Shown: positions 1-64,000 of the stretch, in pieces
How positions within the stretch are numbered: the first letter of the stretch is position 1
Layout of the letters: each line of letters opens with the position of its first letter
NCBI GenBank assembly: GCA_964641245.1
Contig: CAZXML010000001.1
Coordinates: forward strand, 229,460 to 293,459
Reading direction: 5' to 3'
DNA length: 64,000 bases
Source of the DNA: an uncultured Gammaproteobacteria bacterium
Lineage (GTDB): Bacteria > Patescibacteriota > Patescibacteriia > Magasanikbacterales > GWA2-37-8
Notes under the pieces: model-generated
Databases searched by the model: none
What the model was told of the DNA's origin: nothing
The model's input: only the letters and a program-made list of their open reading frames with translations
Translations under genes and position numbers: made by a program

Positions 1-1474
1 TGCGGGTGGGCGGAACATTTTTAATTTCTGTTTTTAATACCTCAAATGGCAGTAAACCTTTGTAAACATAACCAACTTCTCCTTCGGCGCAGGAAACAGT
101 AACTTCTTCTCCGTTGGAAATAACCTGGCGGGCTTTGGCGGCGCCCACAATGCAAGGCGTGCCCAGTTCCCGGCTAACAATGGCCGCATGCGAGGTTTTT
201 CCGCCTTGCTCGGTAACGATGGCGCTGGCCATGCGCATAATTGGCTCCCAATCCGGATCGGTAATGCGGGTTATTAGAACCTCACCAGGCTTGAATTGCT
301 TCATTTGCTTGGGCGAACTTATAACTCTGGCCCGTCCCTGGCCGATTTTTTGACCAACACTGGTACCGGTGAGCAAAACCTTGCCTTTTTGTTTTTGTTT
401 TAAATGGTATTGTTCTATTACATTTACTTTAACCCGGGAACGCACGGTTTCGGATCTGGCTTGCACAATAAATAACTTCCCGGTAACGCCGTCTTTGGCC
501 CATTCCATATCCATAGGGTGGCCATAATGTTCTTCTATGATTACGCCCCACTTGGCCAATTGCAAAACTTCGTCATCGGTTAGACAATACTTTTTTTGAT
601 CCGGCATTTTTACTTTTTCCTGTTTTGTTCCACCTGTTACCACCGCCGAGGCGGGGTGCCGCTTCATAGCGGCATAAACTAATTTTACTTCCTTACTTCC
701 CAAACGCCTGCTGATGATAGATTTAAAACCATTTTTTAGGCCATCTTTGAAAATATAAAATTGATCCGGAATAACCTGGCCCTTTACAACATATTCGCCC
801 AAACCATAAGCGGCATTTATTAAAACTACACCCTTAAAACCGGATTCGGTGTCTAGAGTAAACATTACCCCGCTGGCTCCAACATCGGAACGAACCATTT
901 CTTGCACGCCCACAGATAAAGCAATGGCCGTGTGTTCGTAGCCTTTGTCTTCGCGGTAGGAAATTGCGCGGTCGGTAAATAACGACGCGATACATTTTTT
1001 ACAGGCGAGCATCAATTCTTCTTCGCCACGAACATTTAAATATGTTTCCTGCTGACCGGCAAAACTGGCATCCGGTAAATCTTCAGCGGTAGCGCTACTG
1101 CGTACGGCAACGTCTACATTATGCTTTTTAGATGTTTTACAAAGTTGTTTATAAGAATTTCTGATTTCTTTTTCTATGTCTTTGGGAAAGGTGGCGGCCA
1201 AAATCATTTTTCGCACTTTATCGCCCACTCTTTTTAATTCGTTGATATCTTTCTTATTCAAACCTTTTAATGTTTCCTTAATTTTTTTATCCAATTTATT
1301 GGCGCGCAAAAAAGACCAGTACACATCGGCAGTTAACGCAAAGCCGTTTGGTACAGGCACTCCTTTAGATTTTAATTTAGCGTACATTTCTCCCAATGAA
1401 GCGTTTTTTCCGCCAACGGAAGGGATGTCTTTGATGGTGAGGTCTTTGAACCAAGAGATGTAATTGGGACTCAT
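1..1474 (-). CDS. ppsA: Phosphoenolpyruvate synthase (PEP-utilising enzyme), 3'-truncated by the window edge; N-terminal ~491 aa present.
   Basis: Minus-strand translation from the ATG at 1474 gives MSPNYISWFKDLTIKDIPSVGGKNASLGEMY, which matches the PpsA N-terminus. Downstream motifs SVGVQEMVRSD and TEQGGKTSHAAIVSRELGTPCIVG (phosphohistidine domain) are present. No stop is reached before the window edge, which is why the ORF track omits it. Confidence 0.85.
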   Translation of the reverse strand, partial: MSPNYISWFKDLTIKDIPSVGGKNASLGEMYAKLKSKGVPVPNGFALTADVYWSFLRANKLDKKIKETLKGLNKKDINELKRVGDKVRKMILAATFPKDIEKEIRNSYKQLCKTSKKHNVDVAVRSSATAEDLPDASFAGQQETYLNVRGEEELMLACKKCIASLFTDRAISYREDKGYEHTAIALSVGVQEMVRSDVGASGVMFTLDTESGFKGVVLINAAYGLGEYVVKGQVIPDQFYIFKDGLKNGFKSIISRRLGSKEVKLVYAAMKRHPASAVVTGGTKQEKVKMPDQKKYCLTDDEVLQLAKWGVIIEEHYGHPMDMEWAKDGVTGKLFIVQARSETVRSRVKVNVIEQYHLKQKQKGKVLLTGTSVGQKIGQGRARVISSPKQMKQFKPGEVLITRITDPDWEPIMRMASAIVTEQGGKTSHAAIVSRELGTPCIVGAAKARQVISNGEEVTVSCAEGEVGYVYKGLLPFEVLKTEIKNVPPTR

Positions 1475-1489
1475 AGTGCGATAATTATA

Positions 1490-3580
<2,091 letters not shown>

Positions 3581-3589
3581 TTATTCTGG

Positions 3590-3751
3590 TTTGTCATTGC
3601 GACCCGTCAAGCGGGGAAGCAATCCTATCCACAGCTCACTCACTCTCTCCCCTACAAGGGGAGAGATAAAGAGAGGGGTTTATCGTTAAAATGTTAGCTT
3701 AACAACAACCAAAACCCCCTCTACTGTTCTCCCCCTTATAGGGGGAGAAAC
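3590..3751. repeat. Composite of repeat-element fragments (family B end, GC-hairpin fragment, two family C GGGGAGAG hairpins).
   Basis: The region contains tgtcattgcgac...gcaatcc and caagcggggaa. It also contains ctctctcccctacaaggggagag...gaggggtttatcg and cccctctactgttctcccccttatagggggagaaacc, which match pieces found at 36272, 32251 and 47041. Confidence 0.6.
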
Positions 3752-4540
3752 CTACTTCAAAAAACCTATATACCATTGTAAAATCCGCTCTCCCCACAAC
3801 ATAGCTACAAACGTACCAAGCGCGAGGTACGTTCCAAACGGAATGGCGCTGGAAAGATGCTTTTTGCGGGATGCCAGGAGTAATAAGCCGACAAAAGCTC
3901 CGACTACATACGCGATAAATAAAGCCACCAGCGTTACCGGCCAGCCCAACCAAATGCCCATCATGACACCAAGTCTAACATCTCCTCCTCCTATCCATTT
4001 TCCGCTGGAAATGACGTATTGTAAAAAGAAAAATCCTCCGGCGATTAGCGCGCCGATTAGCATTGATAACAAGCTATGTCCCAAGAAAATATTAAAAAAT
4101 AATCCGGCCAGAGCGCCAAACCAAATTACCTGGGGTAAAATTTCCTGATACAAATAATCGTAGATAAAAATTACAATGAGCAAGGATACAAAGGTAAAAT
4201 CCCGCAAAAAAAGCGCAGGCTCAACTGCCCCGCTGTTTAAATTTTTCCAGGCCACAAGCACAAAAATTAAGGCCGTGCCAAACTCTACAAAAGAAAAGTG
4301 TTTGGGAATTGCCGCTTTACATGTTCGGCATTTCCCCCATAACACTAAATAACTCAAAACCGGAATATTTTCGTACCAGGTAAGCTGACGCCGGCAGGCG
4401 GGGCACATACTGCGGCCGTTAACAATTTTAAAATTTTCGTGAGCGCGCCAAATCCAGGAGTTTAAAAAACTGCCCAGCGCGAGGCCGAGGAAAAAAATTA
4501 TAAAGTAAAAAAATTGCCCGATATCGTCCAAGTAATTCAT
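3752..4540 (-). CDS. pilD: Type IV prepilin peptidase (A24 family, PilD-like).
   Basis: 262 aa polytopic membrane protein with an N-terminal CPxC...CxxC zinc motif (MCPACRR...CRTC) and a conserved A24 layout. It lies adjacent to the pilin gene. Confidence 0.8.
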   Translation of the reverse strand: MNYLDDIGQFFYFIIFFLGLALGSFLNSWIWRAHENFKIVNGRSMCPACRRQLTWYENIPVLSYLVLWGKCRTCKAAIPKHFSFVEFGTALIFVLVAWKNLNSGAVEPALFLRDFTFVSLLIVIFIYDYLYQEILPQVIWFGALAGLFFNIFLGHSLLSMLIGALIAGGFFFLQYVISSGKWIGGGDVRLGVMMGIWLGWPVTLVALFIAYVVGAFVGLLLLASRKKHLSSAIPFGTYLALGTFVAMLWGERILQWYIGFLK

Positions 4541-4571
4541 ACGGACTAATTATATCATAATCAATAAAATC

Positions 4572-4604
4572 CACAACAAAAAACCCATCTTGCGAAGGGT
4601 TTTT
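4572..4604 (-). terminator. Intrinsic terminator downstream of the pilin gene.
   Basis: On the minus strand the hairpin aaacccttcgcaagatgggttt is followed by a T-run, directly after the pilin stop. Confidence 0.55.
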
Positions 4605-4624
4605 TGTTTTAAACTAAGTTTAAA

Positions 4625-5065
4625 CTATTGTTGAGCTATACCGGATGGGCTAAGGGAAATTCCTCCGCTCAATCCGTTAACTGTTGTTTCTAAGTTAGCA
4701 GTTACGATGTAAGAACTGGAAGTTGCTAATGTGTAAACGTAAGATTGGGTTGCTAAAGGATCTGACGGGACTTGACCCATATACGGGCTGCCACATCCGA
4801 CGGTTGTAAAGCCAGAAGCGTTTAAACAAGCTTGGCCAGTGGCTCCCAATGTGACGCCAGCACCTGCCGGGTAGGCAGTTTGATCAGTATAGTAAAGTTC
4901 CAAAGCGGTTTGTAATTGTTTTAAGTCGGACAAACGGCGCGCATCGCGGGCTTTTTGTCTGGCGTTTCCTAAGGCTACTACAGCTAAGGTTGATAATAAA
5001 CCAATAATAGCTATAACCACCAACAATTCAATCAAAGTGAAACCTTTCTTGTTCATGTTTTTCAT
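4625..5065 (-). CDS. Type IV pilin (prepilin with class III signal peptide).
   Basis: N-terminus [32 protein letters not shown] is a canonical G|FTLIELLVV prepilin cleavage and hydrophobic segment. A GGAGGGGG RBS lies upstream. Confidence 0.85.
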
Positions 5066-5152
5066 AGTTTCACCCCCTCTCCATAATTAATTCTGACATC
5101 ATTTTGCATACTTGGATTACATTAGACACGTCGCCATCATTTCATCACTGTG

Positions 5153-5236
5153 GAGTATTAAGTATTAGGTAGTAAGTATTATGCGACAATTTCGACTTGT
5201 ACGCTTAATACATAATACTTGATACTTAATACTAAA
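5153..5236. repeat. Family D element: inverted arrays of the heptamers (AAGTATT)n ... (AATACTT)n.
   Basis: Sequence gagtattaagtattaggtagtaagtatt...cttaatacataatacttgatacttaatact. Near-identical elements lie at 20182-20270 and 50955-51031. Confidence 0.7.
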
Positions 5237-5263
5237 ATTGCGTTTCTATTATATCACATTAAA

Positions 5264-5662
5264 CTATTTTTTATGCAAGACCGCCCGAACTTTATCCACA
5301 ACCTCTGATGGTTTAAAGTGGGTTTTTAGTAAATAACCGGCGGCGCCTTCGTCCAACCCGCGCTTAACATCATCTTTTTGGCCAAGGTTAGTAAGTAAAA
5401 TTATAGGGATATTTTTTATGGATGCGTCCGCCTTGACCGCTTCTAAAACCGCAAATCCGTCTAATTTTGGCAAGAGAATATCCAGCAAAACGATATCGGG
5501 CCTCTTTTTTTTGATATCGCTCAACCCCTTTTCACCATTATTGGCCATACTTACTTTAAACCCCTCCATTTCAAATTTTTTCTGATAAATTTCCGCCAGG
5601 AAAACGTCGTCTTCCACAATTAAAACATGGGATTGATTGTCTGACATAATTAAAATTAGCAA
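5264..5662 (-). CDS. Stand-alone response-regulator receiver (CheY-like REC) protein.
   Basis: 132 aa with the acidic pocket (VEDD...DIVLLDILLP), conserved T/S (LLTN) and K (GAAGYLLK) of REC domains. It sits inside the pilus gene cluster (PilH-like position). Confidence 0.75.
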   Translation of the reverse strand: MLILIMSDNQSHVLIVEDDVFLAEIYQKKFEMEGFKVSMANNGEKGLSDIKKKRPDIVLLDILLPKLDGFAVLEAVKADASIKNIPIILLTNLGQKDDVKRGLDEGAAGYLLKTHFKPSEVVDKVRAVLHKK

Positions 5663-5712
5663 TTAACAATTAGCAATTAACAATTGTTGGTTGTTAATTG
5701 TTTTTTGTTCAT
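5663..5712. repeat. Family F hairpin element (caattaacaattg palindrome plus ttgttaattgttttttgtt).
   Basis: Tandem agcaattaacaatt units form a CAATTAACAA/TTGTTAATTG stem followed by T-runs. The same motif lies at 26402-26470. Confidence 0.55.
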
Positions 5713-5715
5713 TAT

Positions 5716-6867
5716 TTAAACAATATTCCGTAACGCCAAACCAATGGCCACGGACATGCGCGGCCCTATTTGGCGCAAAATCGGTTTCAACCCCTCCTGA
5801 TATACGACTCTGGCCCAAGAATCTCCTACATATGTTTTAATTTTAAATTTTTCTTGAATATACTTTGCCAGAAACGGCATCAAGGCCATTCCGCCGGTTA
5901 AAATAATTTTTTCGGGGCGCTTGCCTTCATTGCCGGTTTGACGCAAATATAATTCCAAACTGACTTCTACCTCCTTCATTATAGGATCTACCACCGGCAT
6001 TAAAATGTCCAGCCATTTTTGTTCGGTTAATATATTATTACTGGTCGCGGCCAGATAGTCAAATAAATCATGCTTAGCCTGCTCAACTAGATCGCGTTCA
6101 ACCCCTAAAATATTTTGTAAAACCTTGTCTATTTTATCGCCACCCGATTCTATGCTTTGATGAGTAATTGGCATGCCCTGGTCTATTATAAAAAAGTTTG
6201 TGCGTTCGGAACCGATGTCTATTATCATAGATAACGCCTGATCCCTGCCAACCAAACATCGAGACAAGGCCGTTGATTCGGGTTCCAACGCCTCTAAAGA
6301 CAATCCGGCGCGCTGGAAAATTTTGGAATAAAATTCTATGAGTTTATGCGGTACGGCATTTACCAAAACCCGCTGTGATTTATCTTCGGGCAAACCTTTT
6401 AACACCTGATAATCCAAGGCCATTTCTTCTAAAGGCATGGGCAATAATTTTTTTACTTCCGCTTTAACAATATGATCTAGTTCTTCTTTCTTTAATATAG
6501 GAAGCGTAACCACCGCGTGAAAAACAGATGAAACCGGCAGGCTGACAACCGCAGTTTTGGATATTATTCGAGACGATTTGCAAATCGCCTTAAGAGTGTT
6601 CGCGTATTTTTCTATTTGCGCCTCGTTGTCACCCTCCCCTTTTAGGGGAGGGACAGAGGGTGGGGTATTCGCGGAGTTTTGTTTCTCTAAAAGACCGGCG
6701 ATATTTTTTTCTTCATTGGCCGCAAGTTTATGGATATCCTGTTTGCCGGATGTTAAACCGTACGAAAACAAAACCGGCCTGTTTTTTTCCAGGCGTAATT
6801 CTACTAATTTTATTCCCCCGGACCCGATGTCTACTCCGAGAAAGGATTTTGGTTTATTCCAAAACAT
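5716..6867 (-). CDS. pilM: Type IV pilus assembly ATPase-fold protein PilM.
   Basis: N-terminus FLGVDIGSGGIKLVELR has an actin-like/PilM fold with acetate-kinase-like phosphate loops. It contains an in-frame ~45 nt repeat-derived insertion (NTPPSVPPLKGEGD). Confidence 0.75.
   Translation of the reverse strand: MFWNKPKSFLGVDIGSGGIKLVELRLEKNRPVLFSYGLTSGKQDIHKLAANEEKNIAGLLEKQNSANTPPSVPPLKGEGDNEAQIEKYANTLKAICKSSRIISKTAVVSLPVSSVFHAVVTLPILKKEELDHIVKAEVKKLLPMPLEEMALDYQVLKGLPEDKSQRVLVNAVPHKLIEFYSKIFQRAGLSLEALEPESTALSRCLVGRDQALSMIIDIGSERTNFFIIDQGMPITHQSIESGGDKIDKVLQNILGVERDLVEQAKHDLFDYLAATSNNILTEQKWLDILMPVVDPIMKEVEVSLELYLRQTGNEGKRPEKIILTGGMALMPFLAKYIQEKFKIKTYVGDSWARVVYQEGLKPILRQIGPRMSVAIGLALRNIV
6628..6675. 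repeat. Family C (GGGGAGRG hairpin) element copy lying in-frame inside pilM.
   Basis: ccctccccttttaggggagggacagagggtggggtattcgcgg aligns with 47050 (ctctccccttttaggggagagacagagagaggggtatcgcgg). Confidence 0.65.
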
Positions 6868-7009
6868 AGTAACCTTAATTTCTAATAAGTTAAGTATACC
6901 ATATATGGGACTATTTGATAACTGGGGATAAATGATGTAAACTAAAGAAATAATGAAATTAGAAAATAAAGAAATTTCTTAATTTCGCAATTTCTCAATT
7001 TCCGTTTCT

Positions 7010-8389
7010 ATGAAACTATACAATACATTATCCAGAAAAATAGACGACTTTAAGGAAATAAAACGTGGAAAAGTAGGTATCTACGCTTGCGGACCAACTG
7101 TTTATAATTTCGCGCATATTGGCAATCTGCGGACTTTTCTTTTTGAAGATATTTTGAAAAGGACACTTCTATATAATGGGTACGCTGTGAACCTGGTAAT
7201 GAATATTACCGACGTTGGCCATTTAACCGGCGACGGCGATGAAGGTGAGGACAAAGTGGCTAAGAGCGCGGAGCTTATGGGAAAAAGCGCGTTACAAATT
7301 TCTAAGTTTTATACGCTGGCGTTTAGAAAAGATTTAAAAAAACTGAACATTCTGACACCAAATAAACTGCCCAAGGCCACAAGCAACATAAAAGAACAAA
7401 TTGCTTTAATAAAAAAATTGGAAACAAAAGGCTTCACTTATAAAACAAAAGACGGAATTTATTTTGATACATCCAAATTACCGGATTACGGAAAACTGGC
7501 GCAACTGGCCAAACAGGAATTAAAAGCCGGGGCCAGAGTAAGTATGGGAGAGAAAAAAAATACGACAGACTTTGCGTTGTGGAAATTCTCAACCGGAACG
7601 GAAAAACGCCAGATGGAATGGAAAAGTCCGTGGGGTGTTGGTTTTCCGGGCTGGCATATAGAATGTTCGGCCATGTCCGTAAAATATTTGGGCCAGCCGT
7701 TTGATATTCATTGCGGCGGCATAGATCTGGTACCTGTGCATCACACCAACGAAATCGCGCAAAGCGAAGCTGCCGAAGGCAAACCGTTAGCTAATTATTG
7801 GTTGCATGGCGAATTCGTGTTGATGGGTGAAGATAAAATGGCTAAATCCACCAACAACTTTATAACTTTACAAACTTTAAAAACTAAGAACTTCTCCCCC
7901 CTCGCCTATCGCTACTTATTACTGCAAACTCATTACCGGAAACAGTTGGCATTTTCTTGGGACGCTTTACAAGCCGCTCAAAATGGTTTGAATCATTTGT
8001 ATAATATAGTACGGACATGGGATAAATCCGGACCAAGTTGTACCGATTATGAAAAAAAGTTTTTGGAGGCCATAAATAATGACTTGGATATGCCCGCGGC
8101 CACAGCTATTATGTGGGAATTAATTAAAGACCCAATGTACCCGGGTTCCGCCAAAAGAAAAACAATTTTAAAGTTTGACAAAGTGCTCGGACTCGGTTTA
8201 AGTAAACTGAAAAAACAAAAAATTTCTGTCCCTGCGGAAATCCTGGCTCTGGTAGCCGGAAGAGACGGCGCCCGTTTTTCCAAAAACTGGGCAAAAAGCG
8301 ATGAGCTAAGAAAAAAAATAGAATCGGCCGGTTATTCGGTTGAGGATACGCCGGAGGGGTCAAAAATTACACCCATTTCTTCAATATAA
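7010..8389 (+). CDS. cysS: Cysteinyl-tRNA synthetase.
   Basis: 459 aa. [16 protein letters not shown] (HIGH motif) and KMAKS (KMSKS) are present. Confidence 0.95.
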
Positions 8390-8402
8390 AAAGATAAAAC
8401 AA

Positions 8403-8432
8403 AAACAGCCTTTGAAAAAGCTGTTTTTGTAT
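8403..8432 (+). terminator. Intrinsic terminator after cysS.
   Basis: Hairpin aaacagcctttgaaaaagctgttt followed by ttgtatt. Confidence 0.6.
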
Positions 8433-8531
8433 TGCCCCGTCGAAATTTCCTTGTGGAAATTCTTTGGGGCGAGTTGAACCGGAACGTGGTTACGTTACCG
8501 GGCGTTTTTGACGGGAAAGAGCGGGGTTGTG

Positions 8532-9074
8532 TTACTTTCCGGGCAACACCTCGGGCGCGTCATCGTCCTTCAACTTGAAGGGCGCCACGATGATCCGCGG
8601 CTCGACGTAGACTGACTTGACGTCCTTGCCGTTGGGATCCTTGCAGAGCACCCACGTTCCTTCCGCCGAAGCCGGTGAGAACAGGCCGTTGGGGTCCGCT
8701 TGCGCAATGACCTGATACGTATACCCATTTCGCCCGCTTTGGTTCTCGTACACGATCTTCTGCGGATTGGTGAACTGCGTGGCGTACGGGATGCCGTACC
8801 CAACAGAGTTGCAGAAGAACATTGCCTTCCCGGTCATCTCGTTGTACAGGTAGGTGTAGGTGACCAGACCATCCTGATCACGCAACTCCATGATGTCCTT
8901 CAGGATCTTCCGCTCGCGGAAGTTGTGGATGGCCGGCATGCCCACTTGGGCGGTTGCCTCGGCCAGCATTGTCTCCTGCTGTTGCTGCTGCACACTGTCA
9001 GAAGACTTGCCTCTGTCGGTGCACGAGCCCAGCAGAACAACCGTCGCAATCAGAACCACCGTTGTCGTCTTCAT
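8532..9074 (-). CDS. Putative lipoprotein encoded in the GC-rich foreign islet.
   Basis: The internal start MKTTTVVLIATVVLLGSC gives a signal peptide plus lipobox (LLGSC), preceded by a GGAG RBS. GC is ~58% versus ~42% in the flanks. The longer upstream extension in the ORF track is a probable GC-rich artefact. Confidence 0.5.
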   Translation of the reverse strand: MKTTTVVLIATVVLLGSCTDRGKSSDSVQQQQQETMLAEATAQVGMPAIHNFRERKILKDIMELRDQDGLVTYTYLYNEMTGKAMFFCNSVGYGIPYATQFTNPQKIVYENQSGRNGYTYQVIAQADPNGLFSPASAEGTWVLCKDPNGKDVKSVYVEPRIIVAPFKLKDDDAPEVLPGK

Positions 9075-9111
9075 GGCTTTTCTCCGTTTTCCTGCGTTGG
9101 GGGTTGAAGAG

Positions 9112-9492
9112 CTAGTACTTCTGACCGAGCCGTTCCTGCTTGAGCTGGTGGACGAACGCCCGCAAATCCGCGGGCATCTTCTCCTCCGGGTAGTCCGCGG
9201 CGCGATGCAGGATGATGGACGCAAGCGCATCCTTCTCCTCCTGAGACTTGGCCTGCACGTACTGGAACTGCATGTTCTGCAATTCCTGGATCATGCCCTG
9301 GTTGTAAGCCTTGGACTCCTCGAAGGTCTGCCGGCGCACCTTCTCGTACTTCGGCGCGAACGCCTTGTACAGAAAGAAGTCACTGCCTTGGACCAGCCAC
9401 ACGGATGCCAGCGCCAGAACCAGCACGCCGAGCACGCTCGCCACAGCCACCTTCACTCCCGACACGTCGGAACTTGTCACTTCAGGTCGCAT
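9112..9492 (-). CDS. Small membrane protein (hypothetical) in the GC-rich islet.
   Basis: The start MRPEVTSSDVSGVKVAVASVLGVLVLALASVWLV (single TM) has a GGAGG RBS 7 nt upstream. The GC-rich codon usage is shared with the neighbouring lipoprotein gene. Confidence 0.4.
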   Translation of the reverse strand: MRPEVTSSDVSGVKVAVASVLGVLVLALASVWLVQGSDFFLYKAFAPKYEKVRRQTFEESKAYNQGMIQELQNMQFQYVQAKSQEEKDALASIILHRAADYPEEKMPADLRAFVHQLKQERLGQKY

Positions 9493-9640
9493 TTGACACC
9501 TCCGAAAAAATCCACCACGAATCCTCCGTGGCCAAGGTTGGGCAAAATACCCAATGCATAATTGTAGCATTATAAATGTAATTTGTCAACCTTTTACAAA
9601 AGGCTATTTTGGCGTATATTACGCGTAGAATGGAGGACAA

Positions 9641-9794
9641 AATGGGCTTCAACAAGAAGCATTGGTTGTTTCATTTGGCGGCGATTAGGGCTGTTCTTTA
9701 CCTGGCTCCGGCCAATTGCGGCCACGCCAGGGTGGATAAAAAGGCTCTACCTATAGCGGACGTTGCCACGACGAGTCGTGGCTTTTTTATTTAA
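9641..9794 (+). CDS. Small hypothetical ORF (50 aa) with its own promoter-like and terminator-like signals.
   Basis: ttgtca...tatatt precedes a GGAGGA RBS and the ATG. The C-terminus overlaps a hairpin (ccacgacgagtcgtgg) followed by a T-run. Confidence 0.25.
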
Positions 9795-9842
9795 AAAAAA
9801 AGCCCTCATGCGTTCGCGGCTTTAGCGTGACCGTTCGAGGGC
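9793..9842 (-). terminator. Candidate intrinsic terminator for the 9864-10412 gene.
   Basis: On the minus strand, gccctcgaacgg...gcatgagggc is followed by a 9-nt T-run. Confidence 0.45.
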
Positions 9843-9863
9843 GACAGAATTCCTGCTGATTTA

Positions 9864-10412
9864 TTATTTTCCGTGCTCGGGCAACGCCTTCGTTTCTCCG
9901 GCTGTTGCAGTCATCTGAAGAGAAATACCGAAAATTCTCTCGGTTGATTCCGCCATTATTCGGACACAACTTTCGAACTCATCACCATCTATTTCACGAT
10001 AAGCCAGATTACAACGCAATGAATTAAGCTTATCCATCCAAATCCTGAACGGTTGGTTTCGCGCCTCAACTAAAGCAATTTGTTGCTTATGCTCCAACTG
10101 CTTGATTTTGAGCGCTTCCTTACCTTGCATCTGACTGGCAATCACCTCGACTAGCGGCTTCAATGCCTCAATAGCCGCCGGCTGACCATCAATTAAGCTG
10201 TCGGTCATAATCTCGCGAATCTTGTCATACCGCTGGGCGTCAATTGCCAGTTGAGACTGCTTTTCAGCCTCGATGACCTTGAGTTCTCGCCGGCCGTCAA
10301 GAATCTTAATACCAAAGACAAGTCCCAACAGACCCGCAATTCCCATCCCGATTAGGATCACCATTGTATTCCTCCTTGGGCCGACTATAACAAAAAACAA
10401 CCATTTTGTCAA
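9864..10412 (-). CDS. Hypothetical membrane-anchored coiled-coil protein.
   Basis: An N-terminal TM (ILIGMGIAGLLGLVFGI) is followed by a helical region. No recognisable family. Confidence 0.4.
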   Translation of the reverse strand: MTKWLFFVIVGPRRNTMVILIGMGIAGLLGLVFGIKILDGRRELKVIEAEKQSQLAIDAQRYDKIREIMTDSLIDGQPAAIEALKPLVEVIASQMQGKEALKIKQLEHKQQIALVEARNQPFRIWMDKLNSLRCNLAYREIDGDEFESCVRIMAESTERIFGISLQMTATAGETKALPEHGK

Positions 10413-10440
10413 TGGCTATGTGCGGGGAAAAAAATAATTC

Positions 10441-11370
10441 CTACATCCACTTCTTCTTTTTAAACACCAAAAACATCAGCATCGCGCCGATGACGATTAG
10501 GCCGGTTATTTTCCAAAAACCAAATGGGGTGGCGACGATAGGAGTGCCGGCGGCTTGAATGCTAAAAAGGGTGGCCACCAGGGTGAGCGGGAAGGTAATT
10601 ACGGAAATTATGGTGAGGGTGCGCATTATTTCGTTCATGCGGAGGCCGACGACGGATTCGTTGGTTTCGTGAAGCGCATCTACACTTTCTTTTTGGCTTT
10701 CCAGCGTGTGCCAAATTTCGTTTACGTGTTCACGTACAGTATTTATATAACTTTGATAAGATGATAAATCCAAATCTCTGCCACCGCTGGTAATAAGATG
10801 ATCCAAAACGGTTTTGTGGCCTTGCATGGCCCGACGGAATGTGACCACGTTGGTTTTAAGGCGCAAAATTTCTTCGGCCATTTTCCGGTCCGGCATTTTG
10901 GTAAATAAAATTTTATCTACGGAATTGATGTCGTCGTTAACATGTAAAAGAATGGGGAATACCGAATCTAAAAGACGGGTTAAGAGTTCAAAAAAAATCT
11001 TGGCGGCAGTGCCCTGAAAATATTTAGACGCGGTAGCGGTGTCTTTTTGGCATTCATTAAAAAAATTCTCTATTACAGGTAAACTGTTGTTGTGAATCGT
11101 TATTAAACTTTGACCGTTTAAAAAGAAATCCACTTCGGTAAAGCCCAGCCGGCGGGTTTTACGGTCAAAAACCGGAAAATGCAGAACCAAAAAATAATAC
11201 CCCTCGCGTTTTACAAATTTAGGGCGTTGAAATGCGGGCAGACTTTCTTTTATTTCCTGGTCTGCTAGATTAAATCTTTTTTGCACGGCGCGCAAGACTT
11301 TTTCTTCCGGCTGGGTGACGTTTACCCAGAGCAAACCGTTGTTTTGAATTTCGTTGGAGTTTTTGTGCAT
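10441..11370 (-). CDS. CorA-like divalent cation transporter family protein (GMN motif degenerate).
   Basis: 309 aa with a cytoplasmic alpha/beta domain and two C-terminal TM helices, ending in a basic KKKKW tail (CorA/ZntB architecture). The canonical YGMNF is not present, so function is uncertain. Confidence 0.5.
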   Translation of the reverse strand: MHKNSNEIQNNGLLWVNVTQPEEKVLRAVQKRFNLADQEIKESLPAFQRPKFVKREGYYFLVLHFPVFDRKTRRLGFTEVDFFLNGQSLITIHNNSLPVIENFFNECQKDTATASKYFQGTAAKIFFELLTRLLDSVFPILLHVNDDINSVDKILFTKMPDRKMAEEILRLKTNVVTFRRAMQGHKTVLDHLITSGGRDLDLSSYQSYINTVREHVNEIWHTLESQKESVDALHETNESVVGLRMNEIMRTLTIISVITFPLTLVATLFSIQAAGTPIVATPFGFWKITGLIVIGAMLMFLVFKKKKWM

Positions 11371-11422
11371 AGATTACACGGATTTTTAGCTGATTACGCG
11401 GATTAAAGAAATAGACGCTTAT

Positions 11423-11535
11423 TTGTCATCCTGAACGTAGTGAAGGATCTCTGTCCGTCGTTTTTTTGCAAACCAGACAGAGATTCTTCTCCGTCCCGCC
11501 TAGGCAGGCGGATCAGAATGACAATTGACGAAACC
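11423..11535. repeat. Family A TGTCAT-type palindromic element (MITE-like).
   Basis: ttgtcatcctgaacgtagtgaaggatctctgtc...gacagagattcttc...cagaatgacaa. Confidence 0.8.
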
Positions 11536-11604
11536 CTGTATGAGTTATGGGTAAATACATTATACCACATTGTTGGCATACTTAAAATATGTTATAATAA
11601 TAAC

Positions 11605-12090
11605 ATGGCAATTGAACCTAAGGAATCAAATTTATCACCAATAACGGAAACAGAAATTAAGGCTCCACCCGAAGAGCTTGATTTGCAATTGGAAAAAGAG
11701 AGCGCCGAGGAAACAGAACCGGCGGAAGAAAAATTACCTCCGAAGCAAGTTAGCCCGCAACCGGCGCGGCCAATGCCAAAGCCAAGACCGGCCATGCCAC
11801 TGCCCGCCAAAGACGCAGTCATGGTCAAAATAGAAAAAATAATGGAAGAGGGGCTGAACGATTCTTTTCAACGTTTATCCCCTGTTGCCAAGCAGGAATT
11901 TAAATTAAAGGGCGAACAAGCGGCTTCTCAAATCAGAGAACTATTAAAAAGCACCCACGTAAAGGTTAAAAAAATCCTGCGTCTTATTTTGGATTGGTTA
12001 AGAATTCTGCCGGGCGTAAATCATTTTTTTCTAGAACAGGAGGCAAAAATAAAAACAGACAAAATTATCGCTTTAAAAAACAAAGTCTAA
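11605..12090 (+). CDS. Hypothetical Pro/Glu-rich protein.
   Basis: Probable true start MAIEPKESNL at 11605. The ORF-track start at 11440 lies inside the repeat element. No recognisable domains. Confidence 0.45.
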   Translation: MAIEPKESNLSPITETEIKAPPEELDLQLEKESAEETEPAEEKLPPKQVSPQPARPMPKPRPAMPLPAKDAVMVKIEKIMEEGLNDSFQRLSPVAKQEFKLKGEQAASQIRELLKSTHVKVKKILRLILDWLRILPGVNHFFLEQEAKIKTDKIIALKNKV

Positions 12091-12096
12091 TTCAAC

Positions 12097-12164
12097 TGTC
12101 ATGCTGAACTTGTTTCAGCATCTACACACAAGACTAAAGATCCTGAAACAAGTTCAGGATGACA
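12097..12164. repeat. Family A' twin-hairpin element (TGTCATGCTGAA...TTCAGGATGACA).
   Basis: tgtcatgctgaacttgtttcagcatct...agatcctgaaacaagttcaggatgaca. A direct copy lies at 14725-14790 and a third at 34243-34304. Confidence 0.85.
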
Positions 12165-12168
12165 AAAT

Positions 12169-14718
12169 ATGGATATTACTGTTATAACAGATTTTCTCAA
12201 CAATTTGCTGGCGAACAGTCTTTTTCTTTTATTATTTCCTCCCGCTTTTGGCCTAATTATTTTAATTTCTTTTTTATTTATTTTAAAATCAGTCTTTACG
12301 GCAAAAGGGCGCGAAAGCAAGGCTTTTCATAAAACAGTGCTGTTAATAAAAGTTCCTAAAGAAAAAAAGGGTGAAAAACCGGATTCAACCAGCGCGGAAG
12401 CCAATCTTAATCAAACCCGCGAAGAAGTAGCCGTGGCCGAAACTCTTTTCTCGGCCATAGCCGGTTTAAAAAGAGAAAGCGGTTTTATGGCCTGGTTGCG
12501 AGGCCGGAACGATCATGTTTCATTCGAAATTGTGGTAAAGGACAGCAAAATATCTTTTTATGTGGCCATGCCGGATAAAATTAAAGGTTTTCTGGAACAG
12601 CAAATTCACGCTCAATATCCTCATGCCGAAATCACCGAAGAACCGGACTACAATATTTTCAAACCGCAAAGCCATATTGTCGGCGCTTATCTTTGGTTAA
12701 AACACAAATCGGCTTTCCCGATTAAAACATACAAAAATCTGGAAGGAGACCCTTTGATTTCTCTGCTCAATCCGCTAAGTAAAATTCTGGAAGACGAAGG
12801 AGCTATAATTCAGGTTGTAGCGCGTCCGGCTACCACTAAATGGCGCAGTCAGGGTGTCCGCATGATTCGTGATATTAAAAAAGGAGAAAAATTTGAATAC
12901 GTTGCCAGACGCGGCAAAATAGGTCGCGCTATGGCCGGGTGGACAAAGGTAATTTTCCCAAAAAAGAAAGAGAACAGCGAACATCAAGGTGAAAAACAAT
13001 ACCAACTCACCCAAATGGAAGAAGAGATGGTGAAAAACATGGAAGAAAAAATAAGCCGGGGGGGACTGGAAACCACTATTCGATTGATAAGTTCGGCCAA
13101 CAGCAAAGAAAAGGCTGTGCTTAATCTGGAAAACATTATCAACGCTTTTAGTCAATATAATTTGTACCGCTACGGCAATACTTTTGCGGCCGCTGTTCCC
13201 CGCAAGCCCAACGCTCTCATCCGCGATTCTATTTACCGCACCATGCGTGAGGATAAATATATGGTTTTGAGTACGGAAGAAATGGCCGGTTTGTGGCACT
13301 TGCCTACTCCCAGCACCGAAACTCCCAACATCAACTGGCTGGGCGCGCGCAAGGCTCCGCCACCAACAAATATGCCCAAAGAAGGCATTATTTTGGGCCG
13401 GGCCGTATACCGCGGCGAAGAAACAGTCGTGCGCATGAAACGCGACGACCGGCGCCGACATTTATATACTATTGGTAAATCCGGTAGCGGTAAATCCGTA
13501 TTTATTCAAAATTTAGCTGTTCAGGATATTATTAACGGCGAAGGCGTTTGCGTTATAGACCCGCACGGAGATTTCGCCGAATATGTTTTACAGCACGTGC
13601 CAAAAGAAAGAGCCGAAGATGTTATTTATTTCAATCCTTCCGACACCGAACGTCCGATTGGTTTAAACATGCTGGAAATAAATACCGAGGAACAAAAAGA
13701 TTTTGCCACCCAGGAAATGATTGCAATTTTTTACAGACTGGTAACGGACCCAAGCATGATTGGCCCGATGTTTGAACACAATATGCGCAACGTAATGTTG
13801 ACTCTGATGGCCGACATGGTAAACCCAGGCACAATTGCCGAAATTCCCCGCATGTTTACCGATGATGATTTTGTAAAAGAATGGAAAGCGAAACTTACGG
13901 ACCCGATGGTACTGGCTTTCTGGGATAAAGAAATGGCCAAAACATCCGACTTCCATAAATCGGAAATGCTGGGTTATTTGATTTCTAAGGTGGGACGGTT
14001 TGTGGAAAACGCCATGATCCGCAATATCATCGGCCAGTCACACTCCGGGTTTAATTTCCGCGAAATAATGGATAAGAAAAAAATTCTGATTGTAAATTTG
14101 GCCAAAGGTTTGGTGGGAGAAATAAACTCCAACCTATTGGGTTTAATAATTGTTTCCAAACTGCAGATGACCGCATTGGAGCGCGCATCTATGCCGGAAG
14201 AACAACGCAATGATTTTTATTTATACATAGATGAGTTCCAAAACTTTATCACCGAATCTATTGCCACTATTCTTTCCGAAGCGCGCAAATATCGTTTGGA
14301 GCTTATCATTGCGCATCAATATATGAAACAACTGGAAGACAATAAAGGTAAAACCACTGTGCGTGATGCCGTTTTGGGAAATGCCGGCACCATAGTTTCT
14401 TTCCGTATTGGCGTAGAAGACGCGGAAATTTTGGCTAAAGAATTCGCTCCGGTGTTTAGCGCCTACGATTTGGTGAACGTGGAGCAATATACCGCTTACG
14501 CCAAACTTTTAATTGACAATACCGCCGCTAAGCCGTTTAATATGTTTACCTATCCGCCCCGTGCCGGCAACAAAGAGCTGGCTGCAGCCATCAAAGAACT
14601 CTCCAGGCTGAAGTACGGACGGCCCAGAGAAATTGTGGAAGCGGAAATAAATGAACGCGCGCAGTTGGGTGTAGCTGTGTCTGAAGGAGAAACGACTACG
14701 AGCGAGGCGACACTTTAA
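12169..14718 (+). CDS. Membrane-anchored type IV secretion-like ATPase (VirB4/TraC-VirD4 superfamily, AAA_10/TraG-D_C-like C-terminal half).
   Basis: 849 aa with N-terminal TM helices. Walker A TIGKSGSGKS falls near residue 447 and Walker B is YLYIDEFQNF. The post-Walker-B motif ARKYRLELIIAHQYMKQL fits the (A)RK...hhhh(T/H)Q...QL signature of T4SS ATPases. The N-terminal ~440 aa are paralogous to 18610-20013. Confidence 0.6.
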   Translation: MDITVITDFLNNLLANSLFLLLFPPAFGLIILISFLFILKSVFTAKGRESKAFHKTVLLIKVPKEKKGEKPDSTSAEANLNQTREEVAVAETLFSAIAGLKRESGFMAWLRGRNDHVSFEIVVKDSKISFYVAMPDKIKGFLEQQIHAQYPHAEITEEPDYNIFKPQSHIVGAYLWLKHKSAFPIKTYKNLEGDPLISLLNPLSKILEDEGAIIQVVARPATTKWRSQGVRMIRDIKKGEKFEYVARRGKIGRAMAGWTKVIFPKKKENSEHQGEKQYQLTQMEEEMVKNMEEKISRGGLETTIRLISSANSKEKAVLNLENIINAFSQYNLYRYGNTFAAAVPRKPNALIRDSIYRTMREDKYMVLSTEEMAGLWHLPTPSTETPNINWLGARKAPPPTNMPKEGIILGRAVYRGEETVVRMKRDDRRRHLYTIGKSGSGKSVFIQNLAVQDIINGEGVCVIDPHGDFAEYVLQHVPKERAEDVIYFNPSDTERPIGLNMLEINTEEQKDFATQEMIAIFYRLVTDPSMIGPMFEHNMRNVMLTLMADMVNPGTIAEIPRMFTDDDFVKEWKAKLTDPMVLAFWDKEMAKTSDFHKSEMLGYLISKVGRFVENAMIRNIIGQSHSGFNFREIMDKKKILIVNLAKGLVGEINSNLLGLIIVSKLQMTALERASMPEEQRNDFYLYIDEFQNFITESIATILSEARKYRLELIIAHQYMKQLEDNKGKTTVRDAVLGNAGTIVSFRIGVEDAEILAKEFAPVFSAYDLVNVEQYTAYAKLLIDNTAAKPFNMFTYPPRAGNKELAAAIKELSRLKYGRPREIVEAEINERAQLGVAVSEGETTTSEATL

Positions 14719-14724
14719 TTAATT

Positions 14725-14790
14725 GTCATGCTGAACTTGTTTCAGCATCTGCTTAAGAACGAAAGATCCTGAAACAAGTTCAGGATGACA
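14725..14790. repeat. Family A' element, direct copy of 12097-12164.
   Basis: tgtcatgctgaacttgtttcagcatct...agatcctgaaacaagttcaggatgaca. Confidence 0.85.
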
Positions 14791-14796
14791 TTGCGT

Positions 14797-16383
14797 ATGA
14801 GTACGATCTACCGTAAATACCGGCCTCAATTATTTAGTGATATTGTTGGGCAACAGCATATTATAAAAACGGTTATTAACGAAATAACTGCCGGTAAGAT
14901 AGCGCACGCCTATCTTTTTTGCGGTCCCCGCGGAACGGGGAAAACCACTTTGGCCAGATTGCTCGCCAAGTCCATAAATTGCGCAAACAGAAAAGAAAAA
15001 GACAGCGAGCCGTGCGGTACGTGTTCGTCGTGCGCGGAGGTTACAGACGGCCGCAATATAGATGTGATAGAAATAGACGCGGCGTCGCACACGGGCGTAG
15101 AAAATATGCGCGAAAATATTATAGAAAACGCGCAATTTAAACCCACCAAATCAAAATATAAAGTATTTATCATCGACGAAGTGCACATGCTTTCCACCGG
15201 CGCCTTTAACGCGTTACTTAAGACGCTGGAAGAACCGCCCGCCCACGTAATTTTTATTCTGGCCACTACCGAACAACAAAAACTACCGGCCACCATTATT
15301 TCCCGCTGTCAGCGTTTTAATTTCAAAAGAGTCGGCTATGAAGATATGATGAAACGTCTGGGCGAAATTTGTAAAAGTGAAAAAGTAAAAGTAGACAAAG
15401 AAGTTTTGGAACGCGTTATAAATAAAAGCGATGGCTGTATGCGCGACGCCGAAAGTTTGCTAGGGCAAGTATTAAGTTTGGATTTGAAGAGCATTAGCCC
15501 GGAAGACGCGGAAATGATTTTGCCCACCTCCGGCATTCAAACAGTGCTGGAGTTTATAAATTTTATTTTAGAGAAACAAACCGCGGAAGCCATAAAAATG
15601 ATTCAAAATCTGGTTTCAGACGGCGTGAACCTGGAACAATTTGCTTACGATACACTGGAGGCTCTGCGACTTCTTATGATTCTACAGGTTGATCCACAGG
15701 CCAAAAATATCAACACCGATTACAGCGATGAGGCTCTAAAATCACTCAAAAAAACCGGTCTTAAAATTTCCGCCCAACATTTGGTAAAAATGATTGAAGC
15801 GTTAATTATCCGACGTCGGGATATTAAGTCATCGCCAATGCCGCAATTGCCGTTGGAGCTGTTTGTGGTGGAGTTTACGTGCGCTCCTGACCGCCACTTC
15901 GACGACACACCGATTGTCATTCTGACGAAGGAAGAATCTATACCGATAAAAAAAAATAGTATAGATCCCTCGTCGGCTACGGCCTCGCTCGGGATGACAA
16001 ACAATACAATCACCCAAACCATAAAAGACACCATCTCCAACCTTACCCACAAGCAAATTAAAACCACTTTAGAGGACATAAAAGCAAAATGGAATGACGT
16101 TATCCGGGAAATTTCCAAGGAAAACCATTCCCTTAGTTTCATTTTAAAAATGAGCAATCTTTTGGCTGTAGACGATGATGGTCTTAAAATCTCCGTCCCC
16201 TACTCTTTCCACAAAGATAAGCTGGAAGAAAATAAAACCAAAAAAACCATAGAACAGACCCTGACGAACTTTTTTTCGGAACGCATATTTTTACAATGCG
16301 AGGTTGTAGAAAGCCGGGTACAAACAAATAACGATGACGACTTAAATAAATTGGCTGCGGACTTTGGAGGGAATGTTGTATGA
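14797..16383 (+). CDS. dnaX: DNA polymerase III subunit gamma/tau.
   Basis: MSTIYRKYRPQLFSDIVGQQHI is followed by the Walker A GPRGTGKTT, the zinc module CGTCSSC and the DEVHML box. The ATG at 14785 lies within the repeat (ggATGACA), so the second ATG at 14797 is preferred. Confidence 0.9.
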   Translation: MSTIYRKYRPQLFSDIVGQQHIIKTVINEITAGKIAHAYLFCGPRGTGKTTLARLLAKSINCANRKEKDSEPCGTCSSCAEVTDGRNIDVIEIDAASHTGVENMRENIIENAQFKPTKSKYKVFIIDEVHMLSTGAFNALLKTLEEPPAHVIFILATTEQQKLPATIISRCQRFNFKRVGYEDMMKRLGEICKSEKVKVDKEVLERVINKSDGCMRDAESLLGQVLSLDLKSISPEDAEMILPTSGIQTVLEFINFILEKQTAEAIKMIQNLVSDGVNLEQFAYDTLEALRLLMILQVDPQAKNINTDYSDEALKSLKKTGLKISAQHLVKMIEALIIRRRDIKSSPMPQLPLELFVVEFTCAPDRHFDDTPIVILTKEESIPIKKNSIDPSSATASLGMTNNTITQTIKDTISNLTHKQIKTTLEDIKAKWNDVIREISKENHSLSFILKMSNLLAVDDDGLKISVPYSFHKDKLEENKTKKTIEQTLTNFFSERIFLQCEVVESRVQTNNDDDLNKLAADFGGNVV

Positions 16384-17210
16384 AGGTGAAATTGATTATT
16401 TTTATTTTTTCCGCAATGTTTTTAGTCCACCCTGTCATAATCGCCCGTGCGGCTGATTTTGTTAATCTTTCCGTGCCTTATGTGCCGGAAGCCCCGGATG
16501 GTTTAATGGTAAAACCGTGGAATAATTCCTGCGAAGAAGCTTCCACAGTTATGCTTGATGAATACTATTCCGGAAACAATGATAAGAGGCTTGCTAACGT
16601 AAAGGCAAAAAAATCAATTTTATTTTATATAGACATTGAAAATAAGCTTTTTGGATATAACAGCAACACTAACGCCGCCGAAATGACAAAAGTAATAAAC
16701 GGATACTCCAAATACTTTGAAGCTAAAATAAAAACCGACCCGACCCTGGATGAAATAAAAAATGAACTAAATTTAGGCCGTCCGGTGATTGCTCTGCTTT
16801 ACGGAAAAAACCTGAATAACCCCCGCATTCAATTTGCCCGGAGCGGTTCTTATTATCATACATTTGTAATAAAAGGCTTTGATGACGCCACCGAAGAATT
16901 TATTGTAAATGATAATGGCGACCTGAAAAAAGGCCTTGACTTGCGCTATAAATATGATACAATCTTAGGCGCTTTACGTGATTACAATCACAAGACGAAA
17001 TTAACGGAAAAGCCCGCAACTGCGCTGTTTACCAGTCAGAGAATGCTGGTAAAAACAAAGGATAGCGGACGAATTTATCTTATCAATGACAACAAAAAAC
17101 ACCATGTTTCTTCTCCACAATTGTTTAAAGACCGCAAATGGAAATGGAGCTTTGTGATGACGGTGGATAAATCATGGCTGGAGAAATTCCAATCAGGACC
17201 GGCAATATAG
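16380..17210 (+). CDS. Secreted C39-like (papain-fold) peptidase domain protein.
   Basis: A signal peptide is present. The motif NNSCEEASTVMLDEYYSG resembles the Peptidase_C39_2 catalytic Cys region. The start overlaps the dnaX stop (ATGA). Confidence 0.5.
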   Translation: MKVKLIIFIFSAMFLVHPVIIARAADFVNLSVPYVPEAPDGLMVKPWNNSCEEASTVMLDEYYSGNNDKRLANVKAKKSILFYIDIENKLFGYNSNTNAAEMTKVINGYSKYFEAKIKTDPTLDEIKNELNLGRPVIALLYGKNLNNPRIQFARSGSYYHTFVIKGFDDATEEFIVNDNGDLKKGLDLRYKYDTILGALRDYNHKTKLTEKPATALFTSQRMLVKTKDSGRIYLINDNKKHHVSSPQLFKDRKWKWSFVMTVDKSWLEKFQSGPAI

Positions 17211-17212
17211 AC

Positions 17213-17283
17213 TCCGAGGTGGTCTAATGGTAGGACAGCAGACTCTGAATCTGCTTATCTTGGTTCGAATCCAAGCCTCGGAA
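17213..17283 (+). tRNA. tRNA-Gln (anticodon CTG).
   Basis: Cloverleaf with acceptor tccgagg/cctcgga, anticodon stem gcaga/tctgc, loop ctCTGaa and T-arm cttgg-ttcgaat-ccaag. No CCA is encoded. Confidence 0.85.
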
Positions 17284-17286
17284 CAT

Positions 17287-18138
17287 ATGTCTCAAATTAT
17301 CGACGGAAAACTCATTGCGGCAAAAATAGAGACGGAAATTGCTTCGCGCATTGAAGCTCTAAAACAAACGGGTATTACTCCAAAGTTGGCCGTTGTTTTG
17401 GTTGGCGAAGACCGGCCATCTCGGATTTATATCAAAAGAAAGAAAGAAGCGGCGGAACGTGTGGGTATTAATTTTGAATTACATGAATTACCGGAAGATA
17501 TAGAAAAAAACGAGCTTATTAAAACCGTACAAAAAATACAGCAGGATCCCCTGCTTACCGGACTGATAATTCAGCTTCCCCTGCCGGAGCGTTTGTATGT
17601 GCCGGAAGTACTTAACGCAATTAATCCAAATATAGACGTTGACTGTCTGACGGATTGCAATATCGGCAAGCTTGTAATGAAAACAAATTTGATTGAACCA
17701 CCAACTCCTTGGGCTGTCATTAAAACTTTAAAAGAAATTAATTTTGACTTGGCCGGAAAAAATGCCATTATTATCGGCACCGGCGCGCTGGTGGGCAAAC
17801 CTCTGGCCATAATGCTGGTAAACGAACTGGCCAGTGTAACCACCTGTAATAGCCGGACTAGAGATATAAAAAATAAATGCCTAAACGCGGATGTGATTAT
17901 TTCCGCTGTGGGCAAAAAAGATATTGTTACGGCCGATATGGTAAATGATGGCGCTGTGGTAATTGATACCGGTATTGTTTACGACAACGGAAAAATGCGC
18001 GGCGATGTTGATTTTGCCAATGTTTCTTCAAAAACCAGCTTCATCACTCCCACCCCGGGCGGAATCGGCCCCATTACCGTTGCCAAACTTCTTCTAAATA
18101 CCACTATTTGCGCGGAAAAGATAAACGGTATACTATAG
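17287..18138 (+). CDS. folD: Bifunctional methylenetetrahydrofolate dehydrogenase/cyclohydrolase FolD.
   Basis: MSQIIDGKLIAAKI...YIKRKKEAAERVGI plus a GxGxxVG Rossmann region. The ORF-track start at 17227 overlaps the tRNA and is rejected. Confidence 0.9.
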   Translation: MSQIIDGKLIAAKIETEIASRIEALKQTGITPKLAVVLVGEDRPSRIYIKRKKEAAERVGINFELHELPEDIEKNELIKTVQKIQQDPLLTGLIIQLPLPERLYVPEVLNAINPNIDVDCLTDCNIGKLVMKTNLIEPPTPWAVIKTLKEINFDLAGKNAIIIGTGALVGKPLAIMLVNELASVTTCNSRTRDIKNKCLNADVIISAVGKKDIVTADMVNDGAVVIDTGIVYDNGKMRGDVDFANVSSKTSFITPTPGGIGPITVAKLLLNTTICAEKINGIL

Positions 18139-18152
18139 ATAAGGAGGCTGGT

Positions 18153-18350
18153 ATGGCGACAAAAAACTTGCCTTGCGGCAAAAAAGTTGGAATTGAGAAA
18201 GGCAATTGTGACGGCGAACTCATTCTAATTGACGGATCGCAGTCGCGCACTCGTGTGCGTTGCAATAAGTGCGGTAGGGTAGTTATTTTAAAAATGTCGT
18301 TACTGCAATTTGCCCAATTTTTGAAAGAAAAACAGGATTTAAAAAAGTAG
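18153..18350 (+). CDS. Small 4-Cys zinc-ribbon protein (hypothetical).
   Basis: A strong RBS (aaggagg) precedes MATKNLPCGKK...NCDG...RCNKCG. Confidence 0.45.
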   Translation: MATKNLPCGKKVGIEKGNCDGELILIDGSQSRTRVRCNKCGRVVILKMSLLQFAQFLKEKQDLKK

Positions 18351-18372
18351 GCCCAAAGGCAAGGAGCTAACC

Positions 18373-18576
18373 ATGAAACCATGGCAAACAGACTGGCAGA
18401 TTGAAGTTCTTTTAGGAAAAGTGGTGATGCACGATTGCCTGTATTGCAACCAAAGAACAGTTTACCATCTGACCATAATTCTGGATGGAAAAACAAATTT
18501 TAAGCGCTACAAATGGCTGTGCAGTGTATGTGGAGGCGTGATCTATGAAAAGCTTGGATTATTTGAGCCAAATTAA
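18373..18576 (+). CDS. Small 4-Cys zinc-ribbon protein (hypothetical), in tandem with the previous one.
   Basis: An RBS (aaggag) precedes CLYC...CSVCGG. Confidence 0.45.
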   Translation: MKPWQTDWQIEVLLGKVVMHDCLYCNQRTVYHLTIILDGKTNFKRYKWLCSVCGGVIYEKLGLFEPN

Positions 18577-18581
18577 GAGTT

Positions 18582-18612
18582 GACGGACTCTCCAAAACCG
18601 TCATTTTTTTTA
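18582..18612 (+). terminator. Intrinsic terminator.
   Basis: gacggactctccaaaaccgtc followed by attttttttagg. Confidence 0.55.
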
Positions 18613-20013
18613 GGCGAAAGGCAATTCTGCCAGCGGTGTTTCTTTCGGCTCTTCTTCCACAGCCTGTTGAACCCTTCTTTTTAACGGACTCTCGGTCATT
18701 TCTTCTATAGGCAAATTAATAGGCGGCTCGGCGCGTTTGCTGGCCGTTTTTTGTAATAGAGGGGCTTTAACCAACGGCAACGGGAAGTGCCACAAAGTAG
18801 CCAGCTCTTGGATATTTAATATATACGGATTTTTACCGGTTCTGATTTTTCTCTTTTTAAACGCGCTGACGAATCTTCTTTTAATTTCCAACGTGCGGTA
18901 ATCTCCAAAAGCATAATGAGCCTTGGTGGCCAGTACGGGTATGATAGCGTTGCGTCCGCTATAATTAAATTGATTCATAGCACCGATGAGGCCGTCCAGA
19001 CAACGGCTGGGATTGAATATTTCCTTTGGCGCGGCATATAAAACCCGGCACTTTATTTTGAAGCCGATTTTGGAAATTTTTTCTTCAATGGCCGCAACGG
19101 TATCTCTTACACCCGGAGTAAGGTCGGAAATTTTTCCGGGCATTTCTTCTTTTTTCTTAATAACCGGCCCCTCGGCCGGCGGACGGATGGCGTTTAAAAG
19201 CTCTTCCACGATAACATTAATAATTTTAAACAGAAAAAACTGCTCGGACACGTGCTTTTTATTGGTAATGATTTTTTTGATGAGCTCTATGCCTTTGGCT
19301 TTCCATGCTTCCGAAATCGGCTCTACAATAATTTGAAACCAAAGATTTTCTCCGGCGCCAATACGCGTAAAATTTTCCAAAATAGCGGCCATGGGGTCAT
19401 TGAATGTATAGTCGGGAGTAATACTGTGTTCAAATTCCGAGTAGGTTCGGATTGGGTATGGATCCGGAGCCGCTAGGCCAAATTCTAAACCGAAAATTTC
19501 GTGGGTTTCGTTTGGGTATTTGCCGGGAATAGCGCCGACATAATCCTCTACTTCGGTGATTTCGGCCATTGGATACTGGGCGTAAATGGCTGCTTCTACC
19601 AAATCTCGGTAATTGGCTTCGGTATAAATTAAAAATTGAATATAACCTTCTAAACTTATAATTTCCAAACTAAACCACCGCTGTTTTACTCCCTGCCAGT
19701 ATTTTTGCCCGATATTTGGCTCAAAAAGAGCGCCGCTAAGATGAGAAAAAATCTGTTCAACCGCTTTTGGGCTTTGAATGGTGTCTGTGGGAACATCAAC
19801 GGCCAGCACAATCCATTCCCATGTGCTTGTGTATTTTGCCTGCCGTACTTTAACCCAAAGTTCCATGCCCATAAAAAAGAAGATTAGGGCCACAATCGCC
19901 CACCCGACAATAGCAAAAATAGCCGACACTCTTTGGTCTGTTGGCAAATTTAAAATTTGGCTCCACAAGGAAAAATCTATAACAATGCCAAAAGGCAGTT
20001 CCGAAACCGGCAT
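18610..20013 (-). CDS. Membrane protein paralogous to the N-terminal (non-ATPase) half of the 12169-14718 T4SS-like ATPase.
   Basis: 467 aa. Blocks align with the ATPase N-half: SLEIISLEGYIQFLIYTEANYRDLVEAAIYAQYPMAEITEVEDY matches SFEIVVKDSKISFYVAMPDKIKGFLEQQIHAQYPHAEITEEPDY, and NIQELATLWHFPLP matches STEEMAGLWHLPTP. There is no Walker motif. Confidence 0.7.
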   Translation of the reverse strand: MPVSELPFGIVIDFSLWSQILNLPTDQRVSAIFAIVGWAIVALIFFFMGMELWVKVRQAKYTSTWEWIVLAVDVPTDTIQSPKAVEQIFSHLSGALFEPNIGQKYWQGVKQRWFSLEIISLEGYIQFLIYTEANYRDLVEAAIYAQYPMAEITEVEDYVGAIPGKYPNETHEIFGLEFGLAAPDPYPIRTYSEFEHSITPDYTFNDPMAAILENFTRIGAGENLWFQIIVEPISEAWKAKGIELIKKIITNKKHVSEQFFLFKIINVIVEELLNAIRPPAEGPVIKKKEEMPGKISDLTPGVRDTVAAIEEKISKIGFKIKCRVLYAAPKEIFNPSRCLDGLIGAMNQFNYSGRNAIIPVLATKAHYAFGDYRTLEIKRRFVSAFKKRKIRTGKNPYILNIQELATLWHFPLPLVKAPLLQKTASKRAEPPINLPIEEMTESPLKRRVQQAVEEEPKETPLAELPFA

Positions 20014-20014
20014 A

Positions 20015-20176
20015 TTATTTTTTTACAATGCTAAATACACCGCCGTAAATTATAAGGACACCAAAAATAGTCCACCACCAGCCGTATTGGCTGGATACCC
20101 AACCGCTATAATAGGCTAACGCGCAAATAATAGCCGCGCATAGCGCTACCATGTGTCGAATTGCATTATCGGACAT
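20015..20176 (-). CDS. Possible 53-aa membrane peptide translationally coupled to the downstream gene.
   Basis: MSDNAIRHMVALCAAIICALAYYSGWVSSQYGWWWTIFGVLIIYGGVFSIVKK, with the stop overlapping TAAtATG. No clear RBS. Confidence 0.3.
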   Translation of the reverse strand: MSDNAIRHMVALCAAIICALAYYSGWVSSQYGWWWTIFGVLIIYGGVFSIVKK

Positions 20177-20181
20177 ACAAC

Positions 20182-20270
20182 TAAGTATTAAGTATTAAGT
20201 ATTACGTATAAAGTATTATGAATCAAATATCGCTTTTACCTTAATACTTAATACATGATACTTGATACAA
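20182..20270. repeat. Family D heptamer inverted-array element.
   Basis: ctaagtattaagtattaagtattacgtataaagtatt...ccttaatacttaatacatgatacttgataca. Confidence 0.7.
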
Positions 20271-20348
20271 GTAACTTTTATAATTATACCACACCCCATA
20301 AAACAAAACAAAACCCGCTTTTGGCAGGTTCTGCTATGAAATAAGGTA

Positions 20349-21263
20349 TTATGCTCTTCTGCGTTCTTGCCAATTATACACCACCACCAGGAGCGGGCTG
20401 GCGATGAAAATAGAAGAATAGGCGCCGCTGGCGATACCGATTAGTAAAGCTAGGACAAAATAATGGATACTGGCTCCGCCGATAATAAATAAGGCTATGA
20501 GCGGTAATAGAGTCTTGAAGGTTGTGTTAATGGAGCGCATTAAGGTTTGGTTTAAACCCATATTGACCACATCGGAAAAATTATCTCCGCCGTGTCTTTG
20601 CAGGTTTTCACGGATGCGATCGTACACCACGATTGTATCGTTAACAGAGTACCCCAGCACCGTAAGGATTGCGACTATGAAAGCGGTGTCTATCTCTACG
20701 CCTAAATATCTGCCCAACACGGCAAACACGCCCATTACCAGCAAAACGTCATGAAAAAGGGCCACAATGGCCAGCACGCCGTATTTCCAGCTGGCTACCG
20801 GCCGGGATACTTTTCTGAAGGCGTAGGCGACGTAAATGATTATACCCAGAAGAACAAATACAAAGGCATAAGACGCTTTTGACTTTAACTGACTGCTGAT
20901 AGAAGCGCCGATGGTTTGAAAACTGCCTTCATTAATTTGGTTGTCTTGTGTTTGTAGCTTGCTTTTGACTTCACCTAAAACGCGCTGATGTTCTTCTTCA
21001 GATAGAAAGTTTGTGCGGACAATAATTCCGTTATCCCCTGTTTTTTGAATGGAAGTATTTTTTAAATCCAACTCATCAAACACTTTTTGAATTTCAACTG
21101 TTTCCGGTCTGGTGGTAAAGGATAGTTCCAACAACGAACCGCCGGTGAAATCAATTCCCGGTTTTAAACCCCACATCGCCAGAAATACCACACAAACAAC
21201 GGTAATCAGTCCGCTGACTACCAACCACAACTTGGAATATTTTATAAATGGAATGTTTCTCAT
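20349..21263 (-). CDS. secF: Protein-export membrane protein SecF.
   Basis: 304 aa with SecF topology and motifs. It immediately follows secD. Confidence 0.9.
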   Translation of the reverse strand: MRNIPFIKYSKLWLVVSGLITVVCVVFLAMWGLKPGIDFTGGSLLELSFTTRPETVEIQKVFDELDLKNTSIQKTGDNGIIVRTNFLSEEEHQRVLGEVKSKLQTQDNQINEGSFQTIGASISSQLKSKASYAFVFVLLGIIIYVAYAFRKVSRPVASWKYGVLAIVALFHDVLLVMGVFAVLGRYLGVEIDTAFIVAILTVLGYSVNDTIVVYDRIRENLQRHGGDNFSDVVNMGLNQTLMRSINTTFKTLLPLIALFIIGGASIHYFVLALLIGIASGAYSSIFIASPLLVVVYNWQERRRA

Positions 21264-21272
21264 AGGGGCGAA

Positions 21273-23033
21273 TTATTTAGTAACTGTTAATTCTTCTTTT
21301 TTTCTGTGTCCCAAAAACAATATATTCCCCCGTTCGTTCATCCACGGCAAAACAAGTCTCATAATTGTTCTTGTTAAAATGATGGCGGAAAACATACTTA
21401 CCAGCACGCCGATTGCCAGCGTGACGGCAAAGCCCTGTACAAATCCTGTTCCCATCCAGACCATAAAGAAACAACTAATAAGCGTGGTGATGTTGCTGTC
21501 TCTGATGGACGGCCAGGCCCGAACAAACGCCTCTTCAGCGGCAGATTTAAGACTTCGTCCTTCTCTTAGTTCTTCTTTAAGCCGCTCAAATATAAGCACG
21601 TTGGCATCTACGGCCATACCTATAGATAAGATGAAGCCGGCCATACCGGACAATGTAAGGGTTACGCCGATTAATTTGAATAAAGCAAGAGTTAATAAAG
21701 TGTAAATACATAAAGCAATAGAAGCCAGGAATCCAGGCAATCTATAATACAATATCATATATATAAGTACGGCAATTAAACCATAAATACCGGCCAAGAG
21801 GCTTTTTTGCATGGATTCGGCTCCTAATGTAGCGCCTACTTTTTGCTGGCTGATTAAATCCACCGGGACCGGCAAGGCGCCGGAGTTTAAACGCTGGGCC
21901 AAAAGTTTGGCTTCTTGGATAGAAAAACTGCCGGAAATTACGGCGCTACCGTTTAAAATCGGCTCATTAACTCGCGGGATGCTAACCGGGGTTCCGTCCA
22001 AAAATATGGCAACCAACTTGCCGGTACTGCGCTTGGTGATATCGGCAAATAATTGTGTGCCTTCGTCATTGAATTGCAAAGCCACTTGAACCTGACCGGT
22101 GCGGGAATCCTGACTTACTTCAGTTCTTTTTAATTGTTTGCCGGATAAACCGGTTTCCTTCCATTGTTCGGATGGCGGTACGATATCTATCGGTTGTTTT
22201 GTTTGTACAAAAATTCTGGCAATAGTATAAAGAGTCGTGCTGGCGGATACTGACCCGCCGTCTCCTTGTTGTGAAGAAATTCTTTGTACTATATTCAAAC
22301 CGTCAAAACTTTTTACCAGTTCTGTGCTGACATCGCCGTCTTTGTGAAGACCTGCCCATTTATAAATATCCGGGAAAACCGAATTGTCTATTAAACCAAC
22401 CACTCCGGCTTCGGCTTTAGATTTTTCGTCTTCGGAATATTGTGTTACCGCATCGGCAAAACTCATACCGCCTTTTATAGCGACAAGCGCTTCATTGGCT
22501 TTCTTTTGCGCCGCGGCGTTATAATCGTTCATTTCTTTTGTCTCTGCGGCTGTAAGCGGTCTTAAAGGTTCGTTATTTTCTTCTTTAAATTCTAAAATAG
22601 GAGTTTCACCAATCATTTTTATGGCCTGATTAACGTCGGTAATGCCCGGCAATTCTACAATTACCCGATAATCATTGCCGACTTTGGTTGTTTGCACCAA
22701 CGGCTCGGACACGCCCAAACCACCGCGCACCCGGCGTTCAATTACATCGCGCACGCCTTCTACGGCGCTGGCTCTGTCCGCGTCCGGAATCAATGCGGTA
22801 TCAGCCTGATATATAAGATGGGCGCCACCTTGTAAATCCAGCCCCAAATTAAACCCGGCTGACGGAAAATTAGGAATGCCTAAGTTCGCTTTTTTATTAA
22901 CCCAATCTATGCCTCGGTTAGCGTAAACCGGAAATACTATTAGCAGACAAAAGACAGTTAAAACAAAAATAGCAAAAACACGCCATTTCAGGTTTTCTCT
23001 GGACAAAGGTTTTGGTTGGTTTCTTACGGCCAT
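21273..23033 (-). CDS. secD: Protein-export membrane protein SecD.
   Basis: 586 aa with a large periplasmic domain and a C-terminal 6-TM RND-like domain. Confidence 0.9.
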   Translation of the reverse strand: MAVRNQPKPLSRENLKWRVFAIFVLTVFCLLIVFPVYANRGIDWVNKKANLGIPNFPSAGFNLGLDLQGGAHLIYQADTALIPDADRASAVEGVRDVIERRVRGGLGVSEPLVQTTKVGNDYRVIVELPGITDVNQAIKMIGETPILEFKEENNEPLRPLTAAETKEMNDYNAAAQKKANEALVAIKGGMSFADAVTQYSEDEKSKAEAGVVGLIDNSVFPDIYKWAGLHKDGDVSTELVKSFDGLNIVQRISSQQGDGGSVSASTTLYTIARIFVQTKQPIDIVPPSEQWKETGLSGKQLKRTEVSQDSRTGQVQVALQFNDEGTQLFADITKRSTGKLVAIFLDGTPVSIPRVNEPILNGSAVISGSFSIQEAKLLAQRLNSGALPVPVDLISQQKVGATLGAESMQKSLLAGIYGLIAVLIYMILYYRLPGFLASIALCIYTLLTLALFKLIGVTLTLSGMAGFILSIGMAVDANVLIFERLKEELREGRSLKSAAEEAFVRAWPSIRDSNITTLISCFFMVWMGTGFVQGFAVTLAIGVLVSMFSAIILTRTIMRLVLPWMNERGNILFLGHRKKEELTVTK

Positions 23034-23089
23034 AGTGGGAAATGTTAAGTACTAAGCGCTAAGTAATTAAGATCTAAGTTTGTTTAATC

Positions 23090-23395
23090 TTAATGTATTT
23101 TGATATTTTTGGCAAGGCCTGCCCGCGTTGAAGGCAATATAATTTTTTCCTTTTCAACCAGCTGAGCGGGCGTTTCCCGGCCTAAAATACTATTAAGTTG
23201 TTTTTTTATATCATCATATTTAAATTTTTCCTTATTTTCACTCGTCACATCAAAGCCGCCATTTTTTTCCACTATAATAACATTTGATTTTATCCGTAAT
23301 TTTTGGGTTTTTCTTCCTACCTCCAAAACAAATAGGCCGCGCAAAGAACCGATTTTATTTTCCACCGCTACCTTGCCTCCTGCTTGCAACAGCAA
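23090..23395 (-). CDS. Hypothetical protein.
   Basis: The ORF continues upstream without an ATG, so the start is uncertain. No recognisable domain. Confidence 0.35.
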   Translation of the reverse strand: MLLQAGGKVAVENKIGSLRGLFVLEVGRKTQKLRIKSNVIIVEKNGGFDVTSENKEKFKYDDIKKQLNSILGRETPAQLVEKEKIILPSTRAGLAKNIKIH

Positions 23396-23518
23396 ATTAA
23401 GCTTTCTTTCTGCCTCCTCTATATCTTTGGCAATGGTCGCGCCGGTTTCTACCCGCTTTATCGCCTTTAAGTGTTCCTTTATTTTATCCTCTTCAGTACT
23501 GTTTGGAGAAATTTGTTA

Positions 23519-23624
23519 GGAACAGCCACTTAAGCGAGTTGGGATGTGTCATATGCCGGTACTTTACCCTGCTTCAGGAGCTTTACCGAGAAGCGCGGGG
23601 TGTTACCGATGTATCTCATCTTCT
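23519..23624. mobile_element. Solo left-end remnant (~106 bp) of the IS481-family element, inverted relative to the full copy at 36961.
   Basis: Its reverse complement matches 36961-37070 at ~93% identity, including the first 12 codons of the transposase (MTHPNSLKWLFL). No transposase body follows. Confidence 0.75.
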
Positions 23625-23631
23625 GCATTAT

Positions 23632-23690
23632 CCACAACTAAAACCTCCCCGGTTAAATCAGGGAGGTTTTAGTTGTGGCTCTATTTTTTA
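23632..23690 (+). terminator. Perfect 18-bp-stem hairpin followed by a T-run.
   Basis: ccacaactaaaacctccc cggttaaatca gggaggttttagttgtgg ctctatttttta. It abuts the IS-end remnant and the GGDEF gene stop. Confidence 0.55.
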
Positions 23691-24742
23691 TCTGGCTTTG
23701 TGTGTTTTTTATATTCTCCGTCTTTTTTGTCGTAATACCAAACCTGATTTCTATTCGGCTCACCCTCATGCTTTTCCGTAACTTTGACGCCTTCTTGAAG
23801 TTTAGTTTTTTCTCCCTTAGATAAATACAATCCTGTGTCGGATATTTTTTTCATTTCTTCAAAATTTTCATCATAGGGGGAAACACCGGCGCTGATAGTT
23901 ACTTTAATTTCTTTGCCATCATAAACCATTTTTTTATTCTCAATCTCCTTGCGTAAACGTTCCGCGAACCCAGGAGTATCACCATTCGCGTTTGGTGCTA
24001 TAATTACCATTTCTTCACCACCATAACGAGCCAAGGAGTCCCCTTTACGCATATTGGCTTTTAATGTTTTTGCAACCTCTTTTAGAACATAATCGCCGGC
24101 CTGGTGTCCATAAGTATCATTTACTTTTTTAAAATGGTCAATATCTATCATAATCATAGAAAACTCACCGCGATGTTTTACTTCTTTTTGACGTCGCTCC
24201 ACATCTTTGTCAAAATGTACGCGATTATTAATGCCGGTTAACGAATCTGTTCCGGCTTTAACTTTAGCTACAATAGTTTCTTTTATTGAATCTTCCAACA
24301 CATCACTGCCTTCGCCTGTTTCGTATATTTTAGTAGATGATTTTTTAGATTTTTTTTGTTTTGATTCGCGCAAGGCATGTTCTTCCTGGGCATAATCTTG
24401 CATAAAATCTTCTATAGGCACACCAAGATTTTCTGCCTCCTGGGCCAAGCGCTGATCAAAAGACTCACGCAGTAAATCTGTGATTTCGCCTTTAAATCTA
24501 TTTAGATCCTGTGCCGCCTCGCCTTCCGGATTTTTTGCCAACTCTTCAACGATTATATTATTTATCTCTTCCAAATCAGATTCTAAATCAGGGTCTTCAA
24601 GACCGGATTCTGCCAATATTTTCTGTATGTGGGGGGATGTCTCTATTAATTTTTTAATGTTTCCAAAATTCGGCCCAACCACGGCTTCGGCTTCGCCTTC
24701 TTGATTTTCTCTTTTTTCCGCCAGCTCATTAGTCTTGGTCAT
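23681..24742 (-). CDS. GGDEF-domain diguanylate cyclase with an acidic coiled-coil N-terminal region.
   Basis: DIDHFKKVNDTYGHQAGD...RYGGEEMVI is a GG[DE]EF variant (GGEEM). The RxxD I-site region is present. Confidence 0.75.
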   Translation of the reverse strand: MTKTNELAEKRENQEGEAEAVVGPNFGNIKKLIETSPHIQKILAESGLEDPDLESDLEEINNIIVEELAKNPEGEAAQDLNRFKGEITDLLRESFDQRLAQEAENLGVPIEDFMQDYAQEEHALRESKQKKSKKSSTKIYETGEGSDVLEDSIKETIVAKVKAGTDSLTGINNRVHFDKDVERRQKEVKHRGEFSMIMIDIDHFKKVNDTYGHQAGDYVLKEVAKTLKANMRKGDSLARYGGEEMVIIAPNANGDTPGFAERLRKEIENKKMVYDGKEIKVTISAGVSPYDENFEEMKKISDTGLYLSKGEKTKLQEGVKVTEKHEGEPNRNQVWYYDKKDGEYKKHTKPDKK

Positions 24743-24743
24743 A

Positions 24744-25070
24744 CTATATAGATTTCATCTTATTTAAAATAATTTCCATTTTTTTGCGATCTGCATCGTT
24801 CAATTTTTGTTTGTATAAACTTATTATTTTCTGATCAAGTTTTTTTCTGGCGGCGGCAATTTTATTATAAAAACCAGGGTCTTCTTTCATTTTTTTTGTC
24901 AAAACTTTTTTTTGCCACTCGTTTACTTCCAGTAAAGTATTTTTTAACTTATTTAATTTTACTTCACTTAAATCTTTTGTCTTTGTCAAAACCTCTTCCT
25001 TGAATTTTGTTTCAAAAACAAGAATCTCTTCAAGCAAACCGGTAATTTCTTTTTGCGGGTCTACTGGCAT
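24744..25070 (-). CDS. Hypothetical coiled-coil protein.
   Basis: 108 aa, Lys/Glu-rich helical protein with no recognisable domain. Confidence 0.45.
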   Translation of the reverse strand: MPVDPQKEITGLLEEILVFETKFKEEVLTKTKDLSEVKLNKLKNTLLEVNEWQKKVLTKKMKEDPGFYNKIAAARKKLDQKIISLYKQKLNDADRKKMEIILNKMKSI

Positions 25071-25075
25071 ATTTT

Positions 25076-26401
25076 TTACATCAATTGATAGCTTTTGGTT
25101 GGTTCTTTTACCCCCTCAAAGACGACGTCCTTAATATTATAAACGCCAAACTGCCGGCCATCCAAGAAACCAGCCATCGCCGATTCGGCTAACCAGCCGC
25201 TGTCTACCCAGTCAAACAACCATTCGTGGGTGTATTTGGGATTGTTTTGAGAAATGCCGGCGCCAATAGTTTTTAGCCAGGTACGGTTGTAGTTTTCTTG
25301 CGCGCCGACAGACGGAGCCATAATAAGGGGTAGGCCCAAACCAGCATAAAATACCAGCTCGCTTGGTTTGCTCCAAAGGATGTCGGTGGTACGCAGGGCT
25401 TTATTAAACTGATTAAAATAATCGTCCTTATCGATGGCGAATATAATTTGAATATTTTTGCCTAATAGTTTTTGGAGTCCACATTCTTTAATTTTTTCTT
25501 GGAAATACAAATAAACATCGTTGCGCGTGCCGGCCACTAAATTGAGGTGTAAATCTTCTTTGAGAAGCCTCTTTTTTAAACTATTCAAAATATCAGTGGC
25601 CATCATTTTTTGGGCCCCGGCGCCACCCACAGCAAAGGTAAGAGTAAGCGGATGAGTCCCGGTTGTTTTCTGGGCGTCAACTTTTAAAAAGTGGGAAACG
25701 GTATCGGAATATTTTTGCCTATATCTTTTTTGCGGATCCAAATTATGAATTCTGACCACTAAGTCGGATTTCAAAACTCCCAAATCGGCGCCGCCCAAAT
25801 TTTCTTCGGGCAAGGGGAAACCGGTAAGAAAAATGTTTTCGTCTTTTACGCCGTAAAGTTTCAACCTGTCTACCACCCGCCGGCAGGGAGCCAAATATTT
25901 TATCCGGCTTTTTTTCGGGTTAGAGGCAACCCATGTACGGCTGATATCCGCGTCGCACAATACCAAATAAATATCATTTTTCAAACAATGTTCTTCCGCC
26001 ATAAAAGAAACGGCGAAGAATGTGGTGATGAGTGGAATGTCTTTGGTGTTAAGAAATTTTATTAAATCTTCTCCCCAGCCTTTGTGTATAAGCGAATACA
26101 TTTCCCGGATCTGTAAATTTGGTTTTGACAAATCGCGGCGCGGGTAAAAATCTTTAATGCTTTGCAGTTTGTCGTATAAATTAAACAAATACTTGCCGAT
26201 TAACGGGAAATTTATCAAGCGCGAAACAAAGCCATAAAAAACTTCGGATTCATGCCAAATACGAAAATCTTTTTCGGGGATTCCCTGATAATTGTTGGCG
26301 CTGATAACTTTGCCCGTAGGAGAAAGGTGGCGCAAAGGATAGGCCGCGCGCTGATGCCCGTAGCCCATATCGACCGCCACTATCCAGGCTTGTTTGTCCA
26401 T
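25076..26401 (-). CDS. GT28-like glycosyltransferase (MGDG-synthase/UgtP/MurG-like).
   Basis: The N-terminal DMGYGHQRAA resembles the GGHxxAA motif of MGDG_synth/GT28 N-domains, and a C-terminal GGAGAQKM glycine loop is present. Start assigned to MDKQAW at 26401. Confidence 0.5.
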   Translation of the reverse strand: MDKQAWIVAVDMGYGHQRAAYPLRHLSPTGKVISANNYQGIPEKDFRIWHESEVFYGFVSRLINFPLIGKYLFNLYDKLQSIKDFYPRRDLSKPNLQIREMYSLIHKGWGEDLIKFLNTKDIPLITTFFAVSFMAEEHCLKNDIYLVLCDADISRTWVASNPKKSRIKYLAPCRRVVDRLKLYGVKDENIFLTGFPLPEENLGGADLGVLKSDLVVRIHNLDPQKRYRQKYSDTVSHFLKVDAQKTTGTHPLTLTFAVGGAGAQKMMATDILNSLKKRLLKEDLHLNLVAGTRNDVYLYFQEKIKECGLQKLLGKNIQIIFAIDKDDYFNQFNKALRTTDILWSKPSELVFYAGLGLPLIMAPSVGAQENYNRTWLKTIGAGISQNNPKYTHEWLFDWVDSGWLAESAMAGFLDGRQFGVYNIKDVVFEGVKEPTKSYQLM

Positions 26402-26470
26402 ATAAATAATTAACAAATAACAATTAGCAACTAACAACCCGCCAATCGATTGTTAATTGTTTTTTGTTAA
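26402..26470. repeat. Family F hairpin element.
   Basis: taattaacaaataacaattagcaactaacaa...ttgttaattgttttttgttaattgttaatt shares ttgttaattgttttttgtt with 5663-5712. Confidence 0.55.
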
Positions 26471-27261
26471 TTGTTAATTTTTCTCTTGTTGTTTGCCCAG
26501 ATAAAACCCATGGTCTTATCAAAATGAGAAGGAAATACCTGAACACCAAAGCCGTTGGCTCTTAATTTTTCGGCAATATCCTTGTGCCTAATACCCATAT
26601 GATACTCCAAAATGACAAAATTTACCATCGCAAAATCGCTGGCAGACATACTTTCAAACAACTCGTACTCCCCTCCTTCAATATCCATTTTTAAGAGAGA
26701 TATCTTTTTAATTTTATTTTTTTTACAAAAATCGGCAAAAGAAAAAGCGTGAACCGCGATGGTTTTCTCGGCGGTTTCGTCTGCACCGGTGTAATCCGCG
26801 AATAAGCGGCCGGATGATGAACCGCCGGCCTCTGTCAAATGATGGTTATGGCTGTCGGCGGATAAAACCAGCTGTCTTTCGCCGCTTTCCGAAGCTAACG
26901 CCCCGGCAACAACCTCCACTCCCAAAATTTTATTCTCGTCCAAATGTTGTTTAAGCAATTTTAAATTTTCCGGCTCCGGTTCTATGCCAAATATTTTTAC
27001 TTTTTCATTTAAAGCCCGGCAATACATACTAAAAAATCCAGCATGCGCGCCCACGTCTACTATTGGGTGCTTAGCGGTTTTTATAGTTTCATCCGCGGCT
27101 CGGTATTCTTTGAGCTTAAAAATTTCGTTAAAAACACTCTGATCCGCTTCGTCGCGCAGATACACCTGCCAATTGTGCCCGTTTAATTTTAGGTTTACTT
27201 TTTGCATTGATTTAACGTAATCACGCCGGGTAGCGTCCATTGAAACCCGGCGCTTAATCAT
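26467..27261 (-). CDS. FkbM-family SAM-dependent methyltransferase.
   Basis: VVDVGAHAGFFSMY glycine-rich SAM motif in an FkbM-like layout. Confidence 0.65.
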   Translation of the reverse strand: MIKRRVSMDATRRDYVKSMQKVNLKLNGHNWQVYLRDEADQSVFNEIFKLKEYRAADETIKTAKHPIVDVGAHAGFFSMYCRALNEKVKIFGIEPEPENLKLLKQHLDENKILGVEVVAGALASESGERQLVLSADSHNHHLTEAGGSSSGRLFADYTGADETAEKTIAVHAFSFADFCKKNKIKKISLLKMDIEGGEYELFESMSASDFAMVNFVILEYHMGIRHKDIAEKLRANGFGVQVFPSHFDKTMGFIWANNKRKINN

Positions 27262-27328
27262 TTTAGCTTAAAAACAAACAAAAGACAATCCTTGGTTTAT
27301 TAGGATGTTAGGATGATAAAACTATTCG

Positions 27329-27399
27329 TTCCGAGGCTTGGAATCGAACCAAGATAAACAGCTTCAAAGGCTGCTGTCCTACCTTTAGACGACCTCGGA
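27329..27399 (-). tRNA. tRNA-Gln (anticodon TTG).
   Basis: The reverse complement tccgaggtcgtctaaaggtaggacagcagccttTTGaagctg...ttggttcgattccaagcctcggaa is nearly identical to the CTG isoacceptor at 17213. Confidence 0.85.
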
Positions 27400-27402
27400 G
27401 TA

Positions 27403-28311
27403 TCAGGCCCGCAATTGCTTGCGCATCGCTAAACCGCTGGATGAAACCGTGAGAAGCAACACTGCCAGAGCTTGAGCTCCGAACAGCATCAGCATATTGG
27501 ATTGAAAGTAATTTGTCAAGGAAAAACCGTTTGGCAAAACCACGGCCAAGTACGGATCTATCCATTTTAGACCAAGAAAAACAATGGCCATTGTAATGAG
27601 TACGCTTATAATTGTAAACAATAAAGACTCAATAAAATAGGGGCCACGAATAAACCAGTTACTGGCTCCCACCAATCTTTTGATATTGATTTCCATTTGT
27701 TGGGTATTGATGGCGACACGGATGGTGTTGAAAATAATAAGGAAAGAAATAAGGGCGAACAAAATTGTGAGGCCGAAACCTATTCTTTCTATACGATTGG
27801 TGATGTTCTGCAGTCTTTCGATGGCGTCTTCATGATTATCAAAACTTTTTGCCTCAATTAATTTTTCGTATTCCGGCACATTTAGGGCATCAATTATTTT
27901 CTTGTAATCTTGCGGCTCTTTTGTTTTGATAATCATAGTGGGACCAAAAGGGTTTTTACCCAGCTCGGACAAAGCGTCCAGCGCTTCTATCTGCAGTTTG
28001 TGTTGTTCGCGAAAAGAGGCCAGCACGTCTTCCTTGGATTGCAATTTTATCTCGGTGACTTCCGGAAACATTCCTACGTAAGCTTTAATTTCATTAACGT
28101 TTTTGTCTGTCGCGTCTGGCACAAAATAAATACTGATGTCTATTTGTTTTTTTACGGCTTCTACCGCGGCCTTGGTAAGCACGTCCAGCGACCATAAGGT
28201 ATTTACGGATAAAAGCATTAAAACCAAAATAAAAACCGTCATAAAAGACAGGCTGAAGTTCCGGCCGATATCCTGAAACGCAAATTTTATTACGCGTAGA
28301 AATGATTGCAT
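27403..28311 (-). CDS. ftsX: Cell-division ABC transporter permease FtsX.
   Basis: 302 aa with 4-TM FtsX topology and a periplasmic loop. It lies downstream of ftsE. Confidence 0.85.
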   Translation of the reverse strand: MQSFLRVIKFAFQDIGRNFSLSFMTVFILVLMLLSVNTLWSLDVLTKAAVEAVKKQIDISIYFVPDATDKNVNEIKAYVGMFPEVTEIKLQSKEDVLASFREQHKLQIEALDALSELGKNPFGPTMIIKTKEPQDYKKIIDALNVPEYEKLIEAKSFDNHEDAIERLQNITNRIERIGFGLTILFALISFLIIFNTIRVAINTQQMEINIKRLVGASNWFIRGPYFIESLLFTIISVLITMAIVFLGLKWIDPYLAVVLPNGFSLTNYFQSNMLMLFGAQALAVLLLTVSSSGLAMRKQLRA

Positions 28312-28357
28312 ATCTTGAAAATTTCTAATTATTAATTTCTAATAACCAGTGTCAAAT

Positions 28358-28460
28358 TGTCATCCTGAATGTAATGAAGGATCTCTGTCTCAATCGCCAA
28401 ACGGACAGAGATTCTTCGCTTCACTCAGAATGACAAATGACGTGTGACCTGAATGACAGT
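28358..28460. repeat. Family A TGTCAT-type element.
   Basis: ttgtcatcctgaatgtaatgaaggatctctgtctcaatcgccaaacggacagagattcttcgcttcactcagaatgacaa differs by 1 nt in the core from the copy at 60740. Confidence 0.85.
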
Positions 28461-28468
28461 TAAAAAAT

Positions 28469-29149
28469 TTACAACTTGTACTTTCCTTCATTTTCATCGT
28501 TAATTATTTCTCCGCCATGCAAGGTGATAACGCGGCGGCGCAGATGATTAACAATTTCGCGGTTGTGTGTTACCAAAATAATAGTGGTGCCAAATTCGTT
28601 TATTTTTTTTAAAATAGAAACAATTTCGGCGGCGTTGATAGAATCCAAGTTGCCTGTCGGTTCATCTGCCACAATAATTTTTGGTCTGTGCACCAATGAC
28701 CGGGCGATGGCGGTGCGCTGTTGCTCTCCACCGGATAATTGAAACGGATAACTGTCGGCCTTGTGCGCCAGATTTACAATTTCCAAAACTTGCGGAACTA
28801 CCTGGCAAATGCGATCTCTGTGTTCTCCGGCCACTTCCAGGGCGAACGCAATATTTTCGTAAACAGTTCTTTTTGGCAATAATTTAAAATCCTGAAACAC
28901 GACGCCGATTTGCCGGCGTAAAAAAGGAACGTCGTTAGAGTCTATATTGGTAATATCCCAACCCCCGATTTCTATAGTACCTTTGTTGGGGCGCTCTTCG
29001 GCGATAAGCATTTTGACTAACGTTGTTTTGCCTGTGCCACTCTGACCGACAATAGACACAAACTCTCCCGCGTTTATGTGCAGATTTAAATGGCGCAAGG
29101 CGGGCGTGCCGGTGGGATAAATTTTGGTGACGCCGGTTATTTTTATCAT
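28469..29149 (-). CDS. ftsE: Cell-division ATP-binding protein FtsE.
   Basis: Walker A GQSGTGKTT, ABC signature LSGGEQQRTAIARS and Walker B IIVADEPTGNLD. Confidence 0.9.
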   Translation of the reverse strand: MIKITGVTKIYPTGTPALRHLNLHINAGEFVSIVGQSGTGKTTLVKMLIAEERPNKGTIEIGGWDITNIDSNDVPFLRRQIGVVFQDFKLLPKRTVYENIAFALEVAGEHRDRICQVVPQVLEIVNLAHKADSYPFQLSGGEQQRTAIARSLVHRPKIIVADEPTGNLDSINAAEIVSILKKINEFGTTIILVTHNREIVNHLRRRVITLHGGEIINDENEGKYKL

Positions 29150-29201
29150 ATACAGTTACCGATTCATTATACCACGATTTATGGTAAACAAAAATATTAA
29201 C

Positions 29202-29315
29202 TTGTCATCCTGAATGAAATGAAGGATCTCTGTCCGTTTAGCTGTCATTCCCATAACAATGGGAATCCAGACAATCATCGATTCGACTGGATTCCCGCTT
29301 TGGCGGGAATGACAA
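29202..29315. repeat. Family A half-element fused to a family E element (TGTCATTCCC...GGGAATGACAA).
   Basis: cttgtcatcctgaatgaaatgaaggatctctgtc is followed by tgtcattcccataacaatgggaatcc...ggattcccgctttggcgggaatgacaa. Confidence 0.75.
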
Positions 29316-29321
29316 TTACCA

Positions 29322-29861
29322 TTACATAAACACCGCTTTAAGTTTGCGGCGGCGGGCTTTATAGTCCGGCACAGCTTTGGCCACCAAGGCCCAGAACCGG
29401 AAAGAGTGATTTAGCTCTTTTAGATGACAAAGTTCATGAACAACAATATATTCGGCCAATTCTACGGGCAGATGAATGATTTTGTAATTAAAATTTAGAT
29501 TGCCTTTTTTGGAACAACTGCCCCACCGGCTCTTGTGATTTTTTATGCAGACGCGGTTGAAAGAAAAATTGTAAAATTTATTTATTTCCGCAATTTTTTC
29601 TTTTACAAATTCGCGCGCCTGCTCTTTTAACTGTCGATATTCACGAACGCCGCCGCGACGCCCTTCACGAAATACCGGACCCAACTTTTGAAAGTGGGCT
29701 ACTTTTTTTAATACCCAGCCGGCTTTGTCGGCCAAAAATTTTTCCACTTTATTTTGTGAAAAAAAATGCGGCACGGTTACCACTACGCTGGCGTCGCAAC
29801 GAACTGTGATGCGCATGTGTCTGGCACGGGCGCTTTGTTTGAGGGTATAGGGTAAATTCAT
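29322..29861 (-). CDS. DUF45/YgjP-like HExxH metal-dependent hydrolase (WLM/SprT-like fold).
   Basis: HELCHLKELNHS zinc-binding motif with a YgjP-family size and layout. Confidence 0.65.
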   Translation of the reverse strand: MNLPYTLKQSARARHMRITVRCDASVVVTVPHFFSQNKVEKFLADKAGWVLKKVAHFQKLGPVFREGRRGGVREYRQLKEQAREFVKEKIAEINKFYNFSFNRVCIKNHKSRWGSCSKKGNLNFNYKIIHLPVELAEYIVVHELCHLKELNHSFRFWALVAKAVPDYKARRRKLKAVFM

Positions 29862-29919
29862 TGTGTAAGGGATTCCTCCACTACGGTCGGAATGACAATG
29901 CTAAAGTGATGCGTAAAAT

Positions 29920-30792
29920 TTACAAAAGAAGTCCGTCTCGGTTTTCTTCTTTATCGTAATTCAGGATATAAACATCGGCTTTGTATTCGTCCATGCCCAC
30001 ATATTCGGCTTTTTTGTCCAAAATTGCCTGCATGGGGCGGCAGGAACCGCAACCTTCTTCGCCGGACGGACATTTGAAACGTTCCAATTGGCGGGCTAAT
30101 TTTACCTGTTGAGCCACATCCATAATATTTTTTCGCGCGGTTTCCAAGTCGGGCAATTCTTTTGGCGTTAAGGTGTCACTGCTGTCTAAATACCAATAGC
30201 TGGCTTTGCTTACTTTGCGTTTTTGGCAGTTATGAACAAGCAGGTGGTAAATCGGCAATTGCAAAGATTCCGGATCTTCTTCGGACCGGCCGGTTTTAAA
30301 ATCTATAATATGAACACTGTCGGTTTCGGGCAGATACTCCAGCCAGTCTATTTTTCCGCATAAAATAATATTATCTTCTTCAGATAACCAAAATTGCGGC
30401 AAATCCATTTGGATTTTTACGGCCAAACCGGAAAGCGGGGCGGAATTGTTCATTACCCGGCGTAACATATCCTGCCCGCGCGTTTTGTATTTGTGTTCCG
30501 TATCGCCATTGGTAAAACCGCCGTTTTTGCCCGATACTTTTGCCCAGACTTTTTCAAACTTGGCGATAAGAGATTCGGAAAAGCGGGAGTGTTTAGGCAA
30601 AACCGACAAAGACTCCAAAACTTCGTGCACAGCCGAGCCTAAAGAAAGCGCCGGGCTGACAAGTTTTATTTTATGATTTGTTTTGGGATCGCGGTAAACA
30701 TTTTTTAGATAATACGCGCGCGGACAACGCAAAAAATCACTCATTGAAGAATGCGAAACCCAGGTGGCCGTGTATTTGTCGGGCATACACAA
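29920..30792 (-). CDS. PD-(D/E)xK nuclease of the RecB/Cas4 family with a 4-Cys cluster.
   Basis: GKIDWLEY...VHIIDFKTG...QLPIYHLL are RecB-nuclease motifs II/III/QxxxY. An N-terminal Cys (FLRCPRAYYL) plus a C-terminal C-x6-C-x2-C (CPSGEEGCGSC) gives a Cas4/AddB-type Fe-S arrangement. Confidence 0.7.
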   Translation of the reverse strand: MCMPDKYTATWVSHSSMSDFLRCPRAYYLKNVYRDPKTNHKIKLVSPALSLGSAVHEVLESLSVLPKHSRFSESLIAKFEKVWAKVSGKNGGFTNGDTEHKYKTRGQDMLRRVMNNSAPLSGLAVKIQMDLPQFWLSEEDNIILCGKIDWLEYLPETDSVHIIDFKTGRSEEDPESLQLPIYHLLVHNCQKRKVSKASYWYLDSSDTLTPKELPDLETARKNIMDVAQQVKLARQLERFKCPSGEEGCGSCRPMQAILDKKAEYVGMDEYKADVYILNYDKEENRDGLLL

Positions 30793-30844
30793 AAAATTTA
30801 TTTATAAATTTTTTTCAATTTCCAAATCCCAATTTCCAAACCAC

Positions 30845-30877
30845 TTGTCATCCTGAATGAAATGAAGGATCTCTGTC
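30845..30877. repeat. Family A half-element.
   Basis: ttgtcatcctgaatgaaatgaaggatctctgtc. Confidence 0.7.
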
Positions 30878-31041
30878 TACTCTTGCGCCTTTGCCACTGC
30901 GTCTTCTTCGTCGTAGCCTTCGTCTTCCAATTTCTCAACCTTTTTGGCTTCTTTTTCGTCTAAATCAAATTCGTCCATTAATTCGTGGACATCTTCGGCC
31001 AAATCGTCGGCTGGTTTTTTGTCGTCGTCGTCATTTTGCAT
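30878..31041 (-). CDS. Possible 54-aa highly acidic protein.
   Basis: MQNDDDDKKPADDLAEDVHELMDEFDLDEKEAKKVEKLEDEGYDEEDAVAKAQE. The stop abuts the repeat half-element. Confidence 0.3.
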
Positions 31042-31113
31042 ATAACTTAATTTAATGAATTAGAATTTAACACTATAATTCTACTATGTTATTTGTTTGT
31101 TGGCAAACTTAAA

Positions 31114-31223
31114 TTGTCATTCTGAGTGAAACGAAGAATCTCTGTCTGGTTGGCCAACGCGATACTGACAGATATCCTTCACGGAGTTTACACTGAACGC
31201 AGTGAATGTGTTCAGGATGACAA
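31114..31223. repeat. Family A-related TGTCAT element (divergent).
   Basis: ttgtcattctgagtgaaacgaagaatctctgtc...tgttcaggatgacaa. Confidence 0.7.
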
Positions 31224-31232
31224 TCGATGATG

Positions 31233-32198
31233 TTATACGTCCCACTTAAAACCATTGCCGTAGCTACCCCACTCGGCGGTTTTTTCGAATTGGGGTTGGC
31301 GGAGTTCCAGGAAATCTATTATTCCCTGCGGGGATAAATCATAACCGGATATGGAAAAATCTACAGCTTCGTTGGTGGTTGGGCGGGTGACGGAAACCAT
31401 AACCGGTTGTTTTTTGCCGATGGCGTAAGCCAGCTTAACCATCACTTCTCCGCCAACTTTTTTCACCGCGTCTACCGCTATTTTGCGCGCCATATAGGCG
31501 CCACTGCGGTCTACTTTGGTGCCGTCTTTGCCGGAATAGGCGCCACCGCCAACCGGAACTTGCGGGCCATAAGCGTCACAAATAATTTTTCGGCCGGTGA
31601 CGCCGGTGTCCGCGTCAAATCCGCCGATGTCCCAATCGCCGGCCGGGTTGGCGTAGATGGATAATTCGGAATCCACTTCTTTGCCTTTAAACCATTCAAA
31701 AATTATATCGCGCAGTTCGGAAGATTTTGCTTTGTGAAAACTGGCCACCACGCTGCAGATTTTTCCGTCGCGCAATGTGATTTGAGTTTTTCCATCATTG
31801 GGGAATTTGGCATAGATTAATTTGTTTAAATTCCGCGCCAAATATAATTCTTGTGGAACGAATTCTTCGTTTGCGTCGCAGGCATAGCCAACCATTATTC
31901 CCTGATCGCCCGCCCCGCCTACATCCACTCCTTGGGCAATCTCTGAACTCTGTTGAACAATATTTGTATTCACCTGATATTGTTCGCCGGCCACGCGCTT
32001 GGCAATTTGCGCGGCGTCGATTTTTGCGTTAGTGGTAAGTTCGCCGGTAAGAGTGATAAGTCCGTGACCGCCCATGCTTTCCATAGCCACCCGGCTATGC
32101 GGATCCTGTTCTAAACAAGCGTCTAAAATAGCGTCCGATATTCTGTCGCAAATTTTATCCGGGTGACGCGGCGAAACCGATTCGGCTGTGATGAGCAT
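31233..32198 (-). CDS. metK: S-adenosylmethionine synthetase (compact, 321 aa).
   Basis: ESVSPRHPDKICDRISDAILDA, GAGDQGIMVGYA, TGRKIICDAYG and GGGAYSGKDGTKVDRSGAYMAR are present. Confidence 0.9.
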   Translation of the reverse strand: MLITAESVSPRHPDKICDRISDAILDACLEQDPHSRVAMESMGGHGLITLTGELTTNAKIDAAQIAKRVAGEQYQVNTNIVQQSSEIAQGVDVGGAGDQGIMVGYACDANEEFVPQELYLARNLNKLIYAKFPNDGKTQITLRDGKICSVVASFHKAKSSELRDIIFEWFKGKEVDSELSIYANPAGDWDIGGFDADTGVTGRKIICDAYGPQVPVGGGAYSGKDGTKVDRSGAYMARKIAVDAVKKVGGEVMVKLAYAIGKKQPVMVSVTRPTTNEAVDFSISGYDLSPQGIIDFLELRQPQFEKTAEWGSYGNGFKWDV

Positions 32199-32250
32199 AT
32201 GCGTTGATTTATGAATTAGGATTTATAATTTAAGAAACGGCCTTTTGTAT

Positions 32251-32351
32251 TCCCCGCTTGGGCGGGGCAAGCCTCAAGGCCAGGGGTGGGTTGGGAGTGC
32301 GTTGATTTACGACGAACCGGCCAACCCACCCCTACCCCGCCCAAGCGGGGA
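32251..32351. repeat. GC-rich ~100-nt perfect hairpin element.
   Basis: tccccgcttgggcgggg...aggggtgggttgg...ccaacccacccct...ccccgcccaagcgggga. A partial copy lies in-frame inside ligA (2237-2318). Confidence 0.7.
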
Positions 32352-32569
32352 ATTGACCTCGACCGAACAAATAAATTAAACAAAAAAACTTTCCTTGGCA
32401 GGAAAGAAAGTCGACCTTTATCTTTCCCCGTTGGGGCTAGATTTGGCACCTTATCCCGACTAAGTCGGGACAGGTTGTCGGCAGGTCTTAGGGCTAGTTC
32501 CCTCGCTGCACTCTTGATAACTATATCGTACCAGGTATTTCTTAATTATCAAAAAATACCTGGGGATAA

Positions 32570-32920
32570 CTATGCCGCCCCCGCTGTCTTTAAATCTGAC
32601 AGCACTTCCTCGGCGTGAGTATTCGGTTTAACATCCGGATAAGATTTATATATTTGGCCTTGCGGATCTATTAAATACGAAATGCGTTTGGTAAAAATTC
32701 CTTCCGCTTCGTATTTTTTTATCACTTCTTTTTTATCGTCCGATAATAATGTAAAATTTAATTTATATTTTTCCGCAAACCGAAAATGGCTGCTGGTGGG
32801 GTCCGCGCTGATGCCTAAAATTTTGATATTTAGTTTATCAAGGTAGTCGGATAATCTATGATTCACCGCATTTTGATCCGGTAATTCAAAATCCGGCGCC
32901 GTGGTTTTTTCCGCCAACAT
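32570..32920 (-). CDS. Bcp/peroxiredoxin-like protein lacking the peroxidatic Cys segment (degenerate or pseudogene).
   Basis: APDFELPDQNAV...LGISADPTSSHFRFAEKYKLNFTLLSDD aligns to Bcp. The ~30-aa VYFYPKDxTPGCT block is absent. Confidence 0.55.
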   Translation of the reverse strand: MLAEKTTAPDFELPDQNAVNHRLSDYLDKLNIKILGISADPTSSHFRFAEKYKLNFTLLSDDKKEVIKKYEAEGIFTKRISYLIDPQGQIYKSYPDVKPNTHAEEVLSDLKTAGAA

Positions 32921-32947
32921 ATATTAAAAATTAAAAATTCGTTTTAG

Positions 32948-33018
32948 AGCCCCCTGTCAGAATCGGACTGACGTTTGTGGTTTACGATACCACCGTTCTG
33001 CCACTGAACTAAGGGGGC
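32948..33018 (-). tRNA. tRNA-Thr (anticodon CGT).
   Basis: The reverse complement gcccccttagttcagtggcagaacggtggtatCGTaaaccac...gtcagtccgattctgacagggggct folds as a cloverleaf. The T-loop is atypical (TCCGATT). Confidence 0.7.
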
Positions 33019-33028
33019 ACTCATCTTG

Positions 33029-33099
33029 AGCGGGATACCGGAATCGAACCGGCCTCTCATCCTTGGGAAGGACGTATACTACCGATGTACTAATCCCGC
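33029..33099 (-). tRNA. tRNA-Gly (anticodon CCC).
   Basis: The reverse complement gcgggattagtacatcggtagtatacgtccttCCCaaggatgagaggccggttcgattccggtatcccgct folds as a cloverleaf. Confidence 0.85.
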
Positions 33100-33176
33100 A
33101 CTTGTCCCGACCGTGAGCGCCGGGATACACAAGGGGGTTCTCTGAAAACCAGAGAACCCCCTTGTAAAAAACCTAA

Positions 33177-34235
33177 CTATTTAGTTGTTGAAGTCAGTTC
33201 CGCAAACGGGTTATGAACGTTGATATATAAACGAATGTTGCCGTCTTTAGCCTGTTTGTCAAGATAGCTCATCAAGTCTTGGAATCGGAAAAGAACCTGG
33301 CTGGCACGGACCATCTCCTTATTCACCATTCTTCCCAGCTCATTCTTTACTCTTTCGGTTTTTTTGTCGTCTAATCTGATGATGTGGTAACCGTAAACAC
33401 TCTCTACCAGAGTCGGATTGATTTCACCTTTTTTTAAAGCGAAAGCGGCTTTTTCAAATTCCGGCACCATTTCTCCTTTTCCAAACCAGCCCAAATCACC
33501 GCCGCGTTCACCGGTACTGTCGGTATTATATTTTGTGGCCAGTGCGGCAAAATCCGAGCCGTTTTTTACCTCTTCCAAAACTTTTTCGGCTTGAGCCTTT
33601 AATTCTTCTTTCATTTTTGTATCATCTTTTAATTTTTGCGCCAATTTTGTCTGTAAAATAAACGGACGCATTACTTTTTGTTCGTAGACAGCCATTGTCC
33701 AGCCGTAACGCTTGGTTAATTCTTCGTTGGCGGCCGCTTCATCTTTAAATTGTTGCAACATTTGCGCTTTTAAAGTTTCCACATCTTTATCTTCGGCTAC
33801 CACTTCAAATTTTTTGGCGGCTTCTTGCACCAATAAATTATTTACCAAACGCCACAAAACTTGGTCGGTCATTTGCTCTTCGGTAAGATCGGCTCCGGGA
33901 CTTCTGTCCGGGGCAATACCGGCTTCTCTTTGCGCTTTATCATAATCGCGCATGACGGTGATGGCTTTTAAATCTTCCACGAATGCGACGTAAGGAATTT
34001 TTTCATTTCCTACTTTTAGAACCGGCAAATTTAACGCCTTGGCAACGGCCAGACTGAATTTATCGGTAGCTGTTTTGGCGTATACTTTATAAATACCCAA
34101 ACCGGCAATTGCGCCAACCACAACTACGGCCACACCCAGCCAAACATAACGCTTCATAGAAGCATTTAACGTTTTTGGGCTCTCCGGTGTGTTTTTAATT
34201 TCCACATTTCCTCCTGCCAAATTTTGCTCGTCCAT
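33177..34235 (-). CDS. PpiC/parvulin-type peptidyl-prolyl isomerase (PrsA/SurA-like), membrane anchored.
   Basis: The C-terminal parvulin domain DLGWFGKGEMVPEFEKAAFALKKGEI...YGYHIIRL follows an N-terminal TM helix. Confidence 0.8.
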   Translation of the reverse strand: MDEQNLAGGNVEIKNTPESPKTLNASMKRYVWLGVAVVVVGAIAGLGIYKVYAKTATDKFSLAVAKALNLPVLKVGNEKIPYVAFVEDLKAITVMRDYDKAQREAGIAPDRSPGADLTEEQMTDQVLWRLVNNLLVQEAAKKFEVVAEDKDVETLKAQMLQQFKDEAAANEELTKRYGWTMAVYEQKVMRPFILQTKLAQKLKDDTKMKEELKAQAEKVLEEVKNGSDFAALATKYNTDSTGERGGDLGWFGKGEMVPEFEKAAFALKKGEINPTLVESVYGYHIIRLDDKKTERVKNELGRMVNKEMVRASQVLFRFQDLMSYLDKQAKDGNIRLYINVHNPFAELTSTTK

Positions 34236-34242
34236 ATTTATA

Positions 34243-34304
34243 TCATAGTTGTCATGCTGAATTTATTTCAGCATCTAATCGGTATAGATCCTGAAACAAG
34301 TTCA
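34243..34304. repeat. Family A' twin-hairpin element.
   Basis: tgtcatgctgaatttatttcagcatct...agatcctgaaacaagttcaggatgac. Confidence 0.8.
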
Positions 34305-34312
34305 GGATGACG

Positions 34313-34699
34313 TTAGTTAGTAAAATACTGCCACCATTTTTTATAATTTGAAATATTGCTTAATCCTATCATACTGTTATTTTCTTGTCTATTGCCTTTG
34401 ACTTCGGCTTTCGGCACCACCAAAACCTGCTCGCCAGGCTTCACCATATTTAATTCCGTGCGCGCTTTTTCTTCCGCAAAACTGTCGGACTTTACATATT
34501 TAAGCACTTCCAATAATTCCATTTTTTTGGCCTGCAAATTTTTGGCCTGATCCTGCAAGTTCCGTATTTCCTGCGTCACCAAATAATCCTGATAATACGC
34601 CCGCGCGTATCCAAACATCACCATCATGGCAATAATGGTGGCCGCAAACATAAATAATCGGGAGCCTAAAATAATTTTCCAACCGGCGTCTTTTGCCAT
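34313..34699 (-). CDS. FtsB/DivIC-like septum formation initiator.
   Basis: TM helix, coiled coil and ARTELNMVKPGEQV (FtsB signature). Start MAKDAGW at 34699 is preferred. The ORF-track extension to 34750 is encoded by the repeat element. Confidence 0.6.
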   Translation of the reverse strand: MAKDAGWKIILGSRLFMFAATIIAMMVMFGYARAYYQDYLVTQEIRNLQDQAKNLQAKKMELLEVLKYVKSDSFAEEKARTELNMVKPGEQVLVVPKAEVKGNRQENNSMIGLSNISNYKKWWQYFTN

Positions 34700-34713
34700 T
34701 GATTTAAAGTTAC

Positions 34714-34795
34714 TTGTCATCCTGAATGAAATGAAGGATCCCTGTCTCAATCGACAATGACGGACAGAGATTCTTCGCTTTGCTCAGAATGACAA
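34714..34795. repeat. Family A TGTCAT-type element.
   Basis: ttgtcatcctgaatgaaatgaaggatccctgtctcaatcgacaatgacggacagagattcttcgctttgctcagaatgacaa. Confidence 0.85.
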
Positions 34796-34808
34796 AGGAC
34801 AATTGATA

Positions 34809-35429
34809 TTATACCATGTCCGAACCCAATTGATCCTCAATCAACTTCTTAACTTCCACCAAATCTCCATCCGTTAAATCCGGAATTATTTTGATAAAAT
34901 TATTGTAAATAACTTTCATGTTAGCCACTTTAATATCTTGCTTATACTGCTGACTGATATCGGAGAGCAGGAGTTGAGTTTTGGAAGGGCTGGCGATATT
35001 TAAAATTTCCAGAACAAACTGCTGGCTTTTGGTTTGAATGGCGATGCCGCCAAAATTAAATAAACTTTGGGCGATACCTTTTTTTCTGACGACCACATCT
35101 TTTACATCCAAATAACTGACGGATGAAATAATTTCATCAAACCAGCCCAGCCGGTGAATATCCACCACCCGGTCGCTGGTGATAACCAAAACATTTACGT
35201 GGTTTAAAAACCAGGTGCGTAAAATTATATAAAGTCCAATAAACATTCCCAACCCGTAAACTATATTCCCCCACCAGCCATAGAAAAAAAGGCGGAACAT
35301 AAAAAAAGACGAGGCAAATAAAAATATCAGACCGAGTAAATACTTCCAGGCATAAGCCGCCACGTGGGGCGCGATTACGGAAATAATTTTTTCATCTTCT
35401 TTCAGGTGGATTTTTTTGGCAATGGACAT
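34809..35429 (-). CDS. Membrane protein with a bacterial PH-like domain (YdbS/YdbT-like).
   Basis: Two N-terminal TM helices are followed by a ~100-aa beta-rich domain, matching the bPH_2 architecture. Confidence 0.5.
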   Translation of the reverse strand: MSIAKKIHLKEDEKIISVIAPHVAAYAWKYLLGLIFLFASSFFMFRLFFYGWWGNIVYGLGMFIGLYIILRTWFLNHVNVLVITSDRVVDIHRLGWFDEIISSVSYLDVKDVVVRKKGIAQSLFNFGGIAIQTKSQQFVLEILNIASPSKTQLLLSDISQQYKQDIKVANMKVIYNNFIKIIPDLTDGDLVEVKKLIEDQLGSDMV

Positions 35430-35472
35430 AAGTAAATTCTAATTTCTCAATTTCCTAATTTCTAATCTCGAA

Positions 35473-35577
35473 TTGTCATCCTGAACGGAGTGAAGGATCT
35501 CTGTCCGTATAGTTTTCACCAACCAGACAGAGATTCTTCGCTTTGCTCAGAATGACAGTTACGTACGGGATGACAAT
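35473..35577. repeat. Family A TGTCAT-type element plus an extra terminal fragment.
   Basis: ttgtcatcctgaacggagtgaaggatctctgtc...gacagagattcttcgctttgctcagaatgacag, followed by ttacgtacgggatgacaatgc. It supplies the last 6 codons and the stop of the Mur ligase gene. Confidence 0.8.
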
Positions 35578-36896
35578 GCGGATAACACTTCTCTGGCAAC
35601 ACGGCGGTCATCCCAAACAATTTTCTTTCCCCCGGCCACCGCAATATACGGCTCCGTGCCTTTGGCGGTAATAACCACCACGTCTCCGGCTTGAGCCAAG
35701 GAAACGGCTTTAATTATTGCCTGACGACGGTCCACAATCACAAACAAGTCTGCATTGTCTTTTTTTCCGGACGAACGCGCGCCAACCGCCAGCATTTCGG
35801 CAATTTGTTCCGGATCTTCATCGTAACAGTTCACATCTGTAATTATAACATAATCGGTTAATTTACCTGCTATTTGCCCCATAGATTCTCTTTTGCTTTT
35901 GTCGCGACCGCCGCCGTCGGACCCAACCACCGCAATAATTTTGTGGTCATGACCAACCATTTCACGCAAACTTTTAAACAATTCGGTTAAACTTACGGGT
36001 TCGTGCGCATAATCTACTATCACCTTAAAATTTTGTCCTTCATCAATTAATTCCATTCTGCCCTCCACTAATTTTACGCTCGCCAACCCTTCGGCAATTT
36101 TCTCATCGGAAATTTTCTGCGCCCTGCCCACCGCAATCGCAGCCAGCGCGTTGTAAACGTTAAACCGGCCGATTATATTTAATCTGAATTTTTTGCCACC
36201 GACTGTAAAATCAGAACCATTCTGATCGGAAACGATATTTTCTCCGCTTAATAATTTTGTCGCGCTGTTTTTGTCATTGCGAGGAGCTAAAAGCGACGTG
36301 GCAATCCCATTGTTGGCACTACCAGTACTGTGGGATTGCTTCGCTTTGCTCGCAATGACAGAAAACGCCCACTTCTCCACCGCCGGAAAACTCAAAAAAT
36401 AATCCGCATGCTCATCATCCGTATTAGCAACAATTGTTTTTGCTTTCGCAAAAATTTTGGCTTTGTCTTTTTTTAGATTATCAAATCCACCGTGGCGTTC
36501 CGAATGTTCGGTTCCTAAATTAGTAAACACCGCCGTATGGTAATTCAATCCGATATGCCGGTACTGCAAAATTCCTTCCGAAGATGTTTCCACCACCGCG
36601 TATTTGCACCCGGCTTTTACCATTTGTTTTAATAAACTCTGAATTTTCCCTCGCCCTAGCATGGTCATTTTTTTATCGTTCAGCCAGCGCTTATTGGCCA
36701 CCTGAAATTCTACGGTGCTTAGTAGCCCAACTTTATTTCCTCCCGCTTCTAAAACAGACGCAATAAGCCGGCAAGTGGTAGACTTGCCCTTGGTGCCGGT
36801 TACCCCAATCACAGTTAATTTTCGGGCCGGCCGGCCATACCACCAATAAGCGGACCAGGCCAATAAAAAATGAAGGATTTTCTTAAAAAAAGACAT
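35559..36896 (-). CDS. Mur ligase family protein (MurE-like UDP-N-acetylmuramoyl-tripeptide ligase).
   Basis: VIGVTGTKGKSTT (P-loop), DYAHEPVSL and AKGTEPY motifs are present. It carries a ~30-aa in-frame repeat-encoded insertion (SVIASKAKQSHSTGSANNGIATSLLAPRND). Confidence 0.75.
   Translation of the reverse strand: MSFFKKILHFLLAWSAYWWYGRPARKLTVIGVTGTKGKSTTCRLIASVLEAGGNKVGLLSTVEFQVANKRWLNDKKMTMLGRGKIQSLLKQMVKAGCKYAVVETSSEGILQYRHIGLNYHTAVFTNLGTEHSERHGGFDNLKKDKAKIFAKAKTIVANTDDEHADYFLSFPAVEKWAFSVIASKAKQSHSTGSANNGIATSLLAPRNDKNSATKLLSGENIVSDQNGSDFTVGGKKFRLNIIGRFNVYNALAAIAVGRAQKISDEKIAEGLASVKLVEGRMELIDEGQNFKVIVDYAHEPVSLTELFKSLREMVGHDHKIIAVVGSDGGGRDKSKRESMGQIAGKLTDYVIITDVNCYDEDPEQIAEMLAVGARSSGKKDNADLFVIVDRRQAIIKAVSLAQAGDVVVITAKGTEPYIAVAGGKKIVWDDRRVAREVLSALSSRT
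36272..36360. repeat. Family B element (GTCATTGCGAGGAG...GCTCGCAATGACA) lying in-frame inside the Mur ligase gene.
   Basis: tgtcattgcgaggagctaaaagcgacgtggcaatcccattgttggcactaccagtactgtgggattgcttcgctttgctcgcaatgaca. Intergenic copies lie at 52370 and 53868. Confidence 0.85.
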
Positions 36897-36960
36897 AAAA
36901 TTTATGGCTGATACCTAAAAATTATACCAAAAAAATGGCAAAATGACAAGCTGCATTATG

Positions 36961-38130
36961 TAGAAGATGAGATACATCGGTAACACTCCACGCTTCTCGG
37001 CAAAGCTCCTGAAGCAGGGTAAAGTACCGACATATGACACATCCCAACTCTCTTAAATGGCTGTTCCTGACCAAGGAAAAGCTACCACAGGTTTTTTTCA
37101 GAGACAACCAAAAGAAATTGCTTGCCCATCATGATCGTTGGCGGCGAACCGCAGGCCTCCTTAAATTATCCAAGGGCGCGAAGAGCCGCCTCGAGTGGAT
37201 GATATTTTATGAAACGAAAGGTGAGCGGAATGCTCGTTTAACTGCCAGGCATTTCGGCATCGTTCCCAAGACTTTTTATCAATGGCATAATCGCTTTGAT
37301 GAAGGCGACCTTAAAACGCTCGAAGAGCGTTCACGCGCGCCCGTTAGCAAACGGGTGCGGGAGTACACACCCCTCCAGTATGTCCGGGTAATTAAACTTC
37401 GCAAGGAACATATCCGGTGGGGCAAGATGAAGCTTTTAAAACTGTATCAAGATGACTTTCCAAAAGATGCAACAATTACCAGTTGGAAGGTTCAATGTAT
37501 TATTGAAGTATCCGGCATCTACTACCACCCTCAAAAACAAGCTAGAATCAACCGCAAACGCATATTGTCGGTGAAGCGGAAGAAGATTACTGACCTCGCC
37601 AAAAAACCACGGCAGGGTTTTTTGGTATGTCTCGACACAATCGTGCGTTATGTTGCCGGACAGAAGCGCTACATTTTGACGGCGATTGACCAATACTCAA
37701 AAATTACCTTTGGCCGAATGTACACGACACATAGCTCGGCAAACGCGAGGGACTTTCTTCACCGCCTCCACTATCTGCTTGACGGAAAGATTGAAAACAT
37801 TCAAACTGACAACGGCAGTGAATTCAAATTGCATTTTGATACGGCCTTAACGAAGTTGAATATTCCACACTACCATTCTCGGGTAAGGACACCAAAAGAT
37901 AACGCGGTGAACGAACGGTTCAATCGTACCCTAGATGAAGAATTCCTGGCTATGGGCAATCTGATGGCAGATACCGTTCTTTTTAACCAACGTCTGACTG
38001 AGTGGCTGGTAGAATACAACTTCAAACGTCCGCATCAATCTCTGGGGTATCTACCACCAATTAACTTTCATTTTAAATATCATAAAGTGTTACCGATGTA
38101 CCCGTCTAGTACAACTGATTGACACATCGC
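36961..38130 (+). mobile_element. IS481-family insertion sequence (single transposase ORF).
   Basis: Transposase 37034-38122 (362 aa) has an N-terminal HTH and an rve/DDE core (DNGSEF...RPHQSLGY). An imperfect terminal repeat core TACATCGGTAACACT lies at both ends. The left end is defined by comparison with the remnant at 23519-23624. The right boundary is approximate. Confidence 0.8.
37034..38122 (+). CDS. IS481-family DDE transposase.
   Basis: HTH, integrase core D...D...E region, DNGSEFK and KRPHQSLGYLPP are present. Confidence 0.85.
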   Translation: MTHPNSLKWLFLTKEKLPQVFFRDNQKKLLAHHDRWRRTAGLLKLSKGAKSRLEWMIFYETKGERNARLTARHFGIVPKTFYQWHNRFDEGDLKTLEERSRAPVSKRVREYTPLQYVRVIKLRKEHIRWGKMKLLKLYQDDFPKDATITSWKVQCIIEVSGIYYHPQKQARINRKRILSVKRKKITDLAKKPRQGFLVCLDTIVRYVAGQKRYILTAIDQYSKITFGRMYTTHSSANARDFLHRLHYLLDGKIENIQTDNGSEFKLHFDTALTKLNIPHYHSRVRTPKDNAVNERFNRTLDEEFLAMGNLMADTVLFNQRLTEWLVEYNFKRPHQSLGYLPPINFHFKYHKVLPMYPSSTTD

Positions 38131-38147
38131 GCCAATTATGATACACT
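38119..38147 (+). promoter_or_regulatory. Candidate outward-reading promoter created by the IS right end.
   Basis: TTGACA (38119-38124, overlapping the transposase stop), a 17-nt spacer, then TACACT. An aggaaggg RBS precedes the ATG at 38180. Confidence 0.3.
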
Positions 38148-38179
38148 CATCACAGATACAAACAGAAAGGAAGGGTCGC

Positions 38180-38662
38180 ATGAAACGATGTACATCCTGC
38201 GGAAAGTCCGATTTACGTTTGGGTACAGTGTCTCACCACCTATCGGTCGGTGGGTATAAATTTAGCGGGCGAATGCCTGGCGAAATCTGTGATACATGTG
38301 GCAGAGAGACTGTGGAAGCTAAGTATTTGGTGACATTCGAGCTGGTGGTGGCTGGACTATTCGCTGAATCGGGACTAACCTCAACACCTGAAGCGTTCCA
38401 TTTCATGCGCCATTCGCTAGGTATGACGGCTGTTGAAATGGCAAGCCTGTTCGGAGTGACGCCCGAAACAGTTTCCCGATGGGAAAATGGAAAACTCCCA
38501 ATCGAAACGCGGTCCCTCGCGCTACTTGGTTGCATGGTCATGGATGCGGTTAATCGACGCAAGAATACCATGAATTTGCTCCACGCAGTTCGTTCGCCCA
38601 CGAATATGAAGGGGATAGTACTGGTGCTTGATGGAGTCAATGTCTGGGCTGACGTGCCCTAA
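38180..38662 (+). CDS. MqsA-like protein (N-terminal CxxC...CxxC zinc ribbon plus XRE-type HTH).
   Basis: MKRCTSCGKSDLRLG...GEICDTCGRETV zinc ribbon, then MTAVEMASLFGVTPETVSRWENGK HTH. No MqsR-like toxin is adjacent. Confidence 0.55.
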   Translation: MKRCTSCGKSDLRLGTVSHHLSVGGYKFSGRMPGEICDTCGRETVEAKYLVTFELVVAGLFAESGLTSTPEAFHFMRHSLGMTAVEMASLFGVTPETVSRWENGKLPIETRSLALLGCMVMDAVNRRKNTMNLLHAVRSPTNMKGIVLVLDGVNVWADVP

Positions 38663-38725
38663 AACACCTGCTAATTAGTTAGTTCCTTTGTCGCCAAAGC
38701 GTAATGCGGAGGCGATTTTTTTATA

Positions 38726-38754
38726 TTGACAAAACCCTATTTTTAGGGTATACC
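38726..38754 (+). promoter_or_regulatory. Sigma70-like promoter overlapping a perfect palindrome.
   Basis: TTGACA, then aaaCCCTAtttttTAGGGta (17 nt), then TATACC. An AGGAGG RBS and an 11-codon ORF (MMPESIVPANT) follow. Confidence 0.35.
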
Positions 38755-38938
38755 TACTCCTAGTTTTTAGGAGGTGTTCAGATGATGCCGGAATCAATCG
38801 TTCCGGCTAATACGTGAAGGTGCGGGAAAATTCGTAATGTTGGCAGTTTGCTTTACGGATAACCGCTATCCAGGGCTTGGCTCCGGAATATATTTCGGGA
38901 TTCGCAACCCCAAATGACGGGGGTTTTTCATTTAATTT

Positions 38939-39511
38939 TTACTGTCTAATACTTACTTCGTAAAGAATCTGCTCCAACTTATGCAAAGCCTGTTTGGCCT
39001 GATCAAACTTCTGGCGATTATAGCCGGTCAAATTCATATCTACCAATTCGGTAATAATTTCATCGGCAACTTTACTGCATCTTTTTACTTCTTCGTATTT
39101 TTTTTCGGTGGCGGATTTTATGGCGTAACGCAAAAGTTCTCCGGGCACATCGCATAAACCGCTGATAAAAATATCCGAATCAACCTTGATTTTTGCTATC
39201 TTGCCGATAGTTTTCTTGTGCAGATACTGATTAAAAATAGAAGCCTCCACAAATTCTTCCAACGCCGCTTTATATGAACCCTCTTCAAAAATTCCCGGGT
39301 CTTTCTTATTTTTTAAATTTAAGTCCAGCAGTATTTTTTCCGCCTGACCCAAATAATTTTGCCCTTCGCTTGCATCGTCTCTTTGCATGGCAAATATCGC
39401 CTTCTTCGCCAGAAATTGCGCATCACCCGCTGATTTTATAATCCCCCGCCGTTTGGCGGAATAATCCAATAATTCCTGGCGTACCTGGTTGAAATATTTT
39501 TTGTCCAACAT
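38939..39511 (-). CDS. Translin-family protein (bacterial homologue).
   Basis: 190-aa all-helical protein. The C-terminus KLEQILYEVSIRQ matches translin KVEEVVYDLSIRG, with further alignable helices (LLRYAIKSA..., NLTGYNRQKFDQ). Confidence 0.5.
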   Translation of the reverse strand: MLDKKYFNQVRQELLDYSAKRRGIIKSAGDAQFLAKKAIFAMQRDDASEGQNYLGQAEKILLDLNLKNKKDPGIFEEGSYKAALEEFVEASIFNQYLHKKTIGKIAKIKVDSDIFISGLCDVPGELLRYAIKSATEKKYEEVKRCSKVADEIITELVDMNLTGYNRQKFDQAKQALHKLEQILYEVSIRQ

Positions 39512-39512
39512 A

Positions 39513-40511
39513 CTATTCTTTTTTTAACTGTTTAATATAATCCGAAATATCATTTACACCCTTACTCTCCAACCACAACCACCATTCCGCCCCCCAAAGA
39601 TACGCCCTGGGCATGCCGGTTCGCGCGGCAAATTCAACATTGCTTTTTAATCTGGCCAAGTTCATTGATTTATATTGTTCGGCGAGCGGTGTTTCGGCAA
39701 ACGGCGTATTTGGTATCCACGGTTCGGCCTGAAGTTCGGTAATAAACGCGCTGTTCGTGCCCCGACCATTAAGCCACAGCCTGGCGGTATATGCAAGCGG
39801 TGACAAAATCCAGTCATAAGTCCAATAACCGAATGTTTTATCCCAAACAACTCTGTATAAAGTAGCGCCAAACAAATCTGCCGACTTAGCCGAACGAAAC
39901 CACATACTCAATTCTCCGCTGTCGGTAACCATGGTTTGGTGCGATGAGTCAAGTTGTTTTACCAATTCCACTTCTTCTTTTAGTTCCTGTTTGGCAATCG
40001 GTCCGCAACCTCCAAAACTCAAAAATGGTTCGTTTTCCACCTGCCAAATTTCCAGCGCCGGATTATTTTTATAACGTTCCACTGTAATTTTGATAAAACT
40101 TAACACGTCGGGCTGATGACTGCCATGGCTGGAAGCGTCTACCCAGTTGGGATAATGACATTCAGGCCAGCGCGGAGTTTTGTGTCCAACTGCCAAAACT
40201 ACTTTGGCGTTTCTTTTACCCGCCTCGTTCATCATCCAGTCCAAATCATTCCAATCGTATTGGCCTTTTGTTTTTTCTATTAAATCCCACTGCGCGGATA
40301 ACCGGATATATTTAAACTGCCAGTTATCTAAAATTTTTATATATGAATCCCGCGGGTTAAGGCCCAAAAAAGATGCGTATTCCGTGTTAAAACTAACGCC
40401 GTAAATCATTTTATTATTTTTGAAGCCGGAAAATTTTATAAGATAAATCCAAGCCGCCGCAATTACGGCTATCGCAAAAATTATCCACATAGTTTTTTTT
40501 GTTTTAAACAT
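39513..40511 (-). CDS. Clan GH-A (GH5/GH113-like) glycoside hydrolase, membrane anchored.
   Basis: N-terminal TM helix, then a TIM-barrel-like sequence with the catalytic WQVENEP (NEP acid/base motif). Start assigned to MFKTKK at 40511. Confidence 0.55.
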   Translation of the reverse strand: MFKTKKTMWIIFAIAVIAAAWIYLIKFSGFKNNKMIYGVSFNTEYASFLGLNPRDSYIKILDNWQFKYIRLSAQWDLIEKTKGQYDWNDLDWMMNEAGKRNAKVVLAVGHKTPRWPECHYPNWVDASSHGSHQPDVLSFIKITVERYKNNPALEIWQVENEPFLSFGGCGPIAKQELKEEVELVKQLDSSHQTMVTDSGELSMWFRSAKSADLFGATLYRVVWDKTFGYWTYDWILSPLAYTARLWLNGRGTNSAFITELQAEPWIPNTPFAETPLAEQYKSMNLARLKSNVEFAARTGMPRAYLWGAEWWLWLESKGVNDISDYIKQLKKE

Positions 40512-40512
40512 G

Positions 40513-41445
40513 CTACTTAAATAATAATAAAAACAAACCAACACTGATGATAAATACAGCTATCGCTTTTTGAATTATTTCTTTTTTGGTAAATGATTCT
40601 TTTATTATTTTGGGGAAGAATTTTGACATAAGAGCCACAACCACGATAAGTATGGCGTATTGCACTCCGGCGAGCGCGTTTACCAGCGAAACACTGCCAA
40701 TGGCCATGGCGTATTGCAATAAAACTGACCCCATTACTCCAAACGCGAGATCCACGGCAATCAAAACAAGACGTTTTTTACTTGCCGCTTTCTCGGTTAT
40801 TGTTTGTTCTTTTTTACTAAAAATTGCGCGGATGGACGGATTTATAATTAAGGCTAAACCAAAAATACCGATTGGCAATTTGGTCAAAACAAAACCATTA
40901 TAAAAACCATACGCGTCGTAAGCATATTTTGCGGCCACATGCGAAACGGCAAAAAATAATCCGGCCACTACCCCCCACTCCAGACCGCGACGCCAACCCC
41001 GAAGGGGCCCCTTTGAGGCCAGCTGTTGCGCGCTTTGATCAAACGAAATTACTAGTGAGCCGATGATTAAAATAGTAGCCGCTAACAGGTGGTAAGGGGT
41101 TAAATTTTCTCCCAAAAAAATCCGGCTAAAAAATAAAATAAAAAAAGGCGCGGCCGCCCCAATGAGCGGTCCGATGTGGCTAATTTCGCTTTTCTGAATA
41201 CCAATATACATTGTCCACAAACCAAGGACGAAGCAGAAGCCCGATACGGCAAAAATTAAATAGTCTGTCTGGACAGCGGGCATTTTTATCCCAAATGGCA
41301 GGAGTAGAAAAAACGGCAGAACAATAATTGAGGAATAAAAAACAAAGATAATCGGTTTAACAACAGATTTGCTTAAAATGTATTTATCCATGACGCCCAC
41401 AATCGCCAGTAGCGCGTTTCCGATTAAAGCCACGAGAAGCCACAT
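40513..41445 (-). CDS. EamA/DMT-family transporter.
   Basis: 310 aa with 10 predicted TM helices as two EamA repeats. Confidence 0.7.
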   Translation of the reverse strand: MWLLVALIGNALLAIVGVMDKYILSKSVVKPIIFVFYSSIIVLPFFLLLPFGIKMPAVQTDYLIFAVSGFCFVLGLWTMYIGIQKSEISHIGPLIGAAAPFFILFFSRIFLGENLTPYHLLAATILIIGSLVISFDQSAQQLASKGPLRGWRRGLEWGVVAGLFFAVSHVAAKYAYDAYGFYNGFVLTKLPIGIFGLALIINPSIRAIFSKKEQTITEKAASKKRLVLIAVDLAFGVMGSVLLQYAMAIGSVSLVNALAGVQYAILIVVVALMSKFFPKIIKESFTKKEIIQKAIAVFIISVGLFLLLFK

Positions 41446-41740
41446 AATAATAAAAATAAAAAACTAATGATTAAGAAATTGATGACTAGGAAATTAATTT
41501 CTTTATTTCATAATTTCCCAATAATTTTATTGGTTATATTTTACCATTAAAAACAGTCCGGGACAAATATCTGACCTTCAAAAACGACCGTTTACCCCTT
41601 GACAAAACCGCTAAAATATGCTATAGTATGCGGTTCTATTTGTAAATCAAAATAGAGCAAATTTATATAGGCTACGCATATATTCTCATTCGCTCGGACA
41701 TAGTTTGGCAAGCCAACTATGCCACTCACTCATTTCAAAT

Positions 41741-42901
41741 ATGAAAATATTCATGATTGGACAAAAAGGCATCCCAGCCATCTACGGGGGCATAGAACGC
41801 CACGTGGAGGAGCTGTCGGTAGAATTGGCTAAACAGAGCCATGATGTTGTGGTATATGCCCGTGAGTGGTATACGCCAAAAAACATCGCTACCTACCACG
41901 GCGTGCGGATTGTGCACACGCCTACTTTGCGTACCAAACATTTTGACGCTATTTTTCACACCTTTACTTCTACTATCCACGCGCTTTTTCAAAAGGCGGA
42001 CGTGATTCATTATCATGGTGTTGGACCGGCATTACTCTCTTGGATTCCGAGAATTTTTTCTCCTAAAACTAAAGTGGTAGTAACCATGCATTGTTTGGAC
42101 CGCTATCACCAGAAATGGGGATTTTTGGCTCGATTCATGTTGCGTATGGGTGAATGGATGGGTTGTGTTTTTGCTCATCAGGCTATTTCGGTGTCAAAAA
42201 CAATTCAAAATTATTGTTTAAATGAATACCAAAAATCAACCGCTTATATTCCTAACGGCGTTGTGCCGGCTGAGCCGCAAAATTGTTCGCTGATTGATCA
42301 GTGGGATATTGCGCCGGGAAAATATTTACTGATGGTTTCCCGTTTGGTGAAACACAAAGGCGCCCACTATTTGTTGGAAGCGTGGCAGTTTGCGCGTCAG
42401 CAAAATCCGGAATTACTGAAGGATTATAAGTTGGTGATTGTCGGCGACGCCGCTTTTACCGATGATTACGTGGCCCAGTTGCGCCACATTGCCCGCGGTG
42501 ATAACAGCATTATCTTTACCGGCTGGCAAAAAGGCCGGGCTTTGGATGAGTTGTATGCCAACTCCACTATGTTGGTGCACCCTTCCGAAAATGAAGGTTT
42601 GCCGATTACTGTTTTGCAGGCCATGAGTCACGCGCGACCGGTATTGGTTTCGGATATTTCCGAACACAAAGAAGTTATCAGCGATGAACGTTTTTGGTTT
42701 AGCAACACCAACATTATTTCCTTGGCGCAAAAAATTACCGAACTGATGCAAAATCCGGAATTGCTGAAAGAAAAAGGAATAAAAAATAAAGCGCTGGTAG
42801 AAAAGAATTACAATTGGAAAGACATCACCAAACAAACCATCGCGCTTTACACTTCTCCCAAAACCAAAGCCCTCAAAAAATTAACGACTTTAGAGGCATA
42901 A
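41741..42901 (+). CDS. GT4-family glycosyltransferase.
   Basis: MKIFMIGQKGIPAIYGGIERHVEEL N-terminus and a C-terminal E...EGLPITVLQAMSHARPVLVSD GT4 motif. The ORF-track start at 41705 is a TTG; the ATG at 41741 is preferred. Confidence 0.75.
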   Translation: MKIFMIGQKGIPAIYGGIERHVEELSVELAKQSHDVVVYAREWYTPKNIATYHGVRIVHTPTLRTKHFDAIFHTFTSTIHALFQKADVIHYHGVGPALLSWIPRIFSPKTKVVVTMHCLDRYHQKWGFLARFMLRMGEWMGCVFAHQAISVSKTIQNYCLNEYQKSTAYIPNGVVPAEPQNCSLIDQWDIAPGKYLLMVSRLVKHKGAHYLLEAWQFARQQNPELLKDYKLVIVGDAAFTDDYVAQLRHIARGDNSIIFTGWQKGRALDELYANSTMLVHPSENEGLPITVLQAMSHARPVLVSDISEHKEVISDERFWFSNTNIISLAQKITELMQNPELLKEKGIKNKALVEKNYNWKDITKQTIALYTSPKTKALKKLTTLEA

Positions 42902-42926
42902 AAAATCCCGACTTAATCGGGATTTT

Positions 42927-44147
42927 TTAATTGTTTTTTACCTCCGCGTAAACCGCCTCCAGCCTGTCAAAGTAATCTTCCGGACGGTGGTTTTGTTCTA
43001 GGGTTTTAACCGCGTTGGCGGAAATAACGGCGGCTTCTTCGTCTGATGTGTCCATGGCGCGTTTAATGACGCGGGCCAAATCGGACGGATCTTCCGGCTT
43101 GCACAAAAATCCGCTGATGCCGTCTTTTATCAGTTCGGGATTGCCGCCGCGGTCTACAGAGACGACGATACGGCCGTAGCTGAAGGCTTCCAAAATTCCC
43201 ATGGAACAATTTTCATAAAATAATGAGGGGACAACAATTACTTTGGCCTCCAACATTGTTTTCTGCCACGAATCTCCGCCCACCCAGCCCACCCGTTCTA
43301 CGTTGGAAAGAATATTTTTGCGCGCAAATTCCGCCACCCATTCATCTTCCGGGCCGTTGCCGGCGATTAAAACTTTATAATCGCGCAGTTCTTTGGCGGC
43401 TTCCATTAAAATTTTAATTCCTTTTTCGTAATGAATGCGCCCGAGATAAACTATTTTGTTGCCCAGCGGAGGAATAACGACTTGCGGTTTAAACGGGTTA
43501 GGAACGACCCGCATTTTTTCTTCCGGAAATCCGAACTCAACCATTTTATCGGCCATAAATTGGCTGGGGCAAATATACAAATCTATATGTTTCCAGATTT
43601 TTTTAAACTGATAATAATAAGTTTCCAAAGTGCCGACAATGCTGGGCAAAAGTTTTCTGTTTATACAGCGGTAGCGGATGCAATTGTATGGTTTATTTTT
43701 ATAACAATTTTCGCAAAGAGTTTCGCCTTTAAGCAGACTATGATTGGGGCAGAGAGGAAAAACATCGTGCACGGTTAATACGGTGGGGATTTTTAATTCG
43801 TAAAGTTTGGTAAAAGTGCTGGCGGATAAATGATGATAAACATTGTGCAGATGGGCCACTTCGGGTTCCACGGCCATTACCAGCGCGCCCAATTTTTGTT
43901 CTATTTCCTGCGAATGGAATAAACGCTTAAAAATTTTCCAAGCCGTGGCCGGATCCTGCTTCCGCAAAAGTTCCGGCAGACCGGATGCAAAGTACGCCGA
44001 ATAATCCGACGGCAAATTGCTGGGATGAACCATGGAAAATTCGCTGACCTCGTGCCCGCGTTCACGAAGACCGTTGACCGTTTGAAAAAAAACAGTCTCG
44101 GCTCCGCCACGGCGGTAGAAAAATTTGTTTACTTGTAGGATTCTCAT
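42927..44147 (-). CDS. GT4-family glycosyltransferase.
   Basis: MRILQVNKFFYRRGGAETV...ENCSMGILEAFSYGRIVVSVDRGGNPELI. Confidence 0.75.
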   Translation of the reverse strand: MRILQVNKFFYRRGGAETVFFQTVNGLRERGHEVSEFSMVHPSNLPSDYSAYFASGLPELLRKQDPATAWKIFKRLFHSQEIEQKLGALVMAVEPEVAHLHNVYHHLSASTFTKLYELKIPTVLTVHDVFPLCPNHSLLKGETLCENCYKNKPYNCIRYRCINRKLLPSIVGTLETYYYQFKKIWKHIDLYICPSQFMADKMVEFGFPEEKMRVVPNPFKPQVVIPPLGNKIVYLGRIHYEKGIKILMEAAKELRDYKVLIAGNGPEDEWVAEFARKNILSNVERVGWVGGDSWQKTMLEAKVIVVPSLFYENCSMGILEAFSYGRIVVSVDRGGNPELIKDGISGFLCKPEDPSDLARVIKRAMDTSDEEAAVISANAVKTLEQNHRPEDYFDRLEAVYAEVKNN

Positions 44148-44148
44148 A

Positions 44149-44859
44149 TTATTTAACGGCTATGGCGATAAGATTCCGTCCGCCTTTTTTATCTGTCCAG
44201 TTTGTTCTCTCGCTGTAGTCAATTTTTTTTATTTTGAATCCGGCTTCTGTTAATAACCCGCTTAATTCTTCTTTGGGAAAATGATGATAATATCTTTCGG
44301 CTAATTGCTCGCCTTCAGGAGTTTTCCAGGGAACCAGAAAATCATTTTCTCCGATTTGCTTCCAACTTTTGTCTATTTTACTTTTTGCCCAATCGCTTTC
44401 CAGATTCCAAACCGTAATAATTAATTTTCCGGACGGTTTTAATTGTTTATAAACATCTTTTAATAATTCCAAACGGCTTTGTTTGTCCGGCAAATGATGA
44501 AACGAAGCAATCATGAAAACCAGATCAAAAAAATCTTTTGAGAAGCTCTTTTTTTTCTTGGCGGTGGAAAAAAATTTTATCCAACCTTCTTTTATTTCTT
44601 TTTGGTAATTTTTTTTCGCGATTTTTAATAATTCATCGCTTTGGTCCGTGCCAATATAATTCACCCGCTTCTCTTTTAACAATAAAACCAACCGGCCGTT
44701 TCCACAGCCCCAATCCAAAATATTCTGCCCGTTTTTTATAAACGGTTTAAACATTTCCAGCTCGCCGGCGTTATTTCTGGTGCTGTCAAAATACCTGGCT
44801 ATACGGTTGTAATCTTCGCGGGTTTTGTGTATAATCTTAGTTGTATCTTTTCTTAACAT
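44149..44859 (-). CDS. Class I SAM-dependent methyltransferase.
   Basis: Motif I ILDWGCGNGRLV in a Rossmann layout. Confidence 0.7.
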   Translation of the reverse strand: MLRKDTTKIIHKTREDYNRIARYFDSTRNNAGELEMFKPFIKNGQNILDWGCGNGRLVLLLKEKRVNYIGTDQSDELLKIAKKNYQKEIKEGWIKFFSTAKKKKSFSKDFFDLVFMIASFHHLPDKQSRLELLKDVYKQLKPSGKLIITVWNLESDWAKSKIDKSWKQIGENDFLVPWKTPEGEQLAERYYHHFPKEELSGLLTEAGFKIKKIDYSERTNWTDKKGGRNLIAIAVK

Positions 44860-46628
44860 GTATGTCTGTTACAGAGGAAATGATTAAATATCTGCTGGCC
44901 AATCCCCCCAAAACGGAGGATGCTTTTGGCGTGGTTTTAAGAAAAATTTTGCGTCAGACCAAAAACGCGCAGGCCAACATTCCCACCAAATCGTCGCTGA
45001 TTAAATCATATCATAAATTGTTAAAACAGCACAAGATTAAAAAGAGTCCGGCGCTGGAAAAAACCTTAATGAAGCGGGCGGTGCGCACTTTGTCCGGCGT
45101 CAGCATTATTACCGTGCTCACCAAACCATTCCCCTGTCCCGGAAAGTGCATTTATTGCCCCACCGAAGCGCGCATGCCTAAAAGTTACATTTCCGATGAA
45201 CCGGCCGCGGCGCGCGCCTTAAGTTTGGCGTTTGATCCTTACCAACAGGTTGTTCAACGCTTTAAGGCTTTAGAAAATAACGGCCACCCCACCGATAAAG
45301 TGGAGTTGATTATTAAGGGTGGAACATGGAATTCGTATCCGATTAAATACCAATACTGGTTTGTTGCCAGATGTTTTGAAGCGTGCAATAATGTAAAATT
45401 TAATGCAGCCAAGCCAAGGGGCGCGCGTTCGGCAGTAGACGAGAAATTTTCTTTGGATAAATTGCGCCAATTGAGTTTCAAAATTCAAAAAGCAAATGAA
45501 AACGGCAAACACCGCCTGATTGGTTTAACCATAGAAACCCGCCCCGATTTTATAAACGCCGGCACTATCGCGGCTATGCGGGAAATGGGTACCACCAGAA
45601 TAGAACTAGGCGTACAAAATACCAATGAAAAAATATTAAAATTAACAAAACGCGGCCATGGCACGGCCGAAGTAAAACGCGCCACCAAAATGCTAAAAGA
45701 TTACGGTTTTAAAGTTGACTACCATTTAATGCCCCAATTGCCCGGAGCGACTCCGGCGACGGATTTAAAAATGATGTTAAAAGTTTTTGACGACCCGGAT
45801 TACCGTCCGGATATGATTAAGGTGTATCCGTGCACGGTGGTGAAAACTTCCGAACTTTACGACTGGCTAAAACGGGGTGAATACAAAACGTATTCAGACC
45901 GCCATTTGATAAACATGCTGAAAAAATTTAAAGTAAAAGTTCCGCGCTACGTGCGCATTTCCCGGTTAATCCGCGATATTCCCGGTCATCATATTCAAGC
46001 CGGAAATAAAATGACAAACTTGCGCCAGGTAATCCAGGAGGAGTTAAAAAAAGAAGGATTAAAATGCAGTTGTCTGCGCTGTCGCGAGGTCGGACATCAA
46101 CACATCGAGTCAAATGTCAAAAGTCAAAAGTCAAAAGTCAAAATGTTTGTAGACAAATACGAAGCCAACGGCGGGACGGAATATTTCTTAAGTTTCGAAG
46201 ATACCAAACGCGACGTTGTTTACGCGTTTTGCCGATTGCGTGTTCTCAAGCCTGTCATCCTGAGCAAAGCGAAGGATCTCTCTCTTTCAAACAAAAGGGA
46301 TTCTTCGGTCACTTCACTCCCTCAGAATGACAACCACAACCTCCCCAACGAAGGAATTAGCGCGGCCGAATTAGTCAAAATGGGCTACCCCGCTTTTATC
46401 CGCGAACTCCATACTTACGGCCAACTTATAAACATTGGGAAAAAAGCCAAAGGGGCTAGCCAGCATATTGGCATGGGCACAAAATTAATTGTTGAAGCGG
46501 AAAAAATCTGTAGAAAAAACAAGGCCTACAAATTAGCCGTAATTTCCGGAGTGGGTGTACGCGAATATTACAAAAAATTTGGCTACAAACTGGAAAACAC
46601 CTATATGGTAAAGACTTTGAAAAAGTAG
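44841..46628 (+). CDS. elp3: Elp3-family radical-SAM/GNAT protein (tRNA uridine-34 modification homologue).
   Basis: CPGKCIYCP radical-SAM cluster motif, LIGLTIETRPDF, and a C-terminal GNAT region (HIGMGTKLIVEAEKIC). A start at 44862 (MSVTEEM) is also possible. It carries two in-frame repeat insertions. Confidence 0.8.
   Translation: MYLFLTCMSVTEEMIKYLLANPPKTEDAFGVVLRKILRQTKNAQANIPTKSSLIKSYHKLLKQHKIKKSPALEKTLMKRAVRTLSGVSIITVLTKPFPCPGKCIYCPTEARMPKSYISDEPAAARALSLAFDPYQQVVQRFKALENNGHPTDKVELIIKGGTWNSYPIKYQYWFVARCFEACNNVKFNAAKPRGARSAVDEKFSLDKLRQLSFKIQKANENGKHRLIGLTIETRPDFINAGTIAAMREMGTTRIELGVQNTNEKILKLTKRGHGTAEVKRATKMLKDYGFKVDYHLMPQLPGATPATDLKMMLKVFDDPDYRPDMIKVYPCTVVKTSELYDWLKRGEYKTYSDRHLINMLKKFKVKVPRYVRISRLIRDIPGHHIQAGNKMTNLRQVIQEELKKEGLKCSCLRCREVGHQHIESNVKSQKSKVKMFVDKYEANGGTEYFLSFEDTKRDVVYAFCRLRVLKPVILSKAKDLSLSNKRDSSVTSLPQNDNHNLPNEGISAAELVKMGYPAFIRELHTYGQLINIGKKAKGASQHIGMGTKLIVEAEKICRKNKAYKLAVISGVGVREYYKKFGYKLENTYMVKTLKK
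46109..46143 (+). repeat. Tandem heptanucleotide repeat (GTCAAAT then GTCAAAA x4) inside the elp3 coding sequence.
   Basis: gtcaaat gtcaaaa gtcaaaa gtcaaaa gtcaaaa, encoding SNVKSQKSKVK. Confidence 0.85.
46264..46332. repeat. Family A TGTCAT-type element inserted in-frame in elp3.
   Basis: tgtcatcctgagcaaagcgaaggatctctctc...ccctcagaatgacaa, encoding VILSKAKDLSLSNKRDSSVTSLPQND. Confidence 0.8.
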
Positions 46629-46643
46629 TAATATACCATTTAT

Positions 46644-47030
46644 ATGAAATTACCGATGAATTCAATTATCGCTTCCGGGCCTGTTATTATAGAAAACAAC
46701 AAGGTTTTACTTAACCGCGAACAAAAAGCAGATGGCATTACACCTTGGATGTTTCCCGGCGGAGAAGTGGAAGATTTTGATAAGAGCTTGGAAGATGCTT
46801 GCCGACGTGAAGTTATGGAAGAAATGGGAGTTGAAATAGAAATAATAAAACCGCTTAAACCGATAATGCTGAATCAAAACGGAAGAGTTATTATTTTAAT
46901 TCATTATCTGGCAAAACGAATTGGAGAAATAAAACCAGGCGAAGATATTACAGATTGGGCTTGGCATGATATAAATAATTTACCTGATAATTGCGCACCA
47001 AACGTATATGGTATAATCAGCTCTCTATAA
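46644..47030 (+). CDS. NUDIX hydrolase.
   Basis: Nudix box GGEVEDFDKSLEDACRREVMEEMGV. Confidence 0.7.
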   Translation: MKLPMNSIIASGPVIIENNKVLLNREQKADGITPWMFPGGEVEDFDKSLEDACRREVMEEMGVEIEIIKPLKPIMLNQNGRVIILIHYLAKRIGEIKPGEDITDWAWHDINNLPDNCAPNVYGIISSL

Positions 47031-47040
47031 TTTGAATCTC

Positions 47041-47150
47041 TACCCAATCGCTCTCTCCCCTTTTAGGGGAGAGACAGAGAGAGGGGTATCGCGGATGTCG
47101 AATTACAAATACCCCCACCCTGCCCTCCCCCTAAATGGGGGAGGAACGAT
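47041..47150. repeat. Family C element (two GGGGAG hairpins).
   Basis: ctctctccccttttaggggagagacagagagaggggtatcgcg...ccctccccctaaatgggggagg. Confidence 0.7.
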
Positions 47151-47199
47151 ACAAAACGACATGAATTGAATTATTTTATTCAAACTTATTATATTTTTT

Positions 47200-48447
47200 A
47201 TGCACACTCAAAATTTAAAAGACTTTGATAACAGTATCTACGAAAGTATAAAAAAAGAACAACAGCGCCAGGAGGAGGGGCTAGAAATGATTCCTTCCGA
47301 GAATTTTGTATCCCCTGCCGTACTGGAGGCTTTGGGTTCAATACTCACCAACAAATATTCCGAGGGCTATCCGGGAAAAAGATATTATGGCGGTTGTGAA
47401 TTTGTTGATGAAGTGGAGCAATTGGCCATAGACCGGGCGAAACAAATTTTTGGCGCCGAGCATGTAAATGTGCAACCGCTTTCCGGAGCGCCGGCCAACA
47501 TTGCCGTGTATTTTGCTTTGCTTAAACCTGGCGATACTGTATTGGGAATGGACTTGTCGCACGGAGGGCATCTTACCCACGGCCATCCGGTAACTTACAT
47601 GGCCAAAATATATAATTTTATCCGCTACAAAACCAACACCGAAGGCTTGATTGATTTGGATAATTTGCGTCAGATGGCTTTGGAGCACAAGCCAAAAATA
47701 ATTTTAGTCGGATATTCCGCGTATTCCAGAGAAATTGAATACGCCAAAATAAAAACCATTGCCGATGAAGTGGGCGCCATTACCATGGCCGACATTGCTC
47801 ATATTGCCGGGCTAATTGCCGGCGGAGAAATGGTTAATCCGGTGCCAATTTTTGATATTGTGACCACCACTACCCACAAAACCTTGCGCGGTCCGCGCGG
47901 GGGCATGATAATGTGCAAAGAAAAATTCGCCAAAGATATAGATAAAGCCGTGTTCCCCGGATTCCAAGGCGGACCTCACGAAAATAATATCGCGGCCAAA
48001 GCCGTGGCTTTTAAAGAAGCCATGGAACCGGAATTTAAAGAATATGTTAAACAGATAAAAAAGAATATAAAAATTTTGGAAGCCGAATTTAACCGGCTGG
48101 GCTATAAATTATGTTTTGGCGGTTCGGATAATCATTTGCTTCTTATAGATGTAACTCCCAAAGGCGTGTCTGGCAAACAAGCGCAAATTGCTTTAGACAA
48201 AGCCGGCATTACCGTAAACAAAAATATGATTCCCGATGACACCCGCTCGCCCATAGATCCGTCCGGCATTCGTTTGGGCACTCCGGCCATTACCACCCGG
48301 GGCATGAAAGAACCTGAAATGAAAATTATTGCCGGTTGGATTGACGAAGCGATTACCAATTGGCAAGACGACGCCAAACTGGCTGATATTAAAAAACAAG
48401 TAAGCGAAATGACAAAAAAGTTCCCACTATATTCGACGCTTAAATAA
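47200..48447 (+). CDS. glyA: Serine hydroxymethyltransferase.
   Basis: 415 aa. SHGGHLTHG and the PLP-Lys region [13 protein letters not shown] are present. Confidence 0.95.
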
Positions 48448-48485
48448 AAAATAGCCCCGACACACCGTCGGGGCTATTTTTTTTA
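48446..48485. terminator. Bidirectional intrinsic terminator between glyA and pyk.
   Basis: aaaaaatagccccgacacaccgtcggggctatttttttt has an A-run, a 10-bp GC stem and a T-run. Confidence 0.8.
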
Positions 48486-48527
48486 ATTGACTTTATGAAC
48501 TTTACAAACTTTAAGAACTTTATAAAC

Positions 48528-49967
48528 TTATTTAATTTCCCGCACCACCACCAAATTAACATTACCTGCCTGCCCGACCGGCTCACCGGCAACCACCACC
48601 ATATTATCGCCATTTTTGGCGATTTTGTGTTTTTTTATATAGGAAATGGAGCGCTCTACCAGTTCTTCTATACTACTGCAAGGTTCCAGAATAAATGGAA
48701 TTATACCCCATGACATATTTAATTGTCTTTGCGTTCTTTGACTGCTGGTGCCGACCAAAATCGGCAACGGCGGACGCACATGGCTGATCATCCGGCCGGT
48801 TTCTCCGGAAATGGAGGCGGCTAAAATTATTTTTGCTTTTACTTCTTCGGCCAGAATGCGTGAGAGTTCGGTGATGGCGATATCTATAGATGTGCCTTTT
48901 TTATGAATTCCCGGCAAAGCGGTATCATCATAATGAGATTTTTCCGTGCTGATAATAATATCGGCCATAGTTTCTACCACCAGAATCGGATGTTTGCCTA
49001 CGGCAGTTTCGTTAGAAAGCATTAAAGTGTCGGCGTGATCTATGACCGCGTTAGCCACATCGCTAACCTCGGCGCGAGTGGGACGGCGATTTTCGCGCAT
49101 GGAGTCCAGCATTTGGGTAGCTACAATTACCGGTTTGGCGTGAGCATTGGCCATATCTATCATTTTTTTCTGTACCAAAGGCACTTCCGCGGCCGGCACT
49201 TCCATACCTAAATCTCCGCGGGCTACCATAATACCATCGGCAACTTCCAAAATTTCTTCCAGATTATCTACGGCCACCCTTCTTTCTATTTTAGCGATTA
49301 AACGGATAGGCTGTTGATTTTTAAAACCCAACTCTTCTTCATGCTGTTTAATCAAAAACCGCAAATCCATAATATCTTTTCCGGAACGGACAAAAGACAG
49401 CGCCACCAAGTCCACCCCCTGCTCCACGCCAAATTTTACATCTTTTTTGTCTTTATCGCTTAAAGTTTCTATGTTTAAATCGCTATCCGGCAAATTTAAT
49501 CCTTTATGAGAAAAAATTAATGTTCCTTCCACCACTGTGCCGGTTATTTTTGTGCCGGTTACATTTTTTACTTTTACTTCTATGTGTCCGTCGTCCACCA
49601 ATATTCTTTGGCCCGGTAAAATAAATTTATGCAAGTCGTGATAATCCAGCGGAATTTCCTTATCCTTATATTCTGTTATGGAAGTATCAAAAACTATTTC
49701 ATCTCCTACTTTTATCGGCACGCCGGCTTCGGGCATAGCGCCCACCCTAATCTTTGGCCCTTGCAAATCTTGCATAATGGCAATAGGCTCGCCGGTCATT
49801 TCTTCCGCTTTCCGGATATTAGAAATTAAAGCGGCATGGCTAGCGTAATCGCCGTGAGAAAAATTTAACCGGGCAATGTTCATGCCGGCTTTTACCATAT
49901 CGCTTAAAACTTTGACACTATCGCAAGACGGCCCGATGGTACAACAGATTTTGGTTTTTTTAAACAT
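48528..49967 (-). CDS. pyk: Pyruvate kinase.
   Basis: MFKKTKICCTIGPS...NFSHG...MVARGDLG. Confidence 0.9.
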   Translation of the reverse strand: MFKKTKICCTIGPSCDSVKVLSDMVKAGMNIARLNFSHGDYASHAALISNIRKAEEMTGEPIAIMQDLQGPKIRVGAMPEAGVPIKVGDEIVFDTSITEYKDKEIPLDYHDLHKFILPGQRILVDDGHIEVKVKNVTGTKITGTVVEGTLIFSHKGLNLPDSDLNIETLSDKDKKDVKFGVEQGVDLVALSFVRSGKDIMDLRFLIKQHEEELGFKNQQPIRLIAKIERRVAVDNLEEILEVADGIMVARGDLGMEVPAAEVPLVQKKMIDMANAHAKPVIVATQMLDSMRENRRPTRAEVSDVANAVIDHADTLMLSNETAVGKHPILVVETMADIIISTEKSHYDDTALPGIHKKGTSIDIAITELSRILAEEVKAKIILAASISGETGRMISHVRPPLPILVGTSSQRTQRQLNMSWGIIPFILEPCSSIEELVERSISYIKKHKIAKNGDNMVVVAGEPVGQAGNVNLVVVREIK

Positions 49968-49968
49968 A

Positions 49969-50463
49969 CTACTTTAATAATGCTTTTAACTGTTCCTCTT
50001 TGGCGGGATCTAAATTAAACATCTTTAATAAACTATCCATGGATACGGGTTTGGAGTCGCTTTGCTGCTCCATGCCCAGCAAACTGCCGTATTGTTTAAG
50101 AACTCCGCTTATCATAGGCTGTAAATAAATGTAGGCCAAAATAAGCGGCACGACAATTAAAATAAGTTTTATCCAACTAAAAATAGCCGCCCACAAAAGT
50201 TTGTTATTTATTTTCCGGTTTTGTTCATAAATAATTTGGGACCATTTTAGATTTTTTTCCATAAGTTCTTTTAGGCTTGGGTCGACCTTAGGAACCTCTG
50301 GTGCAGAGGGCTTTTTTGGAACAACTCCGGCAATCTCGGCAACTCCTCCTACCTCCTCTTGGGAAGAGGAGGATTTGACCGTGTCGCTGGCTGTGGTTTC
50401 TTTGTGTCTAAACATATTATTATGGTTATTGGTGAAATTGATGAAAATGGTCAAGTTGATCAA
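49969..50463 (-). CDS. Hypothetical membrane protein.
   Basis: 164 aa with two central TM helices. No recognisable domain. Confidence 0.45.
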   Translation of the reverse strand: MINLTIFINFTNNHNNMFRHKETTASDTVKSSSSQEEVGGVAEIAGVVPKKPSAPEVPKVDPSLKELMEKNLKWSQIIYEQNRKINNKLLWAAIFSWIKLILIVVPLILAYIYLQPMISGVLKQYGSLLGMEQQSDSKPVSMDSLLKMFNLDPAKEEQLKALLK

Positions 50464-50494
50464 GCGAAGCGATTTACCATTTTTACCATCTTCA

Positions 50495-50947
50495 TCATTT
50501 ATTCGACAGCTTCTTTAGTTCTTTTTCGAAAGTGCGGACATCTCTGAAATCGCGGTAAACGCTGGCAAAACGGATGTAGGCGACTTTATCAAAACTTCTC
50601 AAATGTTTTATGACAACCTCTCCCAGTTCTTTGCTGGAAATTTCTTTGGCTTTCTTTTTTTGGATATCTCGTTCTATGGAATGAATAAGGCGGTGAAAGC
50701 TGTCGCGGGTATATGGCCGTTTGGTTAAAGCCATTTTGATACCGCCCTCTAACTTGTCGCGCATATAAATTTCCCGGTGCCCGTCGCTTTTTACCACAAT
50801 AACATCCAGCAACTCCATTTCTTCAACGGTAGAAAAACGATACTGACATTTATCGCATTCCCGGCGCCGGCGGATAGACAAGTCGTCTTCTGCCGGACGC
50901 GTATCAATCACGCTAATTTCCTTGTTATTACAAATTGGACATCTCAT
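50495..50947 (-). CDS. nrdR: Transcriptional repressor NrdR.
   Basis: MRCPICNNKEISVIDTR...CDKCQYRF zinc ribbon plus an ATP-cone. Confidence 0.85.
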   Translation of the reverse strand: MRCPICNNKEISVIDTRPAEDDLSIRRRRECDKCQYRFSTVEEMELLDVIVVKSDGHREIYMRDKLEGGIKMALTKRPYTRDSFHRLIHSIERDIQKKKAKEISSKELGEVVIKHLRSFDKVAYIRFASVYRDFRDVRTFEKELKKLSNK

Positions 50948-50954
50948 GCGACAA

Positions 50955-51031
50955 GTATAAAGTATTAAGTATTAGGTATTAAGTATTTAACAAATATTCC
51001 CATAATACTTGATACATAATACTTAATACTT
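50955..51031. repeat. Family D heptamer inverted-array element.
   Basis: gtataaagtattaagtattaggtattaagtatt...cataatacttgatacataatacttaatactt. Confidence 0.7.
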
Positions 51032-51102
51032 CAAGAATAGTGTATCACTTATTTAATAACAAAACAACCCCAATTTTATAGGGATTGCTTTGAATTCAGG
51101 GG

Positions 51103-52326
51103 TTAGATTCCCATCTTCTTCCGGATAAAAGCCGGGATTTCCAATTCTTCTTCGGGGTTGCCCTTGTCTTTTACGGGCGCGGGCTGGGTTCTGTCCGCAG
51201 ACTGCCGTAACGGCATGGCGGTGTTATTGCTTTGAATAATTTGTTTAAACTTTTTTTCTTCTTCCTCTTCATCCTTCTGCACCTTTCTCATAAAATTGCT
51301 CGGCATATATTTATTGGCCGAGAAAAATGACTGCGGTGTTTGCTCTTCCACTGCAGCCTGAATATTTTGACGGCGGTCATCGAAACCGGTGGCGATAACG
51401 GTGATACGCATACTGCCCGTCATAGATTCGTCTATATTTGCTCCGAAGATTACTTTAGCGTCATCGGCGGCTGAACTGGTAACCATTTTGGCCGCATCGC
51501 TGACTTCGCTTAACGCCATATCCGGACCGCCCGTTATGGTTAACAAAATTCCTCTGGCGCCATCAATAGAAACTTCCAACAACGGACTGGAAATTGCCGC
51601 CTTAGCCGCATCGACCGCCCTGTTTTCACCGGTACCGGTGCCGATGCCCATAAGAGCAGTGCCTGCGTCCCGCATAATTGTTTTCACATCCGCAAAATCC
51701 AGGTTAATCATGGCGTGGACAGTAATTAATTCCGCGATACCTTGTACACCTTGGCGCAAAACATCATCAACAATTTTAAAAGATTCTACCAAAGTTGTTT
51801 TTTTATCTACTATTTGCAAAATACGATCGTTGGGAATTGTAATAATAGCATCTACATTCCGGGCTAATTGTTCCCACGCTTTCTCGGCAACATCCCGTCG
51901 CTGCGGGCCTTCAAAACCAAACGGCTTTGTGACGACGGCAACCGTTAAGGCGCCGGCCTCTTTTGCTACAGCGGCAACTACCGGAGCGGCTCCGGAACCG
52001 GTTCCCCCGCCTAAACCACAGGTAATGAAAACCATATCTGCGTCTTTCACAATTTCTCTGATTTCATTTTGAGTTTCTTCGGCCGCTTTTCTGCCAACTT
52101 CCGGATCCATACCGGCGCCCAAACCACGGGTAACGCTTTTTCCAATATGTAATTTCTGCGGGGCGTTGCTGTGATGAAGCGCCTGCACATCGGTATTCAT
52201 AGCAATAAAATCCACACCGCGAATACGGCTTGCAACCATGCGATTCACCGCGGATCCTCCGGACCCGCCCACACCAATAACTTTTATTTTGGCGAATGTT
52301 TCTATATCAGGTTTTACTTGCGGCAT
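51103..52326 (-). CDS. ftsZ: Cell-division GTPase FtsZ.
   Basis: GVGGSGGSAVNRM and the tubulin signature GGGTGSGAAPVVA are present. Confidence 0.95.
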   Translation of the reverse strand: MPQVKPDIETFAKIKVIGVGGSGGSAVNRMVASRIRGVDFIAMNTDVQALHHSNAPQKLHIGKSVTRGLGAGMDPEVGRKAAEETQNEIREIVKDADMVFITCGLGGGTGSGAAPVVAAVAKEAGALTVAVVTKPFGFEGPQRRDVAEKAWEQLARNVDAIITIPNDRILQIVDKKTTLVESFKIVDDVLRQGVQGIAELITVHAMINLDFADVKTIMRDAGTALMGIGTGTGENRAVDAAKAAISSPLLEVSIDGARGILLTITGGPDMALSEVSDAAKMVTSSAADDAKVIFGANIDESMTGSMRITVIATGFDDRRQNIQAAVEEQTPQSFFSANKYMPSNFMRKVQKDEEEEEKKFKQIIQSNNTAMPLRQSADRTQPAPVKDKGNPEEELEIPAFIRKKMGI

Positions 52327-52369
52327 ACAGTAAATTTAAGATTTATGATTTCAGATTTGTGTCTAGTTT

Positions 52370-52456
52370 TGTCATTGCGAGGAGTCGTAGCGACGTGGCA
52401 ATCCCATAGTCAGTACTACTAGTATAGTGGGATTGCTTCGCTTTGCTCGCAATGAC
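52370..52456. repeat. Family B element (intergenic, ftsA-ftsZ).
   Basis: tgtcattgcgaggagtcgtagcgacgtggcaatcccatagtcagtactactagtatagtgggattgcttcgctttgctcgcaatgaca. Confidence 0.85.
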
Positions 52457-52586
52457 AGATAAAGTTCCATTGAACACATTTTGTATTCAGCATCCTCTTA
52501 AACAAAACAACGGAGTGGTCTCCGTTGTATAGTTTATAGATAATAGTTTTTACTGTCAAGAAAACAAGTGCACTCTTTGTGTACAA

Positions 52587-53825
52587 TCAGGGAATTAGCG
52601 CTTTTAGCCATTTTTTTAGCTGGCCGGAAACAGCGCCCATATTTTTAGTCCCGGATTTGCGCTTGCTTCCTCCCTGCATTTCACTCCCCCATTTTACCAG
52701 CCCTACAGCCGTGGCAAAACCCAAATCATTCACCTTATCGGTAACACTTACCACATTTAAAGGATAACCAACATTAGCCGGCAACCGTAAAACTTTTTTG
52801 GCCATTTCTACCAAGCCGGGCAATTTGGCTCCGGCGCCGGTAAACACCACGCCGGCCGGAAGTAAACCGGAACGCTGAATCTTACGAAGTTCATCATCCA
52901 CTTTCTGTAATATCTCTTCTACGCGAGCAGAAACTATCTCGCTTAAAAATTTCTTTTTTATAATCTGGTGATCTGGAGCGCCCACATCAAATAAATCTAT
53001 TGAGCTTGAATCGGAATTACAGTCTCCATATTCTACTTTTACCCGTTCCGCAACATCCACGGATACCTTCAGTCCTAGCGCGATATCATTAGTAATATTT
53101 TGAGAGCCAAAAGGAATAATTGAGGTTTGGATTAATTCTCCTTCTTCAAATACAGCCATACCGGTAGTAGAACCGCCCAAATTTACCACCATTACCCCCA
53201 GTTCTTTTTGGCGTTTGGTAACCACAATTTCGGCGGTGGCCAGAATAAACAAAACCAGGTCTTCAATATCCAGTCCGGCCCGGTAAACGGCTTTGGTTAA
53301 GTTCTTTATTTGCGAAGATGAACCTAAAATAATTTGTGTATCCACCTCTAACCGTACGCCGGTCATTGATGTGGGGTCCTTTATTCCCGTTTGTCCGTCT
53401 ACCGTATAATGGCGGGGTAATACGTGTAAAACTTCATAATTTAACGGTGTGGCAATAGACCTGGCCGCCTCGATGGCACGAGTAACATCTTCTTCGGTTA
53501 TTTCGCTGTTGGCTTTGGATACGGCCACAACCCCTTTACTGCTTTGAGATAAAATATGCAGGCCGGAGATTCCCACCCAAACGCTGTCTATGGGAACTCC
53601 CACCATTCTTTCTACCCGTTCTAAACAGGCGGAAATTGCGGACACCACATCTTCTATACTGCTGACCACTCCTTTTTGCACTCCTTCCGAAGGAACTTCA
53701 GCCGCGCCCAAAATCTGCAACTCAACATTGCCTTCTTCTTTTCCGATTAATTGTCCAACGGCCATGCGTACCGAATTTGATCCGATATCCAGCCCGCCGA
53801 TTAAATTTCCTTGTCCGTTTTTCAT
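52587..53825 (-). CDS. ftsA: Cell-division protein FtsA.
   Basis: LIGGLDIGSNSVRMAVG actin-fold phosphate loops and a C-terminal amphipathic tail. Confidence 0.9.
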   Translation of the reverse strand: MKNGQGNLIGGLDIGSNSVRMAVGQLIGKEEGNVELQILGAAEVPSEGVQKGVVSSIEDVVSAISACLERVERMVGVPIDSVWVGISGLHILSQSSKGVVAVSKANSEITEEDVTRAIEAARSIATPLNYEVLHVLPRHYTVDGQTGIKDPTSMTGVRLEVDTQIILGSSSQIKNLTKAVYRAGLDIEDLVLFILATAEIVVTKRQKELGVMVVNLGGSTTGMAVFEEGELIQTSIIPFGSQNITNDIALGLKVSVDVAERVKVEYGDCNSDSSSIDLFDVGAPDHQIIKKKFLSEIVSARVEEILQKVDDELRKIQRSGLLPAGVVFTGAGAKLPGLVEMAKKVLRLPANVGYPLNVVSVTDKVNDLGFATAVGLVKWGSEMQGGSKRKSGTKNMGAVSGQLKKWLKALIP

Positions 53826-53844
53826 ACAATAGATTACGCGGATT

Positions 53845-53955
53845 TGTCATGCCTAGCGAGGTCTTACTGTCATTGCGAGGAGCCGGAGCGACGCGGCAAT
53901 CCCACTGTCGGGACTACCAGTACTTTGGGTTTGCTTCGCTTTGCTCGCAATGACA
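53845..53955. repeat. Family B element with an extra partial TGTCAT end.
   Basis: tgtcatgcctagcgag is followed by tgtcattgcgaggagccggagcgacgcggcaatcccactgtcgggactaccagtactttgggtttgcttcgctttgctcgcaatgaca. Confidence 0.85.
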
Positions 53956-53976
53956 AAATATTCGCTTATTATAACA

Positions 53977-54342
53977 CTACTTAATCAAATTCTCCAAATG
54001 CGGATAAAAAATTATCGCTCCCACTATTAAAGCCACCAGGGATGTAAGCAATACCGCTCCGGCCATAAGATCCTTGACCACTCCTACGTAATGATGCAAA
54101 CGGGGCTTAAGCAAATCGCTAAAATTCTCAAAGGCGGTGTTTAAAATTTCTACTAATAAAACCAGCAGTACCAGCAAGATAAGCAATATTACTTCCCAGC
54201 TGCGCAACGGAAAATATGTAGCGGCCGCAAAAACTAAAAAACCCAGTAATACCTGTATCCGAAAATTCTGCTCTGATTTAAAAACATGCTTTAAGCCTCT
54301 AAAGGCGTCGGTAAAACTTTTTAACAGCCTATATAAAGACAT
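53977..54342 (-). CDS. dgkA: Diacylglycerol kinase (DgkA family).
   Basis: 121 aa, 3-TM. EILNTAFE catalytic motif. Confidence 0.75.
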   Translation of the reverse strand: MSLYRLLKSFTDAFRGLKHVFKSEQNFRIQVLLGFLVFAAATYFPLRSWEVILLILLVLLVLLVEILNTAFENFSDLLKPRLHHYVGVVKDLMAGAVLLTSLVALIVGAIIFYPHLENLIK

Positions 54343-54749
54343 ACTATTTCTTCTTGAATTTTAAACATTTTTTGCGCCTCTTTTATTTCCACGTGATCGT
54401 AACCAAGGATGTGAAGAAATCCGTGTACCAGCATTCTAGCAAATTCTTCTTTGGTTTTGATGGTTAATTCTTTTGACTGACGCACGATCTGGGGATAGCA
54501 GATATAAATTTGCCCCAGAAATTTCGATTTTACCACCCCATCTTCTCCCCAGGCAAAAGACAACACATCCGTAATTTTATTTTTACCTCTGTAGCTAAAA
54601 TTTAACTCTTTTATTTCCTTCTCCCCCACAATATTTACCTCCAGTTCGCCGTTAATTTTTAATTTCCGGTGAATTATGTTAAATACTTTTTTTACCTCGC
54701 CTTGCGTCCATGGACATTTTATCCGTTTGTTAAAATTTATTGACAACAT
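54321..54749 (-). CDS. ybeY: rRNA maturation endoribonuclease YbeY.
   Basis: HGFLHILGYDH zinc-binding motif. Confidence 0.85.
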   Translation of the reverse strand: MLSINFNKRIKCPWTQGEVKKVFNIIHRKLKINGELEVNIVGEKEIKELNFSYRGKNKITDVLSFAWGEDGVVKSKFLGQIYICYPQIVRQSKELTIKTKEEFARMLVHGFLHILGYDHVEIKEAQKMFKIQEEIVCLYIGC

Positions 54750-54780
54750 GATTGTGAATTTAGTATTTAGTATTTAGGAT

Positions 54781-55899
54781 TTAGGGATTGATGGTGGATG
54801 GCATTTCGGTCGGATAAGCGCTTGATTCGGTAACCGGCGGTATTATTTCCGGCGGAGTGAAACCGGCAGACCGGAAACTTCTGGCCATCATTACCATTAC
54901 GGACCGGAAATTAACCACGTTGGAATCGGTGGTGTGATAAACCATTACATACACATGGGCATCATCCGTAAAATAATAAGCTAAATTGTCCGCCCTATTT
55001 TGGCCGGATTCTGTAAATCTTGTTTGGAAATTTACTAAATTCTGATACTGCTCGTTGGGCGCCCACTGCGCAAACCAGTCGGAAAATGTTTGGCCGGGTA
55101 CGCGGTCAAAAACCCGCACTTCGATATTTTCACCGGTAATGGTGCTAAATAAAACATCGCGCCCACTTTCGTCTACATTGCCGATGGCCCAATTTAACGG
55201 ATAATAAACTTTATAGCCAAAAACCGGATTAATATAATCATTCATGAATCCGGAATCAATCAATTTCATTGGCTCTTTGCCGGCCGGATTATACAAGTAA
55301 AAAACTTCATGGCCGTCATTATAACCGTCTTCGTCCGTATCCGGCTTGCTTGGGTCCGTGCCAAATAATTCTTCGGCGGTGTCGGTTAAATTGTCTTTAT
55401 CCAAATCCGGACTTTCTCCCAATAGGGCGGATGGGAATTCAATTGGCGCTTCGGCTAAGGACGGCGCGGTGGTGGTTGGCGCGGGTTCCTGTACAACCGG
55501 GGTTTCCACAACCGGCTCCGTAACAACAGGCGGAGTTACCACAACTTTAGGCGCTACCGGCAAAGCTCCGGTTGGCTGTTGTCTTAATTGCAAATAATAA
55601 TAAACACTTACTCCGGCCACCAGAACCACAAAAAGCGATGACCCTAAAATTATAGCGTATTTTTTATTGGTAAGGATATTCGCCGGATGCAAAACAGACC
55701 CACTCCCCGCGGCCGTGCTTTTGTCCAGCATTTTCTTTTCCGGCGCGGTCAGTTTTGGTGTTGCTTTTAACACCACTTCTTTTTCCACTCTTTTAAACTT
55801 TATTTCCGGATTTACGCCGCCATAAAAATCCGCGGGGATTGTTTGCACGCTTATGCTTTTATCAATTTCGGTTTTTACGTCTGCTTTTTTTCCAAACAT
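54781..55899 (-). CDS. Membrane-anchored protein with a TSP3-like acidic Ca-binding repeat and a C-terminal beta-rich domain.
   Basis: Central TM helix, Pro/Thr/Val-rich linker, DLDKDNLTD...DPSKPDTDEDGYNDGHE motifs. Confidence 0.55.
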   Translation of the reverse strand: MFGKKADVKTEIDKSISVQTIPADFYGGVNPEIKFKRVEKEVVLKATPKLTAPEKKMLDKSTAAGSGSVLHPANILTNKKYAIILGSSLFVVLVAGVSVYYYLQLRQQPTGALPVAPKVVVTPPVVTEPVVETPVVQEPAPTTTAPSLAEAPIEFPSALLGESPDLDKDNLTDTAEELFGTDPSKPDTDEDGYNDGHEVFYLYNPAGKEPMKLIDSGFMNDYINPVFGYKVYYPLNWAIGNVDESGRDVLFSTITGENIEVRVFDRVPGQTFSDWFAQWAPNEQYQNLVNFQTRFTESGQNRADNLAYYFTDDAHVYVMVYHTTDSNVVNFRSVMVMMARSFRSAGFTPPEIIPPVTESSAYPTEMPSTINP

Positions 55900-55953
55900 A
55901 TAAAATGATGAATGATGCTAATGCGCTGTGGCGCCACGAATCTTGCGAATTGA

Positions 55954-56718
55954 TTAAGGCGACGTGGTGGGCGTGGTGGAAGGAGTGCTAAAAAGCTTAC
56001 CAGCCCCAAGCGGATTATAACCATTTTTAACTTCGGTTCCATCCGGATAGGTATCCCCGTCTGAATCCGGGTTTAACGGATTAGTGCGCCAAATAAGCAC
56101 TTCGTCGCCGTCGCTTAAGCCGTCGCCGTCCGTGTCCGCTTTTAACGGATCGGTTTTATAAACAATCACTTCGTCGCCGTCGCTTAAGCTGTCACTGTCG
56201 CTGTCGGCAAGTTGCGGATTGGCGCCAATTTCTTTTTCCCGCACATCGTCTAAACCGTCTTTATCGCTATCCACAGCCTGACCGAATAATATTTGATCAT
56301 TATTTTGTTGGGCAGGAACGTTGGTATTTGCCGGAGCGGTAGTTTGCGAAGTTTGATTTTGCACGGTTTGATTATCCGGTACTACGGGTAATTTAACAAT
56401 CTGATTTTTACTGGCGTAAAAATACCACCAACCACCATAACCAAGACCGCCCAATAATAAAACAATAACGAGTCCCAGTAATATTTTCCCCAAAACAGGC
56501 GCGCTGGTTTTGTATAGCTCGCCGCCTGCTGATGAATTTGACTGTAAATTAGGCATAGTTCTGACATCGTCTTTTTTCTTTAATAATCCAACGGCCAGAG
56601 CATCGGGCGCGGACGGCGGCATTGCTCCCTCGTTTTTTTCTACACCCGCAAACATATCTACCGGTTCGGTTGGTAGATTTTTTGGCGCATTTGGATTTTG
56701 ATTTTGGTCATCGAACAT
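55954..56718 (-). CDS. Membrane-anchored TSP3-like repeat protein.
   Basis: TM helix (ILLGLVIVLLLGGLGYGGWWYFY), then four DxDxDG-type repeats (DSDKDGLDD, DSDSDSLSDGDE, DTDGDGLSDGDE, DSDGDTYPDGTE). Confidence 0.6.
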   Translation of the reverse strand: MFDDQNQNPNAPKNLPTEPVDMFAGVEKNEGAMPPSAPDALAVGLLKKKDDVRTMPNLQSNSSAGGELYKTSAPVLGKILLGLVIVLLLGGLGYGGWWYFYASKNQIVKLPVVPDNQTVQNQTSQTTAPANTNVPAQQNNDQILFGQAVDSDKDGLDDVREKEIGANPQLADSDSDSLSDGDEVIVYKTDPLKADTDGDGLSDGDEVLIWRTNPLNPDSDGDTYPDGTEVKNGYNPLGAGKLFSTPSTTPTTSP

Positions 56719-56758
56719 ACTTTTTTAGAAATTAGAAATTAGAAATTAGAAATTTATG

Positions 56759-57136
56759 TCACTTTGCTTTATCAAGCGGATTTGTTCCGCGGCGAACCTC
56801 GTAACCATCGGCTTTACCATCGCCATCGGTGTCTGCTTTAAGCGGATTCGTTTTAAAAACAAATACTTCCTGACTATCTATTAAACCATCCTCATCGGTA
56901 TCGGCAGATGTAACGCTGGTTTGATATTTTGCTTCTTCGCTATCCGGTATGCCATCCAAGTCCTTGTCTGTAGCCGTTAATTTTTTTAAAGCGACATTAA
57001 ATTCTTGTTCTCTGACTGAAGTACTTGGCGCTACCGGCGCCATTGATTTTTTAATTATAACTCTATAAACCAAAACACCCGCTCCCGTCAGAGCGACAAT
57101 GATGAAAAAAAATATTATTTTTTTACTTGTTGACAT
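56759..57136 (-). CDS. Small membrane-anchored TSP3-like repeat protein.
   Basis: N-terminal TM, then DKDLDGIPDSEE, DTDEDGLIDSQE and DTDGDGKADGYE. Confidence 0.6.
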   Translation of the reverse strand: MSTSKKIIFFFIIVALTGAGVLVYRVIIKKSMAPVAPSTSVREQEFNVALKKLTATDKDLDGIPDSEEAKYQTSVTSADTDEDGLIDSQEVFVFKTNPLKADTDGDGKADGYEVRRGTNPLDKAK

Positions 57137-57142
57137 ACTTAA

Positions 57143-60100
57143 TTAAATTTCACGGTTCGGAACGGCTTCTACTTCATTAGAAGCCGCACTCTCGCCGTTG
57201 GCATTTACCGCTGTCACTTTATAACGGTACCTGGTCCCGTTAGTCAGCCCCGTGTTATTGAACGAGGTAGAACTGCCGTTTAGAGTCGTGTAAACAAGGC
57301 TGTAGAAGTCAAAAAACAAATATGTCTTTCTATATACTTTATAACTAGTTATGGCCGAACCGCCATTGCTGGCCGGCGCATTCCAGGCCATTTGAACACT
57401 TCCACTACCAACACCGGTTACCACCAAATTCTGTGGAGCGGAGAGAGCGGGAGTTAAAGTTACATATTGAAAATGCTCTGGGTCAGTAATGATTGCGTTT
57501 ACATCTATTATATCATGCAAAGATAAGGTGGTTGCCGGTTTATTGATATTAAAGACCTGCCAATAGCGGGCGTTTTGGTTATCCGAAGGAGACGCGGATT
57601 GGAAAAAATACGTTTTTGCCGGCGTACCAAAATGATACGGATTTGTGTCGGTGTCCGGTAAATATATCTCTACTTTTAATTTAACCGTGTTTTTAAAGGT
57701 TCTAATTGGATAACTGGGCGAGCGCACATAAAACGCATAGGTGTTGCCAGACATCGCAGACGTATCAATTGTAAATGCTTCAGAATCAGTTTGGCCGGGA
57801 GTGGCTGTAAAACCGTGATACCAAATTCCATACGCTTCTGAATTGGGCGTGCTGTAATAGTTTATACCGGTGGCGTAATTCTTTTGCGAAGCCTCGCATA
57901 CATTCAGGTAACAATATGACGGCCCTTCTATTTCGGGATTAACAATAAACGGATTCAAAACACCGCTATAAAAATCTCCGGAACCTACCCAGCTGGTAAC
58001 AATCCGTAAATCATGGGCGCGCAAAGTGCTGGAAATCACCGGCGATAATACCAAGTCATACTGCCAAGGTTGTGGTTCGGCTACCACTCGAAAATTTAAT
58101 GGCCGAGCCCAATCATAATTAACATACATTTGATACTTTTTTTCCGGATTAGCATCCGCTGAACAGATTGGGTCGCTGGCGATTATAGCTTTCATATAGT
58201 CGAACGTTACATCACGAGATCCTAAATTATCAGGTTTGCGTAGGGTGTAAGACATAAAATCCATGGAGGTGTCATTTTTTATATCTAAGCCCACAAGCGA
58301 TGCAAAAGTGTTGCTGCCAATCGCCAAACCAAGTGAGCCACCACCTGTTATTTTCTTGGCAAAAAGCGGATCTGGAGTAAGGCCTGTTCCGGAGAAACTG
58401 TCCCATAAGGCATTCTCCAAAACATTAACCACATTCCCATGCACTTCTACTCCATCAGAAACTACTCCGCATGTCACGCAATTTCTAACTACACCCACCG
58501 AACAATCCGCGCAGCTCTTAGCGCCTTTTTTTATAGTGCGCGGATCTTTTGACTCGGCCGAGCAGGCCAATTCTTGATAACCGTTACGGCCAGGGGTTTT
58601 TAAAACTTCTGTTCTGCCGGTAGTAGACGCGGATGAGAAAATATTTTCTTCAAACACCTCGCATTTTTCCGGACTTTGAATAACACCATCGCCACAATAC
58701 TGGCCGGGTTGAACATCGATTGTGTTTTGGCAATCAGAAGAACAATAAGAACAAGGTTTGCCATAAGCGGGAGTGCAAACGTGGCCATTATTGACCAGTC
58801 CTTGGTCGCACGTTTCACCGGCATCTACTATATTATTACCACAACTGCCGACAGGTAGAACGGGTGTTAGTGTGCTGGTGGCGGCGCAAAACCAACCACT
58901 TTGATAATTATTTTGCACTTCCGAGGCCGACAAGGCGCGATTGTAGATTTTAACTTCGTCTAAACTGCCAAAGAAGTAATTACCACTGCCAACTGGAGCA
59001 GATTTACCAATGACTAAATCCCCTGTGCCTACTGCCATTATGGCCGTATCACTACTGACAGTATTTGTATTTTCTAAAACGCCATTAACATAAATCTTAG
59101 TAATATGGCTGTTACCATTTCTTGAATATGTACCCACCACATGCGTCCAAGTATTGGTGGCGATACTGCTGTTTGAATCAACTACTGCAGTTTGTAAATT
59201 ATTATTCCACAAGTTAAAACGGATATTATGCAGGGTAGTAGAGGCATTAAATTCTAAATCGTAACTCCTAAACCCAAACGGCCCTTCCTTTTCCACAATT
59301 CTCTGATAAGGATAAAGAGCACGCTCATCTTCAGTAGGATAAATCCACGCTTCTACCGTTAATGAGCTGGTGGCTACCAAACTAAAACTAGGACTGCTTT
59401 TCGCAATTAAATATCGCCGACCAAAAGACGAACCAAACTCAAAGCCATGACCATATTTACCCGTGCCCACCACCGGACAAGCGCGGGCTTTGTTGTCGCA
59501 AATGGCATTATTGCCATTAACCGAACTGTCGTCTGTTCTATATACGCCGACCAGATCATTTTCAAACCGCCACCAAGCCACCGCGTCTCTGTCTTTTTTT
59601 AAACAATTACTGCCACAAACTTTTGTACCCGGATTTCCATCTACCGAACAAGTTTGCGAACCGTCGCATGTTTCTCCATACTGGGTTTGGATAATACTGT
59701 CACCACAATACGGTCCCCAGTTTTGGCAATCCCAACTGCAGGAATTATTTCTGGAAATTAAACTATATTTTTCCACTCCAGGCGTGACTGGATCGCAAAC
59801 TTCATAAGCCTCTTGCAAGTGACCGTCTCCACATCTGCCCGGTGTAGGACTATCGACCGGACCTGTACAGCTAATATTGCAATGATTATATTTCCCATTT
59901 AAAAAAGTTCCATCGTCACAAGTTTCACCGGCCTCCAATGCGCCATTTCCACAATGACTAAACTTGCTACACAAAGTGGTAGACGGCGGGCCCCACTTAC
60001 AACTACTATTACAAACTTTTAAATTTTTAAGAGGTGGCACCGCGCTACTGCATCCGGCCTCGTATTCTATTCTGCCGGGCGGATCGCACTGTTCGCCTTT

Positions 60101-60712
60101 ATTTAAATTTAATTTCCCGTCTCCGCAAACACCGGATTCCATTGTGGAAATTTCCTCATTATAATTACAGACACCGCTACTGTCGCTGATTTTAAAAATG
60201 GTGGTGCTAATAAAACTGGCCACAAAACTTTCGTCATTTGCCGGTGAAATTCCGTCATCTTCAAATTTGGCGCGCACAGTATAAACTCCGGGCGTGGTGG
60301 AAACTATATACCGGTAGGCGTAAGAATCTTTGGAGCAGGCAAAACTGAAGCGTCTATTCGCAACGCTCCAGCCGGTTTCCGGACTGTGCAGAACGCAGGT
60401 TTCATTAGCCGCGGTATCCGGCGGTTTGCAATCATTATCACTTAAACAAAACCGATTAGTGCTAATAACGCAGGTACCCGCCGGGGACAGTTGATTTATC
60501 GGGTCGGTAGGGAAAGCGACACCCGCGGCATTCCCTAATAATGACCATGATGGCCAGACACTTAAAGTCTGTCCGGTTAAATAGGTTCCTTCTTTTAGGG
60601 TGGGAGCGGTGGCGGCTACAACTTTTTGGTATACAAAAAAACTAAGTGTCGCCACCATTACCAAAGAAAGAAAAATTAATTTTTTTGTTTTCATACAACT
60701 ATTATACCACAA
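57143..60712 (-). CDS. Giant secreted surface protein with Myxococcus-type Cys-rich repeats, a LamG/ConA-like domain and a C-terminal FN3 domain.
   Basis: Signal peptide; at least six CxxCGDG/CGNG...GE.CD repeats (for example CGDGKLNLNKGEQCDPPG, CGNGALEAGETCDDGTF); LamG signature LDEVKIYNRALSASEV; FN3 region (PQNLVVTGVGSGSVQMAWNAP...YRYKVTAVNANGES). Confidence 0.75.
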   Translation of the reverse strand: MWYNSCMKTKKLIFLSLVMVATLSFFVYQKVVAATAPTLKEGTYLTGQTLSVWPSWSLLGNAAGVAFPTDPINQLSPAGTCVISTNRFCLSDNDCKPPDTAANETCVLHSPETGWSVANRRFSFACSKDSYAYRYIVSTTPGVYTVRAKFEDDGISPANDESFVASFISTTIFKISDSSGVCNYNEEISTMESGVCGDGKLNLNKGEQCDPPGRIEYEAGCSSAVPPLKNLKVCNSSCKWGPPSTTLCSKFSHCGNGALEAGETCDDGTFLNGKYNHCNISCTGPVDSPTPGRCGDGHLQEAYEVCDPVTPGVEKYSLISRNNSCSWDCQNWGPYCGDSIIQTQYGETCDGSQTCSVDGNPGTKVCGSNCLKKDRDAVAWWRFENDLVGVYRTDDSSVNGNNAICDNKARACPVVGTGKYGHGFEFGSSFGRRYLIAKSSPSFSLVATSSLTVEAWIYPTEDERALYPYQRIVEKEGPFGFRSYDLEFNASTTLHNIRFNLWNNNLQTAVVDSNSSIATNTWTHVVGTYSRNGNSHITKIYVNGVLENTNTVSSDTAIMAVGTGDLVIGKSAPVGSGNYFFGSLDEVKIYNRALSASEVQNNYQSGWFCAATSTLTPVLPVGSCGNNIVDAGETCDQGLVNNGHVCTPAYGKPCSYCSSDCQNTIDVQPGQYCGDGVIQSPEKCEVFEENIFSSASTTGRTEVLKTPGRNGYQELACSAESKDPRTIKKGAKSCADCSVGVVRNCVTCGVVSDGVEVHGNVVNVLENALWDSFSGTGLTPDPLFAKKITGGGSLGLAIGSNTFASLVGLDIKNDTSMDFMSYTLRKPDNLGSRDVTFDYMKAIIASDPICSADANPEKKYQMYVNYDWARPLNFRVVAEPQPWQYDLVLSPVISSTLRAHDLRIVTSWVGSGDFYSGVLNPFIVNPEIEGPSYCYLNVCEASQKNYATGINYYSTPNSEAYGIWYHGFTATPGQTDSEAFTIDTSAMSGNTYAFYVRSPSYPIRTFKNTVKLKVEIYLPDTDTNPYHFGTPAKTYFFQSASPSDNQNARYWQVFNINKPATTLSLHDIIDVNAIITDPEHFQYVTLTPALSAPQNLVVTGVGSGSVQMAWNAPASNGGSAITSYKVYRKTYLFFDFYSLVYTTLNGSSTSFNNTGLTNGTRYRYKVTAVNANGESAASNEVEAVPNREI

Positions 60713-60720
60713 AGTATTAC

Positions 60721-60845
60721 ATTGTCATCCCGAGCGAGTGGTTGTCATCCTGAATGTAATGAAGGATCTCTGTCTCAATCGCCGAACGGACAGAGATTCT
60801 TCGCTTCACTCAGAATGACAAGTGGTGTGCGGTCAGAATGACAAA
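60721..60845. repeat. Composite family A element with nested partial ends.
   Basis: ttgtcatcccgagcgagtgg is followed by ttgtcatcctgaatgtaatgaaggatctctgtctcaatcgccgaacggacagagattcttcgcttcactcagaatgacaa, then gtggtgtgcggtcagaatgacaa. Confidence 0.85.
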
Positions 60846-60866
60846 CAATAAAACAGAACGGCAGGT

Positions 60867-63800
60867 CTAATACCCGAGCAAATTTTGAATAATATTCAAA
60901 TCACGAAGTCTTCGGTAGTTTCTCTTCAACTTATCTATCTGAACAGAGCAAACTTCGGCGCTGGAACAATCTAAGTCTGTTTGACAGGTGGTGGATGCGC
61001 CGGGGTTGGCCATATCCGCTCCGCAATAACCGTAATTGGTTAAATTGGTGTTAAAGCGCAGGTTGCCGATAATTTGTTCAAATACTTTTTTGGTACTGGC
61101 TTGGGCGTTGGCGTTTATGCTGAATAAATAAATATTGGAATAAAGATTGCCGGCAACAGGCGGAACAGCGGTGGAAAAATTAATATTGAGAGCATCCACA
61201 TAAATATTATTGCCGTCTGTAAGCGCGTCGTATCCGTCTATTTTTGTGGTTTGCATTGCGCCTAGGAATCCCTGCCCGCCCAAAGCGCGATCGGTGGCAA
61301 ACCATTGCGATACGGTTAGGTGCATGGGGTTGGAGAAAACAGCCATACCGATAGCGTCGTTATTGGTGGCGCTGGTGAAAATAAATCGTTTTAAACTTGT
61401 GGTTGGAGTATCACCAACAATGGCGCCGGAAACCTGAACGGCCGGACGCAAATACGGTAAATCATCGGCTGTGCCAAAACCGCCGGCGTCCGCGCAATAA
61501 TAAGACCGGAAATTAAAGTAGCCGCCGCTTGGGGAAGGCGGTATAGAAGTGTTATCAAAAGCTCCGGCGGCTAAATTAAAGCCATCATTGTTTCCAACTT
61601 TATCTTCATAAGGAAAAATAATATAAGGACCAAGACCACCTAAAAATAAATCCTTTGGCGGCCAAGGGTTTTCACATAAAAATACAATGGCATGAGATTT
61701 ACCGGTGGCCACGGCGCCGAATTGGCCGGAATAAATATTATCGGTAATGACAGCCGAAGCGCGCACATCAATTTCACCATTGCGGTTTTGGGCGGAGATT
61801 GTATTTTTGGAAGAAGTGCTAATTTCCAAATTGACATAAGGGTTGCCGGCCGGTTGCCATAAATATTTCCAATCGTAATAACCCGGTATCGGTTGAACTT
61901 GCGCGTTATTAACATTATAAGCGTGAGCAATTAAAGTGCTGGTGGCGCCAACTTTGTTTAAATAAACTTGGGTCGGCTCTACGGCCACATGATCTATTTC
62001 ACACATTTTTGATCCGGTAATAAATTTCCAGCTGAACGGTTTACCGTTTGATTTTTTACCGATACTAATCCCCTGCTTACTGCGCAAACCGTCTTTTAAG
62101 GCCACAAAATAATCCGTGTCAAAAGCAAGCGGTTTGCTTAATTTAAAAGTAATTTTGCTTAAGGTACTGCTGGTGGTAATGATATCCGCCTGTCCCAAAT
62201 CTTCTCCGGCGCACCATTTTGCCGATTGAATTTCGGTACGCACCGCGGCCGCATTCTGGCCGATTAAATTTTTGAAGAAATCAACCACGGCCACAATTAT
62301 TTTTTTGTACCACGGTAAGTTATTATAATCGGAACCGGAAACAGCGGAAACTAAATCGGTAACTTCTTCGGTGCCGGTACAACTGGAAGTAGCGCCAATA
62401 CCGCGCGCCACAACCAAATTATTATTTAAACTGGAAAGACTGATCTCCTGATCAAAAGTGGCTTCGATGCTTGTGTTTGGACAAACATTTGATTGATTGG
62501 TGCTGGTATTGCCCGGGTAAACGCTTAATAATTTTGGCCGGACATAACAACAACCGTTGGTTGCTACTCCCCAATCACTACCCATATGCGCCTGACATTC
62601 GGCATCAGTTTTATATCCGCAGGCAATAGTAAATTGGCCCTTATCGCCCACTGCTCCGCCCACGGTTGACGAGGTGGTGTTGGCGCTGATATCTGTTTTC
62701 TGGGCCGGTGGAACTCCGGTGGCTACTCCTAAACCAACACCGGTCACCAAAGCCCACGGATTATTTCCCGAGTGTGAGTCGGGTAAAAGTGTTTCACAGA
62801 ATGCGTCCTCACCAATTCCGGCTACGCCGTCTCCGCATAATGACGGCGGTGTATATAGAAGCGAGGAACCTAAATTCTGACGGTTTACATCACAACCATC
62901 GGCACCGGCCACACATTCTGAATGAGTGCTGGTATTAATCAAACAAAAATCATTACACCAATCCGCTTTTAATCCACCACCTAAATCACAACCAACATCT
63001 TCATCCAAACTGACTTCTCCGTCTCCGCAACGGCTGATGGCGTTTCTACACGCGGAATTAAAATCAGCCTGAACAAAACCGCCGTAAGGAGCGGCATCAT
63101 TATCGGAACACCATTTAGCGGATAATTTTGTGCCTTTATGCAGACAAGTTTCCGAACAGCGCAAGGCTGAATTTGAAATTGTTGATGAGGAAGAAATTCC
63201 CGTGTCACAATCTTCACCGCTGCCAACGGAACCGTTACCGCAAATAGAGGCGCCGGTGGCGGTTGCGCCCGTAGAACGCGATGAACCGGTATGTAAACAA
63301 TTACTACCGCAACCAACTGCCGAAGTAATAAGTCCGGGGTCGCAGGTTTCTCCCAAGTCGGGCTCAATTATTCCGTTACCGCAAGTAGTTGTATTTGTGT
63401 TTCCCAAACGGCGGCAATCCAAACTGCAACCAGATAGTTTGTTTGGCGTATCGCAATCTTCACCGGCTTCTATTTTATTATTGCCACAAACCGGCACACC
63501 CACGGTAAAGCTGGCCGGAATCGTACTGCCCTTTCGCACACAACCCAAGGTGCAATAAGGATTATTTCCTACGGTGCTAAATGTTTTTACATCGGCCACT
63601 AATGGCGAGGAAGAATCCCAGTTCCAGCTTACGGTCCACGGATTTAATTTTTGGCCTTGAGCGCTACAGGTATCCGGTGAAGAATAAGGCTGGGCGCTAA
63701 ATAATTCTTTGTCGTTGATAAATTCGGCAAAATAATTTTGCGGAACAACATCTACCCGGCTAATTTTACATTTTTCTTTTTTAGTTTTGAAACGCCAGGT

Positions 63801-64000
63801 GAATTGTTTGTTGTAAGGTTTGGAATGAGTGGAGGGGTCTCCTAATACGGCCGCAGACCACAATAATTCCGGCGAACTTACATCGGTAGTGGTAACAGAT
63901 AATATCACTTGATAAATTGTATCCGGCTGTAATTCTACCGAAGCGCCGTTGGAATTGGCAATTTTTAAAATTCTAAAATCGGAACCGTCATCTAAAAATA
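60867..64000 (-). CDS. Second giant Cys-rich repeat surface protein; the 5' end probably lies beyond the window.
   Basis: More than 1013 aa with repeated CGNG/CGDG...GE.CD modules (CGNNKIEAGEDCDTP, CGNGIIEPDLGETCDPG, CGDGEVSLDEDVGCD). No signal peptide follows the first in-window Met, and the reading frame stays open to the window edge. Confidence 0.7.
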   Translation of the reverse strand, partial: FLDDGSDFRILKIANSNGASVELQPDTIYQVILSVTTTDVSSPELLWSAAVLGDPSTHSKPYNKQFTWRFKTKKEKCKISRVDVVPQNYFAEFINDKELFSAQPYSSPDTCSAQGQKLNPWTVSWNWDSSSPLVADVKTFSTVGNNPYCTLGCVRKGSTIPASFTVGVPVCGNNKIEAGEDCDTPNKLSGCSLDCRRLGNTNTTTCGNGIIEPDLGETCDPGLITSAVGCGSNCLHTGSSRSTGATATGASICGNGSVGSGEDCDTGISSSSTISNSALRCSETCLHKGTKLSAKWCSDNDAAPYGGFVQADFNSACRNAISRCGDGEVSLDEDVGCDLGGGLKADWCNDFCLINTSTHSECVAGADGCDVNRQNLGSSLLYTPPSLCGDGVAGIGEDAFCETLLPDSHSGNNPWALVTGVGLGVATGVPPAQKTDISANTTSSTVGGAVGDKGQFTIACGYKTDAECQAHMGSDWGVATNGCCYVRPKLLSVYPGNTSTNQSNVCPNTSIEATFDQEISLSSLNNNLVVARGIGATSSCTGTEEVTDLVSAVSGSDYNNLPWYKKIIVAVVDFFKNLIGQNAAAVRTEIQSAKWCAGEDLGQADIITTSSTLSKITFKLSKPLAFDTDYFVALKDGLRSKQGISIGKKSNGKPFSWKFITGSKMCEIDHVAVEPTQVYLNKVGATSTLIAHAYNVNNAQVQPIPGYYDWKYLWQPAGNPYVNLEISTSSKNTISAQNRNGEIDVRASAVITDNIYSGQFGAVATGKSHAIVFLCENPWPPKDLFLGGLGPYIIFPYEDKVGNNDGFNLAAGAFDNTSIPPSPSGGYFNFRSYYCADAGGFGTADDLPYLRPAVQVSGAIVGDTPTTSLKRFIFTSATNNDAIGMAVFSNPMHLTVSQWFATDRALGGQGFLGAMQTTKIDGYDALTDGNNIYVDALNINFSTAVPPVAGNLYSNIYLFSINANAQASTKKVFEQIIGNLRFNTNLTNYGYCGADMANPGASTTCQTDLDCSSAEVCSVQIDKLKRNYRRLRDLNIIQNLLGY

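Follow-up and report, generated by a model that had tools for sequence, protein, structure and literature searches.

How a solitary end of an insertion sequence (IS) came to lie between two conserved gene blocks of a Patescibacteria genome, and whether it was ever a partner of the intact IS found 13.3 kb away, is the question raised by the window analysed here (the whole stretch of DNA under study, 64,000 nucleotides long, to whose numbering all positions refer unless another contig is named). A preliminary description of the locus had recognised a copy of the IS left end at this place, on the strand opposite to the intact element and abutting a palindrome, and took it as the possible mark of a former second copy whose loss, or recombination with the intact copy, could have inverted or rearranged the intervening 13 kb. 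The features on which the argument depends are collected in Table 1.

Table 1. Positions of the features discussed, in window numbering except where another contig is named.
Feature	Position	Strand	Details
secD	21273-23033	-	start of the conserved secD-secF block
secD promoter-like element	23087-23115	-	TTGCCA-17-TAAGAT; conserved across relatives
Gene X 3' fragment	23121-23511	-	last ~125 codons of a ~660-790-aa hypothetical gene
IS481-like 5' stub	23512-23627	-	116 nt; left inverted repeat (IRL), leader and first transposase codons
Stub leader	transposase ATG at 23552	-	47 nt
Stub IRL	23600-23627	-	TGCAGAAGATGAGATACATCGGTAACAC
GATAA	23628-23632	-	5 nt outside the stub IRL; shares the last base of the hairpin stem
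Perfect hairpin	23632-23678		18-bp stem, 23632-23649 / 23661-23678; 11-nt loop
GGDEF-domain gene	23681-24742	-	last gene of its conserved block
tRNA-Gln(ttg)	27328-27399	-	upstream boundary of the block common to L071
MurE-like ORF	35559-36896	-	
Intact IS481-like element	36959-38113	+	1155 bp; TGTAG…CTAGTACA
Transposase ORF of the intact IS	37034-38122		single ORF; runs through the right inverted repeat
Right-flank promoter series	window 38114-38185; L003 1146-1215; L154 3506-3560; L158 1158-1220		
REP-like copies	11423, 28357, 29202, 30845, 31114, 34714, 35473, 46252, 60742 and partners		

Read from its sequence, the intact element is IS481-like and has diverged from the curated members of that family. 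One continuous 362-aa ORF encodes a transposase with Pfam HTH_28/HTH_32 and rve/rve_3 domains, the HTH being N-terminal, and as in IS481 of Bordetella pertussis and the rest of the family this single HTH and rve (DDE) reading frame has no programmed frameshift and crosses the right inverted repeat (IR). Candidate catalytic residues, read by eye from the translation, fall in CLDTI, TDNGSEF and NERF, 35 residues separating the second from the third, in keeping with a DD(35)E core of the rve type. The length of about 1.15 kb and the imperfect terminal IRs with their TGT…ACA ends (IRL TGTAGAAGATGAGATACATCGGTAACAC; IRR, as its reverse complement, TGTACTAGACGGGTACATCGGTAACAC) are likewise those of the family. 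So is the top NCBIfam match of the transposase, to IS481 itself (NF033577; E = 1.7e-55), which is full-length in covering model positions 2-282 of 284 but at 188.6 bits stays below the curated cutoff of 224 bits. The NCBIfam runner-up was IS3 at 94 bits; elements of the IS3 family share the rve-type DDE core and the TG…CA termini, but have two overlapping ORFs with a programmed frameshift where the window element has only one. In metagenomes the transposase family is abundant (3703 proteins at E ≤ 1e-20), and the annotation of one close member gives a Patescibacteria bacterium as its source; a Patescibacteria (CPR) host is a further point in which the element differs from the IS481 family as usually met. 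A contig from another metagenome, L003, carries a variant whose transposase is 95% identical to that of the window, a scan of viral contigs found no further copies of the IS, and exact look-ups of the transposase and of an MqsA-like protein found neither on record.

The boundaries of the element were set by the points at which the window copy diverges from the copies L003, L154, L155 and L158, and across these the flanks part immediately past …CTAGTACA on the right and ahead of TG(T/C)A on the left. Alternative boundaries, 10 nt beyond these on the left and 6 nt on the right, which would have made TGACA the duplicated target, were judged less likely than the TG…CA ends given the perfect 5-bp target-site duplication, GTATA, around L154, the only other copy with two clean flanks. 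This apparent length, from a single copy, compares with duplications of 2-15 bp, mostly of 6, in the IS481 family (PMC10045372). The intact element of the window has CATTA (36954-36958) on its left and ACTGA (38114-38118) on its right, and hence no duplication, which hints at a past recombination or an adjacent deletion at that site in which the stub had no part.

As for the stub itself, its terminus at 23627 reads TGCAG, and its coding part (MTHPNSLKWLFLT) holds 13 full transposase codons and 2 nt more, the IS homology stopping after AACAAA at 23512. That the first transposase codons are present had been seen before, with a count of 12 that fell slightly short; the identity then put at ~93% comes to 94% over the bases it had delimited (100 of 106 matching), and the opposite strand was equally borne out, the inverted arms 23512-23634 and 36952-37074 being 91% complementary over 123 nt; blastn gives the repeat an E of about 1e-44. 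Along its whole length of 116 positions the stub shows 9 differences from the resident IS (92% identity), and it matches the left end of the L003 variant at 102 of 106 (96%). All differences in its full codons, whether from the resident IS or from L003, are synonymous, and so the parent of the stub was presumably a functional element. That parent appears to have come from a sub-lineage other than that of the resident IS, the stub being no duplicate of the copy at 37 kb.

The 14-nt IR core TACATCGGTAACAC occurs three times in the 64 kb, against a chance expectation of 0.24 occurrences in shuffles: at both ends of the full IS and in the stub (23600-23613, minus strand). A search with this core found no second IR near the stub, and in the stub region tblastn found transposase residues 1-14 and no others. 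Beyond 23512 there is no likeness to the IS interior, local and collinear alignments being no better than shuffles, and on that ground the notion that the DNA past the breakpoint is decayed IS interior was rejected. With one IR, an internal breakpoint and no transposase-coding capacity the stub is a solo, truncated IS end, and having neither a second inverted repeat nor a transposase it cannot move. A MITE was also considered and set aside, there being no IRR near the stub and no further copies in the window. The earlier proposal of a relic of a former second IS copy, lying in inverted orientation, is supported by all of this. If the IS duplicates 5 bp of its target, as the GTATA on both sides of L154 suggests, the GATAA just outside the stub IRL would be what is left of one such pair.

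Convincing homology to another gene, here called gene X, begins at ISPNSTEEDK (23512-23510), at the first base past the IS homology. The reading frame beside the stub aligns to the last ~110-125 residues of proteins of 660-790 aa (E down to 3e-30), and an exhaustive HMMER search with this ORF returned ten relatives; the family includes MBI2037628.1, a hypothetical protein of Cand. Magasanikbacteria. A word-indexed search with the same orphan ORF gave the self-match only, Pfam and NCBIfam gave nothing for it, and Pfam gave nothing for the gene X proteins. An apparent extension of the gene X homology into the stub, to 23545, was judged spurious, crossing as it does a stop codon with 3 of 10 identities. 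The fragment has no natural stop, and its frame runs on into the secD −10 box and finds a stop codon there. Gene callers report it as an ORF of 99-101 aa at 23090-23395, and this "hypothetical protein" is a pseudogene stub and no real gene. As an observation apart, full-length gene X relatives carry a GGDEL motif (…VGGDELTLAI…), which suggests that the family may possess a degenerate cyclase-like domain.

On either side of these two fragments gene order is well conserved. To the right the block made up of tRNA-Gln(ttg), an FkbM methyltransferase, a DUF6938 protein, a small ORF (~105 aa) and the GGDEF gene is common to the window and L071, with protein identities of 59%, 82%, 55% and 63% for the four genes in that order, and the nucleotide homology ends precisely with the GGDEF stop codon. 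On the left side many relatives are collinear with the window over secD-secF and what lies beyond, homology starting at about 23121, and the relatives of secD, the best of which is 84% identical, put the window near Candidatus Magasanikbacteria. The gene directly upstream of secD is secA in about 25 GTDB genomes and about 50 metagenome contigs, and in the closest relatives shown the secA stop codon is close to the secD promoter-like element. No secA was found in the 64-kb window, and a metagenome scan for the secA of this same population returned relatives alone, nearly all of which, where enough downstream sequence was present, show the secA-secD adjacency. The near-universal secA-secD-secF order of Magasanikbacteria-like Patescibacteria is broken in the lineage of the window. 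The 560 bp between the two conserved blocks form a patchwork of terminator hairpin, IS 5' stub, gene X 3' stub and secD promoter.

Some further features of these blocks may be recorded here. The four-gene cassette that ends with the GGDEF gene occupies 23681-27261 in the window and 7514-11110 in L071. Between tRNA-Gln(ttg) and the methyltransferase gene L071 has a 6.9-kb integrative island (218-7216) that carries a large serine recombinase, an HTH protein and a DEAD/SNF2 helicase. A 17-nt repeat of the tRNA 3' end marks the limits of this island, and the GGDEF cassette is accordingly chromosomal in L071; the tRNA-Gln of the window is unoccupied. The possibility that the cassette is cargo of a mobile island was rejected because the L071 island ends at the tRNA-Gln repeat upstream of it. 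A 74-nt inverted repeat at 17213-17284 and 27328-27399 is made up of two tRNA-Gln genes (ctg and ttg) on opposite strands. At another locus, window 44152-48429 against 7598-12134 of L072 (Magasanikbacteria), a radical-SAM gene and SHMT are separated in L072 by a gene for a 281-aa GGDEF protein; the window has both flanking genes, with only about 600 nt between them and no GGDEF gene.

A local deletion that took away the IS and gene X beside the GGDEF terminator, and left an inert stub behind, is the probable explanation of this arrangement. An IS481-like element of a sub-lineage unlike the resident copy would once have sat between the GGDEF terminator hairpin and a co-oriented gene X, having inserted just downstream of the terminator as is expected of a tolerated intergenic insertion. 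A single illegitimate deletion of roughly 3 kb would then have removed the IS from transposase codon 14 onward together with the promoter of gene X and roughly its first 610 codons, fusing transposase codon 14 to about codon 610 of gene X and destroying both. What would remain is the inert patchwork seen today, in which the hairpin, 4 nt, the IS left end and the last ~125 gene X codons lead into the secD promoter. An intact IS together with an intact gene X was found at this site in no relative and no population variant, so that the ancestral state is a reconstruction; the second abrupt junction, at about 23121, is not explained by a model of one deletion.

In having a single IR, a few transposase codons and an abrupt internal breakpoint, with a neighbouring gene cut at the same point and synteny broken around the site, the locus resembles known truncated IS relics and IS-associated deletion scars. 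It differs from the latter in one respect, which is that the deletion endpoint falls inside the IS. Transposase-mediated adjacent deletion leaves the IS whole. With its endpoint inside the element the deletion is the product neither of that process nor of recombination between two IS copies, and the stub is an IS relic of an ordinary sort, left in this Patescibacteria genome as the scar of a deletion beside a terminator. Of the rearrangement proposed earlier, a lineage-specific rearranged interval around the stub stands, but what is directly recorded there is this local deletion and not an event of 13 kb.

The hairpin beside the stub is the longest perfect hairpin in the window, with a folding energy of -35.8 kcal/mol (z = -9.5). 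It is a perfect 18-bp palindrome, as first described, lying 4 nt from the IS terminus at 23627, and the GGDEF stop is indeed directly adjacent on its other side (TAG at 23681-23683, 2 nt away). Its core, AAAACCTCCC…GGGAGGTTTT, has the GC stem CCTCCC/GGGAGG set between a mutually pairing A-tract and T-tract, and the A-tract, GC stem and T-tract are also the layout of the other perfect hairpins in the window, which are typical bidirectional terminators. The position immediately past a stop codon is a further likeness to bidirectional Rho-independent terminators, from which the hairpin differs in a stem that is 8 bp longer (CCACAACT/AGTTGTGG), in the 11-nt loop and in a U-tract that is interrupted (GGGAGG is followed by UUUUAGUU on the 3' side) and sits within the extended stem. 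A terminator consensus scan left the hairpin uncalled, the loop limit of the scanner being 8 against a loop of 11. In 22900-23900 no Rfam match rose above chance, all being sub-threshold with E at least 0.6. No other copy with up to 3 mismatches was found in the window, and this single occurrence led to the rejection of a repeat element. Overall the hairpin resembles a bidirectional intrinsic terminator of the GGDEF operon rather than a feature of the IS, and would presumably act as such.

It is unlikely that the hairpin was instead a structure-specific insertion target of the IS family, or a palindrome made during insertion or repair, even though the IS end is merely 4 nt from the base of the stem, the stem is unusually long and perfect, its outer part GTTGTGG resembles the left flank of L154 (GAGTGTGG), and no such hairpin follows the orthologous GGDEF gene in L071. 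The left flanks of other IS copies are mostly free of hairpins: those of the resident IS, L154 and L157 have none, and L156 alone lies 11 nt past a hairpin, one that is terminator-like. A core layout that matches the terminators of the window, directly after a stop codon, and a single occurrence that speaks against a repeat element point the same way, and the hairpin is best read as belonging to the GGDEF gene and not to the IS.

A role for the stub itself is distinctly unlikely. Such a role would require that the leader, or a hybrid promoter across the junction of hairpin and IS, came to drive transcription toward secDF once secDF had been uncoupled from secA, and in its favour are the orientation of the stub, which points at secD, the invariance of its sequence in three assemblies, and a promoter-like TTAACC-18-GATAAT that spans the junction on the correct strand (23656-23627, minus strand). 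This last is a 9/12 match of a kind found 6 times against 4.7 expected in shuffles and is therefore not enriched, and secD retains a promoter-like element of its own that is conserved across relatives. In the standard model of IS expression a structure involving the IR and the start codon blocks translation of read-through transcripts. The predicted RNA fold of the intact copies does pair the IR core with the region of the transposase AUG (z = -2.3), but that leader fold is not significant in the stub (z = -0.2). The stub, on the deletion account favoured here, is simply inert.

It is very improbable that homologous recombination between two IS copies, with the stub and the intact IS as its end points, inverted or otherwise rearranged the 13.3 kb that separates them. 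The copies are inverted with both IRL ends toward this segment, the intact IS has no target-site duplication (CATTA against ACTGA), and next to the stub the gene order departs from that of all relatives in having no secA upstream of secD. Loss of the target-site duplication is a classic sign of recombination between IS copies. However, the predictions of such an event fail. With secA upstream of secD in relatives, a single inversion of 23.6-36.9 kb predicts an inverted secA at about 36.9 kb, where instead the MurE-like ligase gene adjoins the intact IS; and the GATAA that flanks the stub IRL should equal the ACTGA that flanks the intact IRR, and does not. Gene order likewise goes against the 13-kb proposal of the preliminary description, in that a YgjP-like gene (29322-29861) is upstream of and co-oriented with secD both in the window and in four relatives. 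The genes from 18.6 to 36.9 kb are all on one strand and the GC skew shows no reversal at either site, which is weak evidence in the same direction. Finally the stub is nearer to the foreign L003 variant (96%) than to the resident copy (92%), and no mosaic identity profile was seen in the intact IS when compared with L003. The intact IS, in lacking its duplication, may record a different event.

The junctions are real features of the genome. Over the stretch that leads from the DUF6938 gene through the GGDEF gene, the hairpin and the stub into secD, two Logan contigs from different runs (L001 and L002) match the window at 100% identity. A JGI contig (L070) differs from the window by 7 SNPs in 12,970 nt (99.95% identity) and has the same intact IS between the same genes, so that support across the junctions comes from three independent assemblies. 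A chimera in which contigs were mis-joined through the short IS repeat can accordingly be dismissed: IS copies often break or mis-join assemblies, the window is from a metagenome-derived genome and most contigs with homologous transposases are merely 1.2-2 kb long, but two independent Logan assemblies span DUF6938 to secD at 100% identity, and a stub with 9 differences from the resident IS in 116 positions is no collapsed repeat.

The neighbourhood of the intact IS and the window at large hold other repeats, noted here for completeness. An 88-nt palindromic repeat has one copy (36273-36360) in frame inside the MurE-like ORF, where it encodes …VIASKAKQSHSTGSANNGIATSLLAPRND…, and two that are intergenic (52370-52457 and 53868-53955); an in-frame element within a Mur ligase gene is reminiscent of the in-frame palindromic elements of Rickettsia. 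The insert in the MurE-like protein lies in residues 160-233, a stretch without alignment to solved MurE structures. A REP-like palindromic element, TTGTCATCCTGAA…GAAGGATCTCTGTC and its inverse, has at least nine copies in the window, and smaller repeat families are represented by AGTATTAAGTATTA… and CTCCCCTTTTAGGGGAG….

The surroundings of the IS copies bear on where the element inserts. Among the copies whose right flank is present, the four closest (window, L003, L154 and L158) all have, after the terminal TACA, 5 variable nt, TTGAC(A/T), 17 nt, TANNNT, an RBS and an ATG, the gene so introduced being co-oriented with the IS, and the flanks are otherwise unrelated among the four. A location exactly 5 nt upstream of a TTGAC −35-like hexamer is one more way in which these close copies differ from the IS481 family. 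It is possible, if on balance doubtful, that this IS481-like family of Patescibacteria picks its targets by promoter architecture, making a 5-bp duplication just upstream of a sigma-70-type −35 hexamer; an alternative is that the IS end itself carries an outward-facing −35 box. The reconstructed site of the stub, between the GGDEF terminator and the promoter of gene X, would match that of the intact relatives in lying just upstream of the promoter of a co-oriented gene, and so fits the promoter-adjacent pattern; L156, with its terminator-like hairpin 11 nt ahead of the IS, resembles that site on the left as well.

The main value of these results is in annotation hygiene and genome history, in that the locus holds a pseudogene stub and what is probably a terminator, and no 13-kb inversion is needed to account for it. 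A promoter-adjacent insertion rule, seen in four copies, is the only item of possible specialist interest beyond the genome of the window. For the biology of these organisms, the locus shows that the small genomes of CPR/Patescibacteria harbour IS481-like elements that are active, that illegitimate deletion is a way in which these are lost, and that an otherwise very stable secA-secD-secF order has been broken in the lineage of the window.

Follow-up and report, generated by a model that had tools for sequence, protein, structure and literature searches.

Rickettsia palindromic elements (RPEs) are short, multi-copy palindromic repeats with no transposase of their own, and a sizeable fraction of their copies lies in-frame within unrelated housekeeping genes, where the repeat is read as an extra peptide at positions compatible with the protein fold, other copies being intergenic (Ogata et al. 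2000 Science 290:347; Ogata et al. 2002 Genome Res 12:808; PMC10969869). REP sequences and REPINs, mobilized by RAYT transposases, consist of two inverted arms that form a long hairpin; they are extragenic by definition and largely lineage-specific, and a RAYT gene flanked by REPs is typical (Bertels & Rainey 2011, PMC3116915; PMC3337134). Bacterial MITEs with intragenic in-frame copies, i.e., ERIC, BOX, Correia, and QMITE1, are small multi-copy elements with terminal inverted repeats and no coding capacity that are occasionally fused in-frame to host ORFs (review PMC10969869). The in-frame colonization of housekeeping genes by palindromic repeats has so far been treated as essentially a Rickettsia peculiarity.

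In the window, i.e., the whole 64-kb stretch of DNA that was analyzed, a repeat with comparable habits is found in a Patescibacteria (CPR) genome. As with the RPEs, it is short, palindromic, multi-copy, and devoid of its own transposase, with a sizeable share of its copies lying in-frame in unrelated housekeeping genes at fold-compatible positions, and with others between genes. Unlike the RPEs, which span about 100-150 bp and were described as a feature of Rickettsia, the elements considered here measure 65-106 nt, the family-B termini and inner box are common to many phyla, and one codon boundary carries several element families in orthologues. The original prediction of RPE-like behavior is borne out by a multi-copy hairpin that is in-frame, stop-free, absent from orthologues, and positioned in a fold-compatible loop. 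The term refers to behavior only; as the host belongs to another phylum and relatives of the termini are spread over many phyla, membership in RPE-1 to RPE-10 is not expected.

The two inverted arms, outer stem, inner box, and side hairpins recall REP/REPIN organization instead, as do the lack of a target-site duplication, the occurrence of singlet and clustered termini, and the high copy density. However, ORFs enclose three of the complete copies in the window, the termini are common across phyla, and no RAYT gene was found among the neighbors of the 119 listed cross-phylum copies. REPs also contain a conserved GTAG tetranucleotide, which is not seen in the present element. The resemblance to MITEs extends to small size, terminal inverted repeats, absence of coding capacity, copy number, and in-frame fusion to host ORFs, but not to target-site duplication, which is absent, nor to an IS with matching ends, which was not found in the window. 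On present sequence grounds, the architecture thus appears most like that of REP/REPIN elements and the in-gene behavior that of RPEs, with membership in neither established. What is added to the known phenomenon is the occupation of one codon boundary by several families with a discordant history, together with termini that recur across phyla.

A palindromic element inside a MurE-like gene

The host gene (35559..36896, minus strand) is an intact 1338-nt ORF encoding 445 residues, with Pfam domains Mur_ligase_M (residues 32-256) and Mur_ligase_C (279-413). Its top PDB sequence match is MurE 2wtz (6.7e-53), and a Foldseek search with the protein model returned MurE 8g6p as best match (E 3e-31, TM 0.78), with 1e8c at TM 0.80 and solved MurE structures overall at TM 0.76-0.80. 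The N-terminal (UDP-binding) domain of MurE is missing, such that PDB alignments begin at chain residues ~95-135, and the N-terminus is instead a hydrophobic helix. In DAP-type MurE, the specificity motif (as in E. coli) is DNPR; the corresponding position in the host protein reads TDVNCYDEDP, which is not of the DNPR type. Because both the N-terminal domain and this motif are missing, we refer to the gene as MurE-like; MurE is an assignment at the family level, with central and C-terminal domains present and a fold closest to MurE. Named homologues belong to Parcubacteria/Patescibacteria and Magasanikbacteria, and synteny is kept in relatives (Translin, the murE-like gene, a 206-aa protein, DivIC, and then a SurA-like protein).

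The possibility that the ORF is a pseudogene, on which the original prediction could have foundered, was not borne out: the frame is intact, Mur-ligase blocks found to be invariant in the homologue alignment are kept, the MurE fold is recovered, and, with the loop excluded, pairwise dN/dS against orthologues is 0.07-0.09 (dS 0.9-1.8), whether the allele is filled or empty. The identical protein is present in NCBI and JGI records. The gene is by all appearances functional and under strong purifying selection.

Within this gene lies a family-B palindromic element of 89 nt (36272..36360), the core of which (36273-36359; GTCAT...ATGAC) comprises 87 nt and corresponds to residues 180-208. The plus strand across the element reads TGTCATTGCGAGGAGC...GCTCGCAATGACA; on the minus strand, in the register GTC ATT ... 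AAT GAC, the core gives 29 stop-free codons reading VIASKAKQSHSTGSANNGIATSLLAPRND, such that the 445-aa translation includes SVIASKAKQSHSTGSANNGIATSLLAPRND and tryptic cleavage of the insert would yield QSHSTGSANNGIATSLLAPR. It had been claimed from the sequence alone that an 89-nt palindrome lies wholly within the 445-aa Mur ligase ORF and that the frame is maintained through it; ORF, repeat, hairpin, and 29-codon core were each verified. The element folds as a single long hairpin (-48.8 kcal/mol, z = -6.45), and the 16-mer family-B terminus occurs six times at up to three mismatches against 0.39 expected occurrences, a count that none of 100 shuffles reached.

Two further complete family-B copies bring the window total to three; both are intergenic, one between ftsZ and ftsA (52370..52457) and the other between the start of ftsA and the next gene (53868..53955). 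The core measures 86 nt in these two copies and in an intergenic copy from the related locus L001, whereas the in-gene copies of the window and L001 have a common +1 nt in the right arm that brings them to 87 nt. Family-B copies are 85-92% identical to each other, both within and between genomes, at a distance where synonymous substitution in the host genes is close to saturation (pS 0.68, dS 1.8, window versus L001). As the intergenic copies are conserved to the same degree as the in-gene ones, constraint, or else recent spread, would act on the DNA of the element; family B thus appears to evolve as DNA and not as a peptide.

The insertion site was compared across 30 aligned homologues and, more broadly, across a surveyed set of 120. 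The closest relatives (P0004, P0005, P0006, P0008-P0013, and others) lack the element and carry an unrelated 11-aa loop (GLN.QN.PNIL) in its place; among the homologues of the 120 in which no element was recognized, the loop spans 5-22 aa, with the exceptions of P0054 (29 aa) and P0070 (31 aa). At the DNA level, the window element is flanked by TTT TCT on one side and AAA AAC on the other, and in the empty allele L193 (P0014) TTC AGC is followed directly by AAA AAT (F-S/K-N), with zero element termini in the 10.9 kb available for that locus; L002 (= P0004) and L005 are likewise empty at the DNA level. Had all orthologues carried the segment, the claim of an insertion would have been lost; the nearest are without it, and L193 documents the empty state in DNA.

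In the AlphaFold2 model of the host protein (mean pLDDT 79.5), residues 183-210 fall below pLDDT 50 and connect strand 174-179 to a three-stranded sheet (213-239; first strand 213-224). In the model of P0004, an empty orthologue, these strands recur (174-179 and 188-196) and are joined by a confident 8-residue turn; the insert would thus widen a natural turn and leave the fold intact. Orthologue alignment and structure modeling, two of the checks proposed with the original prediction, agree with it, and the insert is probably a disordered surface loop of the central domain.

One codon boundary, several element families

An element occupies exactly this codon boundary in 6 of the 120 homologues, drawn from at least four families, and each has a length that is a multiple of 3 nt. 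The window allele contains the 87-nt family-B core. L001 (P0003) contains family B with a nested 42-nt palindrome (129 nt), and family C (GTCATTCCGACC...CTCGGGATGAC) is found in L003 (P0002; 75 nt) and L004 (P0007; 93 nt). In a second subclade, L194 (P0031) contains a further family (84 nt), and P0033, known from its protein sequence alone, contains yet another (24 aa). In each of the five filled alleles known at the DNA level, the element has a length of 3n and contains no stop, a tally that is partly a matter of ascertainment because the alleles were drawn from full-length predicted proteins only, from which frameshifted alleles would escape. The filled alleles found at the same codon in four other independent assemblies show that the insertion is not an assembly artefact.

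The relationships among these alleles are discordant. Element similarity pairs the window with L001 and L003 with L004, whereas the 3' flank pairs the window with L003 (25 of 26 nt). Between the window and L001, the element is 91-93% identical and the gene 76.5%. On both sides of a patch spanning approximately codons 175-255, the closest match to the window gene is the empty L002/P0004 (0.80-0.93 nt identity); inside the patch, it is L001 and L003 that match best. Bootstrapped neighbor-joining trees with the patch left out recovered the query with P0004 in 150 of 200 replicates, and the four filled alleles of the first subclade were monophyletic in none of 200; apart from the query-P0004 pair (75%), groupings in these trees, which are neighbor-joining only, are poorly resolved, so gains cannot be counted. 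The presence of different families at one boundary, combined with the discordant history of the patch, leads us to infer that the site was colonized or overwritten more than once and/or that the filled loop passed between lineages by recombination. A single codon boundary that is empty in some orthologues and filled by family B, family C, or another family in others constitutes a natural experiment on insertion tolerance and element movement.

Related elements in the window and across phyla

An inventory based on termini (GTCAT[TCG][CG][CT]GA ... TC[AG][CG][CGA]ATGAC) recovered at least 14 (about 15) complete elements of the wider superfamily in the 64 kb, 65-106 nt in length, with termini TGTCATTGCGAG / CTCGCAATGACA that form perfect inverted repeats of 11-12 nt. 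The arms are themselves palindromic in some families, e.g., ATGCTGAAC..GTTTCAGCAT at 12098-12163. Three of the approximately 15 complete elements are intragenic, with Pfam domains recognized on either side of them. Besides the murE-like copy, these are an element in dnaX (gene 14785..16383; element 15916..15998, plus strand) reading VILTKEESIPIKKNSIDPSSATASLGMT (VILTKEESIP...SLGMT), which sits in a linker between the Pfam domain III and the C-terminal domain, and a 78-nt element in an ELP3-like radical-SAM gene (gene 44841..46628; element 46254..46331, plus strand) reading VILSKAKDLSLSNKRDSSVTSLPQND (VILSKAKDLS...LPQND). Elements are also found abutting or overlapping gene ends. In-gene copies are a habit of this host genome, and three such cases within 64 kb of a small, streamlined CPR genome suggest that the phenomenon is broader than Rickettsia. 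For CPR annotation, insertions of this kind should not be taken for lineage-specific protein features or for pseudogenization.

When one genome per species was scanned, at least 119 stretches proved to contain complete elements bounded by the same 12-nt termini. Phyla among the matches listed include Bacteroidota, Chloroflexota, Cyanobacteria, Planctomycetota, Desulfobacterota, Proteobacteria, Verrucomicrobiota, Omnitrophota, Nitrospirota, Firmicutes, and Patescibacteria, and such conservation of termini across phyla points to an uncharacterized recognition system. Among the matches listed, 110 of 125 copies display an inner box (G-NN-GCAATC ... GATTGC-NN-C) with variable side hairpins. A 3-nt extension of the inner stem covaries (63 observed versus 32.6 expected), and covariation was not seen for the AA/TG/CG dinucleotide of the same stem (63 observed versus 59.4 expected); the signal is mixed and does not separate an RNA/DNA pairing constraint from a protein-binding one. 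The cross-phylum copies are almost all intergenic, with 9 of 125 among the matches listed falling in long open frames; the only genuine-looking in-gene case among these nine is L174, in a signaling protein (PAS/GAF/HD-GYP by eye). L095, a candidate in-gene copy from another phylum, was discarded, its GC-rich ORF being spurious. Solo termini and (tandem) clusters of termini are also present in other genomes (L120, L185, L190, and elsewhere).

No target-site duplication was found, with a flanking direct repeat of 0 nt in 91 of 128 copies and repeats of 1-2 nt at approximately the chance rate. Neither a protein family enriched beside the 119 listed cross-phylum copies, where ABC ATPases and SDRs of a generic kind recur, nor gene-carrying long versions of the element were found. 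An IS with an rve transposase lies directly upstream of the murE-like gene (37034..38122); it was rejected as autonomous partner, as its inverted repeat (TACATCGGTAACACT) is unrelated to the element ends, and no parent IS with matching ends was found within the window. As no transposase, target-site duplication, or autonomous partner came to light, mobility is deduced from copy number and presence/absence only. Across approximately 690 kb around related metagenome murE loci, mostly distant (40-45% identity), complete elements were found only in L001 and L003; this confinement to loci of close relatives indicates that the expansion is lineage-restricted and patchy within CPR.

No Rfam family covers the element at gathering thresholds, and a permissive scan returned only chance-level matches (E >= 0.7). 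Literature searches with the terminus sequences and typical mis-annotated peptides retrieved primers and unrelated words only, and those on palindromic elements or MITEs in CPR or Patescibacteria retrieved nothing relevant. An exhaustive HMMER search of global protein collections with the element peptide, a very short query, gave zero matches.

Reading of the insertion and of the gene's 3' end

The reading we favor, at a probability of roughly 0.8, is that of a tolerated passenger: a non-autonomous hairpin repeat inserted in-frame and translated as a 29-residue loop, as RPEs are, in an enzyme that is still functional. A repeat with termini TGTCAT...ATGACA, of an architecture resembling an inverted doublet of REP-like arms and abundant in the present Patescibacteria lineage, would have inserted into the ORF of an essential-type Mur ligase, at the codon boundary where a naturally variable turn joining two β-strands of the central domain begins. 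With a length of 3n and a stop-free register, it would be translated as a probably disordered surface loop, which the ligase would carry without loss of function, as is the case for RPEs in Rickettsia. In related lineages, the same boundary would have been colonized or overwritten by other families of the superfamily, and/or the filled loop would have moved between lineages by homologous recombination. Mobilization would probably follow a HUH/RAYT-like or other route that leaves no target-site duplication. We infer the translation and neutrality of the insert, as well as its mode of mobilization, from these patterns.

Several alternatives have to be weighed against the tolerated insertion, two of which turn on the history and the use of the occupied loop. 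One old insertion event, followed by divergence in place and many precise losses, as opposed to repeated colonization, replacement, or recombination, would explain why all filled alleles use one identical codon boundary, why the K-N residues after the element are common to the filled alleles of the first subclade, and why the window and L003 match so closely in the 3' flank. It is nonetheless unlikely, as both arms change in concert from one family to another at the site and at least family B is multi-copy elsewhere, the pairing of the elements (window-L001; L003-L004) conflicts with that of the flanks (window-L003), filled alleles failed to group in any replicate, and divergence among element copies falls far short of that at synonymous sites of the gene. 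Exaptation, whereby the element peptide would be a selected module that gives the ligase a function such as an interaction surface or regulation, appears still less plausible. At least six homologues, spread over two subclades, have this loop filled, and the element is better conserved between the window and L001 than the surrounding gene, as would be expected of a useful module; yet intergenic copies are equally conserved, placing the conservation on the DNA element, the different families at the site would specify unrelated peptides, and the nearest relatives do without the insert, which is itself modeled as disordered.

Whether the segment reaches the protein at all is the point at issue if the hairpin were removed or skipped, by RNA processing or translational bypassing, to leave a protein like that of the empty allele. 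The stability of the predicted RNA hairpin and the conserved termini, which a factor could recognize, lend this some appeal. However, a removed segment would need neither a length of 3n nor a stop-free frame, both of which are found in 5 of 5 filled DNA alleles, nor the +1-nt change common to both in-gene family-B copies that restores divisibility by three, and no known RNA family matches the element; we consider this reading very improbable. A core divisible by three and free of stops argues for translation of the segment, and the 3n length of every filled allele together with the common +1-nt change favors translation over removal. Least credible is a decaying pseudogene or an assembly chimera that is in-frame by luck: although an IS lies directly upstream and repeats are known to confuse assemblers, the idea is largely refuted by the intact ORF with its low dN/dS and retained invariant residues, by the identical protein in the two databases, and by the same-codon filled alleles of four other assemblies.

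Beyond the tolerated passenger, a wider proposal is possible but tentative: the elements may belong to an undescribed pan-bacterial REP/REPIN-like superfamily spanning more than 10 phyla, defined by TGTCATTGCGAG termini and an inner GAAGCAATC/GATTGCTTC box, that in the present CPR lineage would have come to enter ORFs and to swap families at one codon in a cassette-like, site- or structure-specific manner, free of target-site duplication.

At the 3' end of the gene, a second element (35473-35577) had been proposed to supply the last six codons and the stop. This segment consists of two pieces, i.e., a solo terminus inside the ORF (35566..35577, minus strand; TTGTCATCCCG on the coding strand) and a complete family-A element (TTGTCATCCTGA...CTCAGAATGACA) outside of it, directly downstream of the stop (35473..35558). 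The solo terminus encodes L-S-S-R of the tail ...ALSSRT*, so this part of the proposal stands; the Thr codon and the TAA stop (35559-35561) sit between the two pieces and are not supplied by an element. C-terminal tails of several orthologues are likewise derived from termini, e.g., LSLRV* and LSSRARP, and the murE-like gene of L001 ends within a complete element at 2810-2897 of that locus.

Superfamily elements within coding sequences

The palindromic element in the window's murE-like gene is accompanied by two further superfamily members that lie wholly inside genes and in-frame, one in dnaX (14785..16383, + strand; element at 15916-15998, read VILTKEESIP...SLGMT) and one in an ELP3-like radical-SAM gene (44841..46628, + strand; element at 46254-46331, read VILSKAKDLS...LPQND). 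Pfam domains are found on either side of the dnaX insert. At L001, the locus encoding the MurE-like homologue P0003, the right arm of the in-gene family-B element itself contains a nested 42-nt palindrome (TCCCGATTCTCGAGAATCGAGGATCCTCGACTGCGGTCGGGA; L001 2027-2068), which is again in-frame and amounts to 14 codons. This nested palindrome resembles the variable side hairpins seen in cross-phylum copies.

Relatives across phyla and short double hairpins

Elements of 74-104 nt from many bacterial phyla (loci L074-L192, GTDB genomes) are alike both in their termini, TGTCATTGCGAG/CTCGCAATGACA, and in an inner box, GCAATC/GATTGC, and we found no published description of them; at some GTDB loci (L120, L185, L190, and L145), the termini are solo or tandemly clustered. 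In another organism, a family-B-type element (L174 3623-3715) is carried in-frame (MSLRGSETTEAISQDKEDKEIATHPSGARNDI), in a register that differs from the murE case, by a protein of >700 aa that reads by eye as a PAS/GAF/HD-GYP signalling protein. The superfamily's clearest double-hairpin (i.e., REP-doublet-like) members are those of a short, 61-66-nt family (window 12098-12163, 14725-14789, and 34251-34311), in which each arm is a near-perfect hairpin, ATGCTGAAC..GTTTCAGCAT and ATCCTGAAAC..GTTCAGGAT.

The MurE-like ligase and its surroundings

The window MurE-like ligase (35559..36896) is without the N-terminal UDP-binding domain and begins with a hydrophobic helix (residues 1-27). Its residues 352-361 read TDVNCYDEDP, at the place of the DNPR motif of DAP-type MurE; its substrate may differ from that of canonical MurE. 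Among the aligned MurE-like homologues (alignment A2), further sporadic inserts occur at columns ~290-305 and ~357-367 and at the C-termini. These include a common insert in P0020 and P0031 (GPDFATASTGK and GPDSARASTGK, respectively), DPSTRAAGAAQYGAS in P0021, and the tails of P0032 (...GSSDSMGWQG) and P0043 (...SGDTVRWQG); such inserts and tails may be further repeat-derived segments.

At orthologous loci, Translin lies directly upstream of murE. In the window, an IS481/IS3-like insertion (~36958-38110) is positioned between the two; its transposase gene is of the rve type (37034..38122), an HTH gene lies alongside (38138..38662), and its inverted repeats (TACATCGGTAACACT; positions 36973 and 38086) are 15 bp long and match perfectly. 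A 117-nt stretch of the insertion's end recurs inverted at 23512-23628. Rfam matches in the window include a SAM-I riboswitch (32415-32523, - strand) and four tRNA genes (17213-17283, 27329-27399, and 32948-33099), with the tRNAs at 17213 and 27329 being inverted near-duplicates (74 nt, 91% complementary).

Follow-up and report, generated by a model that had tools for sequence, protein, structure and literature searches.

A TRAX-like translin-superfamily gene located upstream of murE in Patescibacteria, predicted to encode a single-subunit nuclease of the C3PO type

Translin/TRAX proteins (C3PO) are usually seen as RNases of eukaryotes and archaea, with the Chloroflexi as the sole bacterial exception (PMC5100593). 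Where this source cites the work on bacterial translins of Gupta et al. 2012 (J Mol Evol 75:155), which is also cited in PMC5424206, the Chloroflexi are the only bacterial phylum listed with a translin-superfamily gene, and their proteins are described as similar to AfC3PO. Archaeal C3PO forms a closed homo-octamer that has its two-metal sites on the inside; its substrates are short ssRNA and, with weaker cleavage, ssDNA (PMC5100593). In the enzyme of N. equitans, NeC3PO (NEQ131/NeTrax; PDB 5JR9, 5JRC, 5JRE), two metals are coordinated by Glu82, Glu85, Asp117 and Glu121, and mutation of these residues weakens cleavage; Lys34 and Arg124 contact the substrate, and the equivalents of the metal ligands in human TRAX (HsTRAX) are Glu123, Glu126, Asp193 and Glu197 (PMC5100593). 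Eukaryotic C3PO is a hetero-octamer of two paralogous subunits, translin (TSN) and TRAX (TSNAX), in a ratio of 6:2, and TRAX is the catalytic one. For the eukaryotic enzyme, the reported roles include the clearance of siRNA passenger strands, the processing of tRNA and the degradation of miRNA (PMC5085120, PMC13266039). In the searchable literature no discussion of translin in the CPR/Patescibacteria was found, nor any relevant work on diatom translin.

Here, an ORF of the translin superfamily is described that is located on the minus strand of a 64-kb stretch of DNA of the CPR lineage Magasanikbacteria (the window, i.e., the whole stretch that was analysed). The ORF probably encodes a single-subunit, TRAX-like nuclease of the C3PO type and is an old, vertically inherited gene of the Magasanikbacteria/CPR, next to which an IS481-family element and an MqsA-like gene were inserted later. 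The protein is best explained as a bacterial equivalent of archaeal C3PO in the CPR/Patescibacteria. The features of the region are summarized in Table 1.

Table 1. Features of the window in the region of the TRAX-like gene, with the basis of their assignment
Feature	Position	Strand	Basis or remark
PrsA/PpiC-type PPIase	33177-34235	(-)	conserved downstream block
DivIC/FtsB-like gene	34313-34750	(-)	conserved downstream block
206-aa hypothetical protein	34809-35429	(-)	conserved downstream block (33177..35429)
murE (UDP-MurNAc-tripeptide synthetase)	35559..36896	(-)	TIGR01085, 349 bits (cutoff 257)
Insert of ~2.0 kb in the translin-murE junction	36901..38930		blastn breakpoints against relatives L001-L011; segment absent from all relatives
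Candidate terminal inverted repeats of the IS481-family element	36973-36987 and 38086-38100		
IS481-family DDE transposase	37034..38122	(+)	NCBIfam IS481, E=1.7e-55; Pfam rve/rve_3
MqsA-family zinc-ribbon + HTH antitoxin-like regulator	38138..38662	(+)	TIGR03830, 65.2 bits (cutoff 61.8); PF15731
TRAX-like translin-superfamily gene	38939..39511	(-)	predicted C3PO-type metal-dependent nuclease subunit, 190 aa
R128 codon	39128-39130	(-)	equivalent to the NeC3PO substrate contact Arg124
D121-V-P-G-E125 codons	39137..39151	(-)	predicted metal ligands; equivalent to NeC3PO Asp117/Glu121, HsTRAX Asp193/Glu197
E85-E86-F-V-E89 codons	39245..39259	(-)	predicted metal ligands; E86/E89 equivalent to NeC3PO Glu82/Glu85, HsTRAX Glu123/Glu126
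K36 codon	39404..39406	(-)	equivalent to the NeC3PO substrate contact Lys34
TIM-barrel glycoside-hydrolase-like gene	39513..40544	(-)	directly upstream; stop codon 1 nt from the translin ATG
EamA-family transporter gene	40513..41445	(-)	opens the co-oriented block in the closest clade

Identity and predicted fold of the 190-aa protein

The ORF starts with an ATG, encodes 190 aa, and ends with the C-terminus HKLEQILYEVSIRQ. In a preliminary description, which was made from the letters of the sequence, it had been taken for a homologue of eukaryotic/archaeal translin that is collinear with it from end to end, with the most striking match at the C-terminus. The homology, the collinearity and the similarity of the C-terminal motif were confirmed. 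The Pfam profile PF01997 (Translin) matched the ORF with an E-value of 3.6e-17 and 63.4 bits, compared to a gathering cutoff of 25.9, and residues 21-190 were aligned collinearly with the profile positions 3-205 of 205. The domain was carried by all close homologues. At the C-terminus, KLEQILYEVSIR of the query aligned with KIEEVVYDVSIR of Drosophila translin. An unrelated all-helical family, which had been considered as the alternative, could be rejected as a better identity, because the next best Pfam matches, PTS_IIA (0.016) and FliS (0.094), were far below the threshold. The NCBIfam matches of the ORF were all to PRK14562 models, which are named "haloacid dehalogenase superfamily protein", and were far below the equivalog cutoffs. 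These models are taken to represent archaeal translin-like proteins with a misleading name, because the relatives P0121 and P0431, which bear the "haloacid dehalogenase" label, belong to the translin family by sequence.

A structural model of the monomer was calculated with AlphaFold2 using 33 homologues as input. It had a mean pLDDT of 92.5 and a pTM of 0.85, and it consisted of seven helices, so that the predicted model has the seven-helix all-alpha fold of the translin superfamily. A Foldseek search of the PDB with this model yielded 50 matches at E<=1e-3, and all 50 were translin, TRAX or C3PO chains with TM scores of 0.80-0.88. The best match was NeC3PO (TM 0.86/0.88, rmsd 2.4 A), and superposition with A. 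fulgidus C3PO and with the TRAX chains of human C3PO resulted in TM scores of 0.85 and 0.86, respectively. Taken together, it was confirmed that the ORF encodes a genuine translin-superfamily protein.

Active site and relation to TRAX and translin

The correspondence of residues was derived from HMMER alignments to NEQ131 and to the family profile, and the codons were read directly in the sequence (Table 1). Based on these alignments, the protein has both the four acidic metal ligands (E86, E89, D121, E125) and the Lys and Arg substrate contacts (K36, R128) that characterize the TRAX type. All six residues were invariant in 33 close homologues (alignment A1). Of 100 cluster representatives with a single domain, 95-98 had retained them, and the others were fragments or showed conservative changes. 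For E86 and E89 the fraction was 96 of 100, and the remainder consisted of fragments or one E-to-D change. The conservation of the catalytic Glu/Asp residues, which had been proposed as a check on the translin homology, thus turned out to be essentially complete across the family, and it is of the purifying kind. At the position of an additional substrate contact of NeC3PO, Ser26, the window protein has an Ala, while Ser was found in 66 of the 100 representatives.

To rank the solved translin/TRAX proteins, a family profile of 49 diverse members (A2) was used. NeC3PO had the lowest E-value (1.6e-26), followed by human TRAX (1.1e-20), fly TRAX (2e-20) and AfTRAX (7.9e-19), while fly translin (about 6e-15) and human translin (2.4e-11) ranked last. 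The C-terminal half of the protein alone behaved differently and was more translin-like, with E-values of 1.9e-5 for translins versus 0.13 for TRAX. Fly translin has a Gln at the position of D121; the query retains the catalytic Asp/Glu set whose absence characterizes translin. Because the metal ligands and the substrate contacts are conserved, translin has a Gln at D121, and the profile ranks TRAX first, the protein is assigned by sequence to the TRAX-like, catalytic type and is not a translin in the strict sense. Therefore, the designation "translin" given in the preliminary description holds for the membership in the superfamily, but has to be replaced by "TRAX-like" with respect to the type.

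The comparison with the described systems shows similarities and differences in each case. NeC3PO is the best sequence match (E 2.4e-8 with the single sequence), and both proteins have about 190 aa, are encoded by a single gene, and share the catalytic tetrad as well as the Lys and Arg contacts. However, they are only about 21% identical, the window protein is bacterial (CPR) and known here from its sequence and a monomer model, and the location of the CPR gene upstream of murE has no archaeal equivalent. AfC3PO (AfTRAX; PDB 3ZC0, 3ZC1) and the Chloroflexi translins are likewise single-subunit prokaryotic proteins with an E/E/D/E tetrad, but they belong to another sub-lineage (see below). Eukaryotic TRAX agrees with the window protein in the tetrad, in both substrate contacts (K and R) and in the fold, the superposition mentioned above having been made with chains J, K and L of 3pja, whereas the window protein lacks the TRAX insertions (190 aa versus 290 aa), has no partner translin gene in the 64-kb window, and is not found in a context of RNAi machinery. 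Eukaryotic translin has the same fold and a strikingly similar motif in the C-terminal helix, K-[LIV]-E-x-[IV]-x-Y-[ED]-[VL]-S-[IL]-R, but the catalytic Asp is absent, and the profile E-values are about 1e-11 compared to 1e-20 to 1e-26 for the TRAX type.

By analogy with the characterized enzymes, the protein would most likely be an Mg2+-dependent, cage-forming, homo-oligomeric RNase. It would assemble into a closed helical cage like the homo-octamers of N. equitans and A. fulgidus, at the inner surface of which E86, E89, D121 and E125 would form a two-metal (Mg2+/Mn2+) site, while K36 and R128 would hold the phosphate backbone. Short ssRNA and, more weakly, ssDNA would enter the cage and be cleaved, and the protein would thus act as an endonuclease that clears or processes RNA fragments. 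The oligomeric state, the nuclease activity, the substrate and the cellular role are all inferred from this analogy. Only one translin-family ORF was found within the 64-kb window, which is a part of the genome. The single ORF is consistent with a homo-oligomer as in archaea, although a second, translin-like partner gene may be located elsewhere in the genome. With regard to the cellular role, the reported functions of eukaryotic C3PO make the clearing or processing of RNA fragments the most plausible one in the CPR.

Distribution and deep relationships of the family

A word-indexed search retrieved 462 homologues, the best 120 of which were 58-90% identical to the query. The named homologues among these 120 were from MAGs of Candidatus Magasanikbacteria, Parcubacteria and Patescibacteria, and the nearest relatives, with 88-90% protein identity, came from Hainich groundwater assemblies. 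Judged by its best matches, the window itself belongs to a CPR genome of the Magasanikbacteria type. Some of the MAG relatives had already been automatically annotated as "translin". When 1.84 billion cluster representatives were searched exhaustively with HMMER, this yielded 1,798 clusters (defined at 50% identity) at E<=1e-3, including 171 at E<=1e-30, and the named members of more distant clusters were Falkowbacteria, Kerfeldbacteria and Parcubacteria. In addition, one genome per GTDB species was scanned with an alignment (A3) smaller than A2, and a relative was present in at least 223 species genomes. The best 80 of these 223 (47-88% identity) were all records of Magasanikbacteria or other Patescibacteria. 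Many of the 80 bear the title "uncultured Gammaproteobacteria bacterium" and one is titled "Candidatus Udaeobacter"; the titles are presumably placeholders of the submitters, because the respective contigs have the gene order of Magasanikbacteria. One MAG gave two translin loci (L022 and L043), and the fact that both have murE synteny suggests that it is a mixed bin. The earlier statement that such proteins are sporadic in bacteria thus does not fit the CPR lineage, in view of the 1,798 clusters and of at least 223 species genomes, the best 80 of which are all from Magasanikbacteria/Patescibacteria.

The relationships between the groups were analyzed with a bootstrapped, distance-based neighbour-joining tree (95 sequences, 190 columns), the sampling for which was limited to the 150 best representatives, with taxon labels for a minority of the single-domain sequences. 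In this tree, which included a partial sequence of HsTRAX and left out canonical translin, a split with a bootstrap value of 96% separated the Archaeoglobales, AfTRAX-like proteins, Chloroflexota and Methanococci from the CPR-type proteins, the protist fusion proteins (see below), the Nanoarchaeota and HsTRAX. A search with AfTRAX recovered the Chloroflexota protein P0431, encoded on a 3.19-Mb contig, among proteins of Archaeoglobales and Methanococci. In agreement with the split, P0431 scored 135-220 bits with AfTRAX-type profiles versus 68 bits with the CPR profile. K36 is present in the CPR, the Nanoarchaeota, HsTRAX and the C-terminal domains of the protist proteins, while T, A or S is found at this position in the AfTRAX-type and Chloroflexota proteins. 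Based on the split, the reciprocal profile scores and the K36 character, the CPR family is regarded as a bacterial lineage separate from the published Chloroflexi type, and a close affinity to AfTRAX, as described for the Chloroflexi proteins, was not observed for the CPR proteins. The Nanoarchaeota were not the nearest group of the CPR family by reciprocal profile scores, despite the top match of NeC3PO, and a reciprocal search from NEQ131 recovered only 5 proteins, all of them Nanoarchaeum-like, and no bridge to the CPR.

About one third of the 150 best representatives (51/150) were two-domain tandem translin proteins of 330-690 aa, and four of them could be traced to protists, namely a diatom (P0149, Coscinodiscus), a raphidophyte (P0146, Chattonella), a choanoflagellate (P0169, Didymoeca) and a prasinophyte (P0309, Cymbomonas). 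Their C-terminal domain has retained the tetrad, K36 and R128 in all 51 cases, while the N-terminal translin-like domain has lost the catalytic residues. Apart from being eukaryotic and from the additional N-terminal domain, these proteins resemble the CPR family most: they are its reciprocal best non-self group, with profile scores of 141 and 131 bits compared to at most 95 bits for any other group, and its neighbours in the tree, in which the CPR proteins and the protist fusions form a joint clade with a bootstrap value of 52%. The closest sampled relatives of the CPR family thus appear to be the two-domain translin/TRAX fusions of protists, at this bootstrap value. It is tempting to speculate further that the CPR family is a second, independent bacterial lineage that is specifically related to a previously undescribed family of protist fusion proteins and that provides a core RNase coupled to the murE/divIC operon, although in this full form we consider the idea rather doubtful. 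If it were true, it would imply an ancient transfer of a C3PO-type nuclease between a bacterium and a eukaryote, in either direction. The CPR enzyme would then be a core homo-oligomeric RNase, the expression of which is coupled to a cell-wall/division operon, and it would fill a part of the RNA-decay toolkit that is absent from the reduced CPR genomes. The apparent sister relation also bears on the evolution of the translin/TRAX pair.

Gene neighbourhood, the inserted segment and alternative explanations

Five independent relatives have their genes arranged as EamA - glycoside hydrolase - translin - murE - 206-aa hypothetical - DivIC - PrsA-like PPIase, and in the relatives L001, L002, L004 and L006 only 1-7 nt separate the translin stop codon from the murE start. 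Among the best 80 of the 223 genomes, in 76 of which at least 1.5 kb downstream of translin were present, murE followed translin on the same strand at a distance of up to 800 nt in 69 genomes, and in 56 genomes this distance was 200 nt at most. The order was conserved down to a translin identity of 47%. On the upstream side no conserved partner was found in the same 80 genomes: the genes differ between clades, and the glycoside-hydrolase-like neighbour is conserved solely in the closest clade (translin identity of at least 77%). The identities of translin and murE to the respective window proteins were correlated (Spearman 0.83, n=73), as expected for co-inherited genes. As a rule, the translin gene directly precedes murE, which belongs to a cell-envelope/division cluster (murE-divIC-prsA). 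The reason for this fixed place may be that translin is co-expressed with genes for growth and division, or it may be operon inertia; an obvious connection of the adjacency with RNA metabolism is not seen, and a stable operon may be all that it represents.

The window genome deviates from this arrangement. The DNA homology to the relatives extends across translin as far as 38931-38939, is then interrupted, and begins again at 36897-36900, where murE starts, showing that the segment of about 2.0 kb in between is an insertion into the junction. It contains the IS481-family transposase gene and the MqsA-like gene (Table 1); a second, partial copy of the left end of the IS481-family element was observed at 23512-23634. 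No toxin gene adjoins the MqsA-like gene, and neither an IS481 element nor an MqsA-like gene was found at the translin-murE position in any of the best 80 of the 223 genomes. Inside the edge of the insert, at 36949..36921, the sequence TTGTCA-17-TATAAT is a strong match to the consensus of sigma70-like promoters and, based on this match, could drive murE in the window genome. The stretch of 276 nt that separates the MqsA-like gene from the stop codon of translin gave no Rfam match to a structured RNA at E<=1. The sole feature of this stretch is a terminator-like hairpin on the plus strand at 38906-38925. The GC content and the GC3 of translin (0.398 and 0.440) are native compared to those of the long ORFs of the window (0.438+/-0.033 and 0.452+/-0.062), and the outlier in composition within the region is the MqsA-like gene, with a GC content of 0.499.

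The preliminary description had taken the adjacency of the IS and a foreign regulator as a hint that the translin gene had been acquired laterally. A recent acquisition together with, or by means of, these neighbours might seem attractive, as both genes directly adjoin translin and as translin-family genes have been reported from a single bacterial phylum (PMC5100593). However, the relatives share the order glycoside hydrolase - translin - murE without an IS, the adjacency of translin and murE in 69 of 80 genomes is opposed to none of 80 with the IS481 or MqsA-like gene, the breakpoints mark the 2-kb segment and not translin as the insert, the divergence of translin tracks that of murE, and the composition of translin is native whereas the MqsA-like gene stands out. 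Moreover, a tblastn search with the translin protein against 72,556 plasmids and 50,697 phage records gave no match, so that carriage by a mobile element was rejected for these reference collections. Synteny, breakpoints, composition and co-divergence thus speak so consistently against a recent transfer with the IS that it was ruled out as an explanation and is considered very improbable. Because the relatives retain the translin-murE adjacency without the IS and because the breaks in homology flank the 2-kb segment, the IS481 element and the regulator are the newcomers beside a long-resident translin gene. This is silent on how translin itself arrived: in ancient times the gene may have passed between domains, to or from the ancestor of the CPR, which is a claim separate from that of a recent transfer. 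The case also teaches that the adjacency of an IS does not show that a neighbouring gene is foreign. For the same locus, an involvement in an anti-phage or another mobile defence system might be suspected from the nuclease-like product and the adjoining antitoxin-like gene, but PADLOC gave no match, homologues on plasmids and phages are missing from the collections searched, and the gene has a stable housekeeping context in 80 genomes, in which the MqsA-like gene is absent; such a role is hardly conceivable.

Two further explanations concern the function of the resident gene. The protein might be a non-catalytic, translin-type nucleic-acid-binding protein or chaperone, which would have a role in ssDNA/RNA binding, recombination or mRNA handling and would not be a nuclease. 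This would fit the higher scores of the C-terminal half with translins than with TRAX and the label "translin family RNA/ssDNA-binding protein" that relatives have been given by JGI. Yet the four metal ligands of the TRAX active site are all there and invariant, translin proper has a Gln instead of D121, and with the profile of the whole protein TRAX reaches an E-value about 9 orders of magnitude below that of translin. In addition, the loss of these residues in the N-terminal domains of the protist fusions indicates that they are dispensable where catalysis is not needed. We thus regard a non-catalytic protein as unlikely. Alternatively, the role could be tied to the expression of envelope and division genes, e.g., to how the murE-divIC-prsA transcript is processed or degraded, or the protein could moonlight in the synthesis of peptidoglycan precursors. 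This would explain why the position before murE is kept to 47% identity while the upstream neighbours vary, and the short spacers (1-7 nt) point to a common transcript or to coupled translation. On the other hand, no known function of translin/TRAX concerns the cell wall, and gene order alone says little in CPR genomes, which are small and have few, long operons. Furthermore, translin and murE are 2 kb apart in the window genome and murE seems to have a promoter-like site of its own at the edge of the insert, indicating that a tight coupling of the two genes is not obligatory. This second explanation is also judged to be improbable, and the preferred reading remains that of a resident, TRAX-like RNase of the C3PO type.

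Taken together, a TRAX-like gene that is catalytically intact, as judged by its residues, is widespread and stably inherited in a large lineage of the CPR/Patescibacteria, and at least 223 species genomes contain a relative. Should the protein prove to be an active cage nuclease, an enzyme for RNA processing or decay would be added to organisms with a poorly understood RNA metabolism, and C3PO could be studied in a small bacterial model with a single subunit.

Two-domain relatives and record names

Outside the window, the translin-family proteins P0141-P0269 from the homologue searches include a family of 330-690 amino acids with a tandem pair of translin domains (e.g., P0149, P0146, P0169, and P0178/P0309). 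The named sources are a diatom (Coscinodiscus), a raphidophyte (Chattonella), a choanoflagellate (Didymoeca), and a prasinophyte (Cymbomonas). When the CPR family (the TRAX-like protein of the window and its relatives in Patescibacteria) and other groups were compared in both directions, these two-domain proteins were its best match outside the family itself. The catalytic tetrad (E86/E89/D121/E125 in the window protein) was complete in the C-terminal domain of all two-domain proteins among the best 150 cluster representatives (51 of 51), while it had been lost from the N-terminal domain, and therefore the two-domain protein looks like a covalent fusion of a translin-like and a TRAX-like part. 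A literature search for such a fusion family found nothing.

The translin-murE locus of the Magasanikbacteria type is found in many records of GTDB-representative MAGs that bear the title "uncultured Gammaproteobacteria bacterium" or "Candidatus Udaeobacter sp." (L012, L015-L017, L019, and other loci; L013). These titles are probably placeholders or mislabelled organism names.

The surroundings of murE and translin

Features of the window.
Feature	Position	Strand	Remark
murE homologue	35559-36896	-	
Sigma70-type promoter match	36921-36949	-	TTGTCA, 17-nt spacer with TG, TATAAT; 11/12 positions
IS481-family left end	36952-37074		
Fragment of IS481-family left end	23512-23634		123 bp, inverted
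MqsA-family gene	38138-38662	+	Zinc-ribbon/HTH, antitoxin-like
Non-coding stretch	38663-38938		276 nt
Mini-ORF	38782-38817		11 codons, strong GGAGG site; within the non-coding stretch
Terminator-like hairpin	38906-38925	+	Abuts the translin stop codon
SAM riboswitch (RF00162)	32415-32523	-	55.8 bits
ORF downstream of riboswitch	31233-32198		
Palindromic repeat	35471-35561, 34701-34802		
Palindromic repeat, further copies	11423-11489, 28355-28435, 31112-31182, 60742-60820		
Palindromic repeat, partial copies	29202-29247, 30845-30877, 46252-46285		

The near-consensus promoter match still belongs to the inserted DNA, at its edge, and precedes the start of murE by about 25 nt. This putative promoter could drive murE, which is now cut off from the translin operon. 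The alignment of the MurE homologue with the TIGR01085 model did not begin until profile position 73, and therefore the protein appears to be devoid of the usual N-terminal domain. The MurE proteins of relatives are likewise short (423-455 aa).

The MqsA-like gene directly follows the IS481-family element, and no MqsR toxin was recognisable beside it. The non-coding stretch after the gene contains a promoter-like TTGACA box, and an Rfam search of this stretch gave no match. Elsewhere in the window a SAM riboswitch was found upstream of an ORF, and at the matching position the relative L009 has a SAM synthetase gene.

Repeats and a probable remnant of the IS481-family element

A palindromic repeat of 85-90 nt (TGTCATCCTGA...TCAGAATGACA) is present in at least eight intergenic copies in the window, and the relatives L006-L011 have more copies in their intergenic spacers. 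Both strands were predicted to fold into a long hairpin (minus strand: -50.2 kcal/mol, z=-10.5; plus strand: -45.4 kcal/mol, z=-8.6). The repeat had no Rfam match at the gathering threshold, and it resembles REP or MITE elements.

The IS481-family element also has a counterpart elsewhere in the window, a short inverted fragment with 91% identity to its left end. The fragment is probably a solo IS-end remnant, and if so, the IS481-family element has been active elsewhere in the same genome.

What the first reader, a model, noticed from the sequence alone, without database searches (positions are those of the whole stretch)
46264..46332. Family A repeat inserted in-frame in elp3, encoding a peptide similar to the one in the Mur ligase
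The element is read through as PVILSKAKDLSLSNKRDSSVTSLPQNDN within the GNAT half of the Elp3 homologue. Families A and B share the core GCAAAGCGAAG, so two unrelated proteins acquire near-identical VI(L/A)SKAK(D/Q) peptides from opposite strands of related repeats. This is a hallmark of repeat-derived protein segments.
Basis: partly seen in the sequence, partly recalled or inferred. Interest (0 to 1): 0.75.

Follow-up and report, generated by a model that had tools for sequence, protein, structure and literature searches.

The report
Hairpin repeat translated inside Elp3
An 80-base palindromic repeat, one of about 16 copies in this window, sits in frame inside the tRNA-modifying enzyme Elp3 of a candidate-phyla-radiation bacterium. 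It adds a 26-28 residue, probably floppy, loop, a known kind of event (as in Rickettsia) seen here in a new lineage.

Summary
Window 46253-46332 is an 80-nt imperfect palindrome (TGTCATCCTGAGCAAAGCGAAGGATCT ... TCAGAATGACA). About 16 such paired elements lie in the window, mostly between genes. This copy is read through in elp3 as PVILSKAKDLSLSNKRDSSVTSLPQNDN.

- **It is an insertion.** In 61 of 120 Elp3 homologues the loop between FCRLR and IRELH is 10-14 residues. Other homologues carry different repeat families at the same loop.
- **It sits in a permissive loop.** The loop is a hairpin loop of the acetyltransferase domain, just before the strand with the catalytic Glu/His. AlphaFold gives it low confidence while the Elp3 fold stays intact.
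- **Other genes are affected too.** The MurE-like ligase (36272-36360) holds a sister copy, confirmed against homologues. dnaX (15913-15999) holds another, seen only in the sequence.
- **The repeat is of a known kind.** Each 27-nt arm is itself a hairpin (7 of 7 pairs covary) with a TGTC head. That matches the "CGTC-tagged REP" superfamily, which includes Rickettsia RPE-4/6 and Neisseria dRS3/NTS.
- **A likely partner enzyme exists elsewhere.** In five other genomes these arms bracket a ~93-aa GIY-YIG (Ssn-like) nuclease gene. None is in this window.

Verdict: a new member of a known kind. Recurrent hot-spot loops give it moderate interest.

The parts
44862..46628 (+). elp3 (radical-SAM/GNAT tRNA U34 cm5 enzyme). 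The ATG at 44862 gives the 588-aa database protein P0001. The mechanical ORF starts at the TTG at 44841.
   Evidence: Pfam Radical_SAM and Radical_SAM_C. E=1e-120 to solved MinElp3/DmcElp3. 100% match to P0001. AF2 model matches Elp3 structures at TM 0.88-0.89 normalised to the target.
46253..46332 (.). The inserted element: an 80-nt imperfect palindrome TGTCAT...ATGACA (a TGTC-tagged REP dimer, family A).
   Evidence: Folds as a hairpin at -25.6 kcal/mol, z=-5.1. Only 1 of its 6 frames is open, and that is the frame elp3 uses.
46253..46279 (+). 5' arm: TGTC head, 5-bp stem ATCCT/AGGAT, tandem G.A, GC/GC, AAA loop, CT tail.
   Evidence: Arm alignment and covariation: 7 of 7 pairs with compensatory changes, 95% paired, 0 of 500 shuffles as high.
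46280..46296 (.). Spacer (CTCTCTTTCAAACAAAA). The inner stem CTCTGTC/GACAGAG of the intergenic copies has decayed here.
   Evidence: Comparison with the intergenic copies.
46297..46332 (-). 3' arm. Its reverse complement is TGTC-ATTCT-(19-nt loop)-AGAAT-CCC. The stem is kept and the loop is longer.
46251..46334 (+). Codons of the peptide PVILSKAKDLSLSNKRDSSVTSLPQNDN (P464-N491 of P0001).
   Evidence: AF2: helix 464-476 (10-residue block means 75 for 461-470 and 52 for 471-480), residues 477-493 below pLDDT 50, flanking strands 453-462 and 511-518 confident.
46108..46143 (+). Tandem heptamer array (AGTCAAA x5.1) read in frame as ESNVKSQKSKVKM. This is a second repeat-derived stretch in elp3.
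   Evidence: Relatives lacking it read WDEGKAHKPKL there.
36272..36360 (.). Family-B dimer inside the MurE-like ligase gene (35559..36896, minus strand), read as VIASKAKQSHSTGSANNGIATSLLAPRND.
   Evidence: Absent from most of the 70 homologues displayed (of 120 aligned). Other repeat families sit at the same loop in P0122, P0123, P0127, P0151, P0153.
15913..15999 (.). TGTC-REP dimer inside dnaX (14785..16383, plus strand), read as IVILTKEESIPIKKNSIDPSSATASLGMTNN.
   Evidence: sequence only; not checked against homologues.
28358..28435 (.). Intergenic family-A dimer (reference copy). Others: 11424-11535, 29203-29314 (composite), 30846 (solo arm), 31115-31233, 34715-34794, 35474-35557, 60743-60820.
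52370..52457 (.). Intergenic family-B dimer (ftsZ-ftsA spacer). A second is at 53868-53955 (ftsA-dagK spacer). Both spacers lack the element in syntenic relatives.
12097..12164 (.). Intergenic family-C dimer (TGTC-ATGCTGAA-CTTGT-TTCAGCAT, 8-bp stem). Others: 14724-14790, 34250-34312.

Best explanation
**What it is.** A gene-less copy of a dispersed hairpin repeat landed inside elp3 and is now transcribed and translated as part of the protein. The repeat is a dimer of two inverted 'TGTC/CGTC-tagged REP' units.

**Anatomy (shown).** Each arm has an unpaired TGTC head and a stem that starts AT. Then come two conserved G.A mismatches, two more pairs, a three-base loop (usually GAA) and a C tail. 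Two arms face each other across a short spacer, so the whole 80 nt can also fold as one long hairpin.

**Why it is tolerated (shown).**
- GTC...GAC spans 78 nt, a multiple of three.
- The frame in use (VIL...QND) is the only one of the element's six frames without a stop. The arms place TGA in the other two sense frames.
- The site is a surface-type loop of the acetyltransferase domain that varies from 7 to 54 residues among homologues.

**Inferred.**
- Insertions elsewhere, or in other phases, were removed by selection. That would leave 3 of about 16 dimers in genes although most of the window is coding.
- The peptide itself is near-neutral filler (a short helix plus a disordered stretch).
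- The elements are, or were, mobilised through single-stranded DNA by a small Ssn-type GIY-YIG nuclease. Its gene is bracketed by the same arms in other genomes.
For: **Repeat family and copies:**

**Insertion relative to orthologues:** (61 of 120 have a 10-14-residue loop). DNA-level palindromes sit at the same loop in six relatives.

**Presence/absence tracks repeat content of the genome:** L002 has a second copy. L003 and L005 have none in 21 kb each, and their ftsZ-ftsA and ftsA-dagK spacers are empty.

**Translation rather than removal:**
- A single open frame, and it is the one used.
- The orthologous copy in L002 differs by a 6-nt in-frame indel and mostly non-synonymous changes.
- The genic family-B copy is 89 nt, whereas the two intergenic B copies are 88 nt.

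**Gene still functional:** all invariant Elp3 residues are present, and the AF2 fold matches solved Elp3.

**Permissive loop:** pLDDT is below 50 for residues 477-493 while the flanking strands are confident.

**Arm hairpin:** 7 of 7 pairs covary, with 0 of 500 shuffles as high.

**Kind of element:**
- It matches the description of CGTC REPs (head CGTC/TGTC, AT-initiated stem, dimers, in-frame 20-30 aa inserts, RPE-4/6, dRS3) in PMC3733652.
- In PMC11893778 the GTC before the palindrome and the C just after it are the positions that matter most for SsnA. The same positions (G2 T3 C4 and C26) are conserved here.

**GIY-YIG link:** in 5 of 5 loci examined, a ~93-110-aa GIY-YIG gene is bracketed by family-A arms.
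Against: - No GIY-YIG or other plausible mobilising gene is in the 64-kb window. The only transposase here (rve, 37034..38122) has unrelated ends. The mobilisation step is therefore an inference from other genomes.
- The published SRM search pattern finds 0 matches in the window, because the loops of families A and B are longer than it allows.
- No target-site duplication could be defined.
- Among the closest relatives the element replaces an ~11-codon Lys-rich linker rather than adding to it. Insert-bearing proteins are not monophyletic in an NJ tree (0 of 100 bootstraps). The history at this site (one old insertion with losses, or repeated insertions) is unresolved.
- Translation and enzyme activity of the insert-bearing Elp3 were not observed, only inferred.
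Confidence: 0.85

Rival explanations
1. The recurrence at this loop reflects site-specific targeting by the element, not only selection for a permissive loop. On this view the element repeatedly lands at the same nucleotides of elp3.
For: Window, L002 and L004 carry the element at the same junction (..CC|TGTCAT...ATGACA|A..) and phase. Yet their proteins group with different insert-free relatives. More distant orthologues (L128, L130) also use the xxT-GTC-ATC phase.
Against: - Different families and a different phase (L129, SLRG... frame) occur at the same loop.
- A second Elp3 loop and a MurE loop show the same pattern.
- The NJ tree is weakly supported.
- The phase bias follows from stop codons in the arms.
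- An ancestral insertion with later losses explains the shared junction equally well.
Confidence: 0.2
2. The inserted peptide has been co-opted. It extends the loop next to the catalytic strand and modulates acetyl-CoA or tRNA handling by Elp3.
For: The loop ends 9 residues before the catalytic Glu. It precedes the strand that leads into the 'acetyl-CoA blocking loop'. About 18 of 120 homologues have recognisably repeat-derived inserts here.
Against: - The peptide evolves faster than the rest of the protein: 16 of 28 residues identical against about 80% overall, mostly non-synonymous changes plus an indel.
- Unrelated repeat families with unrelated peptides occupy the same loop.
- Most homologues do without an insert.
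- AF2 confidence is low.
Confidence: 0.07
3. The element is not translated. Either it is removed from the RNA or protein, or elp3 is a decaying pseudogene that merely still has an open frame.
For: None positive. The element can form a stable RNA hairpin.
Against: - The frame is kept open, and the in-frame indel in the L002 orthologue would not be needed if the segment were removed.
- There are no intein or intron features, and Rfam gives nothing above threshold.
- All invariant residues are intact.
- The same contig was assembled independently in JGI and NCBI data.
Confidence: 0.03
4. The segment is an ancestral part of Elp3, and the intergenic repeats are chance resemblances or derive from the gene.
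For: The clade of closest relatives already has a longer loop (33-35 aa) than the 10-14 aa norm.
Against: - 61 of 120 homologues have the short loop.
- The 25-mer arm occurs exactly in more than 120 species genomes across many phyla that have nothing to do with elp3.
- The insert-free linker of relatives shows no similarity to the element (p=0.08-0.96).
Confidence: 0.01

Closest known systems
CGTC-tagged REPs (Di Nocera, De Gregorio and Rocco 2013, PMC3733652), which include Rickettsia conorii RPE-4/RPE-6 and Neisseria dRS3
   Same: - Unpaired head CGTC, 'changed to TGTC in many repeats'.
- Stem beginning with A-T, T-A, and a short tail.
- Mostly inverted dimers with 20-100 bp spacers that may have complementary ends.
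- Mainly extragenic, but some lie wholly inside known genes, where dimers encode 20-30 aa.
- Replication genes are among the targets (dnaX here).
- The same peptide types occur (VIPAKAGI..DSRFRGND in P0049; xHxELVSGS for family C).
   Different: - The paper lists 5 phyla, without Patescibacteria.
- Its four families have 8-9-bp perfect stems and 4-5-nt loops. Family C and the ATTCCCGC family here fit.
- Families A and B have a 5-bp stem, two conserved G.A mismatches, 2 bp and a triloop (11-12 nt between the outer stems).
- I could not see the paper's Figure 2 consensus, so assignment to one of CGTC-1 to -4 is not tested.
Rickettsia palindromic elements (Ogata et al. 2000, 2002; summarised in PMC10969869)
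   Same: Palindromic repeats inserted in frame in unrelated housekeeping genes of a small-genome, host-dependent bacterium. They are read as extra peptide segments judged compatible with fold and function.
   Different: - RPE-1 is ~100-150 bp and unrelated in sequence. Only RPE-4/6 are of the CGTC type.
- The host here is a CPR bacterium.
- Here different families hit the same loop in many orthologues. I do not know of that being reported for RPEs (own knowledge).
NTS/SRM repeats and Ssn GIY-YIG single-strand nucleases (Nat Commun 2025, PMC11893778)
   Same: - Hairpin with a conserved (C/T)GTC just upstream and a C just after the palindrome.
- A repeat - small GIY-YIG gene - repeat architecture. 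It was found for family-A arms in L064, L070, L130, L132 and L134.
- Wide phylogenetic spread.
   Different: - The published SRM pattern does not match families A to C (0 hits).
- No ssn-like gene is in the window.
- The GIY-YIG proteins found here were assigned only to Pfam GIY-YIG, not to cd10448.
- Cleavage was not tested.
- The paper does not describe in-frame insertions in proteins, as far as the passages read show.
REPINs and RAYT transposases (Bertels and Rainey 2011, PMC3116915, PMC3337134)
   Same: Two short hairpin repeats in inverted orientation with a spacer, acting as the replicating unit. Solo arms occur as remnants.
   Different: The head here is TGTC, not GTAG. No RAYT (Y1) gene was seen. 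REPINs are described as extragenic and lineage-specific, whereas this arm is identical across phyla.

Membership tests
CGTC/TGTC-tagged REP superfamily (PMC3733652) | Short stem-loop unit (20-40 bp) | tested here: met
   27-nt arm. 7 of 7 proposed pairs show compensatory changes, 95% of cells are paired, and 0 of 500 shuffles are as high.
CGTC/TGTC-tagged REP superfamily (PMC3733652) | Unpaired CGTC (or TGTC) head at one end | tested here: met
   C4 is invariant and G2, T3 are at least 90% conserved. Position 1 is T or C in most arms. There are 35 such arms in the window against 2.1 expected.
CGTC/TGTC-tagged REP superfamily (PMC3733652) | Stem starts with complementary A-T, T-A | tested here: met
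   A5-T25 in 35 of 42 arms and T6-A24 in 40 of 42.
CGTC/TGTC-tagged REP superfamily (PMC3733652) | Stem of 8-9 bp and loop of 4-5 nt | tested here: inconclusive
   Family C (8 bp, 5 nt) and the ATTCCCGC units at 29243/29314 (8 bp, 4 nt) fit. Families A and B, including the elp3 copy, have 5 bp + G.A G.A + 2 bp + 3 nt.
CGTC/TGTC-tagged REP superfamily (PMC3733652) | Interspersed, mostly extragenic, mostly inverted dimers | tested here: met
   About 16 dimers plus solo arms in 64 kb. 13 dimers are intergenic and 3 are in genes.
Ssn-related motif (SRM/NTS) with cognate Ssn nuclease (PMC11893778) | Matches the published degenerate SRM pattern HGTCWYN(0-2)YYVSBRHN(0-5)WNVSBRGN(0-2)RNCYNB | tested here: not met
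   0 matches in the window (0.24 expected in shuffles).
Ssn-related motif (SRM/NTS) with cognate Ssn nuclease (PMC11893778) | Conserved GTC before the palindrome and C right after it | tested here: met
   G2, T3, C4 and C26 are at least 90% conserved or invariant.
Ssn-related motif (SRM/NTS) with cognate Ssn nuclease (PMC11893778) | Small single-domain GIY-YIG gene flanked by the repeats | tested here: inconclusive
   Met in other genomes: 5 of 5 loci, in L064, L070, L130, L132 and L134. Not found in this 64-kb window. The rest of the genome was not available.
Ssn-related motif (SRM/NTS) with cognate Ssn nuclease (PMC11893778) | Cleavage of the repeat as single-stranded DNA by the nuclease | not testable with these tools
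   Needs a biochemical assay.
Rickettsia palindromic elements (RPE) | Palindromic repeat inserted in frame in a functional protein-coding gene at a position compatible with the fold | tested here: met
   This shows it works like an RPE. Sequence membership applies only to the CGTC-type RPE-4/6 class.
REPIN/RAYT | GTAG head and an associated RAYT (Y1 transposase) gene | tested here: not met
   The head is TGTC. None of the 34 window ORFs scanned with Pfam has a Y1 transposase domain.
MITE | Terminal inverted repeats shared with a parent IS, and target-site duplications | tested here: not met
   No target-site duplication was recognisable. The only IS in the window has unrelated ends.
Any Rfam RNA family | Score at or above the family's gathering threshold | tested here: not met
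   Nothing at the repeats. Only sub-threshold miRNA-hairpin look-alikes appear.

The most novel reading that the evidence does not exclude
The TGTC hairpin dimers are miniature, gene-less derivatives of a mobile cassette (arm - ~93-aa GIY-YIG Ssn-like nuclease - arm) that is active across many bacterial phyla, including the CPR. On this reading the cassette, working on single-stranded DNA, repeatedly writes 25-30-residue segments into the same loops of essential proteins (Elp3 at two loops, MurE, DnaX). That would give the 'orphan' CGTC REPs their missing mobilising enzyme. It would also make repeat insertion a regular source of loop growth in CPR proteins.
Probability: 0.25. Interest if true: 0.7.

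Novelty: new member of a known kind. Interest (0 to 1): 0.5.

Why it matters
In-frame palindromic repeats in housekeeping genes are best known from Rickettsia. This locus shows the same process in a candidate-phyla-radiation bacterium, another small-genome lineage.

The comparison with homologues adds two points:
- The same loops of Elp3 and MurE have been hit again and again by different repeat families. Unexplained insertions in CPR proteins may therefore often be repeat-derived. Annotators and structure predictors can expect such inserts to be floppy filler.
- The same arms bracket a small GIY-YIG nuclease gene in other genomes. This offers a testable candidate for what moves CGTC-type REPs, a point the 2013 survey left open.

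For Elp3 itself, the insert marks a loop next to the catalytic strand that tolerates up to about 50 residues.

Tried and rejected
- **Remnant test.** I tested whether the ~11-codon linker of insert-free relatives is a decayed remnant of the element. Local alignment against 500 shuffles gave p=0.08-0.96, so there is no support.
- **Single-clade test.** I tested whether the insert-bearing proteins form one clade. NJ with 100 bootstraps gave 0 of 100, so the history is unresolved. A first attempt timed out.
- **Blocking-loop idea.** I considered that the insert lies in the 'acetyl-CoA blocking loop'. This is rejected: that loop is Dmc 390-406, the next loop downstream.
- **IS at 37034..38122.** I considered the rve transposase as the mobiliser. 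This is rejected because its ends are unrelated.
- **ORF 34809..35429.** This ORF is flanked by two family-A copies, so I considered it as the nuclease. This is rejected: it looks like a membrane protein and has no Pfam hit.
- **Known RNA families.** Rfam gave none.
- **Literature search by sequence.** Searching for the arm sequence or its peptides gave no paper. No held paper links Patescibacteria with REP, MITE or REPIN.
- **GIY-YIG gene from the window's own contig.** I looked for one among the 120 homologues listed. None carried the 304,216-nt contig length.
- **3D mapping.** Model coordinates are not exposed, so I could not compute distances from the insert to the active site or the tRNA cleft.
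- **Ogata 2002.** The paper could not be read.
Full report
**1. The observation**

Window 46253-46332 reads TGTCATCCTGAGCAAAGCGAAGGATCT-CTCTCTTTCAAACAAAA-GGGATTCTTCGGTCACTTCACTCCCTCAGAATGACA. It lies inside a 595-codon ORF (44841..46628, plus strand). The ORF reads ...FCRLRVLK-PVILSKAKDLSLSNKRDSSVTSLPQNDN-HNLPNEG... across it.

The ORF is Elp3:
- Pfam finds Radical_SAM and Radical_SAM_C.
- It matches the solved archaeal and bacterial Elp3 structures at E=1e-120.
- It is identical to a 588-aa database protein, P0001, that starts at the ATG at 44862.

The repeat is not chance:
- The 27-nt arm recurs at 34767 and 35530, against 0 expected.
- The core GCAAAGCGAAG has 9 matches at up to 1 mismatch, against 1.6 expected.
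- A repeat search groups 9 copies with this arm and shows two sister families.
- A structural definition ([T/C]GTCAT followed by a hairpin whose stem starts AT) finds 35 arms, against 2.1 in shuffles.

**2. The repeat families in the window**

The elements are inverted pairs of arms, TGTCAT...ATGACA, 61-110 nt long.

| Family | Arm pattern | Copies |
|---|---|---|
| A | TGTC-ATCCT-GAnnnnnnnGA-AGGAT-CT | 11424, 28358, 29203 (composite), 30846 (solo arm), 31115, 34715, 35474, 46253 (elp3), 60743 |
| B | stem ATTGC/GCAAT | 36272 (inside a Mur ligase gene), 52370, 53868 |
| C | stem ATGCTGAA/TTCAGCAT | 12097, 14724, 34250 |

A further dimer lies at 15913-15999 inside dnaX.

All fold as strong hairpins (-26 to -46 kcal/mol, z -3 to -10). 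The elp3 copy is the weakest of the complete family-A copies, because the inner stem CTCTGTC/GACAGAG has decayed.

Thirteen of about 16 dimers are intergenic.

**3. The elp3 segment is an insertion**

Among 120 homologues, all from Patescibacteria-type metagenome bins, the stretch between FCRLR and IRELH is 10-14 residues in 61. The consensus is I-DKNGLYP-AF. Here it is 52 residues.

I fetched the DNA of relatives. Synteny (methyltransferase-elp3-[NUDIX]-SHMT-...-ftsZ-ftsA) shows they are orthologues.

| Locus | What sits at the loop |
|---|---|
| L002 | The same family-A element at the same junction. A second copy lies 42 nt after elp3. |
| L004 | A variant (TGTCATCCCGACCGTAGTGGAGGGATCC...) at the same junction. 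|
| L128 (61% identity) | Another family-A copy. |
| L129 | A family-B copy in a different phase (SLRG...). |
| L130 | Three nested ATTCCCGCGAAAGCGGGAAT-type units. |
| L127 | A different hairpin repeat (CCCCTTAAAAAGGGAGG) that keeps an ..AATGGCAAT end. |
| L003, L005 | No insert, and not one TGTCAT-type element in 21 kb each. |

In L003 and L005 the ftsZ-ftsA and ftsA-dagK spacers also lack the family-B copies present in the window.

It is not met.

**4. Where the insert sits in the protein**

Alignment to DmcElp3 puts RLRV at about residue 365 and AFIRELH at 382-388. E386 and H388 are among the active-site residues mutated in the structural work (PMC6367351).

The insert is therefore in the hairpin loop just before that strand. 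It is not in the 'acetyl-CoA blocking loop' (Dmc 390-406), which is the next loop downstream.

An AlphaFold2 model built with 42 homologues gave mean pLDDT 81 and pTM 0.81:
- Confident strands at 453-462 and 511-518.
- A helix over PVILSKAKDLSLS with falling confidence (10-residue block means 75 for 461-470 and 52 for 471-480).
- pLDDT below 50 for residues 477-493.

The model matches solved Elp3 structures at TM 0.88-0.89, normalised to the target. All residues that are invariant across the 42 aligned homologues, which include this protein, are necessarily present here.

I could not compute distances to the tRNA or acetyl-CoA sites, because model coordinates are not exposed.

**5. Why the peptide looks the same in unrelated proteins**

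In the arm T-GTC-ATC-CTG-A.., one sense phase hits TGA (TCC TGA). In the mirror arm ..T-CAG-AAT-GAC-A another phase hits TGA (GAA TGA).

For the elp3 copy, only one of six frames is open, and that is the frame in use. The span from GTC to GAC is 78 nt.

The Mur ligase copy is 89 nt, so GTC...GAC is 87 nt. Its two intergenic sisters are 88 nt.

The element is a palindrome, so either orientation gives a VI...ND type peptide. The apical GAGCRAAGCGAAG is shared by families A and B. Together these explain VILSKAKD in Elp3 and VIASKAKQ in the ligase.

The ligase segment is also an insertion. Most of the 70 homologues displayed (of 120 aligned) read ..FGL-NAQNQPN-ILGENI.. there. Five carry other repeat families at the same spot.

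**6. Hot spots**

Across the 120 Elp3 homologues, large inserts concentrate at two places.
- **The KAT loop:** 34 sequences. About 18 of these carry recognisable repeat peptides of at least six kinds.
- **A radical-SAM domain loop after residue ~180:** 25 sequences, for example VILNEAKRSEESL, CHPERSEGS, HPELVSGS, LRAPKGRGNP. The model also has low confidence there.

Within the window's own ~80%-identity clade, insert-bearing proteins are not monophyletic in an NJ tree (0 of 100 bootstraps). The element replaces an ~11-codon Lys-rich linker that shows no similarity to it.

One ancestral insertion with repeated loss, and repeated insertion at one site, both remain possible.

**7. What the repeat is**

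*Spread.* The 25-mer GTCATCCTGAGCRAAGCGAAGGATC occurs exactly in more than 120 species genomes. These include Acidobacteriota, Chloroflexota, Bacteroidota, Bacillota, Verrucomicrobiota, Planctomycetota, Nitrospirota, Proteobacteria and Patescibacteria. It is usually one arm of a hairpin ending ..TCAGGATGACA.

*Arm structure.* I aligned 42 distinct arms. They comprise the consensus arm, 27 partner arms from those genomes, which the search pattern did not constrain, and 14 arms from the window and its relatives. All 7 proposed pairs show compensatory changes, 95% of cells pair, and no shuffle or slid register comes close. The unpaired G2 T3 C4, the tandem G10 A11/G19 A20 and C26 are the conserved positions.

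*Known RNA families.* Rfam has no family for it.

*Match to the literature.* The anatomy fits the 'CGTC-tagged REPs' of Di Nocera et al. (PMC3733652). These have:
- a head CGTC, often TGTC
- stems beginning A-T, T-A
- short tails
- mostly inverted dimers
- some copies wholly inside genes, where dimers encode 20-30 residues
- members that include R. conorii RPE-4/RPE-6 and Neisseria dRS3
- no dedicated transposase known

Their supplementary table lists peptides of the same types seen here: VIPAKAGI, SFPRKRES..DSRFRGND, RHSELVSGS, VIPGLDPGIH...GRVKPGHD.

A 2025 study (PMC11893778) showed that the Neisseria member (NTS, CGTCATTCCCGCGMAVGCGGGAATCYRG) is cut, as single-stranded DNA only, by SsnA. 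SsnA is a 94-aa single-domain GIY-YIG protein. The three bases before the palindrome matter most for cleavage, and the C just after it matters most for binding. The ssnA genes are typically flanked by the repeats.

**8. The nuclease link, tested here**

Scanning all fetched loci for small GIY-YIG ORFs found one in L130, immediately upstream of that genome's elp3. It scores E=2e-16 against Pfam GIY-YIG. tblastn with it found two more, in L064 (Patescibacteria) and L070 (Acidobacteriaceae), each within 100 nt of the family-A arm that had brought the locus in.

In L064 the gene is bracketed exactly: TGTCATCCCGAGGAGGAGCAAAGCGACGACGAAGGATCCCGAC-[gene]-GTCGGGATCCTTCGCTTCGCTCAGGATGACA.

In L130 the bracket carries the same inner stem GGATCTCTGTC...GACAGAGAT as the window's family A.

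Two further homologues from other samples (L132, L134) are bracketed in the same way.

That is five of five loci examined. However, two of them were found because they carry the arm, so the sample is not random.

Against this:
- The window itself has no such gene.
- The published SRM search pattern does not match families A to C.
- The window's rve transposase has unrelated ends.

The statement that the window's elements are gene-less miniatures of such a cassette is therefore an inference.

**9. Verdict**

The event belongs to a known class: in-frame CGTC/TGTC-type REP dimers, working like Rickettsia RPEs. It is now seen in a CPR bacterium.

Three things go beyond the papers I could read:
- the repeated use of the same Elp3 and MurE loops by different repeat families
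- the G.A-containing arm that is identical across phyla
- the bracketing of a small GIY-YIG gene by these arms in CPR genomes

Interest is moderate.

Noticed in passing
window 46108-46143: A tandem heptamer array (AGTCAAA x5.1, 93% matches) is read in frame in elp3 as ESNVKSQKSKVKM, in the linker after the CxxC motif. Period-7 arrays of this kind (AGTATTA, AATTAAC, TTAGAAA and others) are common in the window's intergenic spacers. Several Elp3 relatives carry similar or other simple-repeat peptides at this spot.
   Followed up: partly
window 15913-15999 (dnaX, 14785..16383 +): Another TGTC-type dimer is read in frame as IVILTKEESIPIKKNSIDPSSATASLGMTNN, after domain III of the DNA polymerase III tau/gamma subunit. 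It was not checked against homologues.
   Followed up: partly
window 6624-6666 (pilM-like ORF 5716..6867 -): A copy of a different hairpin repeat (CTCCCCTTTTAGGGGAG type; other copies at 3637 and 47045 are intergenic) lies inside the PilM-like ORF. It reads ..TPPSVPPLKGEGDN.., before the Pfam PilM_2 match begins.
   Followed up: no
Elp3 homologues, after residue ~180 of P0001 (window about 45400-45420): A second insertion hot spot lies in the radical-SAM domain. 25 of 120 homologues carry inserts of 8 aa or more there, many with REP-type peptides (VILNEAKRSEESL, CHPERSEGS, HPELVSGS, LRAPKGRGNP). The window protein has only NAAKPRG there.
   Followed up: partly
L130 5612-5941 (minus strand), just upstream of that genome's elp3: An uncalled 110-aa GIY-YIG gene is bracketed by TGTCAT arms. 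Its C-terminus (..DPDLRQDDS) runs into the arm.
   Followed up: yes
window 36952-38122 and 23512-23634: An IS with an rve (DDE) transposase (37034..38122) lies next to the Mur ligase gene. A 123-nt solo copy of its left end (91% identical, inverted) lies at 23512-23634.
   Followed up: partly
Genome-contig loci L007-L126: The exact 25-mer GTCATCCTGAGCRAAGCGAAGGATC is shared by more than 120 species from many phyla. That is unusual conservation for a dispersed repeat. Many sites hold only a solo arm.
   Followed up: partly
window 32415-32523 (-): A SAM riboswitch (Rfam RF00162, 55.8 bits) lies about 200 nt upstream of the S-adenosylmethionine synthetase gene (31233..32198, minus strand).
   Followed up: no
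window 29203-29314 and 29897: A composite cluster: a family-A arm is followed by an ATTCCC(N8)GGGAAT-type dimer (dRS3-like). A solo arm, TGTC-ATTCCGACCGTAGTGGAGGAAT, is of the variant that sits in the Elp3 loop of L004.
   Followed up: no
GIY-YIG homologues P0241-P0360: Most of the ~93-aa GIY-YIG homologues lie on very short contigs (0.5-3 kb). This would fit genes embedded in repeats that break assemblies.
   Followed up: no
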